A DNA stretch of 54,063 bases, counting the filler, from Catajapyx aquilonaris (Eukaryota), in assembly GCA_000934665.2 (NCBI GenBank). It is 2 parts of 2 records of this genome, joined end to end, with 100 filler letters (N's around TTAATTAATTAA, not from the genome) between each part and the next. Parts side by side here need not be neighbours in the genome. Positions count along the whole stretch, not along the records: positions 26,956 to 54,063 come from JYFJ02005142.1; 1 more part is not named here. One strand, 5' to 3'. The notes under the pieces were generated by a model that saw only the letters and a program-made list of their open reading frames with translations, was not told the DNA's origin and did no database searches. The position numbers were made by a program, and so were the translations under genes. Shown here one piece after another: positions 1-54,063 of this stretch; the stretch's first letter is position 1; each line of letters starts with the position of its first letter.

Positions 1-2263
1 GGGGGGGCTAAAACTAGGCTACGGGGACATTAGTGAGTGATGACGGGCCCGCCAGGACGCGAGGGCAGGTCGGCAGGAGATGGAAGTGTCGTAGGCTCTG
101 TCTGACACACAGATTGTCCATATATGGTCTAATGACAAGCGATTTAGTAGTAATTACTTGTAAACTTGCATAATAATGAATATTTCAAATAATTTCATGC
201 GTATTAAGATAAACCACTACAAACTAAATATTATTTAAAAATGAAATTGCATTATTTTAAATTTTAATTGAAAAGGAAGAACAAGTATTTGCTATTTTAT
301 GCCCATTTAGACCCCATTTTTATTGTAGAAGGCTACAACCATAAATATTGACACATCTTGTACTGTACGCGGAGGAATTCACTCTACAAATATCCACGAA
401 TCACAATAAAAGACCTTGTACAGTATAATTCTGAATCCGGAGCATGCACAAACCTTGGGAGATATTAACATCCTACCTGCCTGTTGGCAGTATTAAGTCC
501 AAATATATTTTGTAGGAAAAAGTTCCCAGGCCTCCCATTACACATCCAACCAGGTTTCTAGGTTTTCCTGTGAAACTTTATTCCTTAAAATGACCTCTTT
601 TTTAATATTAAAAAAAAGAAGAAGAAGAAGAGAGAGGCTGTGCAGCTTGAAAAATGATCCTTAGAGAACTACAGTATTAGAGAATAAGTAGAGAGAGACA
701 GAGAGAAGCTTGGTGCGAGACTACAAAGGGTATGAAAACGGCATGACTGTCATAGCAACGGCCATTTTGTGCGTGAAGGGTGGGAGGAAGGGAGGGAGGA
801 AGGGAGAGAGAGATGATTTTATATGAGACGAATTTCACCATCTCGTCTTGTGGTCCCCTTGGAAATAAATGTTTGTTTCTGTGCGACCTAGTTTAAAAGC
901 ATCCTTTGGGTTGAAGCGTCTTTGTGATGTTTGCTTCAAAGCGAAATGGGAAGGGGAGTTTGGCAAAAGGGGGGAAGGAGGAGGCCTCCCCTCTCTCCAC
1001 CTTCCCCAGGTTTTTATCTGGCAATAAAAGCAGGCTGCTGTAAAAAGAAAAGGGGAAGCGATTGTACCAGGTTGGGTTCACAGAAACGCTTTTTTTAAAA
1101 AATGGGTGGCGGAGGGGGGGGGGGAGCTACACATTACATTTCTTGGAGTTAGACCTTGGTTGGACCGGAATTCGGAATTAGATTTTTTTTTTGGGGGGGG
1201 GGGGGAGCAAAGTTAGCATTTATTGATATTTTTGGCTGGATTGAGCGAATTCAAGGACACCATATCCTGGGAGTCAGGCGTCTCTTCATACAGGACCGCC
1301 AAACGGGTTGCTCTGAACAGTCAGGATAACTTGCAGTTGCACTGCCTACATGTATAGTAAGTAACATACCGGTAATATAAATAACCAATACATAACAACC
1401 AGGAAATAATACAGATATCAAAATAATAATATGTGTTAAAATAACAATTATGTATTAATTAATATAACTTAGATAAATATATGAACCAAATACATTATGA
1501 CAAATATTATTAGAGATAATAATTATGACAAAATTTTCCGTATTATCTTAATATTACACAGTATAATACCCACTAAGCATTGCGGTGAAACTCAGGCGAG
1601 ACTTGAGGCGAATTGAGTGCCAATGGTCGTTCCCTCGTTGGCCAATATTTTTGTCGTTGTTCACTCATCAGCTGTGCCGCATTATGTATTGTTGGCGGAA
1701 TGTGCGTCACACCCTAAAGAGCTGGTTGGGGGGGAGGGGGGAAAGAGAGGGGGGGAATTGACCCTTTTTGTTAAATTAAACGGATCCACCTCCCATCCCC
1801 CCCTCTCCCCCCGCCATCTCATTATTACATGTGCTTTTTTTTGTTTGGTTTTTTGCGTCACGCATGGACGGAGCGCTCGGCCCCATTTTTGCGGCCCCAA
1901 ATTATCAGTTCGCGCCTGTATTCAAATTGACCCAATAAACCTCTCTTCCAGTCCAAATTTCCTATATTCTTTTAAAGGAGAGAGAGAAAAAAATGACGAG
2001 CTATTATTAAAACCTCCAAGCTGAAGATAAATAATCCGAAACTTTGCAAAGAAAAAAAGGGGTGATTTTGGCAACATTACGTCTCACCAGGGTCTAATAC
2101 CTTCTGGTTCTGAAATAGATGTCATTCATTATCAGATATGGCTACCTAACATCAATAATAATACGAATAAAATAACTAATAATTGCGAGCAGTCTCTAAT
2201 TAATCATGTTTACTAATAACTAATAACTAATGAATACTAAAACTGATAATAACAATTAACAAG

Positions 2264-3085
2264 TGAAAGTAATATTTGTTAATAGCGAAGGAAAGTAATA
2301 TTTGTTAATAACGAAGGAAAGTAATATTTGTTAATAACTAATGAAAGTAATACATATTAATAGCTAATGAAAGTAATACATATTAATAGCTAATGAAAGT
2401 AATACATATTAATAACTAGAGAACGGATTTCCAGGTTCTAAAAAACGCTAAAATAGGTAGGCATTTAGGCCCTGAAAACAGTCAAAATAGGCTCTTAAAT
2501 AGGCACTATAAATCAGGCTGGTTCTAATTTATTTTAATTTCTACACAATGGAATTTTGCAGCACAGTAACAAACTAGCAGTTATTCCATATTTTCGGTGG
2601 TTAATCGCAGATTTTCGGCGACAGTTCAGATCCTCCCTCACGGGGAGCCAATATGGCCGATAGAAAATCCGTCGGACCGAATGTAGCAGCTTATTTGACG
2701 GCTATTAATAACAGTTATTTCGAGTCGCAATAACGGTTAACGGCATATTTCCCGGGATCTTACCCATCAACCCCTTCTTCTCTAGTCACAGGTTGAAGTG
2801 GGAGGGATTCCTTGAATGGAAAACCTGCAGAAATCTCGAAAATCTTACCGAACGGCGTGGAAAAGGTCGAAATAGGCACTAATAGGTGCTAATAGACCAT
2901 TTAGGTCCCAACACCCGAAATAGGCATTTTTAGGTTCTATAAAACTACGATTTTTGACGTCCTTGTGTTATGAAACGGATAGATATTTTGGTTCCGGTGT
3001 TCTGCCTACAAAAGAAAAAGTAGGTAAAAACCTAGAAATCCGTTCTCTATTAATAACTAATGAAAGTAATACATATTAATAACTA
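2264..3085. repeat. 26-bp AT-rich minisatellite interrupted by the hAT element
   Basis: Unit GAAAGTAATACATATTAATA(A/G)CTAAT repeated at 2264-2416 and resuming at 3050-3085. Confidence 0.85.
2417..3049 (-). mobile_element. Non-autonomous hAT-like DNA transposon (internal-deletion derivative)
   Basis: TIR TAGAGAACGGATTTC(C/T)AGGTT at both ends. 8-bp TSD TTAATAAC (2409-2416, 3050-3057). Minus-strand remnant RLTTENME*LLVCYCAAKF (2551-2607) resembles a hAT transposase C-terminus. Confidence 0.85.
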
Positions 3086-4249
3086 GGCTACAAATGTAAC
3101 TAATGCTAACGAATAATTTCCATCCAATTGTTACTAATAACTATAATTAGGCTACGAATGTAACTAATGCTAAGTAATAACAAAATATTAACTAATGTCT
3201 AATATTAACTAATGACTAATACCAACTGATAACCAATAATAACAGCAATGATAACATGGATAATAACTGTAAACCAAACCCAAATAATAACGGACAAAAT
3301 AACTATAAACGTCAATAATAGCTGATTAAATGATAATAGCAGTCCAATAGTATTGTCTGATTTGAACGATGTAAACAAAGCCTATGGTGATTCCATTCGG
3401 GTCAAATATTAGTAGCTAACACTATCGTTAACCAAGGAGAGTGAGTGTTCCAAAATCGACTGCTTAAAATAATATTGTTAGAGCAGCATCTGAGAGGAAA
3501 ATTCTCAAACTGAATTCGGTTTTTTGCATCAATATCGTTATACAGTATTTCTGCGTAAGCAGAAATACCTATAACGAAATTAATGCACAATTTTAGACGG
3601 CGCCTTTAAGTTTAGACCGGTTGTTCATATACACAGACCTGCCGGTTGAATTCCGACGACTTTAAAGCTCGTACAGTGGAGTCTCTGGCATTTGGAGGGC
3701 AACAAATAAATGCACTTTGGCAACTATTTTCGTTTGTACGTACCTACCCCTCGACATGAGTACGCAGTGTTGACCCCGAAGTGGTGGGGGGCAAGCATAA
3801 GGTATAAACTTTGAGCCTCTGACGACAGAAAGAGCAGCTGTCCACAAAGCAAACTCTCCCCTAGTCGTGTAGTTGAAAAGCCTTGGATTTTAACCTCCCC
3901 CGCCCCCTCGCTTCATGAAAAAAAAAAACCCTTTACCTGAAAGCTGCAGGAATTTGTTGAAGGGGCGGGAGCTGAATGCTGACCTCAAGATGAATGTGGG
4001 CAGGAATAAGCCAGGCGGACTTTGTCAACTATACTCGGGGTCTGGATCTTATGGCGCACAAAGGAAGGCTCGATGTGGACCACCTTTTTCCGCCCCCCGC
4101 CCCTTGCCTCCCTTTTATGTTTTCTGTTATTGATACGAGCTGGGGGAATTCGTCTGGGGAATAACAGCATGATGAGAGAGGTTAGGCGAGTTCCTTGGCA
4201 AATATGGAGCAGGATCAAGCGATCCGTGGGCCAGAACGACGATCGGATG

Positions 4250-4435
4250 CCAATCTGCGCATCCATCTGCGCAAGGGGGCTGGATATGCGCAGACGAATG
4301 CGCAATGGCTCATTTGAACAAAACTGCGCATCCATCAGCGCAGGGGGGCTGGACATGCGTAGACGAATGCGCAAGGAGGCTGGACTATGCGCAGAAGGAT
4401 GCGCCAGTGCATTTTAAGCAATTTGAGCATGCGTA
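4250..4435. repeat. TGCGCA-rich dispersed repeat with an internal ~50-bp duplication; related copy at 5030-5172
   Basis: CTGCGCATCCATC(T/A)GCGCA...GACGAATGCGCAA occurs twice. Both loci end in AGCAAT(T/A)TGAGCATGCG. Confidence 0.65.
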
Positions 4436-6199
4436 GCTCTCAAACAGTTCGCGAGCACTTTAATTAATATTTATAGCAATGACGTTGCATATTACAAATG
4501 AGTTATAACGGCTGCAGAGTGACTATAGATGCGCATGATGGAGGGAAGAGGCTGGGGGAAAAAAAAAATCCCAATGAATTCGGCAAACTTTTCCGCTCTG
4601 GAAAATTATGGAACATGTCGGTTGTCAGGGGCATGTTAAGCAGATTACGCGAAAAACACTGCGTAAGCCCCCGTTGTGCGGGAGCTTGCTAAAAAAAAAA
4701 CATCCCAACATAAAATGGGCGACTGTCGGTTTGCAATGACATCTGAGGGCGCAAATCCACTTCAACTTGCCTGAAAACATGGACGCCGGATTTGTAAATG
4801 GAGGTTACACACACACGCAGCGAGCTCTGTAACAATATAACCAAAAGTTTGCGTGACACGTTAACAAAATTTCGCGACAGTCTCGGTATTAGTTGGGATT
4901 AAGAATTAAGGGCTTATACTGGCATGGAGTTCACACTGTCATTTGGTCGTTGTCTTTAGGCTGGTTCACGCAGGGGTCGTTCTTGTTTTGTAGTCCAATG
5001 CCTTTAGAATCGACAAATCCGTACAAAGGACACACTGCGCATCTATTTGCGCAGGTAGGCCAGACCTACGCAGAACGATGCGCAGTGCTTTTTTTTTGGA
5101 AACTGCGCATCCATTTGCGCACGTGCTCAGAACGGTGCGCAGTGTGTGCTTCGAGCAATATGAGCATGCGGACACCTGCTGACTGACATCACCCGTCTTC
5201 TCCATCAGTGAAACCGGATGTGAGTGGCCATAAAGTAGTCCTTCTCTTGGCAGCCAACCTACTTCCCCTTTCCCTGGTGCCGCGAATGTGCTTCGGGGGC
5301 CGCATTGATTGGTCATTTGAGGCGAAGCATCTGGCGCCATCTTCTCCCTCCTTCCCTCCCTAAGAACTGCTAATTGGCGCCTCTTCCTGCTCCGGCCCAG
5401 CATAAATCTTTGCCGGAGGAATAAACACATTCTCCTTCAAGGATCGCAGCGTCAAAATAAGCCGTCGCATCAAAGTGGGCACCGAGCACAGGGTGGCCAA
5501 CAGCTTTTGCAGCTTTGTCCTTTTCATTTTCTCGTCTCTCGCAATTAGCTCTTAGTTTTTTACTGGCTCCCGTCTGAGTAGGGAGCAAGAGTTGACCACA
5601 GCTTCCTTCAGAGATGATGCCAAAACCTCCGGATAATCAGCGCAAGTCTGCTGAGAGCATGTTTCAAAGAGAGGGCAATGCACAAAGTGAAAATGGCAAT
5701 TTCGGGAATAGGCAAGGGGGAGGTTGTCTAGGGAGAGGGGGGGGGGGGCACCCGAACTTCAAAAGAAAACGGGAAGGGGGTGGAATGTTCAAAGTGTGCG
5801 ATTAAAAAATTTGCGGCCTTTTTTTTTGGCGAGACTTTTTGCTACGAGAGAGCGAGAATCGAATGGACTTTTTTGTTGCACTTTTGCGAACCGGGTGTGC
5901 AAGTGCCGTTTTTTTTTTTGGCAAAGCTGCCAAAGTCAAATGGGGTGTTAGCGCTGATTAAACTTGAGAGGGAAACAATTCGGACGTTTTTACTCGGGGT
6001 TGCACGGATGCACATATGATGGGGAAGCGTAGCTGCTGGTTCGTACTAGCCACTAAAACAAAGTAGCAGCTTATATAACAAAAGTCAATTAAATAGAAGG
6101 GAATGTGGAAATAACTGGTCACATAAATAACAATTAATACAAAATAGCGGCGAATGGAAAATATAGGTGAATCTGAAAATAGTCCTGAGCGAACAGAAA

Positions 6200-6985
6200 A
6201 ATGACAGTTTAGAAAGTAACAGTTAACAGGAGGTAACAGTTTAGAAAGTAACAGTTAACAGGAAATAACAGTTTAGAAAGTAAACGTTAACAGGAAATGA
6301 CAGTTTAGAAAGTAACAGTTAACAGGAAGTAACAGGTTAGAAAGTAACAGTTAACAGGAAATAACAGTTTAGAAAGTAAACGTTAACAGGAAATGACAGT
6401 TTAGAAAGTAACAGTTAACAGGAAGTAACAGTTTAGAAAGTAACAGTTAACAGGAAGTAACAGTTTAGAAAGTAACAGTTAACAGGAAGTAACAGTTTAG
6501 AAAGTAACCGTTAAGTGGAAGTAACAGTTTAGAAAGTAACCGTTAAGTGGAAGTAACAGTTTAGAAAGTAAGAGTTAAGAGGAAGTAACAGTTTAGAAAG
6601 TAAGAGTTAAGAGGAAGTAACAGTTTAGAAAGTAACAGTTTAGAAAGTAACAGTTAACAGGAAGTAACAACTTAGAAAGAAAAAGTTAACAGGAAGTAAC
6701 AGTTTAGAAAGTAAAAGTTAACAGGAAGTAACAGTTTAGAAAGTAACAGTTAACAGGAAGTAACAGGTTAGAAAGTAAAAGTTAACAGGAAGTAACAGTT
6801 TAGAAAGTAAAAGTTAACAGGAAGTAACAGTTTAGAAAGTAACCGTTAAGTGGAAGTAACAGTTTAGAAAGTAAAAGTTAACAGGAAGTAACAGTTTAGA
6901 AAGTAAAAGTTAACAGGAAGTAACAGTTTAGAAAGTAAAAGTTAACAGGAAGTAACAGTTTAGAAAGTAAAAGTTAACAGGAAAT
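6200..6985. repeat. 32-bp minisatellite (~24 copies) built of two related half-units; degenerate tail to ~7500
   Basis: Unit GGAAGTAACAGTTTAGAAAGTAACAGTTAACA. Confidence 0.95.
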
Positions 6986-7697
6986 AATTTATACATAATA
7001 GCAGAGAATGAGAAAATGACAGTTAATGTGAAAATAGCGGTTAATTTGAAAACCACAGTTACAAAATAAAATAGCAGGTTTTTAGACAATAACAGTTAAC
7101 AGGATGTGACAGTTAATACCAATAACAACGAATGATCAAATAACAGCTAATGTGAAAATAATGGTTAATATGAAAAATAATAGTGGGTGTGAAAATTAGT
7201 TTATAAAAATAACAGTTAACAGAAAGTTACAGTTAGTACCAATAACAGTAAACGATAAAATAGCGGTCAATATGAAAATCACAGTTAACAGGAAATACTC
7301 ATTAATACCCAATGATATCAGTGAATGGAAAAAATATAGGAGTGCAAAAGAAAATAGCAGTCGATGTGAATATTGCAGTTTATAACAATAACTATTAACA
7401 GGAAATAACAGTTGATGCAAAATAGCAGATAATATGAAATAATGGCAGTTAGTTCAAAAGATCAGCTAATACAAAAAGAGACGGGATAAAAACAGATAAT
7501 TAAAAATATGTTAATACAAAATAGAAGTTAATAGTTCTCGTGTAAGAGTCGTATAACGCTACACATTTTTCCCTGCGGACTTTTTGCTGTGTTGTCAAGT
7601 CGTGCTCTCGTCGTGTGTCTCTGAATACGAATTCCGACGGTTGTTTTTAGAAGTCTGCTACCTAAATCTGGGATTAGCGTGAACTTACCAACTATAT

Positions 7698-7998
7698 GGG
7701 TGGAATTTTCGTCTCACTGCTAGTTACGGCTAACTATTAGTACCAGTACCAATGTTGGTAATGGTAACTACTAACTTAGCAGAACCAATGGTGGGAATGG
7801 TTACTACTAACTTAGCAGAACCAATGGTGGGAATGGTTACTACTAACGTAGCAGAACCAATGGTGGGAATGGTTACTACTAACGTAGCAGAACCAATGGT
7901 GGGAACGGTTACTACTAACTTAGCAGAACCAATGGTGGGAATGGTTACTACTAACTTAGCAGTAGCTAGTAGTGGGATGTGAGACGAAAATTCCACCC
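7698..7998. mobile_element. MITE/foldback element containing a 36-bp minisatellite (6 copies)
   Basis: Perfect 20-bp TIR GGGTGGAATTTTCGTCTCAC (7698-7717 / 7979-7998) flanked by TAT on both sides. Internal unit ACCAATGGTGGGAATGGTTACTACTAACTTAGCAGA. Confidence 0.8.
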
Positions 7999-8704
7999 TA
8001 TGTTTTTGCATGACATTTTGAAGCCTAATTTTTCCAAGTGGATCACAACCCTCCCTTGAAGAATCACCCTGTAGTTTTTCCTCCCTCATTCACATCCCAT
8101 CAGTCTCTGGGCTGGCCCATTTGAATCTCCCCAGGCCTCCATCATCCGAGTCGGCAACGGGGCTTCAGGGCTCATTGGAATCATTTGTCACCTCATTTCA
8201 CACTACCCCCCCCCTCCCACCTCCCTCAAAAAGAGAGAGCGAAAAAAAAGATGGGGAGCGAGGATTCCCTTCATTTAAGGCCCCGAGACATTTAAAAGTG
8301 ACTAGAGATTTTAAGGTAATTGATTTATTCGCCAGCGCTCATTTGTCGCCAGATTTAAAGGCTTTTGCTTGCTCGCGACTTATGAGCGAATTCTTTCTCT
8401 CGCTTGCAGGGTTGCCGCAGTGATTTATTCCCCCTGTCGTTGCAGGGACTTCCGGCTGGATTCCCCACCCTCAAATTGGGCTTTCCAGGAGTTGAGGGAA
8501 GGAGAGGGAGCGAGGAGGGGAGAGACTATTTTACCTTCCTCTCTCTGTATATAAAGCCTGTTATTTGAGGCTTCATTTCACACCTTCTGATTGGCTTTCT
8601 AAGTCAGCGTTTGAAGCATTGAGCCAATGTAATTCTTGGATTTGCACAAACCACTCGAATTCATGTAGGTAGCTTGATTAGTGTGGGCCAGAAGTACTTT
8701 ATGT

Positions 8705-8945
8705 AGGAAGAAACGCGATCGAGGCGCCACTGAGACGCCAGGAGCCTGTCAGAGGCGGCCAAATAATTTCATTAAAAAATTGCATGGATGAAGCTTGGAA
8801 TTAGACGCGGTCGAGACGCGTTCGAAACGTCTAGGAGCCCGTTCACGAGGTAACCCAATAGTTTCAGAGATCATAGGTGAATATTGCACGTAGACGCGAT
8901 CGAAACGCGGTCCAAACGCTGTCGACCGATCCTAGTCGCGTCTGA
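8705..8945. repeat. Degenerate GACGCGGTCGA-motif repeat (same family as 24186-24750)
   Basis: Repeated (G/A)ACGCG(G/A)TCGA(G/A)ACGC modules. Confidence 0.65.
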
Positions 8946-9080
8946 ATAGCTTATGAGCGACTCTCAACCATGACTGGCAGTTTAGAAGCTACTCATATTG
9001 CCCTCCTATATGGGGCAAAAAAAGCATCTGCACATTTCTGTCCCAGTGTGTATATGCGTCTTTTTCCATATGAGACCGTC

Positions 9081-9290
9081 ACGGGCCACGCATGCGCAAT
9101 TCTGCCGTCAGATGTAAGAAGACCGTAACTCAAAAACAAGTAAGGGTGAAAGTCGCATGCACGCCCTGCACTAATCCCCTCTGAGTCAGGAGGGATAAGT
9201 CCAGGTCATGCTTGCGACTTTCGCCCTAACTGGTTTTTTGAGTTACGGTCTTCTTACATCTGACGGCAGAATTGTGAATGATTGGTCCGG
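9081..9290. mobile_element. Palindromic (foldback) MITE-like element
   Basis: Perfect ~40-bp inverted repeat 9097-9136 / 9235-9274, plus imperfect inner and outer arm pairing. Confidence 0.75.
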
Positions 9291-9859
9291 ATTTATTATG
9301 AACGTCCAGAACCATGCATTTTTGAGAGGCTGTGCTTGGACGTATCTGAATCGCAGTTAAGATGAGATGGGCTCGAAAGTGAAGCTCAAACAATCTCATG
9401 TGAGCTTGTTTACGAAAAGAGCGGCTGGGGCTGCTGTAATGGTAACAAGGATGGAGTGAAGGTAGAGCTGTAAGTGGCGGAGGAAGAAGGCAAAGTTTGC
9501 TTGGCAGCAAGGGCTTGGAAAAGGCAAAGTTTGTTCAGCAGCTGGCGAGGTTTGTTCTTTAGGGGGGGCCAGCCGGAGACGAAGGAACCTCTCTTTTTTC
9601 GGTCACGTGATTTTGCTTTTGTGTCTCCCCCCCCCCCCTCCTCCTCCTCCTCTTTCCACATGTCTGGCCTTGCCCACCAGTCACAAAACTCAAACACCCA
9701 GGGGAAATACACGGCCGGAATTACTTATGGCTGCCTGGGTTGACCGGTCGGGCCAGAAATGTCACTGGTTGGCTCATCTTGTATGAATCATGTCCGCTCG
9801 AAGTAACCTCATGCGTTGTCAGCAGTTGTCAGTTATTTCGTAGTTAAAAAGCCATACTT

Positions 9860-10620
9860 GTTGGACGTTATCCTAGTTACACGCTATTCTTGTTGGACGT
9901 TATCCTCGTTAAACGCTATGTTGGTTAGACCGCATTCTAGTTAAGACAGAGTTAAGAGCTATTCTGGTTGGACGTTATCCTCGTTAAACGCTGTTTCGGT
10001 TAGACGTTATTCTAATGAAACGCTATTTTGATTAGACGTTATTCTAATGAAACGCTATTTTGATTAGACGTTATTCTAATGAAACGCTATTGTGATTAGA
10101 CGTTATTATAATGAAACGCTAATTTGGTTAGACGTTATTCTAATGAAACGCTATTTTGATTAGACGTTATTCTAATGAAACGCTAATTTGGTTAGACGTT
10201 ATTCTAATGAAACGCTATTTTGGTTAGACGTTATTCTAATGAAACGCTATTTTGGTTAGACGCTATTCTAATGAAACGCTATTCTGGTTGAACGTTATTC
10301 TTTTTTGAGCGCTATTATAATCCGACGATTATACATAAATGCTGTTCTGATTATACGTTGTTTTAGCTAACCGTTATTCATGATGGACGTGATTTTAGTT
10401 AAACGTTGCTATGGTTTTAGTTACATTCTTATTGAACGTTATTATGGTTAAGCGCTATTATGGTTGGACGTGAGTCTTAGTTAAACTATTTTAGGCTCGA
10501 CATTATTCTTGTTATAGCCTATTCTTATTGGACATTATTTGAGTTAACCGTTATTCCGGGCTATTCTTATTGGTCGTTATTTTATTTAAACGCTATTATC
10601 ATTAGACGTTATTCTAGGCA
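9860..10620. repeat. 32-bp minisatellite (two 16-bp subunits) with homogeneous core and degenerate flanks
   Basis: Unit TTAGACGTTATTCTAATGAAACGCTATTTTG(A/G); core ~10000-10285. Confidence 0.9.
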
Positions 10621-11319
10621 GACGCTATGGAAAGCAGAAAACTAGTGTATTAGTTGCAAAAGTGGCGATTTGGCTATAACAGACCTCGGTTATAACAGAC
10701 GTGGTCCCTTGAAGTCTGTTATATCCGGAGTCAACTGTATTTATAGTAATAAAATTATCAGGGGTAGATATTTTTTAAAGATGTGCATGCAAATGTTTTT
10801 GCCAAAATTCTACAAGCATGCTCTTAACTACGGTTCTCTAAAGTGACACAACCTGCAGGGCACATACACTGTGCTAGAATATATTGTTCTTGTAGAAGGC
10901 TCAGTCAACTCGTAACGTCAACAAACATGTTTCTTTGGGTGACACGTCTGGATAAGAATGTCTGCAGCTCTTTTTCGGCTTGCTCTTGTAACTTTAAAAG
11001 CACGACTTGATAAGAATTTTTCACCCGAATGTAGTGACGGGGGTCTTAAAAATAATACACTAAGCAGACTTGTGCAGAATTAAGTCTGGGCTGAGATGAT
11101 TTTTTGGGGGCAGTTTTGATAGCTGGAAAAACGGAAATTTATTTAGAGAGAAGCAAATGCACGACTTCAAGTCACCGAGTGTGAAATATTAATCCGGAAT
11201 TCCTGTCTTCAAGCTGAAAGAAATGCTTCAAATGGAATATACGTATTATTGTTCTTCTTTACCAGGAAAATATACCGTATAAAAATACTTCCTGTGGAAC
11301 GTTATCGACGATATATCCT

Positions 11320-12310
11320 GTAACTGTTATTCCGATCAGACGTGATTATGATGCAACTTCTATTCCAACCGGACGTTATTAGTATAAGGTAGCCGTTATT
11401 CCGATCAGACGCTATTATTATACATCCGTTATTCGGATAAGACGTTACTTTTTGTGACCGTTATTTCCATCAGATATTTTTTATAGCCGTTATCCCAATA
11501 TGACGTTATTAAGTAACCGTAATTTCAATCAGACGTTATATGTAGCCGTTATTATGATGAGACGACTCTTCATTTTAAAAGCAGTTATCCCTATCTGACA
11601 TTATTAAGTAACAGTTATTTCAATCATACATTATGTAGCCGTTATTCCGATGAGAGGCTATTTATTTTAAAGCCGCGTTATTCGGATAAGACGTTAATTG
11701 CTTTGTAACCGTTATTCCGATGAGAGGCTATTTATTTTAAAGCTGCGTTATTCGGATAAGACGTTAATTGTTTTGTAACCGTTATTCCGATGAAATATTA
11801 TTGTTTCATAGCCGTTATCCCAATCTCAATCTGACGTTATTAAGTAACCGTTATTTCAATCTGACGTTATTAAGTAACCGTTATTTCAATCTGACGTTAT
11901 TAAGTAACCGTTATTTCAATCTGACGTTATTAAGTAACCGTTATTTCAATCTGACGTTATTAAGTAACCGTTATTTCAATCTGACGTTATTAAGTAACCG
12001 TTATTTCAATCTGACGTTATTAAGTAACCGTTATTTCAATCTGATGATATTATGTAGCCGAGTTATTCTGACAAGACGTTATGTAACCTTTATTCAGATC
12101 ATGATTAACCGATGTAACCGACCAGGCGTTATTATAATAATTCTATCCGTTATTCCAATTCGACAATCTTATTACAACATTGTTATTCCGATAAGACGTT
12201 ATTACTTTGTAACAGCTATTCCAATCAGACATCATTATGTATGACCGCTATTTCGATGAGCTGTTTTGTTGATGGGTTATTTGGATGCGACGTTCTTCTA
12301 AATGAACTGT
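11320..12310. repeat. 30-bp minisatellite with perfect core (~11828-12044) and degenerate flanks
   Basis: Unit GTTATTTCAATCTGACGTTATTAAGTAACC, about 7 identical copies. Confidence 0.92.
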
Positions 12311-13209
12311 TATTCCCGTTATATGCTATATTTCGGCTTTATTTGATACCCATTTGATGCCCCCCCCCCCNCCCCCCCCCCCCTTTTTTTTTTCCAGATG
12401 TGCAACGTTGTTACTGGGACGTGCGTCGCATCGGAGCTTCGCCACGCACTTAGACTGGAGGTAATTTCATGTGTTTCCGTTGAAGTGCAGGTGATGAGCG
12501 TGGGTGCTGGGTGAGGGGGAGAGGGGGATTATTCCGCGTGTGTGACGCACACCCCAGTGGACTGTGTCCACACGGTTGGCATCATCGGTTGGAACCAGAG
12601 CAAATCCGAAAGCGAGTGGCCCACCCCACGGAATGGCCGAATTTAAAAAAAATCCCTCCGGACGGTCCTTGCCCAAACTGGACGCATCCAAAATGTGGAC
12701 GGACTCCGATTGGAGCGAGGCTTGCATTTAGTCCTAATAGACATAGATCTCTCTCTCTTTTTTTACAGTCTGCCATCGCCTGGCCACGCTGCTTGATAAA
12801 GCCTGAGCCGCAAACAGATTTGGGAATAAACTTTCTACCCCTCCACCCACCCTCTCTCTGCAAAGGGGTGCTGTTTAAACAATCATCCGTGCATGAATAT
12901 GTGAACAAATATGGGGCGGCAAATGGGCATGGGGCTGAAGCCAGGCTCACTCAATATTCACATGCACGTTGCTTTATCGGGTTCATCTCTAGCCTAGTCG
13001 CAGGTTGCCAGACCAATGGATTGTTCTGTCTAGACCTATAGAGGAGATCTGGCACGTTTAAAACTCCCGCCCTTTTGTTGATAGACTTCCAGGAGGTACC
13101 AGGTGCAATGGAGAATACACGATTTATTCCACATCTGGTAATCATGCTACGTATGGTTACCAGGTGGAATAAACAGTATTTTCCGCGACTGTGCCTATAG
13201 GCCCCCGGG

Positions 13210-14142
13210 CAAAGAGCTTATACTAGGAAGAGTGGAAAAAACGGTTTCCAAGCGTCGCCACTTTTTTGCCAGTTGTTTGGCCAACGTGTTTTGCTGTTGG
13301 CTCACTACGCGGCGCCACTAGGCGGCACCGTCGAGTGCTGTCGAGAGGAATTTCAATAAACTGTGTTGATTTAATATCAAGAGGCACATAATTAAGAGTT
13401 ATAAATCTAAAAACTGACCAATATGAGGTCGTATGCGGTTAAGGCACTAATTTTGGACCCGAAACTGATATTCGACGCAGCTTGCCACCCTGCACCTAAC
13501 AATCCAAATAATCACCTCGTTGCTTAGAAATCACGTTCGAATTTTGAAATAGAACAAGTTCCAAGGCCGGCATAGTGGGGCGTAGACGGTCGGGGGTTGG
13601 GTGCCGAGTGCTACTACTGCTGTTCGCGCACGGGGTCTCGGATCGCATTCTTTTCATTACCGAAGGACCCTCCACGGCTCTCGAGTTCACGGTAGCCTAT
13701 AGAAGAACAACCCCGACCCGCCACAAGATGGACATAGCAGCGGGGGGTACATCTTCCTGTCATGACCATGTTCAGCATCATGACCAGTGTGTACAGTAGC
13801 CTACCGTGGTGTGTATTGTATAGCGCAGAGTGTGGGATTATTGTAGTGGCAATAAACTTCTGGCAAACAATTTGCTTTTCGTGATGGTATTTTATTCACA
13901 GGTCTTCTACATCGTGTTTTGTCGTCAATTTTTACACCAACGAGAGTATACGAGTGCTTATAGCTTATTTCCAACCTCTGGGGCTTTTATTGCCATATTT
14001 CCGGCACTGCCTCGATCTACCGTATTGTAAAATACAGTATCGAGTTTCGCTGTCGACTCGCCAGGTGGCAGGTCAGTCGATTGGCGACACGGTTGCTATG
14101 CTACCAGCTGTTTTTTCCACTCTTCCTAGTATAAGCTCTTTG
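13210..14142. mobile_element. Non-autonomous P-superfamily-like DNA transposon (933 bp)
   Basis: Perfect 33-bp TIR CAAAGAGCTTATACTAGGAAGAGTGGAAAAAAC. 8-bp TSD CCCCCGGG (13202-13209 / 14143-14150). Empty site visible at ~14343-14362. Confidence 0.9.
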
Positions 14143-14270
14143 CCCCCGGGGTTATGGCAGAGTAGGGCGGTAAAGGGAAATAGGAAAGGGACATACCGAC
14201 AATCTTTACTTTTTATATACAGGGCACAGTAAGATTTATTTATTTATTTATTTACAAGCGACGCACGTGG

Positions 14271-14483
14271 CCTGGTAACCATGCCAGGTATACCTTGCAT
14301 GGTTACCAGGTGGAATAAATAGTATTTTCCGCGACTGTGCCTATAGGCCCCCGGGGTTATGGCAGAGTAGGGCGGTAAAGGGAAATAGGAATGGGACATA
14401 CCGACAATCTTTACTTTTTATATACAGGGCACAGTAAGATTTATTTATTTATTTATTTATTTACAAGCGACGCACGTGGCCTG
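14271..14483 (+). repeat. Second copy of a ~210-bp tandem duplication (first copy ~13134-14274, interrupted by the P-like element)
   Basis: Near-identical ATGGTTACCAGGTGGAATAAA...GGCCCCCGGGGTTATGGC...ACAAGCGACGCACGTGGCCTG in both copies. Confidence 0.88.
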
Positions 14484-14531
14484 AATTGGATCTAAAATGG
14501 ACAAACAAACAAACATTGCCATTTACTACTT

Positions 14532-14671
14532 GTAGCAGCGGAGCCCGTTCTTCTGACGGCCTGTTTTCTTGGTAATGTATAATCAACAACTATAAATATT
14601 GTTTTTTTGATGCCATGTTAACCTGTTTCCATGGACAAACAAGCAAACGAACTTTTCCTTATACAGTATGA
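14532..14671 (-). mobile_element. Short non-autonomous Helitron (family 1)
   Basis: Minus strand starts A|TCATACTGTATAAGGAAAAGTT and ends with hairpin CCGTCAGAAGAACGG then GCTCCGCTGCTAC. Homologous to 21016-21138. Confidence 0.7.
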
Positions 14672-14672
14672 T

Positions 14673-14723
<51 letters not shown>

Positions 14724-14724
14724 T
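14671..14724. repeat. (ATTT)n microsatellite
   Basis: About 13 perfect ATTT units. Confidence 0.95.
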
Positions 14725-16551
14725 TCGATACTGGTTTGGCGCAGAATTTCTAAAATGAATGGGTCCACTTATAAAATAGTCGTGGGTGTAAATATAACGC
14801 GGTGTGCTTGGAACCGAGTCGAATTGCGAGAGTGGGTTTTGGGGCCAGCCAACCCTGGGCATTGTTTGCACCATGGCTGCTAATTGCAAGAAATGCACTT
14901 CCACATCCCTCCCACTCTCCCTGTACAGTATATACATCCAGTTCATACACACACATATATATGCACTCTCACACACACACTCCCCAGGGAGTTGGGGGGT
15001 TGGAAATGGCGAATTTTGGAGGGCGACTAATTATGCCGCGACCTTGACCCGGATATGACCTTGAAGCTAATTAATGCGGAATTACAGCTCTGCTTTTAGT
15101 TGCTGTAAAAAGTGTCATCTGGCTCACCCTGTAATACTGCGCAGCAAGAAGACGAAATAATGAACAAGGCGTGGGAGGTAGGCTACTTTAATATTTAATC
15201 AGGATTAAATAAATAGGGGCAGGCTAAAAGTGTTGACTGTTACATGAATAGGCCAGTGTAAAACATGTTGCGCAGTAACTATTTTCGTTGCCTTATATAT
15301 TATTAGCTACTAGTTTCCCCGTTTGCCAAAACTAGGGCTGTCTACATAGTACCATATGGCTCACACAGATGGCGCATCTGCCCACTACTGTTGGGACAAG
15401 TAGTATAGCGCCCTGGTGGACTTTGTCCGCGGAGTGACTCATCACCAACGTGCATGTAGTACTACTTTCTCCCTGAGAGACGCAGGAGTGTGCACATGGA
15501 GAGTCTATGCGTCAACTGGTAGTGGCATATCGTACTACAGACCTACAGTACGTCCAAGTTGGGGGGGGGGGTGGGCCAAGCAGTGTTGCCAAATATAAGT
15601 AAATTATTATTCGGAGCAAGTCTTCTAAGTATGTATGCCGTTTTTTCCCCTTCAAATTGTTGTAATCAGGCCACACCATCTAGCAGGCATTAAATTAGCG
15701 AAAATGAACGAGCTTCTTGACAGTTCGCGTGTCGACTCAGTTTCACCCGAGGCACACTGAATGACCAGTCAACTAGTGGACACTTTTTTTTTGTGCATGT
15801 GGGACACGCGGTTGGCTCGATATGACTTGACCAGCTCCGGCGGGAACTGCCAACCGAAACACACTCCCCGGAAAAAAAAATTAGCGCGCTAATTAATTGC
15901 GGTGGTGATTCTGGCAATGGAAGAGCTGTTCTCCCAGAGCTAGGACTATCAAATTCTGTTGCCAGGTTATCATATTTTTATTTTTCACTGCAGGTGAATT
16001 CGAGGGGACTAAAAAGTGATGAGAACAAAGGGCGATGCGGCACTACAGGGTGAGGCCAAATATACCGAAACATATCTGGTTTGCTATGGAATAAAGTATG
16101 GGGCAAATTTTAAAGGCCTTCAATCGCTCTTGTCAAAGCCACAACAACGTTCATTGAGCGGCACACATAGCTGGCGGATTAGCTCCCGCTTGCTTGCATT
16201 GATTTAAAAATCATGCTGGGCGACGAACCGTGCCCGACAGGGCCACAACAAAGGACAGTAGGGCTACTGGTGCGGTGAGGAAAAGCCATACAGCAACACC
16301 AAGATAAATGGCACCTCTATAACTCCATATTAGTGCACACAATTGAGCCTGAAAATTCTATAGATGAATTTTTTTAAATGAGCGCAACCTAGTCAGTTCG
16401 CGCAAATTGTTTCCAACACTAAGCTTGACGGGGTAACAATATGGCCGACATTTGCGATGTTGACAAGTCTCTGGAAGGCTACTGGGGTTAATTGAGGAGT
16501 AACTGTGCAACGTCGTTGCTGTCGGAACAATGGACTTGCGCGAGTGTGTGT

Positions 16552-16818
16552 GGACGCGTCTTTTGCTATCCTTGTGAGGAATTTTTGACGCGTTTTTCCT
16601 ATCCTTGTGAGGAATTTTGTCATTACGAGGTAGTTTTCCTGTACCTCATAGTGAACACACGCCTCACAAGGATAGGGAAAAATCGAAACAATACCTCATA
16701 AAGAGAGTAAAAATATATTTCGCCAAAATTTCGCGTGTTTCCTTGTAGGTTAGGTTAGGTTCGGTTAGTTTTAAATTTTAAATTTTGGAAAAACCTCACA
16801 AGGATAGGAATGCGCGCC
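16552..16818. mobile_element. MITE with duplicated subterminal inverted repeats and an internal (GGTTA)n tract
   Basis: CTATCCTTGTGAGG twice on the left and CCTCACAAGGATAG twice on the right; GGTTAGGTTAGGTT inside. Confidence 0.7.
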
Positions 16819-17676
16819 TGTGTGCGCACTCGGTTGTGTCTGTAAAAAACATTCATCTATAATTTGTATGGAGCGTTGTCATGGCGGCCCGGTTCTTTAA
16901 TAAATTTGTAGCAAAAACGAGAGTGTAATGAAAATAGCTACTAATTTTTGTCGAGTGCATGAGTTTGACATTTACTGGCACACGACACGACATTTTTTGG
17001 GGGGAGACACACCCCAATCTACAGTAGGTGCAAGGAATAACGTCATGTGTAGCATCATATACAGGGTTAAACATTTTTTTTTCAAACCATATTTTTCACC
17101 ACTTGTATGTGAGTCGCAGTGAATCACCCTGTAGTCGTCAGTGGCCCACCCGAGACCCTCGATCCTGTAATGCCCCTCCAAAAAATGTCTACAGGGCCGC
17201 CCCTGGGTCCCAAGGGACACACCTTTGCCGATGCATCACTATTTCCATCCCCCCCCTTCCCTATAAACCCCTGGTATATTACCTTAACCGGAGCTTCAAC
17301 CGCTTTTCCTTTTCATTACACCCGCTTTTTCCCCTGAACGTAATATTCACTTTATTACGGATATTGCGTGTCATCTCGTTTTTTTTTTGGGAGGCCAGAG
17401 TTACAGCTGGGAGGTTATTTGCATATTGCCAAGGGGACTGGAGAGGTCAGAGTCATCATGTACAGGGTGTGTCATCAATGTTGGGTCATTTTGCCACAAA
17501 TATTGGGAAAAGAACTGTGGAACAAAAGGTGTCATTCGCATAAAATCTCGTTGCTGAAATTTTGCCAAAATTTCGCTCGATGTAATTCATTTATAGTATA
17601 GTCCGTAATCGTGCTAATACCTGTAGGTGTTAGTGAACGCGTCTCGAACGAGTGAAACAGGCTGAGAAAATGTACC

Positions 17677-17682
<6 letters not shown>

Positions 17683-17748
<66 letters not shown>
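17683..17748. repeat. (TA)n microsatellite
   Basis: About 33 TA units. Confidence 0.97.
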
Positions 17749-17754
<6 letters not shown>

Positions 17755-18099
17755 AATCATTGCATGTTCAAAGGCGCAGTTGGCTGCCATGTATTTAAAA
17801 CAAAATTTAAAACGATCAGGCCTGAGGGAACTGCTATAAAACGAGTGAATGAATTATTTATAGCGTTTTAAAAAGTGACTAATGTACTGTACATCCATTG
17901 TTTACACAGATGGTTTAGAATTCCATTTTTTTAAGAAAAAGGCAAAAAAATAATATTGTTTTAGTTTTTTACTCAGAGCTGTACATATTCTGCCATTAAA
18001 AATTAACTGTAGTTTTTAACTGTTTGTTCCTGAAAAATTGCAGAGTTGGAAATGAATCGCACTCGTGGAACCTTCCATTCAAATGTCTAAAACAAGTAT

Positions 18100-18402
18100 A
18101 CTTATAATATAATTATAATAATATCATACCCCGTTATCAGCCGGCGGCTCTTTAGGGGGGGATGCGAGTTTTGTTTTGACTGGAACCCTTTCTTTGCATT
18201 TTTACTTCGCTTTTGGGGATAGGATAGGGACGGAACGAAGCGGCTGTGGCCTATTGTTTTAGGAAACAACCCCGACATTTACCTGGAGGGACCGTGGGAA
18301 ACCACAGAAAACCACGGTTAGGGTTGCCGGCCCCGGGGATCGAACCCAGGACCTCCTGATTACCAGTCGGATACCATATCCCTTCCGCCACCACTGATTC
18401 GG
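18100..18402 (-). mobile_element. tRNA-derived SINE, full length with TSD
   Basis: Minus strand has A-box-like TGGCGGAAGGG (18380-18390), B-box GGTTCGATCCC (18336-18346), body GGTTTTCTGTGGTTTCCC...CCAGGTAAATGTCGGGG and an AT-rich tail. 16-bp TSD TGTCTAAAACAAGTAT (18084-18099 / 18403-18418). Confidence 0.9.
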
Positions 18403-19560
18403 TGTCTAAAACAAGTATGGTAGCCTACTGCGCCATATAACCAGACATTAACGTTCGGTTTATCATTTAACTGACAGTTCACAGCTATAGCCTTGGTTTA
18501 CCTTACGTGATATCCGTTATTCTGTCATAATTTGTTATTAATGGAATAATGGCATTTTTCATCATAATCATGTTTTTTGATCAGGAAATATTAATACAAT
18601 GAAATATTATAACTATATGCCAGTTAGAGAAACAGCATAATGCAAATAATAATTTTTGCTGCATTGTACTGTAGGCCTACTTAGTACACTGCTGAAATGT
18701 AAAACTATATAGCACAGAGTGCATCAAAAATTGGAGCACTTATCCCTTGAAAACACACACTTTATTATGCATGTACACTATATTAAATGACAAAAGATTG
18801 AAATTGATATATTTTTAATTAATATGATTCAACTATATCAATAGCCAATTTGAACGCCCTTTGTCCTAAAATACCGTATTTAAACACAGAAGTGTAAATG
18901 ATGTCGAGAGCTGGCCGATTTTCAGTAATTAGAGCATTCGTAATGAACATCTGTAAATAAATACCTAAATGCCGAAATTAAACTTTCATTTAATTTTCGG
19001 CTTGAACATTTTTTTTCACCCCACTTGATTACATACGCAATATAACTAGCGCATCATTTTGACGTGCACTGTGCATATATTAAAAATAATATTCGCTTTT
19101 TACATAGTTTGTCCATTATGAACGCTTAATCGTGTTTAGACTGGGCAAATATGTCGGCAAACATCAATGTTTCATTCTGCTATAGTTTTACTCTTTTTTT
19201 GTTAGTTTGTAATGGTTTTGCTCCAACTCATTATTATGCTATTTACGTTTAGATTTTTGTATATTTTTTATTGTCATAATTAGAGTTTTTATTCATTTTG
19301 CAATTATTTTTCATATTGTTTACTTTTACTGTTATTATTTTGTAACTTATTTGAAGGGATCGGACTGAAAACATGTTATTAACAACAGCTGAGTACAAAG
19401 TACTACTGATCGCATTCCTCTGGCGGCTAACACATTTTTCCCAAACCCTTCCATTACAGTATATTCACAATATTATTATTCACACATTATATTTATTTTG
19501 TAATCAAATTTATGATCCTAATTATTGTTATTTTAAAATTATTTTTACAATTAATTTATT

Positions 19561-19775
19561 TTATAACATGTTGATCTTATTTCGTAATTATTTTATTTTA
19601 TAATATGTTGATCTTATTTCGTAATTATTTTATTTTATAATATGTTGATCTTATTTCGTAATTATTTTATTTTATAATATGTTGATCTTATTTCGTAATT
19701 ATTTTATTTTATAATATGTTGATCTTATTTCGTAATTATTTTATTTTATAATATGTTGATCTTATTTCGTAATTA
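19561..19775. repeat. 37-bp AT-rich minisatellite (~5.7 copies)
   Basis: Unit ATAATATGTTGATCTTATTTCGTAATTATTTTATTTT. Confidence 0.93.
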
Positions 19776-19902
19776 ATATATTACCATAATTTATTTTCAT
19801 AATTCACTCCTTATACCAATTCATTTATTATACTGATTAATTTTTTTATAAATTTCATTTCTTTTATAATACATTTATTACAGTTTCTTCATAGAAAAAA
19901 TG

Positions 19903-20190
19903 TATTATAGAACGGCTGTCCGTCCGTCTGTCTGTGGACAGGTATCAGGGGCTAAACCGCATTAGATAACGACAACGGGTTTTCTGATTCGGATTCAGCA
20001 GACGCTAAATAGCCTCCTGAGACTCCTGGTACAGTATACTGTACCTTTGTTTTTTCCAGCACTTTCTGACTAACTCAAACGCGTAAGGTACGGTACAGTA
20101 TACTGTACTCCGGGTCTCAGGAGGATAGGTACCAAGGTCAACTTCCGGTGACCGGCTACTTCCGGGTTTTCGGGTTCCCTCTGTCCACAA
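19903..20190 (+). mobile_element. DINE-1/Helentron-associated-like element fragment
   Basis: (GTCY)n tract GTCCGTCCGTCTGTCTG followed by TGGACAGGTATCAGGG...AAGGTCAACTTCCGGTGACC; homologous inverted copy at 26519-26700. Confidence 0.6.
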
Positions 20191-21015
20191 AGGATTTAGA
20201 AATTATTTTCCTTAGGCTATTTGTCAACGGAAAATGAAACTGACAAGATTCTATGCCATTGTTATCCAATATTTGAATTTGAGACAAAAAGTCTACTCGA
20301 ATCACGCTCGCGTGATTTGCCAATATTGGTTTTAATTCATTTATTGTAATACTACATAAGTTAACTGATATTTAAGCATCCAAACCAGCCGTACGGAAAC
20401 CGGGAAATGAAACGTATCGTATGTGCCAGAGTAATTGAAAAGTAGGGAAGAAGATCGAGTGTCTAGCAGTGTGGCCAGACGAGAGAAGAGAAGAGGAAGT
20501 TGAGTTGTCGCGTTTGATGGTCAGGGTTGGAGATAGAGAGTTTGGGGGGAGTGAGGGAGGGACATTCCCCCGGAGATCTTCCCCCCCCCCCCCCCCCNTC
20601 CGGAGACTGTCCCCTGGAGTTTCTGGTCCTCCAGGGAGCCTGCCTTCTCTTGTCCCAATCAGGCCGCAAGTGTCCTCTGGCCCCCCCGAGCTTCTGTCCA
20701 CCTATCTGTGCAGCTGCAACGAGAGCACCCTTTCCACCCACCACGTCGAATGGGTGGGGGATAGGAGGACGAAGGAGGATCCGGGGAGATTGGATCCGGG
20801 AAGGATCCGTCCAAATGAAACAGCCGTTTTCTTTCTCCAGGAGTGCCAACGCTGCTCTCTCGTGTAATTGCGACAGGGCAACCACGTCCTTCTAATTCCT
20901 TCTGCTTCCGACACTACCAGGCCACGACACTAACTCCAACTTTAATTCTACCAGCTAATACTTTTGACAACCACTAGCTAGTAGCTATGCAAAAACTAGC
21001 TCATTAAAATATTCA

Positions 21016-21138
21016 TCTTCTAATAGGCCTTTATATAAAAGACAAAGTTTGTTGGTTGGTCTGTCCAAGTTTGGTTTCCATGTCAACCGGTTAGCGTGGC
21101 AACAAACAGGCCGTGAGAAGAACGGGCTCTGCTGCTAG
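21016..21138 (+). mobile_element. Complete 123-bp non-autonomous Helitron (family 1)
   Basis: Inserted between A and T; 5' TC; 3' hairpin CCGTGAGAAGAACGG followed by GCTCTGCTG-CTAG; no TSD. Confidence 0.8.
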
Positions 21139-21959
21139 TCATATATGGTATAGGAAGACTTGTTCGTGCCTTTGTTTGTCCGGGATGAGTCACAAGATAG
21201 GTTCATGTAGTACTGCTGCCCCTCACACGACCCTGAGAGTGGAAGTAGTGAGCAGATGCGCCATGTATGTGAGGGATATGGTATACAACGTATAGACATG
21301 GGGGGAAGTGTTGCCAAGTTTAGGCAAGGAAATATATCTTCCGATACTATCGGAGATACGTCACTGATTCCAACCTAATTAGCAACTACAATACTTTTAA
21401 CCACTGAAAATAACACTGCAAAAGTAATTGTTACCAATAAACAGATTAGTCCCAAAAATTGCACAAATATCTTCGGATCCAAACACTGCCGGAGGAGCTG
21501 ACGTCACTAATTCCTATCTCCAGTAATATTAGCAGCTAATACTTTTGACAACTAACTGATTTAGAATAAGCGGCTTGGTGGCTTTTTTTCTGCACATTTC
21601 GTCACTCGCTCTAATTCGGGGCTGCACTTCATTAGCAATGAAATCTAGTGACTGGCAGGGGCCTATCATGTACTATGAATGGTCCTGCAGTCACGTGAAC
21701 GGTTGGTTGGCAGATAGTTCCTACCGCATAGCCCCGGGGCTGCATTTCTTAGCCATGGCGAGTGACGTGCTCGATTCAAAAAATAATATATCAATCAGTT
21801 TGACACATTGTTGAAGGTTCGCACCGGTCGAATGGACATGTCGCATTAATGCTTGACGAGAATGGCACGCACGGCTCTCAACCCACGATCAAATATTTCC
21901 TGGCCCTACAACTGGGCACACTATACTATAGTTGGCCGGTGGCTTTGAAGAACTGTGAT

Positions 21960-22555
21960 GAAACGGCATCTCTCCATCACAGTTGCCAGCTGAGGAGTCT
22001 CACTTGGAATGGCTTCTCTCCCTCAAAATTGCCAGATGAACATAAATATATTGTTTCCCTCACAGTAATGTTGCCAGCTGAGGAGTTTCATTAAAATGGC
22101 TTCTCTCCATCAGTTTCCAGATAAGTTTCACTAGAATGGTTTTTCTCCTTCAGAATTGCCAGATGAACAGTTTTACTGGGATATATGATCCCCATCACAG
22201 TTACCAGACGCGCAGTCTCACTGGAATGGCTTCTCTCCCTCAGAATTGCCAGCTGAGCATCTCACTGGAATGGCTTCTCTCCCGGAAAATTGCCAGATAA
22301 ACAGTTTAACTGGAACATCTTCTCTCCACAGTTGCCAGATGAGAAGTTTCACTACAAGTAGTTCTCTCCCTCAAAATTGTCAGCTGAGCAGTTTTACTGG
22401 AATGGCTTCTCTTCCTCAGAATTGCCAGATGAACAGTTTTACAGTAGTATCTTCTCTCCATCACAGTTACCAGACGCGCAGTTTTACTAGAATGGCTTCT
22501 CTCCTTCAGAATTGCCATCTGGGCAGTATCACTGGAATGGCTTCTCCTTCCAGTC
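21960..22555. repeat. Degenerate ~45-bp minisatellite
   Basis: Recurring ACTGGAATGGCTTCTCTCCCTCAGAATTGCCAG(A/C)TGA. Confidence 0.85.
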
Positions 22556-24185
22556 TTACCATGTCATGCCAACCAAAATTTTCTCCCTGCAGTGTTACCA
22601 GACCACCCTGCTTGAGTGTCTTCTTCCAGGGTGACCAGATGACCAAGTATCAGATGTAAGTGCCCGAGTGGACATGTCGCGGGTTTTATCCTCGAGCCAC
22701 AACACATAGAAACAGGTGCAGACGACGTGCCTAATTGGCTGTCATCCCTCAAATCCGGAGAAGGAAAAGTGGGGCGTGTCCTAAAGTGTCCCCCTCGCCC
22801 AAGTAATTAGGTTTCGGTTCTTCCCCTGGGGTAAGGGATAACCTATCTGCTCAATCCCCCCTTACATCTTCCAAATGTATATAACCCACCCCTGGGCCTA
22901 ACACACATACAGGGTGGTGCACTGTTGGCTACCCTGGACGTCTGGAACAATCTCAGTTGGCTATCATGTGACTATTGGCTACCCTTCGCCTTTGGACTAC
23001 CTGTCATGGCGGCCCTAAGGGGTTTAAACTTACGAGTTATCTTTTCTCCATGAGGAAAATGCAACTTACTGTCACTGAACTGCCTGTTATAGTGAGAGTG
23101 GACCACCCTGTGCGTCAGAATGCCTGAGTCACCTGGGTGTTGACTAAGGTAGTATCAGTTTTTTTTTTGGGGGGGGGGGGTCTGAATCACCGGAAGGAAG
23201 GCTCTCACACCTTGCCTCTTTTTGTGAGGGAAAGACCCTTGACTATCATCTGGGTTATTGAATTGATTATAGAGGCGACTAACTGCATTGGGAGGGGTGG
23301 AAAGAAGGATTAATACCCCCCTCCCAAAAATGGATTGTTGCGGGTGACATTGGTGACAGGACGCGGCTGATACACATCTTGTCTAATCATGGAAAAAGAA
23401 TAAGAGAATATATTTGCATTTATCAATATTTATCAAAATATTGTATTATAGTGGCTCGGGTGAATGACCCTTACGATAATAATTGGTGCTTGAACCGAAT
23501 GTAAACAAGCCATGATCCCATCTCTGAAAAATACAGGTCATGACCTCCCCCTTCCCACTGTATTACCTTCAAGGCAAAACAAGCCACTCGGGCTTACATT
23601 TCGCGAATGAAATGCTGCATTTTGTCTCTTTTTTTTACCCCCTCTCTTCATTTTTCGCAAACGGAATTTTTATTGAGCGAGTTGTAAACAAGCTGTTTGG
23701 GCTCGCAAAAAAGAGAGAGAGAGAAGCTCCATCTATATTTTCTGCAACCGATTCTCTGCAAAATTACCCCCCAAGGTAGATCCGCGAAAAAATTGTTAGC
23801 ATGTAACACGACTTGATGATTACAATTGACTAATGATCGCAAATTTTCTCTGAAAATGTGACGCGTCACAGTCATGTCGAGTTGAATTTTCGCAAAACGT
23901 ATTTTCGCAATCTGGTTACACCTTGAAAGGTTGTTAGTACGACACGTACAGCATAACTTTTATGGGCCACCTTTGATTACGACATTCAAGTCGACTTACC
24001 CTGTAAATAATTTTGGGAGCTGTGCAATTATGGGTACTCTCGTGCCGACTGGAGTGCGTGAGACACGAGTAATTATTGTCGGTGTACAAAGTTGATACCG
24101 TTAAGTGTAAGTGCTCAACAAGTGATACCGTAATCTTACAACTGTGACAGGGAGGGATTGGGTTCATGCACAATAAGTGAGCACA

Positions 24186-24750
24186 AGAGGGTCGGACGCG
24201 GTCGAGACGCGGTCGAAACAAGTTGAAGACACGATTGAAATTATTTACTACAATATCGTACAAGAGAGGTTCATGCACAGTAGGTGATTATCAGAGGGCC
24301 GGACGCGGTCGAGACGCGGTCGAAACACGATCGAAACACGGTCGAGACGCGGTCGAAACACGCTGAAGATGCGATAGAAATTATTTACTACAATATCGCA
24401 CAAGAGAGGTTCATGCACAGTAGGTGATTATCAGAGGGCCGGACGCGGTCGGACGCCTCGAGACGCGGTCGAAACACATTGAAGACACGATTGAAATTAT
24501 TTACTACAAGATCGGACAAGAGAGGTTTATGCACAGTAGGTGATTATTACGAGAGGGTCGGACGCGGTCGAGACGCGGTCGAAACACGATCGAAACAAGG
24601 TCAAGACGCGGTCGAAACACATTGAAGACGTTATTGAAATTTATTCACTACAAGATTGGACAAGAGAGGTTCATGCACAGTAGGTGATTATCAGAGGGCC
24701 GGACGCGGTTGAGACGCGGTCGAGACGCGGTCTGAACGTGGTCGAGATTA
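24186..24750. repeat. Tandem repeat of ~105-150-bp units with nested 11-bp GACGCGGTCGA subrepeats
   Basis: Four copies of GAAATTATTTACTACAA...CAAGAGAGGTTCATGCACAGTAGGTGATTAT separated by variable numbers of ACGCGGTCGA(G/A) modules. Confidence 0.9.
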
Positions 24751-25079
24751 CTCCAAGAGAATCAAATGTCTTGCCGGCCTAATTTTGACCGCGTTTGGAG
24801 CGCGTCTGGGGGCCATCTAGTTGAAATTAACGCAGACTACCAGGTAGCCATGAGCCTACAAGTAGCATTTAACCGGTCGACTTGGCAGTAGAAAGACACA
24901 CTTGGGGATCAATATTTTAATTTAAAAGTAATTAAAATATTAAAAAACATAAAATCATAATAATCATATTGGCACATTATTTTTAAAAGATTAAAGAAAT
25001 TTTAAACTGAGGACATTTTTTTTGAAACGTTCATTTTTTGAATTTTATCAACATTGATGATCTTTGTTTACCAATAATT

Positions 25080-25875
25080 TTTCTTTGTTATTTTTTGTTT
25101 GTTGATTTTTAATTACATGTTTGTTAATTGTTGTTTGTGGTTTTTGTTAATAATTAATATGGGATTCCAAGTTTTTTGCTCATTTTTGTTTGTGTGTTTT
25201 TTAACTAATTTTGCTGGTAATTTTTGTTGATTAATTTTGTTTTGCTAATTGTTGCACTAGTTGGGTTGTTTGCTAATTCTGTTTGTAATTTTTGTTATTT
25301 AATTTTTGATTTTAAGTTTGCGCTCATTTTTGCGTGTGGTTTTTGTTTGCTCATTTTGTTGCAAAAAATTTATTTTTGAGAATGTTGCACTACCGGTAAT
25401 TTTTTTGTTAATTATGCTTTACTTATCTTTGATTGAAACTTTGTTTACTTATCTTTGATTGAAACTTTGTTTACTTATCTTTGATTGAAACTTTGTTTAC
25501 TTATTTTTGATTAAAACTTTGCTTATTTTTGATTGAAATTTTTGTTACTTAATTTTTGATTTTAGGTTTGTGCTAATTTTTGCGTGTGGTTTTTTTTGCT
25601 CATTTTTTGCATTTTTTTTGAGAATGTTGCACGCATTTTTTTGTTAATTAGGCTTTACTTATCTTTGATTGAAACTTTGTTTGCTTATTTTGATTGAAAT
25701 TTTTGTTAATTAATTTTTGATTTTAGGTTTGTGCTCATTTTTGCGTGTGGTTTTTGTTTGCTCATTTTTTTGCATTTTTTGAGAATGTTGCACGCATTTT
25801 TTGTTAATTAGGCTTTACTTATTTTTGATTGAAATTTTGTTTGCTTATTTTGTTGTAATTTTTGTTACTTAATTT
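25080..25875. repeat. T-rich degenerate repeat with ~26-bp and ~180-bp duplications
   Basis: CTTTGTTTACTTATCTTTGATTGAAA tandem, plus three copies of TTTTTGCGTGTGGTTTTT...GAGAATGTTGCAC. Confidence 0.8.
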
Positions 25876-26518
25876 CTACTTCCAATTATTTATTATTGAT
25901 TTAATGCCTCACTGGTGATTGAGCCAGTAAATATTAACTAGTATTTTGGCATTAAGCTACTTATTTTAACCAGTTACCAGCTATCTAAAAATAACAGTTG
26001 CAAGAAATTGTCAAACTTGCATACAAGCCTGTTTACTATATTTTTAAAATATAATAAAAGACGAATGTGCTTCTAAAGCTTGTTTTTTTTCGCTGTTAGT
26101 AATCACTGGTAGGAAAAGAAGCGTTCGTGTGAATGTCTTTTCATGCTCAGAAAGAACGCACTGGCATGTTTTCTTCTTCTTAATCATTGGTGGGTATAGA
26201 TCGGTCACTATATGAACGCAACCGAGTGGCTAATTTTATTACATGAAGAAATACAGTTTGTAATAAAAATTCCTGTAATAAAATTGGCCACTCGGTTGAG
26301 TTCGTCTAGTGACCGATCTATAGGAAACTAGATCTGCAAAAACACTCGAGCTTGATTCGAGTAGACTTTTTCTCATTCGGCAGCGGGAAATGAAGCGGAC
26401 AAACCCGATACGATACGACACGATTGCGATTTCTATAGTAATTGGACAACAATGACTGTTGATTGTCAGTCTCATTTCCAGTTGGCAAGAAACCAAATAA
26501 ACGGTAACCTGCCTGTAA

Positions 26519-26700
26519 CTTGACCTTGGAGGATAGAGTGAATCCCGGAAAACCGGAAGTGGAGGGTCACCGGAAGTTGACCTTCAAATCCCTTTAGGGT
26601 CCGCAATATCCGAATCGGAAAACCGTTTGTCTCTATATCCTGCGGTTAAGGCCCTGATACCTGTCCACAGACGGACAGAGCGGTTCTATAAGACTCTTTA
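26519..26700 (-). mobile_element. DINE-1/Helentron-associated-like element fragment (inverted copy)
   Basis: Reverse complement aligns with 19903-20190 (TTATAGAAC...TGTCCGTCTGTGGACAGGTATCAGGG...AAGGTCAACTTCCGGTGACC). Confidence 0.6.
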
Positions 26701-26855
26701 AGTCTAAAGAAGCGTTTGTGTGAATGGCATTTTATGGTTGCGTTTTTCTTCTTCTTAATCATTGGAAGAGGGAAAAATAGCATTTTTGTGAATGAATTTA
26801 TAAATCTCGGAGAGGAAGCTCTTGCTTCCCCCCCCCCCCCTCCCAACTGAATCAG

Positions 26856-26955
26856 NNNNNNNNNNNNNNNNNNNNNNNNNNNNNNNNNNNNNNNNNNNNT
26901 TAATTAATTAANNNNNNNNNNNNNNNNNNNNNNNNNNNNNNNNNNNNNNNNNNNN
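26856..26955. other. Artificial assembly spacer / contig join
   Basis: Exactly 44 N + TTAATTAATTAA (stop codons in all six frames) + 44 N = 100 bp. Confidence 0.95.
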
Positions 26956-27049
26956 CGACATAGCGAAATGAAACAACCGCTAGTATGCGGTTGGGTGGCC
27001 ATAAGCTCGTCTGACGACCTCGCCGCGAGGTAGAGAAAATTTCGGTAAG

Positions 27050-27209
27050 GGAAATTCGCGGTTTTGAGAATTTTTCAAAATAGGATTGCGGGTGCAAGGA
27101 ATCCAACGGTGTAAGTCCGAGGTCTGTACGACCTCGGGAAGTGGGAGATCTTTTCCATCCTCCTCCTCCTCCTATATCCTCCTCGGCGTGGGGCTTTATA
27201 TATATTAGA
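27050..27209 (-). mobile_element. Helitron-like element (family 2), 5' portion
   Basis: Minus strand A|TCTAATATATATAAAGCCCC...CACTTCCCGAGGTCGTACAGACCTCGGACTT; homologous to 36616-36760. Confidence 0.6.
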
Positions 27210-28639
27210 TGACTCCTTTTGATAGCTGCTATAATTGACTATTGTCTTTGGAACTGCTTAATAACGAGCAGATTAGTGCGAATAAACTGCTAACTCAAGC
27301 GAGGCAACAAATTTTATACGCACTATCGCTCTTTAAAACTGGATTTTTATTTTTTAAACTGAACCACCAACATATTGCACCGTATTTTCATTGGCATCCC
27401 TCCCACTTTTAATTGCAGGTATTTTCTTTACTAAGTGCGATGGTCCAGTTGCACACGCAAACCAATTAAGACTCTATAAACACATGTCTATTCGCGCAAT
27501 AATTCCGTTCATACAAAAAAAAAGCGCTTTGCTTGTGGCGTCGCTTTGAAATATGCCTGCCACACACGGCATAGTCCGGCAAAGCAAATATTGATATTTG
27601 CAGTACAACAATCGCACGATAAATTCAGAAATGTGATCAGCATTGTTATGACAAGGCCTGCAGGTATAGGCAAGAACCTACGAGTGAACGTAATTGGGAT
27701 TTATTTACTCCCGGTTTGAACAGATGAAGCAAAAACAGAGGATTATTTTGATTCCCTCCGAGATAATATTATTGCTTCAATGCGATCTGTTATCCAGAAA
27801 CATTAGGCAGTGTAATTAAAAGAGGCATTTTGGTTACCTACTTTTAACACTACGCTATTTATTATTATGTACTTATCCTTTACCGGTATGTAAATGGCTT
27901 TCTGACATGTTCATTTCAATTGTTGACAAGAGCAGCCTGGTCCATCCCTGGCTTAATGTCAACCAACATTGAAATTTCTTTTTATACCTAACTTGCCAGA
28001 ATTAAAAGGAGACTCGGCCTCTACTTTGGCAAGGTGCCTCTAAGTGTCAGCAGAGAAGAGATGCAATATATCCCCCCCTCCCCTCCCCAATTTTATCCCC
28101 ACAACCCTGCTTGTCACGCCAGAAAAGCCAAAAAGTTTTTGGCAAAGGCCCGCAAACACCCACACTTCAAGGCGGCCCCAAAGACTCTCTGAAAAACTTC
28201 ATTTTGAAACCAGCCAGTGCACCGATCAAGAAGAGAGAATATGCAAGCTTCTCGCCATATTATGATGAAGAAAAAAAAGGGGGGGGGGGTTCTATTATTG
28301 CACTATTCGCACCTCTGCGCCGTTTTCTATGATACGACATTTTCTCGTTTAAACTGAAAGGAAAAGAGCGTCGTTTCCGGCCTTGATTTGTTGGAAGCTT
28401 GGGCATGAACTTCGCATATCCGATAGTACCTCTACGTTTATATATAACACGCGTATTCATACAAGTTGTGCAAAGTTCAATATAAAGAAAAAAAAGGGTA
28501 TAACAAGCTCATCATATCTGTGGTGTAACACCCACTTCATGGAACTAAAAGAATGGAGAGAAAACGCTCTGACGTTTTACATCCGCGAGATTGAAGCAAA
28601 GTGCATGCGATATGACCAGTCCTATCGCAAGTACGCACA

Positions 28640-28718
28640 ATGCTCATTGTCATCCGACTCAGGACGTGTCTGTCTGTCCTTTTGCTGCTGGCCATCTCTA
28701 CCAGGCCTTTCCGTCCAG
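28640..28718 (+). CDS. Pacifastin-like peptide precursor, exon 1 (putative signal peptide)
   Basis: ACAATG start with an in-frame upstream TGA. Encodes MLIVIRLRTCLSVLLLLAISTRPFRP (basic then hydrophobic). Phase-1 donor CCAG|GTAAAT is compatible with the acceptor at 28811. Confidence 0.7.
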
Positions 28719-28811
28719 GTAAATATATATAGAATTGGCTTAGTCTGTGACTCTGTCCGCGGTAATGTGCCATCTATGTGAAAGATTTGGTACTTGGATA
28801 TATTCGTGCAG

Positions 28812-29038
28812 AACCGTGTCCTGAAGGAAGCATGTACCAGACCGGATGCAACGAGTGTACCTGCGGATTCGAACCTGAGTTGGACCGATGCACGACCGAG
28901 ACGTGTCTGCTGGAGCATCGGTACCTGCAGCCGTCCACGTCGGACAGAAGACCACTGGAAACGAAGCTTCGTTTACCCTCCGTTACTGTGAACGATCCCA
29001 GTCCAACAGCGTGGCATCCTGCTTACGACCGCAAATAG
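28812..29038 (+). CDS. Pacifastin-like peptide precursor, exon 2 (pacifastin/LCMII-type domain plus C-terminal tail)
   Basis: Acceptor TTCGTGCAG|AA. Encodes PCPEGSMYQTGCNECTCGFEPELDRCTTETC..., i.e. C-x9-C-N-x-C-x-C-x8-C-T-x3-C, the six-cysteine pacifastin pattern. TAG stop at 29036-29038. Confidence 0.8.
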
Positions 29039-29080
29039 TGACTTTAACCAGACATTTAATGGACAAGAGTGTTTATTAAA

Positions 29081-29086
29081 AATAAA
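29081..29086 (+). promoter_or_regulatory. Candidate polyadenylation signal of the pacifastin-like gene
   Basis: AATAAA about 40 bp after the stop codon, with ATTAAA variants on either side. Confidence 0.5.
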
Positions 29087-30018
29087 ATTAAAATGCGACT
29101 TCGTGTGAAACGTATAGCATTATTTTTTTTAAAAAAATGCTCGCGAATTATTGCAGCTTGCAGTACCGGTACTGAAGGCAATACGGGGCCCCGTATGATC
29201 GATGTAGGCGTACCAACCACAATTACACACTTACAAGATCACAGAGAAGTTTGTTTACTCCAGCAAATCGTACTATTTTTGCAACAATTCCATTGTTGCT
29301 ATCGTCTCTTTTAAAATGGTTGCTGGAATGAACAACCCACAATTTAATATTTTTCCTGAGGTTGGACACAGTCCACATTGTTTTTAGCAAAAAAAAAAAA
29401 TCTGCAGTAGTGTTTATAATCTGCCAACTATGCAAAAAAAAACAAAGTTGACGTCACATTGTTATAATCCGCTTAACATGTCCGACTGTATAGTGTGGCT
29501 GACTACAGTTTATTATTATTATTTTTGCGAGAGAAAATAATGCCACTGCGAATTTCATGCATAATATTAGCCACTTGTTGAGTTCAAATTTTTTTTGCGC
29601 AGTTTTCGCAACTGTTGTGAGTGATTATTTCGCCAAATCGGATCGATTACAGTGGTCCGAAAGCCCATCAATAATATTTTGCGGTCAATTTGTCAACATC
29701 AGTTGGCCCACCAATTTTTTTTTGCGATTTATTATTTCTGCTGATTTTTTTTTGCGACATGTGTTACGAATCCGTCTTTGGAGCGTCCGTCGTCTCATCA
29801 TGTCAAGAGTGATTTATTAGGGTTCGCGAGGCAGAGCTTTCAGCACGATTACGTTGTAATATTGCCGTTGTCAAGCTTTCTGCCTCTTTATTTTTCTGCG
29901 CATCGACTCTAGGTAACCGAGAGCATTTGTCTCCTGACCATCTACAGGGTGTTTCAAAAAATATCGGTTAGCAATATTTTCACTACATACTAAACAGTCA
30001 CTTTTTGGACTTTAAAAA

Positions 30019-30533
30019 AATCACACAAGGCGAAATGCCGTGCCTGGCAGGGCCACAACACAGGACAGTACTGGTGCGGTCATCAAAAGCCATACAGATA
30101 GTGATGCACTCTTGTTTTCTCCTAAATTAGTGATCGTACGGATTTTAAAAATATATACAGCATACATATTAGAAAAACGAGCATTAATTTAGCCTAATTT
30201 AGGAGAAAACAAGAATGAATCACTATCTGTATGCTGCCGTCAGATGTGAGAGGACCGTAACTCATTATCCACTTCCCTTGCGGCGAGAAAAGAAAGCAAG
30301 TGTTACCGAAAGCATCCAAGAGGTGGCGTTGGAGGAAGGTGGCAAAAAGGAACGGCACCCCAACTCCACCTGTTGGGTGCTTTTGGTACCACTGCTTTTT
30401 TTCTCGCCGCAAGGGGAAGTGGACACTGAGTTACGGTCTTCTCATATCTGAAGGCAGTATGGCTTTTGGTTACCGCACCAGTGCTGACCTTTGTTGCGGC
30501 CCTGCCAAGCACGGCACGTCGCATTGAGTGATT
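30019..30533. mobile_element. Large foldback element with long imperfect arms; left arm interrupted by a second MITE
   Basis: 30019-30094 pairs with 30458-30533, and 30234-30332 pairs with 30360-30457. A related arm fragment lies at ~16210-16325. Confidence 0.8.
30095..30229. mobile_element. Tc1/mariner-type MITE nested in the foldback
   Basis: 36-bp TIR CAGATAGTGAT(G/T)CA(C/T)TCTTGTTTTCTCCTAAATTAG, flanked by TA on both sides. Confidence 0.75.
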
Positions 30534-31442
30534 CCAATCAATTTTTTTTTGTAAAAAATCAATCAGGAGGAATTAACAATTTTGCTTACGCTTGGAAGTG
30601 AAATTGTCGCTTGAAAATTAGTGTACACTGTACAGTATAGTAGCACTCAGCTTAATTGCTCAAGTACTCTCTCTTTTTTTGTTGTCTTTTTCCTCTTTCC
30701 TCATCATGCAGCCTCATTATCCGAACCAGACTCGGGGCAATTAGGCTGATTCACTATACATTATCTGCACATAATATTAGCCAGCTATAAAGAACCGTTT
30801 GAAAAGAAGGTCCATTGTTGGCTGGTCCGCGCAATTATTTTTATTTGTTGAAAAAAAAAATTGTTACCAACATTTCTTGAATCGGGACACAGGGACTGTA
30901 GACTCTGTGCAATTTCTGTCGCGGATTTGCATGCAAATATTTAACAACTGCCTTTGTACTTTGCAACCTGATTTTGCCCCGCAGTCTTGACTGCATCCGA
31001 TAAGCTGGAATGGAAATTGCGCCAGGTATTGCGCGAGTCTTAGATATTTTTTAAAATGCCCCCCCCCCCCCTTTTAAATCTGAATTGTTGGCACACTGTT
31101 TCCCACCCTGCTTCGAGATTGAAGGAACGACGTTGCCAATTTAAATTCGCACATTATAGTTCAGAAATGTTATCGGCATCTCTGCTTTAAATCATGATTT
31201 AATTATGATAAAAATCTGCAATGTATTCGTCTGGGACCGTGTATTTTATACGACTAATTCCAGTTCAAATTAATGCGCACGTGAGCGGTGCACTTCCAAT
31301 AATTACTCCGCTTATCACTTGAGCTGGTATAATGAGCGTACTGTACATTGCACGACATGCGTTATTTTTGTATTATGACATTACTATAGATATTACTAGC
31401 CAAATCTTGGCAACATTGCCGACAAAGTTCCTTACTTCGATC

Positions 31443-31541
31443 ATAGATGGCGCAACCTCCCTCTCTGCACGTTACTGCCACTTTCAGTCGTGCGGGGGGA
31501 AATTGCACTACATGCACGTTGGTGATGATTCACTCCGGACA
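31443..31541 (+). repeat. Dispersed repeat with AGATGGCGC and CCGCGGACA-like motifs (other copies ~32591-32682, 41973-42040, 53790-53850 on +; 15420-15500, 21165-21268, 38478-38558 on -)
   Basis: Shared TAGATGGCGCA...CTCTCTGCAC...ACTACATGCACGTTGGTGATGA(G/C)TCACCGCGGACA segments. Confidence 0.7.
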
Positions 31542-33321
31542 TTTTCAGACATAATTTTGGAGTCAACAAGATTTGGAGCACATCAGTAACAAGACATGCC
31601 TCACCTGGGTTAACAGGCAGGCTTCATGTTACACTCGATCCCTGTTGACTTTGTTCTGTTCAAAATTGAAGGGCACATTAGACAAGGGGTTCGTGTTGCC
31701 GTAAACCGCGATTGACTTCGTGCTGTGTACCAGTCACCTCAGCGCAAAGTTTGACACTAATAAGGTCTCACAGGAGATGCAGTACCTGCCATCTGTCTTG
31801 TGTGCAAAAGGATTACCGCTGCCATGGGATACCACCAAGTGCGGGCTTCAAGGTCACTCTTAGGTACAGTTCCTTAGCGCTACAGTTATCGTAACTTGAG
31901 CATATCTGGGTAACGAAGCTCTGCAGATCAAACGACAACTTGTACATAAAATGATCCTGTGATGTTCACCCTCGGAGTTTGTCGGAATCATCTTGTCATA
32001 TGGTGTCGATCAGCCCCCTCTTTTAGCTAGACAGGCCTGCTTTTCATATGCGGCGAAATGACGCGAGGACAACACGGGAAATGGCAGGTTGAGCAGCCGC
32101 ATATTCACCCCTCCCACGTCAGTCTTCAAAATCCGTTCGAAAGGCAATTTGTACCCAACTCGTTTTGATGGATCGACTTCTCTTCCTTCCGGAGGAAATT
32201 TTTAGTGAGTGACGTGACTTGAACGACATCCAAATGTGTGCTGGACCGCGGCCCCTTCTCTATATACCCGGAGACTAAGAGTTGAAAAGAGTTTAGAGAC
32301 TCACTTTGCAATCCCCTAAGTGACTGAGGGTCGGAGCTACCTGAATAAAATATTATCCCCTGGTTGGTTCCTGTAAAGCAATCTGCTGGAAGAGACCATC
32401 GGATTTAAACATTTCGGCCATGGAGAAGTCTCATTTTCTGTGGCCTTTACTGGTCCGAATGGGCGACCATAGAGGTCGAGGAAGCAAGGACATAACCTGT
32501 GAAAGAATCGCCGAGTTACATCGAAGCGAACAATCATCCAAAATTCGGCAACACTGCCTGTCTTGGGCGTCCAGTACGATTTGTCGCTAACAGATGGCGC
32601 ACTCTGCCTCTCTGCACACTACTACCCTCTACGGAGGAAAGTAGTACTACATGCACGTTGGTGATGAGTCACCGCGGACAGAACCTAGCCAATTTGTAGG
32701 AAGTTGAGGCATAACCGGGGCGTAAAAATGAGTTTACAATAAAACTGTGCAAATTAGGTCGCACTGTACTGTACAGTGCAAGGTTAAACTGAATCCAATG
32801 GGTCGGATGTCATGTAGTTTACAGATTGTCATGTTAGGCCGTTAATTAGGCAATGCTGGACGATACTTATTTCGCATTTTGCTTTTAAATTATTCATGCG
32901 CTCGATCAGTTAATCTGCAGTTTATTGGAATATAAGGGGCAGGCTCAGTTGGATTAAAAGGCCAATATGTGAGTGGAAAATACTGGTTATGTGCCATGTT
33001 TACGTATGAAGCCTTATGCTAATATTAAGGTATAAAATATGAGGGGGTCTTTTTAACATTTTGCACACTGTGTTTCGACCGGAGCTGCTACAACATCCTT
33101 GCGAATTATTTTTAATGATGCACATAATTATGGTGCACTTAACCTACAAAAGTCAGTTTTCCTGCTGGAAGCTAAATCCAGGAGTTGTTTAATCATTTAA
33201 ATTCGGCCTTAAATACTTCAGTGCATTGCGGGTTGGTCCCCAATTGCAACAAAAGTAGCAGCGAACTAAATAAGTCTGTCGCAACAATGAAACGAACGGC
33301 CGGGTGTCTGTTAGGTGCCAG

Positions 33322-33481
33322 GAGCCACATACTCATCAAGGTGACTCGCAATCGACAAAGTCGATTGACGTCAAAATGACGTAGCCAATTCTCCTCCCCC
33401 TGCCCTGGTTGGCATTGGCGACGTCATTTTGACGTCACTCGACTTTGTCGATTGCGAGTCACCTTGATGAGTATGTGGCTC
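33322..33481. mobile_element. PIF/Harbinger-like palindromic MITE
   Basis: ~68-bp near-perfect arms beginning GAGCCACATACTCATCAAGGTGACTCGC; 3-bp TSD CAG. Confidence 0.8.
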
Positions 33482-33546
33482 CAGATAATTGCGGAATTAT
33501 TGTGAACCAGCGGCGTTTCTCAGGTTATGAAATACTTTTCCACATA

Positions 33547-33737
33547 CAGGGTGGTCCAAGTTCAAGTGTCGTTTTATAACGGCGATTAATAGAAGCGCTT
33601 AACGATGACGTAGCAGCGACGTGTAAAATTGCCCACTTCGATTGCGCCGAAGATGCGCCGAAGTCGCTGCTACGTCATCGCAAAATCACTGCTATTAATC
33701 GCCGTTATAAAACGACACTTGAACTTGGACTACCCTG
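33547..33737. mobile_element. Tc1/mariner-type palindromic MITE
   Basis: TIR CAGGGT(G/A)GTCCAAGTTCAAGTGTCGTTTTATAACGGCGATTAATAG; TA TSD. Confidence 0.85.
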
Positions 33738-34571
33738 TATATAGGAGTAACTAATTGATTTCGTCGTTAACTTCGCAATAATTGAAAGGGTCTTTATGAT
33801 ACTCTTGCGTAATTTTTGAAAGCAACCGCGATTAAACCAGCATATAAATCCAATTAAACTCCAAGCCCAGTTTTAATATTTCAATTGATGTGTCTTATAC
33901 GATACTGTATAGTACCTTCCTCTAATTATTAGGAGGGGGCTGCTGCAATCCGATGCCAATTTGCCTGGCACAATATTTGCATCGAGCTCCGAACTGAGAT
34001 TGGCGAATTCGACTCTGGTGAACTCTCCCAGGGAAAACGGATGCGCCTATTTATTATACCCCCCTCCCAGTTTGTTCTTGAGGAAAATACATGCAAGCGT
34101 GATGAATAAGTCAGTGTTTAATCAAATGAAGAGTTTGGAGGCTTGAGGTATGTGGGCGAGCAAGAAATTGCCAAACAATATTGGGTTTCAGAACAGCTAA
34201 TTTGAAAGTTATATGCTCTCAAACTTGGGGGGGGCTTCGGTGCATATATCGGGAGAGGAGGAGGAGGAGGAGGAGGAGGGCAAATAGTGTTGGCGTCTTC
34301 AAGTGCAAAGTTTTAGTACCCCACCTTCCATGGCTCAAGGATGTGGCAAACTAAGGTGGAAGGAAGTGCTACTTTGCCCACCTTTTTTTGCTAATTAAGA
34401 GGCTATAATCTGATAGGGGGGGGGGGAGGTGTGGTTGTGTGCTAATTTATCTCAGGCAGTGTCTCGCTCCAATTCAGGGTTTTGCAAATTTCACGCTTTT
34501 CTGATTATATTATATTAAGCAAGCTCTACTTTAACAGTTTTTCAAAAGTAACTGTCATGAACTGCTATACA

Positions 34572-35260
34572 AGTAGCAGCGGAACCCGTTCTTCGCACGG
34601 CCTGCTTCTCCATGGCAATGTAATCAACAACAATCAATCATTGATGCCATGATAACACGTTGCCATGGATCAACAGACAAACAAGCACTTTCCTTTACAG
34701 TTTACACATACAGTGTAAGATACCAAGGTGAGACGTTACCATGGACAACCAAACAAACAAACTTTCCTTTATGTAAGTTATATGTAAGTTGCCATGATAA
34801 CCAGTTGCAATGGATAAACAGACAGACGCTTTCTCTTACAGCTTACACATATGTAAGCTGGACAAACAAACAAACAAACGAACAGAAACTAACCTTCCCT
34901 TATGTATGTATGTTGCCATTATGGAAACCCATTGCCATGGATAAACAAACACATGTTTTCCCATGCACATCATTATGTAACATGCCATGGTAAGACGTTG
35001 CCATGGACAAACGAACGAACGAACGAACTTTCCCTTATATAATTATGTAAGGTTGCCATGGATAAACAGGCAAAGAAACACTTTCCCTTCCACATGTGAG
35101 ATGCCATGTAGACGCGTTGCCATGGACAAATAGACAACATCACGAGACAAAGAAACAAACTTTCCCTTATATAGACTACAGATTATATATAAGGTGCGAT
35201 AGAAGCCCGTTGCCATGGACAAACATACAAACAAAATTTCCCTTATTTATATGTGCAAGA
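34572..35260 (-). mobile_element. Helitron family 1 copy with ~10 tandem degenerate 5'-end modules
   Basis: Single 3' end (minus-strand CCGTGCGAAGAACGG hairpin + GTTCCGCTGCTAC) at 34572-34602, then repeated CCATGGA(C/T)AAAC...ACTTTCC(C/T)TTA modules matching the 5' part of 14532-14671. Confidence 0.7.
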
Positions 35261-36261
35261 TGTTTGGTTCCATGGCAATTTGAGCACATGAACAACAGGC
35301 ACAAAATGCAAATGCAAAATGAAATTCAGTAGACATTAAAATGAGGACAGGATCCTTCGTATATACATTGTATTGATTCAAGATATGCGCCTTAAGCTGC
35401 AACCTCACAATCAGCGTAATGGACGTGGATTTTGCTGCCAGAAGGAAAATCGCGAATGCTTCTGTGTTTTTGGCACACACAAAGAAACCTTTTTATAGAG
35501 CCGCTTTTTCTGAGAGAGAAGAAGAAGCCTGTTGAATAAAACCTCGTGGCACATCCTGTATGACTGCTTATTCATAGTCCGACGATTCCGACAAAATGTG
35601 CTTCAGGGAGCACTTCCAAAAAACGAAACAAAATACATAAACTGGCCATCTCAGCACTCTCTCTCTCGCGGAAACCCAGCACATGCAGAGTTTGAAAAGA
35701 AAATTCGCAAACATGGACGGATATTTTTGATGCATTTTCTTGTGTGGCCAAAAACCGGGGGGGAGGCAATTTCGCCAAATTGCACTCCCATGTCGAGAGG
35801 CAAAATGGTGCGAATATGCGATTCACATCTCTGGCGAATCCTGCGGGCCCGGGCTAGAAGCGGCCATTAATACCTCGAGGGGTCGCCACGTCATAAAAGC
35901 GGAAATTGCGCAGTCCAAATTCCGCATAATTGATACCCCCCCCCCCACCCACCCACCTTTTTATAGCCCACCATTCAGCTCAATTATTAAGCTCTGCTGA
36001 TGCGAATTTATACGCTTTCTTATATAATTATGACACCTTCGATGCAAATATGTAATTACTGGACTAATTGACTGTATGTCAGTCTGTTGTTTGTCCAGGA
36101 TGAGTCATCATCTAGCCGAGTGCGCCAAACAGTTCGCGCAGCTTGCACGGTTGGAACTATCAATGACTAGCAAGTAACAACGTTACCCGGGCGTGTTGTT
36201 TAAATATACGTAGCCTACTTCTGATACTTCCTCCATATGTATTCGATATGCTCAGTTTGAC

Positions 36262-37067
36262 CAGGGAGCATATACTACGTAAGAGGCGCAAACTTCTGTC
36301 GGCGCCTTTGATGTCCACGTCTCTCTGTTTGGGGCCGTTGCCAAGGCTGGCGGCCATTTTGAAGTGTGGGCACCGCCAACGAGGTATAAATAGGGTACAG
36401 GCAAAAAAAAGGGTCCGACATCTTTGATGGTTTTGGCAGCCACGGCAACTACACGGCAAGAACACGCGCGAATCAAAGATGGCGGACACTATTTTTGCCT
36501 GTACCCTATTTATGGCTCGTTGGCGTTGCCCACACTTCAAAATGGCCGCCAGCCTTGGCAACGCCCCTAACAGAGAGACGCGGAAATCGAATGTTTGCAC
36601 CTCTTCTATCTTCTATCTAAGATATATAAAGCCCCAATCCGACGAGGAGGATGAAAAGGATTTCGCACTTCCCGATGTCGTAGAGACCTCGGACTTGCAC
36701 CGTTGCATTTCTAGCCTCCGGTATACCAATGCCAAAAATCCTCATAATCGCAAAATTCCCAGCCGTTTTGGAGATAGCCAAATTAAATGTAGACGCAAAC
36801 TCCCCGAGAACAATAGCCCCATCCATCACCCCCTGACAGCTGCATCCACTCTAATCCCACGTAGACTTTTTTCATGATACGTCACCTAGGGCGCATTTTA
36901 ATACTCCACACCTTTGTGGACCGTGACGTCACGGGTTCTGTAAACGGATGGATTACGGCGGAATACGGGCACCGCGCCCGCAAGTGGGGCGCAGACCCAC
37001 GGGGGGGTCCGGGGGGGCGGAGCCCCACCGGCTCGCAAAGCGAGTATGTAGTATATTATGCTCCCTG
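36262..37067. mobile_element. P-superfamily-like palindromic MITE with a nested insertion
   Basis: Termini CAGGGAGCATA / TATGCTCCCTG; 7-bp TSD GTTTGAC (36255-36261 / 37068-37074); long internal arms 36281-36428 / 36471-36605. Confidence 0.8.
36616..37051 (+). mobile_element. Helitron-like element (family 2) inserted near the right TIR of the P-like MITE
   Basis: A|TCTAAGATATATAAAGCCCC 5' end homologous to 27050-27209; 3' hairpin CTCGCAAAGCGAG followed by TATGTAG|T (3' boundary uncertain). Confidence 0.6.
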
Positions 37068-37525
37068 GTTTGACTCTCATTTGACAGATGCTCTTATTTC
37101 CAACGCTACGCTTGCGGGGGTGGGGGGAATGGCCGACGTTTGCGACGTTGCCAACATCTATATAGTACCGTTTAAACCCCTGTTAACCTGTAGCTCACGA
37201 CGATACTTTATTGTCACTGGAGCTGGATAATTCTCCAGCCCTGGAGGGCGAATGGTCCTGCGATAGTGTGTGCAACATCCGGTGTGTTCAACAACAAGCA
37301 AGTAGTGTAAGCAACGTAGAGGTGTAGATAAGAAGGGCCTTTTCCTGCCTTGACATCAGCAGACTGGGGGCTTTATGTTTTGGGACCATATCGATTCAGC
37401 TTCCGGAGAGTTTAATCGGGGGGATTTCGAGTCCTCCGCACGCCTGACTCTGGCTGGATCCAGGAGCTTTATAAAACCAACCTTTTTAAGACAGTGTGTA
37501 CGGAGAGAATATAAGACCCCCCCAC

Positions 37526-37686
37526 CTGTTGATGAAGACGCATGTCTTGGCGAACATGAGGAACCAGAGGTCCATGAAGGGCTCTCCGGTGAACATGGTG
37601 GCGAAGGAGTTGTAGACCAGCATCCCTCTGTAGGGCAGCCAGAGGGTTGCGAAGATGGCCACCACCACCACCAGCATCTTCACCAC
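37526..37686 (-). CDS. TRHR: TRH/EFLamide receptor-like GPCR, coding exon 3 (TM6 to TM7)
   Basis: Long polypyrimidine acceptor TTCCTTCTTTCCAG|GTG, then VVKMLVVVVAIFATLWLPYRGMLVYNSF...WFLMFAKTCVFIN (WxPYR is typical of TRH receptors). Phase-2 donor AACAG|GTGGGG. Confidence 0.92.
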
Positions 37687-40600
37687 CTGGAAAGAAGGAA
37701 GGAAAGAAAAAGTTTTTTAAAAATATGAAAATTGGGCAGATTTAATCAAACTTCAAATACCATCTGTGACATACCATGAAAAATGACATTTGACGCCAAC
37801 GCCATCTGCGACATACACTGGGAACTGACATTTGACTCCAACGCCATCTATGATTAATTTTGTCATTTATGTGAACTTCAAGCCGACTCCTTAATATAAA
37901 ATTGATAACTGCCTCTTACTGCATGTATACCGTTTGATATAATGTAGACTTACAACTTGTTAAAACTTTTTGCACAAATATGTAGGCCTATATCTTTTCA
38001 GACGACATATTTTCTAGGGGCTAATCAGATGTCGGTTCTCCTATACAGAAATTGCGTTTAAAGTGTCCTGAACTGTCATAAACGAAATTATTGTGCTCGG
38101 TACCCAAATACTGTATTTTCAGTTTCTCAACTGCCACTCAATTCCCTTATGGGGGCGGATAAGAAGAGAACGAGATCAGGAAATTTGAGGTATATAGTCA
38201 GCTAGAGCTCTCCAAAAGATACTTTGGCATTCATTCGTCGCGCCCATCTTATCATGTTGGCACGTTCTTTGCAATGTAAGGAGTTGCGCAAATTTATATA
38301 TATTCGATTCTTCGGAGCTGCAAACGTGCAGCCAAAATGTGGGGCAGGAAAGGTCAAGGTCAAGTCACAACACATTTTGATATTCAAGTCACCGTTGGAT
38401 ATCAAGTTAGGTCTTCATATGATTGCCATGTATATAAAATTGGTTGGAGTCTGTGACTCTGTCCAGGTTCAGCTATAGGTGCATGTATAGTACCACTTTT
38501 TCTCACACGACCCTGAGAGTGGCAGCAGTGTGCAGAGAGGGTGGATCCGCCATCTATGAACAAAGTGATAACCTTGCCAAAACTTGAACCATATTTCAGG
38601 TTAACAATTCCTGGCTCATTATTTCTCTTCGATTCTTATACCCCGCCTAATGATCTCTCTAATTGTGTACACTGCAGTAAATATATCCCCTAAGCTAACT
38701 CGGCTACTGACGTCACAGACGGGGCGGACCCCACCTTAAATAGCCAAGAAAATATTCAATAACCCAAACATCATTTCCTCCCCTAAATTGAGAAACAGCT
38801 CATGCAAACTAAACCCATTTGTTCATCGCAAACATGATCACCAAATGTGTTTTGCTCCCCCCATATACATTGCATCTATGACGTCAGTAGCCATTATTCC
38901 CCTGTAATGATTAATCTCATATTGAAGGAAGGGGCATTAAAACATCATCATAAATCACTGCAACAGAATATTAATTTAAATAAAATCTATCCTTGCAATG
39001 CTTGGCTGAAACATTTTGTGCCTCTTTTGCGACATGTTCTTCCAGGTCGTAATTAATTCGCGACAGATTTTGTAAAGGCACAGCTTGTCCAGAACAAGGT
39101 AACAATTGTTGAAAAGAAGAAAAAAAAATACCAAATCAGCATTGGTGCCAATTTTTTTCCCTTCTTTTAGTTCCGTTTCCGATATCCTCTCGCCCTTGTA
39201 TGAAAAGATCGTTATCAATAGGACCCCGTCTCGAGAAGAAAAAGGTGGTGGTGCCAGAAGGTATCACAAAAGGAAGCACAGCTGGAGACTTCTCTTTTCA
39301 AGGCTCCAAGCTTGAATATTTCATACTTCGAAAGGCCCACCCCCTGGAGCCACCCCCAAAAATTCTCTTTTTTCATGCAATTCGACCCAAAGAGCGGCGC
39401 TTTCCACCTTCGAAATTTTTTGTAAAACATGTTTAATGCATTTTTATACCCCACCAGAAGCTTCCAGATGACTTTTTCTCAAAAGTTCATACAATGACAC
39501 GATCACTATTGTATATATTTTTTTTCGTCTGACAAAATCCGGGCTTAATCTTCGAGTTAAGCCACAGGTTGTAATCAGATTAATTTGTACGTCAATCAGC
39601 TCAAGTTAAATTGGACTTTCCGTAATATTTGGATTAAATGTAGTTAATAGCTTTTTACGTTATTATTAATTGACAGTGCACTGAGCCACATTTTATCTAA
39701 AAGCTATACCGTATACTTCTAACTAAGGGCAGATAAAATATTTATTTGTCATAATATTACCAACTACAAGTGATATATTAGCTGGAACTATAGTTGTTGG
39801 AAAATGCGCAAATTTTAATTTACAAATTTGGCTAAACTAGTTGAATTTTCACGCCAACAAAATTTGACCTTGTGTACTATTCATGACCAATAAAAATGAC
39901 TCCAACTAATACATAATTTGTGGATACTGCAGTGTTACACTCCAGTAAGAGGACCAATTACTCGCAGAATTTTGCACATTATTGAGCATCATAATTCGAC
40001 AATTATTGAAATGAATGAGGAGGTCCATTGGCTGCAGTAATTGGAAAATCTACTCTAATGCTCTCATTTACTGAACAGTTCAGATTAATTGAACTCGCAT
40101 TAATAGAATATGTGCAGGGGCCTTGATGAGCCGTGGGAAACAAACGTGAGAGGCCAAATGAAGCATACGGAAATGGTAATGTTCTCCGCGGGGCAAAACT
40201 TTTTAGATCCACAGGAGCCATACATTTGCATATTTTGCCCCCACCACGATTTCCACTCGCGATGTAGTTATTCATCATCCACTATGTTTGCTTCCACCTA
40301 GAGTTTCCATCCGAACACACACACACACCGTGAAAAAGGGGGGAAAGGTCATAAGTTCATTAATTATTGCAAGGAACACAATGAGACCCAGTAACTTTTC
40401 GAGACAATGGGTCTTATACAATGTTATAATGCTGTCCCGATTAATGAGACGCCTTCATGAATATTCTGTCAGATTTTTGCCTCAATTGATGAGCATGTCA
40501 TACTCTTCACGAAGTTCGTTGCAATATGACTTCTATTACACTTTCTAATCAGCCGATTAGAGCTTAACTGACAGTTGGTGCAAGCCTGTAACAGCATTTG

Positions 40601-42579
40601 ATCCGTCGGTCGTCTTTCAGCAACAGAAAACGTTTGATCAAGTCCTCTCCCCAAAAGCACCTTTGAATTGAAGGCTGTTTTCCTTTGATCGTCTCCGCAA
40701 CTATATAAAATATCCTATTGTTTAGATATATCCGGAATTTAATTCAAAAGCAAGGGATTCCTAGCGACGTCATCGCAGAAAAAGTTTGTCTGCTCCAGAC
40801 CTGAATCTGACTGAAATCCAATCGCAGATTGATTTTAGCGCACGGCTGATTCCGCAGGGCTCATCTATATATCTGCTGCTGCTGCAAACACAAAGTAGGG
40901 TCGAAAGGTCAAATTCATGTGAAAGAATCGATCGAGGTTTACGACTATAAAAGTGCGAGACACCCTGTAACCTTGCTATAGAGATAATAAAAAAAGTTGA
41001 GTCAATCCTATTTGGAAACCCAGGGATTAACCAAACCCTATAGAGGACGACCCCCCTTTTGGTGATGACCTAGTTCCAACCCATTTCCACCTGTTGCCTT
41101 GACCATAGCTGGCCCATCAATCTTGCGGCATCAGGAATTGCCAAGTACCACAGGAGGTAATCTCTCCTGGAATTTGGAAGCGAGAGAGAGAGAGAGAAGG
41201 GGGGGCTTCCAATTCCCCGATAAAGGATTGCCCGGTTGATCCCTGAAGCTTACCAGAAAATTCCTGGAATATCGAGAAAACTCCGGATAACGATCTAATG
41301 TTAATTATCTGGATAACGACCAAAATGTCGCCTCTACATAAAATGATTCTCTGGTGCTGCCTAAAGGAAGTTTGTCTAATTCGTTATGAAGCACCCTGTA
41401 TACGTATCTTCCTGAGGGAACGGGGGGTGAGAGTGTGCTGTTAAATCCTGGAGCGCTTCATTAGCCCATTCCGGATCGGCAGGATGATGAAGCGGATCAA
41501 ATGGCCCCGGGGCTAAACCTCGACCCGGGGGCCTGACTTTTCACAAAAGGATTACGTGAACTCTGCAGCCTGCTGAAACTCCTAACCCACAGCTTTTTGA
41601 TTGACTTTTCACTCTGTGGTTATTGGCTTGTGATTGGAGCTGATAATTGCGAATAACACATGATTACACATTATTACTTGTGACTACACATTCACACATA
41701 TGACTTTAGGTGATTACTTCAGGTGAATACTCGCAATTGTGGATAGGATTACGAATCACAATAGGGGCAAAAATCTTGAATCGGACATGATTACTCGTGA
41801 CTGCAGATTAACAACAGTGATTACTAGTGATTACTCGTGACTACATTTTAACAATGATGACTACTAGCGGTTACTCGTATTTTTTGGTAATCACTATAGG
41901 ATTATGCGTCATCATACCATTGGCAAAACTACCCCAGGCCCGACTCGTATAGTAGGCTACTATATCTCTAATATAGATGGCGCATTCCTCTCTGCACGCT
42001 ACAACTGATGACTCACCGCGGACAAAGAGAGGCACAGATTCGAGCCAATTCTATTACTGGTGACAACTGTAATTATGGGTTGGAATATTTAGATCAAGAC
42101 AAAGTGTATTCACGTGTGATTATACAAGACGAGTGGTTAACCCCCCTTGTCTGAAACCTGAAGTGTATAGTTAGTGGCCCGGGTGACAGAACCCAAATTG
42201 TTCTACTAATTAAAGCCTTACGTCCGTCGGTAATATTGATAGGCTCAGCCGTTGAGATTAATGGCGTTGTAAGTCGATGCATATGCCACCAGCAGCTTTA
42301 TTTTCCATTGGAGTGTGACGGCGATGTTCGACAACATGGCCTAATTACCCCTCATCAAAATGATATCAGGGTCATATATATGCAGGCAAGACCTATCTTA
42401 ACATGCACTTATTGTCTTTAATTATTGTCGCGTAACACCGTCCTGTTGTACGCAAAACGTATTAAAGGAATAATGAGGGTTTGGTCACATTACGCTTTGA
42501 TGCGAGCAAGTATTCACGAGATCGTGAAATTTTATTCACTCGAGTACATGGGTGCCGGTGTCATATTAATTACTGTACA

Positions 42580-43000
42580 TATTTAATTACAATTAATATG
42601 TATTTTGAAATATGACCAATAAATAACTAATAAATAATAGCGATGTATAACTAACACATGCCAATAAAATAGTACGAATTCAAGTAATAATAATATAATG
42701 ATATATATTATATTATAATATAATAAATTATTTGAATTCGCATTTTATTGTCACATATTAGTTATTTATCGTTGTTATTTATTACAGTTATTTATCGTTG
42801 TTATTAACAATAGTTTTATCGCAATTATTTCTTATAACTTACAGTTAGTTATTATAGTTCGTTATCGCTATTATTCATAATGCTGGTTATTTATCACTAC
42901 TATTTATTAATGTTAGTAATCGTATATTATTAGTTATTTATCACTGTTATGTATTATAGTAATGTTAATAATGATAATGATGATGATGATGATGATAATA
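42580..43000. repeat. AT-rich low-complexity degenerate repeat (GTTATTTATC motifs, ATG microsatellite)
   Basis: Recurring AGTTATTTATC; (ATG)n near 42970-42995. Confidence 0.6.
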
Positions 43001-44859
43001 ATCCCCAGTTGTGATTTCTCATATCCGCCTATTTCAACGCCATGCAATGTAGGTAATCTTTATAGTTTGGAGCTATCAGGTTCTGGCACCATTTTGTGCC
43101 AATTGTATGGCCAACTTGGATGAAAAGAGGAGAACGTACAACATACTACTAGCCTTTTGTACCACATTTATTTGAGAGGAGCTACTCGCTCCTCATTTGA
43201 TTGCGATGTCTCTCTGTCTGCTCGTCACAAAGTGCACTGTGGGGCCATTTATATATGAATATTCTGTTTGCCGTTGGAGAAACTTCCAGGCCCAACTTTG
43301 AATCGACGAATGAAATTTTGGCCAGGCATATAAGGGCAAGTATAAGGTTGTAACTTTCGAACGGAATGCATATTACACATTGGGTTTGGTACACGAATGA
43401 AGCGCAACAATGGGGGTGGCTGTTTGATGCTTTCAATCTGCTTTCAATTTAAACAGGTTGCTGGAGTGAACAATCGCTTCCATAGAAACGCGAACTTGCT
43501 GGAAAGTGTGTCCTGTTTGACTTGAAGAGAAAGTACGAATAGTCTTTAGTCATGTCTGGAATATTTATTAATACACTTTGTGGTACTCGCACATGAACAA
43601 CGCGTCTTTGCTCTCGATGTGTATACGACCGCGTCACTTGCTCGGGTCTAGTCTTCCTATCCTCCTATACTATACCTTAGCTGCCACATGAATAATTGAA
43701 AATGCGCATATCTTTCTCGGTAGCTCGTTTTCGCCGAATATCGCTGCCAGTCGATATCTTGAACTCTATAGTGATGTGACTTGAGAGTTGAATATACAGG
43801 GTGTTTCCTAAGTCCTGCGCAGCACATAATAACTTGATCTTCGAAGCGTCATTATCCAATTAGGCAAATTAGCTGTGCATTACATGTACAGTGCACTTCA
43901 CCTCGTACAGAACAAAAATATAGCTGCAACAGTGTCGAGCCAACTACGATGTGACGTTTTCAGTCGAGGTAACTTTTTGTGTCCCGCCACCTGACCATGC
44001 ACCACTTTCTCCAATTTCGAGAGTGAAATCACATTCTGGACGCATACGCCTTTTGTCGAATAGTCTCCGACATACAATCTCTTGCACGTAACCGAGGGAA
44101 AACTGTCGGCATGGAAAACTCGGTTGTCAAAAAATATATTTGAAATGAAAGCAGCAGCTGCTGGTCTCCCTCCCTGAGTAACTTTGAGCGCATGCAGGTA
44201 GTTTCAATTCGGCTGCTCAGGTGTGCAACCGGGAAGTAGACTGTAATTATTCAAAGGAAAAGGTTGTCCCCGGGCTCCCTGCAGAGAACTGTGTGTGTAC
44301 CTATATGGTTTCCGCAGATAATCCCAGGGTGTATAAGGTCGACCTGCTGGGAACCCATCAGGAACTTTGCGTCTCCGAATGGGGCACTGGGGCACTGTTT
44401 TTGAATGAGAAGAAAAACAAACGATCTTTCCTCTGTATGTTACACAGGCGCCGCTTTCTTTTCATCAGGCGTAACAAGGCGCATTATGAGACAAAATATG
44501 GTAGAACTTGACATCGGTATAGTTGCGTTTGACTATCAGATCCAAAAAAAAGTGCTCCTGAATGCGACTCTCTATAGTAATGTATATGAAGAACTGTATG
44601 CATTCTCATTAGTGTTACTTAAAGGGCTGCATCGTGGATGAAACATCATGCATCAGATGTATGCAGGTGTGCATAAGTTCGTACTGTATAAAGTACTGTA
44701 GGCCTGCTACAGCATTTGCCATGCACAAACAAGTTGCGAGAGGTTAGTTGTAGTCATTAGACATATTTACCTTAATCTTATAAATAAAGTTCTAGTCAGA
44801 TGTAATGTACTGTACGAGAGACACTGACATATATATTGAATTCGCAACAAAAAGATTTT

Positions 44860-45460
44860 AGATATCGATATATTAATATTCCAAATATCGATATATTTAT
44901 AAAATTCCAAATATCGATATATTTATAATATTCCAAATATCGATATAGTCACGATATCATAGCATTCATTCATTCAAGATGTCGTGATATCGATATGTGT
45001 TATACATCGTGGTATTATCGATATATTTGGAATACTACTAAATTATCACGTTCGAGATGTCGAGATATCTAGATATTTGGGACACTACAATATTGCCATA
45101 TGCGAGATATCGATTGAGATACCCTCGAATATATCGATAACACTATCCGTTCGAGATACTCTCGAATATATTGATATCACAAATCGCCAGAATAGATTGG
45201 TATTTCGAATATGTCAATATTGTAGTGGCCCAAATATTACGATATCTCGATATTGGTGTTAAATATACCAAACATATTGATATCGTGATATCGATATATT
45301 CGAGGGTATCTCGAACGATATCTCAAATAGATCGATATCTCGATATCTCGAACGATATCTCAAATATATCGATATCTCAATATCTCGAACGATATCAATA
45401 TATTTGGGATATTTCAACACCAATATTTTTGAGATGTTGAGAACTTGAGATATCGAAATT
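44860..45460. repeat. ATATCGATAT-rich repeat with inverted symmetry (probable decayed DNA-transposon subterminal array)
   Basis: Nine perfect TATCGATA octamers; 45103-45146 pairs with 45279-45323. Confidence 0.75.
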
Positions 45461-48400
45461 TTCGCTTGCAGTATTATGCACTTCATGGGTGTGTGCGATA
45501 ATACTCGAGTAGATACGGTACGCTTAAATACTTTCCATACTTGTCGAGTAATGGGACTCGATATTTACGCGACATCGATTTGCGATATGTAAATCCTGTT
45601 ATGGCACATTTCTTATCTCAGACTGATTCTAGTAAGCGCGGGATTCTCCCAGAAATGGTGGCCATATTGCTTTAGAATTCACTTACATTTTGAGGATCCC
45701 ACTTTTGCCGACGCATTTCCTGATAAAAGCCGGCCAATAAAATCCCAGCCTGCCAGGGGGTGCTTGGCAGCAGAATGTTTCGTAAAACCTGACCGTTATT
45801 TCGGGCCGTAAAATGGCGAAGGAGTGAGGTCGCACCTGCATATAACCGGTGTCAGAGACAGTTGACTCCGCGAGTGTTGCTGGCTGGAGGAAAAAGTCGC
45901 GCAAGCCCAGGAGCGCCATAATGCATCCGAAGAAGAGCCGGAACCGGGCTCTAACCAATTTCCAACTCTCCTCGTGTTATGGTCCCTCCCTGGAGAGGAT
46001 CTTGGTACAACAACTACCCCCCTCCAGCAGCCCCAGATGTTAACCAGCCGTTAGTTGTATACGACTCTTGGGATCGACCCAAGACGGCAAAGGCTTTCCC
46101 CCCTCTTCCTTCCCAACCGCATTACAGCGACAATTTTCGTGTCCATTCCTCTCGACATGCCCCAAAATGTGGCCGCGTGTAATGCGGAAGGAAGCGGCTA
46201 TTCGGACCACTTCCGGTGGAGGAAATGGGCCAATAGAAAGGCCGGAAAGGTCCACCCGTGAAAGAAAAGGCTCGCGGTTGGAGCCACGCGTCGGTCTTTG
46301 CTCATCTGGCCTGCGGTGTGTGACGTGAAGTGAAAGAGCGAGCTCTGATTGGCTCCCTTTGTCCGGGTCATAACCTAACCTAAGCCTATCTAACCTGATT
46401 TAACCTTACCTTATCTTACCTAACCCCTCGCGCGACCCTCAGTGGCAGTAGCGCTGTTTATGTTAGAGATATGGTAGTGAGGATTTGCCAAGTGTTTAGC
46501 ATACGTATAGTGCATATATTTCCCAAAACTTGAGAGCATGCCAGTTGAGAGAGCCAGTTGCAGCTAACAGCTCGGGATGTCTGGAGCTCCGCCTTTGATG
46601 TATCCGGATGCTATGGGTTTGACAGCATCCTTGAGTCCTGATATCATCTACAATCTACAGGGTGGTGCACTTCTCCAGTCCAATATGTCCAATATTGGCG
46701 GGGGAAAAACGGTTGCTGATTATGTTAGCCCCAGAAACCGCGATGGCAAATTGAAGTTAGCGATGAGGAAGCTGTTGGTTAAGACTGGTTGCTGAGCCTT
46801 TTCTACCTCCTTTTGAGGTGTGGATCTGGGAAGTGGACCCACCCTGTGTTTCATGGGTCTGGACATGTCCCTTTCCCGGGACACCCTTTTTTTCCCCTCC
46901 ATCTCCTATCGGAAATGCTGCACTTCCCAAGATATCGGGTCGACCCGGATCTGCTTTCGATTCCCAAAAACTTCCTTTTCCCTCCGAGGCAGGGAACTAA
47001 GGACGGAAGATGCTCTCTGGAGAAGCGGCCTGACCCACAACTTCTTTAATTGTTTACTGCTGCTTTGGGTCTTCCCCAACTCTTTTGTCTTCGGCCTGAG
47101 ACTCTCCCTGGAGAGGCATCTTTCCGAATCACTTCGGATCGCACTGGACAGGTGGATCACCCACAGCAATAACTGAGGGCGATAAGAAGCTCAGCTCAAA
47201 GCATACAGCAACGAATACATGCGATTAAAATAAGTCTGTTACACAACTATAAGCAGTTCAGATTTCTCCGTAAGTCCAAGAATTACTGGAAACATTCCTA
47301 CATTGTATATAGGACAAGATAAACCAGATTATTTCAGGGCTCTTTGATCTTCAGAATCTACTATCCTGTAGCAGGTATCTGCTTAGCTTAATGGGTTTTC
47401 TCTTATGATTGTTCAGTTGAATTATCCGCATGTGCGCATATCGACTGAGAATATCTTTGTAACAATATGATATTTTGGCAGAAAGGGAAAATCGCCCTGG
47501 GGAATCCAGCTACCCAGCCTCGCTTTATTAGATGTCTTTTCCCCCCCTTTCTCCTTATAATGTACGACGCAGTATAGATCTCTCAGGGATAATCTGTTAT
47601 CCTTCTGTTCGGTCTTCGGTGTTTCGTTTCATGCTGATGACATCCGCCTGAAAGAAATATTGCAGCCGATATTAATTTTGCTCCTCTTAATTACACCGCC
47701 TGTCGATTTTTACAGGGCCCTTTGAGACGAACCTGAGGATTGTTTTAAATTAATAAATAGCTCGATATAAATAAAAAAGCATGTATACGCAGGAAATAAT
47801 GCATGCCTGTCGACTTAGCTAACCGAGGCGTGATTGGCCACCTCAAATGAGGCAATGAATAACTTTGGCTTATAAGTAAATAAAATTGTTTACATTTACC
47901 CAGTGGGTCAGTGGCGGTTCATTCTCTCTCTTTCTCTCTTTGAATATTTTGGAGGGCATTCCTGCGGCTCATCGTCGGTAGACCCACCGCTGTAATGGCG
48001 GCCACGTTGGACATGCACAGCGGAAATCATTGATAGCGTGGGATGACAGCCCCAATCCATTGAATTAAGTCACGCAAACACGCTGCAATCTCGTTGGGTA
48101 ATGGCCTCAAGCCAAACACCACCAAAATGCTGGACACTCTTTTTTTTGTATACTGTGATGTGTGTTTTTGGGGTTGGCTGCCATTCTGGAAATAATGCAC
48201 GACCCACAGTGTATTGTCACGTTTTATACTATAGTGCGTACAGAACAATCGATAGACTGCAGAAAAAGCTGGTGCCATTTAACTGCCGGGACAAGTGTTA
48301 TTGGAGCGATCTTGAACGGAATTGCCAATAAACGTCACCCAAAATATTTCTGCACCTGAACCATGAATCTAGATAACATGCAAAATTGGCTTCCCAATCT

Positions 48401-50160
48401 AATTAAAATATAAACAGAAATAGATGACTGTCATGTGAGAACGGCATATTGCAAGCGAGCCGGGCAGTGTTTCCAAGTTTTGACAGGTAGACTTGGCAAC
48501 ATCATTTCATTTCGGCGACGATCCTTTTAGGCGGATTCCACCAGCAAAAGAGCGAGACGAACAGAAACATTTTTCAACATGTCGATATTCTTGATGCATG
48601 CACTAGTTATTACAGACTCCTACCGCTGATATCACGATGAAAGTCAGCAGTGATTGATCACAAAGTTGGGGCTCGGAGACGGTGATTGGCTGTTAGTGTC
48701 AAAAAGACTTTTTTGGCCCCCGCCAGAAGCGAGTCGTCTCTCTGAAACTACAACCCGGAAGAGTCCCCTTTTCCGGGTGCCATCTCTCTGTCTACATAAT
48801 TCCATTAAACAGTAGGAGTATCAGAAATTTCCAGCTTGGCAAAGCTATTTATGACTGGAAGCTAGAGTCATACGTCACAAGACAGCGGACTCTAATACGG
48901 CCCAAGAGACAGGACCAATCATCATTCATAGAATTTTATCACCCTTTGGCTATTTCCTTTTATTTCAATTGCAGAGCGTGCGTGCATAGGAAATAGTGCA
49001 CCAAAGGGAGACATATAAACGCATTAGTGCGGCAGATGGAAGCGTGGGATCATTTTTCGTCCACTGGTTTTATTTTCCCATGAGCTACGTTTGGCCAACG
49101 GCTTTTAAAGGATTCATTTCACTATACTAGTGTTTCTCAACCATGACAATCATATACTTGCCATCATGAATCTGTCATGAAGTTTTTCGAGTCGTGAAAA
49201 TCGAATTTGGCAAGCACCGAAAACCGATCCTGGTGCAAACGATTCCTTTTAAGTTCTCCAAAGAAAATCTGGGAAACTGGACATCTGCCCTGAATTTCGG
49301 GGGGCAACATGACCTATCGATGCGTCCAATCGGATTTAGACATCAAAACTTTAAAATTTGCACAATTTCCAGCAAATTTGATCGGATCGCCCTTTGAAGA
49401 GTGTGTAGCCTATAGGCAGAGAGCAAAGGACACAAAGTGAATGCTTTTTTTTAGCCGGCCCCGTAAAGAATTAATGGCATGCCTTTTTGGATGCAGTTGG
49501 TGCTCGCACTTCACCAAGCCCCTTTTTGGCCCAGTTAATCCCCGAGTTACGGCTGTAATTAATTACATCTGCGACTTGCGGAATTCAATCCCCTCCAACC
49601 CCTATAGCACCCTCTGTGTTTTTTTGTGTGTCCCCGCCCCCGCCTCCCGTCCTCTCTACTTCAAACTCCTCAGTAGTCGTGATGTGCGACCTGAAACCAA
49701 AAGTTCATTAGAACCCACCGGCACAGCGGATTAATGAGTTTCGGTACATCAGGTTCGATAGGACACGACGGGTGGAAAAATGCGGATCCTCACACCAGGA
49801 GGTTTTTATGGACGTCCGTGACTTGATCCAGTGCCACCCGCTACGAACAACCAAGCGCGATAACTGAGGGCGATAAGACGGGCAGTTTCGTCGTGCGGTA
49901 AGCCCTGGATACATGAAAGGGAAAAGGAAAGTAGGGCCACTTAACGTAATGATGACGACGGGGGGTTCCCCGCATCGACCGACAGAGAAAACCTTCCCCT
50001 TTCCCAATAAATTCCTCGAGTAGTGCTGGGAAGAGGAGTAGTGGAAAAGGAAGGTACGAGATTACCGCAGTGCTGAAAATGGTTCCTGATGATGAGATCC
50101 AGCTGCCTTGCATCTGGGATCTGAACGGAATGGAATTGAGATTGGGTCTTGCATAGGCGA

Positions 50161-50715
50161 TATCACTTCACACTCCTGCCACTCTCAGGTTAGGTTAGGT
50201 AGGGTTAGGCTGGTAACGTTAGGTTAGATCCTAACCTAGGTCATAACCTAACCTAACCTTACCCTATCACTTCACACTCCTGCCACTCTCAGGTTAGGTT
50301 AGGTTAGGTTGGTAACGTTAGGTTAGGTCCTAACCTAGCTCATAACCTAACCTAGCCTACTCTCAGGCTAGGCTAGGTTAGGTTAGGTTAGGTAGGGTTA
50401 GGCTGGTAACGTTAGGTTAGGTTCTAACTTAGCTCATAACCTAACCTAACCTAACCTATAACCTAAGAGTATCAGGAGTGTGAAGTGATAGGGTTAGGTT
50501 AGGTTAGGTAGGGTTAGGCTGGTAACGTTAGGTTAGGTCCTAACCTAGTTCATAACCTAACCTAACCTAACCTAACCTAACCTGAGAGTATCAGGAGTGT
50601 GAAGTGATAGGGTTAGGTTAGGTAGGGTTAGGCTGGTAACGTTATGTTTGCTCCTAGCCTAGATCATAACCTAACCTAACCTAACCTAACCCAATCCTAA
50701 CGGTTAGGGTCAGGT
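50161..50715. repeat. Modular interstitial (TTAGG)n/(CCTAA)n array, five hairpin-like units
   Basis: Five units of TTAGG tract-TGGTAACGTTA-...-CATAA-CCTAA tract, separated by a ~29-bp spacer TATCACTTCACACTCCTG(CC/AT)ACTCTCAGG that occurs in both orientations. Confidence 0.9.
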
Positions 50716-50774
50716 TAGTGGCACTACATTCACCTATCTGATGACTCGTCCCAGACAAACAGACTGGTACTGAC

Positions 50775-51026
50775 CTGCGCCCTGGCCGAGTTGGCCCTGG
50801 CAGCCTCGACGGGTAAGGGGCCGCCCCCGAGCTTCCCCTTGCTGGAGCTGGCCCTGGAGGCGAAAAGGACCCGGGCGATGAGCGAGTAGAGGATGCAGGA
50901 GAGGACCAGAGGCGCCAGGTAGAAGACGATCAGGTCCGCGAAGAAGTAACCCAGGTACTGCTGACGGGACAGTTTGAACGTGCACATTTGCACCTCTGGA
51001 AGGCCTCGATAGTGAAGCGGCTCCGT
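50775..51026 (-). CDS. TRHR: TRH/EFLamide receptor-like GPCR, coding exon 2 (ECL2, TM5, ICL3; 84 codons)
   Basis: Acceptor TTTTTTCAG|ACG, then TEPLHYRGLPEVQMCTFKLSRQQYLGYFFADLIVFYLAPLVLSCILYSLIARVLF...SARAQ, donor CAG|GTCAGT. 252 bp, phase 0 at both ends, in frame with exons 1 and 3. Confidence 0.92.
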
Positions 51027-51758
51027 CTGAAAAAATCACCGCAGAAAATCAAAGACAAATGTAACCAAAAGTTCTACAGACAATCATGTGAAACCTGTGG
51101 AAGATTACAGGATTTTCTGCGGATAAAAACGAAGCCTTATTACTATGCTAAAGCGATAAATCCACAAGTTACTCGATCCGTCATGCCAAGCACGTTTTGT
51201 TGTCAAATTAGTTGCGTCTCTTCCAGTCGCAGTTTCAGTTTACACTGCTTTCTGTTCCGGATGCAGGCCCGTATTATTTTTCCTTACACAGACAAATGAA
51301 AAAAGGAGCTTTCTGCTCTTATCTTTTCTCCTGGAGTCGTCATAGAAGCCATATGGCTCTCTTCCCGTATCTGATTCAATTAAAGAAAGTACAGGGTGCC
51401 CGGCACTTATTACGCAGTTATCCCTTTCAACATATTGCTCCACCCTGTGACTCTCCGAAATAAACTTTTGTATAGTATTGACACCCAGCGTTAAAGAAGT
51501 TATGTAACTGGTCTTTGGTGGTGGCAGAAGACCAATAAGTGGGAAGAAGGGAGGGGGAAAAAAAACCTAGTAGCTCCAGAGACCACCAACAAAGTATTGG
51601 AAAAGTTACAGGCCCCTAAGCAAATAGACTCTTGCTTTGATGACCTTCAGCAGTGTTGCTGAGCACACGTATTAGCGGCTTCCTCTAGGAGTAAAAGATC
51701 CGTCTGGCTCTTTAAAATGTTGTAAAAATTTCACCCAAAACAACATCGTTAGCTTATA

Positions 51759-52008
51759 CAGGGTTTTAATCCTAAACGTGTCACCAGAAAAGGTGGTGGT
51801 AGAGAGCGCAGCTGTGAGCATTTTTGCATAAGGAACTAGGGGTCGGAAACGCACCCTCACCGAGTCACTCCGCTGCGTGCCTCAAACTTGAAAGGGGCGT
51901 AACTCGGTGAGGGTGCGTTTCCGACCCCTAGTTCCTTATGCAAAAATGCTCACATTTGGGCCCTCTACCACCATCTTTTCTGGTGACACGCTTAGGATTA
52001 ACACCCTG
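51759..52008. mobile_element. Tc1/mariner-type palindromic MITE in GPCR intron 1
   Basis: TIR CAGGGT(T/G)TTAATCCTAA(A/G)CGTGTCACCAGAAAAG; ~105-bp arms; TA TSD. Confidence 0.88.
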
Positions 52009-52717
52009 TATAATTGTTACTCTCGTAAAACATACTGAAATTATGACGTGCACAATTATCAGTAATAATCTCCCGGATAAGTGAAACTATGGATTTAATG
52101 TGAGCTGTCGCCTTATCCTTTACACACATTTTAAGGGCTCAAAAATTGCCATTTAGTACCACGCTAATAAATTGTAACTAGTGGTGACGATTTGCGAATG
52201 GAGTGAAAGCCTGACTTTCCTGCCCTTAAGCACTCTCCACTTCATTTTTTTTTTCTCCTCCCACAGAAAGTTAGAACTCGAGCGAAAAATAATGGATCGT
52301 TCACGTCCGGACGAGAGAAGTGGGCTAGGAATTCCTAGGATTCCACAGATAATGGACCCTTGGCAGACACAAAAGTAAGGTCCAGTTGCAATGTGCGTTT
52401 TAGTTAGCCACATTTTGTGGCTTATAATATTAACTGGTCATATATTGGGCGATTTTAAAAAAACTCGTGTACGTTTATTACAGTTGTTCAAGATTTTCTC
52501 CATTTGTTCAGACCTCCTTATTGAATGATCCATCGGGCTGGGCCGAGGACCATTGCCAAGTGTGTTCTGATCGTTATTGCTTTTATTGGCTGGAACTCAA
52601 AAGTCGCACGTGCCAGAGTGTCTAGCCGCTTCATTTCTAGTTAGAAAGGTTAACAGGTTGGTCGTGACGCACAGAACCATTTAGCATTCAGAAAGTCTCT
52701 TATGCCTGACACGACAA

Positions 52718-52755
52718 TCTACTATATAAACGCGAAAGTCTGCATGTTTGTCCAG
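52718..52755 (+). mobile_element. Helitron 5'-end fragment close to the exon 1 donor
   Basis: A|TCTACTATATAAACGCGAAAGTCTGCATGTTTGTCC resembles insect non-autonomous Helitron 5' termini. Confidence 0.45.
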
Positions 52756-52784
52756 GCTGCCTATTTGACCTCTTATATTCTTAC

Positions 52785-53342
52785 CTTGGTGAGGAAGAGC
52801 CAGGGGAAGCAGTAGAGTATGGCGAAAATCCACACGACTAGTATGATCCTCTTGGCTCTCCTGACGGTGCAGACCGCGTGTGCCCTCATGGGATGGCAGA
52901 TGGCGATGTACCGCTCGACAGTGAAGGCGGCCAGACTCAACGAGGACGCGTTGATGCCCAGATGCTGCAGGAAGATGAAGATGGCGCATCCGGCCGATCC
53001 CCAGATCCACTTGTTGCCCAGGAGGTAGTAGGACAGGATCTCGTTGGGTACGGAGGCCAGCAGGACCACGCAGTCCGCAACGGCCAGGCTGACCAGATAG
53101 CAGTTGGTCGGGGAGTGGAGGCTCCTGGACCGATTGACCACCGCCACCACCAGGGTGTTGCCAGCCAACCCTATTATCATGATCAGACCTTGGAACAGCG
53201 TACCCACAAGTCGGTACGTGTGGGAGTAGTACTGCGGCTCTTCCTCCCAAAGCTCTTCTTCGACGCCACCTGACCACTCGGGGTTGACCAACACTCCATC
53301 GCTGCTGTTCGTACCGTTTATTAAAGACACTATCGGATCCAT
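52785..53342 (-). CDS. TRHR: TRH/EFLamide receptor-like GPCR, coding exon 1 (N-terminus to TM4; 186 codons)
   Basis: ORF MDPIVSLINGTNSS... with N-glycosylation sequons, TM1 GN, TM2 TNCYLVSLAVAD and TM3 LGINASSLSLAAFTVERYIAICHP (TRH receptor family signature). Ends AAG|GTAAGA, a phase-0 donor. Confidence 0.93.
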
Positions 53343-54063
53343 CGCACTGCACTATATAGTTGGGGGTCAGGGGTCAGTTCAATGCGGCGGGTTTCGTCAT
53401 CGACTGTGGAATGATGCTGGCAGGACGATGTTCATCTGGGGTGGGCACAAGTGGAGGTTTCAGACGCGGTCTCGAACGCGTCTGGTCAGCAACGCGCAAA
53501 TGACCAGGCGAATTAGAACACTCCTAACACGTTAGGTTTGAGGCGATAGATGTGTCGTAGGGTGTATCCGCCACATGCAAGAGGTTGCGCAATGTACCCT
53601 AATTAATGCTAATTAATATCGGTGAATATGATCATCATCACCACATAATGCGATTCCCCGATATTCACGAGATATCCAGAAGATATCCCGGAGAACGATT
53701 AAGGTTAAATTCAGTTAAAAAGTAAGCTTAATTAGCATTTTATTAAATATATTGAAATTTAAAGTGAAAGTGGTACCATATCACTATCATATAGATGGCG
53801 CACACTGCTGATGACTCACCGCGGACAGAGGCACAGACAAAGCCAATTATTCTGCGATGGAGCTAAATAATTTCTGCAAATAAAATTTGCAAAATGTGTA
53901 TTATTTTAGTCTCAAAACCAATCAGAAGTCTCATATAGATTTTCATTTGCTTTTCCTCCGCATCTCAATTCCATTCAAACCGCGCAAAAATTAGTTCCTA
54001 CTTAATCTAAATAGAACAAAAACATCGGACTTCTTTTTTTTGTCTCTTTCTCCACAAATGAGC

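Follow-up and report, generated by a model that had tools for sequence, protein, structure and literature searches.

The locus raises two questions: whether positions 28640-29086 on the (+) strand hold a gene for a secreted pacifastin-like peptide, and whether such a gene lies inside an intron of the thyrotropin-releasing hormone (TRH)-like receptor encoded on the opposite strand. Both had been proposed in a sequence-only reading of the same window, i.e., the whole stretch of 54,063 nt of Catajapyx aquilonaris DNA that was analysed. Judged from its sequence, the interval is likely a real, unannotated, small two-exon gene of a divergent pacifastin-like type. The explanation we favour, with a confidence slightly better than even, is a real secreted gene of the pacifastin-like inhibitor type that is probably located in the last intron of the receptor.

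Gene model and sequence signals

All the sequence elements of the proposed gene (ATG, splice sites, stop codon, and AATAAA) were found at the positions given by the sequence-only reading, and the peptide quoted there agreed with the computed translation. The coding part of exon 1 (28640..28718, (+)) comprises the initiator Met and a signal-peptide-like segment, 26 codons plus one base, and ends at the donor CAG/GTAAAT. It is followed by a 93-nt phase-1 GT-AG intron (28719..28811, (+)) with 39% GC, ending in tgcag. The coding part of exon 2 (28812..29038, (+)) carries the pacifastin-like domain and then a tail of 43 aa before the TAG stop codon (29036-29038). Scripted joining of the exons gave 306 nt joined in phase 1, and the frame was intact across all 101 codons. 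The polyadenylation signal AATAAA (29081..29086, (+)), 43 nt 3' of the stop codon, is the single AATAAA within 28300-29200, and ATTAAA variants are present at 29075 and 29087. Intron bases 28723-28763 are similar to short repeats at 53818-53848 and 38428-38464.

In the 5' flank, a pattern scan retrieved a weak candidate TATA box (TATAAA, 28481..28486, (+)) 159 nt 5' of the ATG and no Inr match alongside it. Four upstream ATGs (28539, 28553, 28605, and 28612) lie between this TATAAA and the main ATG, all at most 101 nt from the start, and two of the four open long overlapping frames. The start codon at 28640 has A at -3, and the polypyrimidine tract at the 28812 acceptor is weak (55% pyrimidines). 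A total of 39 ATG/GT/AG models could join an upstream ORF to the frame of the domain. A hydrophobic signal-like core was present in only four of the 39, all starting at ATG 28640, and the most consensus-like donor among these four was that at 28718, which is the donor of the sequence-only model.

Exon 1 in its entirety encodes the signal-peptide-like segment. By a heuristic test, the putative signal peptide has a basic n-region with Arg6 and Arg8 and a hydrophobic core at residues 11-19 with a mean Kyte-Doolittle value of 3.19, and small residues at -3/-1 permit predicted cleavage after residue 18 or 20. The one extra cysteine sits in the signal peptide, and thus, the mature peptide would have exactly six. 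The claim that the strand opposite to the receptor holds a gene of two exons, the product of which is secreted and has a cysteine framework of the pacifastin type, was upheld, with the signal peptide assigned by the heuristic test. According to PMC2689174, insect pacifastin genes have a first exon for the signal peptide, and a whole domain is encoded by a single exon; the present gene follows this layout, with exon 1 given over to the putative signal peptide and the complete domain contained in exon 2. The further remark that domain exons are often in phase 1 was not found in PMC2689174, where the word 'phase' occurs zero times. One-domain pacifastin precursors exist, e.g., in the pea aphid Acyrthosiphon pisum (PMC2689174), and the peptide resembles this precursor in combining one signal peptide with one domain in a small gene, a likeness of architecture alone, as the aphid sequence was not among the matches of any search. 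Unlike in pacifastins, the single domain is followed here by a 43-residue non-domain tail.

The base composition marked out the coding part, which has 56% GC (GC3 of 62%); the intron has 39%, and the 500 nt on either side have 43% and 35%. Such GC at any codon position was reached by only 0.2% of 5000 random 306-nt windows from the same contig. The nearby receptor exons had a GC3 of 79-92%, above the 62% of the peptide gene. This deficit, together with the four upstream ATGs and the weak polypyrimidine tract, speaks for the possibility that the locus is a decaying or never-expressed relic, i.e., a former signal exon and pacifastin exon that have stayed open without being under selection. We consider a relic unlikely, as the 101-codon frame is intact and the six Cys, the Asn, and the Thr are all retained. 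In addition, nothing is amiss with the splice sites or the phase of the junction, with the context of the start codon, or with the poly(A) signal, and the sharp GC contrast between exon and intron persists.

Family assignment of the six-cysteine domain

The domain (28817..28906, (+)) spans 30 residues from Cys1 to Cys6, with a predicted reactive-site loop of Cys-Thr-Thr-Glu-Thr-Cys. Its pattern, C-x9-C-N-x-C-x-C-x8-C-T-x3-C, fits the cysteine definition of the pacifastin family, Cys1-x9-12-Cys2-Asn-x-Cys3-x-Cys4-...-Cys5-Thr-x3-Cys6 (PMC2689174). A search for the pattern, in strict or loose form, gave a single occurrence across all six frames of the window (54 kb), and none of 300 dinucleotide-preserving shuffles contained it. 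Further pacifastin domains, as in a multi-domain gene, were not found in the six frames of the window.

The Pfam check named in the sequence-only reading succeeded in part: the peptide matched Pacifastin_I with an E of 6e-5, but its 23.1 bits were below the curated cut-off of 27.9. Pacifastin_I (PF05375, which we take to be MEROPS family I19) was the single Pfam match of the peptide at an E of at most 10, and the longer ORF around the domain scored 22.5 bits with it. An HMM built from 242 natural domains gave the peptide 12.0 bits, compared with 24.8-55.6 for its own members. A Pfam scan of the 90 stop-to-stop ORFs of at least 88 aa in the window gave matches for the receptor and the pacifastin-like ORF and, apart from these, just a weak one to Beta-prop_RIG_1st. 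The Beta-prop_RIG_1st ORF, which overlaps the region 5' of exon 1, scored 19.9 bits against a cut-off of 27, had no PDB support, and was judged a chance match. No RNA family was retrieved from Rfam for 26956-38000.

When 1.84 billion representatives were searched exhaustively with HMMER, two matches came back, of which one was true, the 14-domain pacifastin protein P0121 (E of 2.5e-9). The second match, P0122, was a repetitive translation without a pacifastin domain and was discarded. The PDB sequence search gave 10 matches, all of them weak (E of 0.089-4) and all to pacifastin inhibitors, with a gapless alignment over the Cys1-Cys6 span. Compared with PMP-C, the 30-residue Cys1-Cys6 span and the cysteine spacing were identical and gapless, and an aromatic residue stands six positions after Cys1, where PMP-C has Phe. 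In an alignment of 27 sequences, the six Cys and the Asn were invariant, and the peptide and the pacifastin-like domains share both the Asn after Cys2 and the Thr after Cys5.

The pacifastin fold is a small antiparallel beta-sheet core held by three disulfides, with the pairing Cys1-4, Cys2-6, and Cys3-5. The AF2 model of the peptide had a pLDDT of about 90 over residues 1-30, with the qualification that the pacifastin alignment used as input (27 sequences) biases it toward that fold. The single-sequence AlphaFold model was poor (pLDDT of 56) and was set aside. With the pacifastin-alignment model, Foldseek ranks 1-22 were all pacifastin inhibitors, with a target-normalised TM of 0.50-0.74, an rmsd of 1.7-3.4 A, and an E of at least 0.15. 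VIA gave a lone match among 48,161 chains, pacifastin 7sap_B, with a Z of 2.3. The structures compared included those of locust PMP-C/LCMI-II and SGPI/SGCI (PDB 1gl1, 1pmc, 1kgm, and 4djz) and the 2022 entries 7snd, 7sap, and 7sgq; the fold predicted by the pacifastin-alignment model superposed on these at an rmsd of 1.7-2.5 A over 30-33 columns.

Taken singly, each database match was statistically weak (PDB, Foldseek, and VIA alike), which speaks for an open frame that arose by chance and has its cysteine pattern by accident. We regard such a coincidence as very unlikely. All the weak matches pointed to one family, pacifastin; the pattern was absent from the 300 shuffles, the Pfam E was 6e-5, and the locus combines a signal peptide, a correct-phase junction, and a poly(A) signal with a GC island.

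The sub-threshold profile scores (23.1 versus 27.9 and 12.0 versus 24.8 bits) also bear on the relic explanation and speak for it, as does the lack of a detected orthologue: a word-indexed search that was queried with the exon-2 product and confined to proteins 40-130 aa long gave no candidate. This lack carries little weight, since a lone domain of 30 residues cannot become significant when billions of sequences are searched. The ESM Atlas gave a best score of 0.77 to an unnamed cluster, below a meaningful level. Divergent six-cysteine domains that profiles miss or barely detect are described as 'cryptic' pacifastin homologues in PMC13388995, and the peptide has the Cys scaffold and the Cys2-Asn motif in common with them. 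For that source, the C4-C5 Gly is a key motif of universal occurrence, and the peptide lacks it at that position. On the sequence evidence, this divergent domain probably belongs to the pacifastin family.

Divergence, reactive site, and probable function

The peptide differs from the known pacifastins in several respects: it scores below the Pfam gathering score, has Pro in place of the hinge Gly, and shows little similarity outside the framework positions. Its C4-C5 loop has eight residues; Cys4 is immediately followed by a Gly, and the hinge position is occupied by Pro. A hinge Gly two to three residues after Cys4 is present in 235 of the 242 natural domains and absent from seven, and the peptide is likewise without it. 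This C4-C5 Gly is named a conserved structural hinge in PMC13388995, which also supplied the position rule for the P1-P1' residues. By that rule, the P1-P1' pair of the peptide is Thr-Glu, whereas Arg, Lys, or Leu is common at P1 and Lys, Arg, or Met at P1'. P1 Thr was found in four of the 242 natural domains and P1' Glu in none. The loss of the conserved Gly and the unusual reactive site would also be compatible with a relic. Cys5-Thr and Cys2-Asn, which frame the canonical loop, are retained.

For the preferred reading, a gene of the inhibitor type, the proposed mechanism is as follows. Exon 1 would provide the signal peptide, and exon 2 one six-cysteine domain followed by a disordered tail of ~43 residues. 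Once secreted, the disulfide-locked domain would, by analogy with its family, inhibit an S1 serine peptidase in the canonical, substrate-like manner, presenting to it the Cys5-Cys6 loop with Thr as P1 and Glu as P1'. A Thr-Glu reactive site argues against trypsin as the target; the target may be a chymotrypsin- or elastase-like enzyme, or inhibition may be weakened or changed.

The same residues could mean that the peptide is a secreted pacifastin-type fold that is no longer a protease inhibitor and has another binding or signalling role, or that a processed C-terminal peptide is the active product. The atypical reactive site and the missing hinge Gly, which is said to orient the reactive loop, favour this explanation, and so does the small resemblance to natural domains beyond the Cys, Asn, and Thr positions (12.0 bits versus a minimum of 24.8). 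The 43-aa tail, for which the AF2 model had a low-confidence pLDDT of 53-62, has Arg-Arg at residues 72-73 and Arg-Lys at its end, and these bracket a 26-residue peptide. However, pacifastin reactive sites are highly variable, with 17 P1 and 14 P1' residues, and a P1 Thr has been discussed as possibly chymotrypsin-directed (PMC2689174). The loop frame of Cys5-Thr and Cys2-Asn is kept, and no family other than pacifastin was matched by the tail or the domain in Pfam and the ESM Atlas. A loss of inhibitor function is improbable in our estimate.

If expressed, the inhibitor-type gene would add to the small genes for secreted, protease-inhibitor-like products that automatic annotation passes over, and it is easy to miss, with a 79-nt first exon, a 101-aa product, and a domain below the Pfam threshold. 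Pacifastins regulate serine-protease cascades in arthropod immunity, e.g., the activation of crayfish prophenoloxidase (PMC2689174). A single-domain member with Thr-Glu and without the hinge Gly would extend the sequence space known for the scaffold, and it would agree with the claim, made in PMC13388995, that many divergent pacifastin homologues escape sequence profiles. The peptide gene is helpful for annotation but ordinary and not surprising.

Position relative to the TRH-like receptor

Three coding exons of the receptor were located on the (-) strand. Exon 1 (52785..53342, (-)) runs from the start codon to the TM4 region, matches 7tm_1 with 123 bits, shows 55-80% identity to arthropod proteins that carry the name TRH receptor or TRH receptor-like, and ends at the donor AAG/GTAAGA. 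Exon 2 (50775..51026, (-)), located by tblastn, encodes TM5 and the third intracellular loop between the acceptor ttttcag and the donor CAG/GTCAGT, and exon 3 (37526..37686, (-)), the last receptor exon in the window, encodes TM6 and the start of TM7. Among the best 120 of 1088 receptor matches, nearly all the named ones were TRH receptors or TRH receptor-like proteins (46-80% identity). The sequence places the receptor as a rhodopsin-family, TRH-like (EFLamide-type) class A receptor, and EFLamide would be its ligand according to the literature (PMC7294237).

Exon 3 ends in a phase-2 donor, AACAG/GTGGGG, exactly where 11 of 11 homologue alignments stop. The last exon, which should encode TM7 with NPxxY (Ser-Ala-Ile-Asn-Pro...Tyr) and helix 8, was absent from the whole window in tblastn searches with 11 homologues, and an HMM of 74 C-termini gave a best match with an E of 0.26 on the wrong strand. 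Candidate last exons at 3486-3563, 7145-7225, 26341-26463, 29531-29662, and 34477-34509 were rejected for stops, lack of NPxxY, or AT-rich non-coding sequence. The sequence-only reading had held that a last receptor exon at 29100-37525 would speak against nesting, and neither tblastn nor the HMM found one there.

That reading had also placed the two genes on the same side of an assembly spacer. They do share a contig, but the spacer is an artificial contig joiner (26856..26955, strandless) consisting of N44 + TTAATTAATTAA + N44, the 12-mer of which puts stop codons in all six frames. As the joiner is artificial, 1-26855 and 26956-54063 are two separate contigs. The peptide gene lies 1.7 kb from the end of its own contig (26956) and 8.4 kb beyond receptor coding exon 3, on the opposite strand. 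Of the nesting claim, the opposite orientation, (+) for the peptide gene and (-) for the receptor, was confirmed, whereas host exons were found on the high-coordinate side alone (53342-37526) and the final exon was absent. Nesting follows only for an intact receptor with a last exon beyond 26956.

The genes may instead stand tail to tail, with the peptide gene downstream of a receptor that is a truncated copy, is on a misassembled contig, or has its last exon elsewhere. We consider this arrangement doubtful but a substantial possibility. It would account for the absence of a receptor exon on the far side of the peptide gene, where the contig ends 1.7 kb away and the other contig (1-26855) has no receptor exon on either strand. 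A barnacle homologue (P0054, 400 aa) is annotated with a read-through end at the same exon boundary, a case that shows how readily assemblies or annotations can lose the last exon. A working 7TM receptor requires TM7, however, and the three receptor exons are intact, 55-86% identical to homologues, and bounded by clean splice sites. As these exons are collinear, an intact gene places its last exon beyond 26956 and the peptide gene in intron 3. Intron 2 already measures 13.1 kb, making a long intron 3 plausible. The peptide gene is thus probably, not demonstrably, inside the last intron of the receptor.

Nested genes are common in arthropods. The present locus is like them in having a small opposite-strand gene 3' of an internal donor of a long-intron receptor gene and differs in that the window yielded no host exon on the downstream flank, the feature by which nesting is defined. 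In the library searched, no paper combined pacifastin with a nested gene. Co- or counter-regulation of the peptide gene and the receptor, suggested in the sequence-only reading, is speculation. A more elaborate version, in which a lineage-specific ex-inhibitor antisense in the last intron of the receptor is coupled to it by transcriptional interference or a shared neuroendocrine pathway, seems to us a long shot. The host/nested pair, if true, would be routine for long-intron arthropod genes.

Structure of the putative peptide gene

The sequence somewhat favors a real, unannotated gene that would encode a secreted single-domain pacifastin-like peptide, acting as a canonical serine-peptidase inhibitor with non-trypsin specificity. 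The two-exon ORF proposed by the sequence-only reading was recovered in each of its elements by direct reading of 28400-29300 (plus strand). The coding part of exon 1 (28640-28718) begins at ATG 28640, with A at position -3 and the closest upstream in-frame stop at 28613, and stays open for 79 nt to a terminal CAG followed by GTAAAT. A 93-nt intron ending in tgcag leads into the open coding part of exon 2 (28812-29038), which closes with a TAG stop at 29036-29038; the sole AATAAA within 28300-29200 lies at 29081-29086. A scripted join of the exons gave 306 nt (101 codons) with a phase-1 junction, reproducing the proposed 101-residue product and 93-nt phase-1 intron. Neither exon has a second copy in the window.

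All GT...AG models joining ATG-initiated ORFs to the frame of the pacifastin-like domain (same contig, intron of at least 40 nt) were enumerated. A signal-peptide-like core occurred in only four of the 39 models, all starting at ATG 28640, and among these four the originally proposed model has a consensus-like donor (CAG/GTAAAT) and an acceptor immediately 5' of the domain. Its product starts with two Arg residues followed by a hydrophobic core (residues 11-19, mean Kyte-Doolittle 3.19), and small residues after the core permit signal-peptidase cleavage past residue 18 or 20. One of the seven Cys residues is in the presumed signal peptide and six are in the domain (residues 29, 39, 42, 44, 53, and 58). 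A 26-residue C-terminal stretch is flanked by Arg-Arg (72-73) and the terminal Arg-Lys; dibasic processing sites are described for insect pacifastin precursors (PMC2689174). The two-exon layout is the same as that of insect pacifastin genes, in which the first exon carries the signal peptide and one exon corresponds to one or several whole domains, the number of domains per precursor varying from one (pea aphid) to many (PMC2689174). Automatic predictions of these genes were often wrong, according to the same paper; it makes no use of the term "phase", which leaves the remark on phase-1 domain exons in the sequence-only reading unconfirmed.

At 56% GC (GC3 62%), the coding sequence stands out as a GC island from its intron (39%) and its 500-nt flanks (43% and 35%). 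When 5000 windows of 306 nt were drawn at random from 29600-37300, only 0.2% reached 62% GC at any codon position. Because the receptor exons have a higher GC3 (79-92%), codon usage gives a moderate signal. Four upstream ATGs (28539, 28553, 28605, and 28612) lie 3' of the sole TATAAA (28481), two of them with long frames extending across the main ATG, and the polypyrimidine tract of the intron is weak (55% pyrimidines). These upstream ATGs and the weak tract count against a well-expressed gene and would fit an unexpressed relic, a reading that we regard as unlikely beside the open two-exon frame and its GC island.

Assignment to the pacifastin-like peptides

Translation of the window in six frames contained a single instance of the cysteine pattern, whether in its strict form (with Asn and Thr) or its loose form (cysteines only), and none of 300 dinucleotide-preserving shuffles contained it; an open frame or pattern arising by chance is thus highly improbable. 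No second pacifastin domain was detected in the window by pattern scan and HMM in six frames. The sequence-only reading had called the peptide pacifastin-like, and Pacifastin_I was indeed the sole Pfam family matched by the exon-2 product at E<=10 (E 6e-5), but its 23.1 bits were below the gathering score of 27.9. No protein of 40-130 aa was matched in a word-indexed homologue search with the exon-2 product, and HMMER, run exhaustively on 1.84 billion cluster representatives, retrieved two proteins, P0121 (E 2.5e-9; 14 Pacifastin_I domains) and P0122, the latter rejected as a repetitive artefact. Among PDB sequences at E<=10, all 10 distinct matches were pacifastin-family inhibitors (7snd, PMP-C 1gl1/1pmc, SGCI 1kgm, SGPI-2 4djz/3tvj, 7sgq, 7sap, 7snc, and 7sao); each alignment was gap-free over the 30-residue Cys1-Cys6 segment and not significant by itself (E 0.089-4). 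Approximately 30% of pacifastin homologues are described as "cryptic" to sequence methods (PMC13388995).

The family is defined as Cys1-x9-12-Cys2-Asn-x-Cys3-x-Cys4-x2-3-Gly-x3-6-Cys5-Thr-x3-Cys6 (PMC2689174). The domain in the window fits every position but Gly, which is regarded as a conserved hinge of the C4-C5 loop (PMC13388995); this loop has its usual length of 8, with Pro in place of Gly. For comparison, 52 further pacifastin proteins were retrieved with P0121 as the query. The extraction pattern matched 43 of the resulting 53 and yielded 265 domains (242 unique); it had no match in the remaining 10. In this sample, which is biased to Diptera and Lepidoptera, the Asn after Cys2 (237 of 242) and the Thr after Cys5 (228 of 242) are shared by the window's domain, while the hinge Gly (235 of 242) is absent. 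Of 3509 six-frame segments, the ORF in the window scored highest with an HMM built from the 242 domains, at 12.0 bits (E 0.028) versus 24.8-55.6 bits for the HMM's own members; the framework is therefore that of a pacifastin, with the remaining sequence far from typical. As the curated Pfam score is not reached and the hinge Gly is missing, two defining features of the family, the domain is classified from its sequence as a divergent pacifastin-like variant and was not filed as a family member.

With P1 taken as residue 2 of the Cys5-Cys6 loop (PMC13388995), the window's domain has Thr at P1, found in 4 of the 242 natural domains, and Glu at P1', found in none. A Thr at P1 has been called "unconventional" and possibly chymotrypsin-directed (PMC2689174). 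Re-use of the scaffold in a non-inhibitory role would accommodate these residues and the lost Gly; given the retained framework, we consider it improbable and prefer the inhibitor with non-trypsin specificity.

The single-sequence AlphaFold model of the peptide was poor (pLDDT 56). With a 27-row alignment of the peptide and pacifastin proteins, in which the invariant columns are the six Cys and the Asn, pLDDT rose to about 90 at residues 1-30 and was 53-62 in the tail, which is probably disordered. Foldseek against the PDB returned nothing at E<=0.001 for this second model; ranks 1-22 were all pacifastin-family inhibitors, followed from rank 23 by VWF and mucin cysteine-rich modules. The best match was 7sap_A (E 0.15, probability 1.00, target-normalised TM 0.74, rmsd 1.9 A, 31 columns). 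VIA, a search independent of Foldseek, gave one chain at Z>=2 among 48,161 representative chains, the pacifastin 7sap_B (Z 2.3, rmsd 2.0 A over 32 residues). The model appears compatible with the pacifastin fold and is not independent proof of it, because the alignment was composed of pacifastins.

The receptor and its third intron

Three coding exons of the TRH-like receptor were located on the minus strand by tblastn with 11 full-length homologues and by splice sites: exon 1 (53342-52785; 7tm_1, 123 bits), exon 2 (51026-50775), and exon 3 (37686-37526), together 323 codons plus 2 nt. The best relatives, among the best 120 of 1088 matches, were arthropod proteins named thyrotropin-releasing hormone receptor(-like) (46-80% identity); closest over all three exons were a springtail protein (70%) and a Daphnia protein (74% for the aligned parts). 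The exon-3 alignment lacks the 4-residue gap present versus chelicerate sequences; a pancrustacean is therefore the most likely source.

Every homologue alignment ends with ...Phe-Ile-Asn, at a phase-2 donor. Neither tblastn nor an HMM of 74 homologous C-termini detected the following exon (Ser-Ala-Ile-Asn-Pro-x-x-Tyr, helix 8) anywhere in the window; the best HMM match had an E of 0.26 and lay on the wrong strand. A short match at 34477-34509 (minus strand) was rejected as AT-rich non-coding sequence. The barnacle homologue P0054 (400 aa; aligned to 37519-37659) ends by read-through of the exon-3 donor, with …Ile-Asn-Arg-Tyr-Gly where the window reads …Ile-Asn-Arg-Trp-Gly. The intron position is thus common to both, and the last receptor exon is absent from at least one public annotation.

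The "spacer" at 26856-26955 consists of N44, TTAATTAATTAA, and N44, with stops in all six frames, and is a synthetic joiner; the window therefore consists of two joined contigs, 1-26855 and 26956-54063, which need not be neighbours in the genome. Upstream of the ATG of the peptide gene, the contig continues for another 1,684 nt before it ends. The gene lies 8.4 kb past the exon-3 donor, and intron 3 covers at least 10.6 kb on the contig (intron 2, 13.1 kb). The sequence-only reading had placed the gene inside intron 3, unless the last receptor exon lay within 29100-37525; tblastn and HMM found none there, and that exon is absent from the whole window. Provided that the contig is correct and the receptor intact, with exons collinear, the peptide gene lies inside intron 3. 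Inferred as it is from an exon not seen, this nesting is plausible but unproven, and we consider it fairly probable. Co-regulation of the two genes is speculation.

Surrounding sequence

When all 90 stop-to-stop ORFs of at least 88 aa were scanned against Pfam, matches were confined to the receptor, the pacifastin-like ORF, and a weak match to Beta-prop_RIG_1st (28416-28649, plus strand, in ORF 28353-28778; E 3e-4, 19.9 bits versus a cut-off of 27). The last overlaps the region immediately upstream of exon 1, had no PDB sequence support, and is probably a chance match among the 90 ORFs. No Rfam family was found in 26956-38000. In the first contig (1-26855), no ORF of at least 88 aa had a Pfam match and neither strand carried a receptor exon; this contig apparently consists of non-coding or repeat sequence.

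The intron piece at 28723-28763 resembles 53818-53848 (94%, 31 nt) and 38428-38464 (86%, 37 nt) and may be a short dispersed repeat. Some 1 kb past the 3' end of the peptide gene is a palindromic element of about 500 nt (30019-30533), whose outer arms (30019-30095 and 30457-30533) are 86% complementary and whose inner arms (30091-30233 and 30231-30460) are likewise self-complementary; related pieces occur at 16206-16294 and 9096-9272, and the element looks like a MITE-type repeat. Tandem or microsatellite-type repeats at 7733-8089, 11768-12241, 22189-22656, and 17535-17868 appear as long repetitive open frames, with translations that repeat every 12, 10, or ~17 residues and a run of TA-rich dinucleotides.
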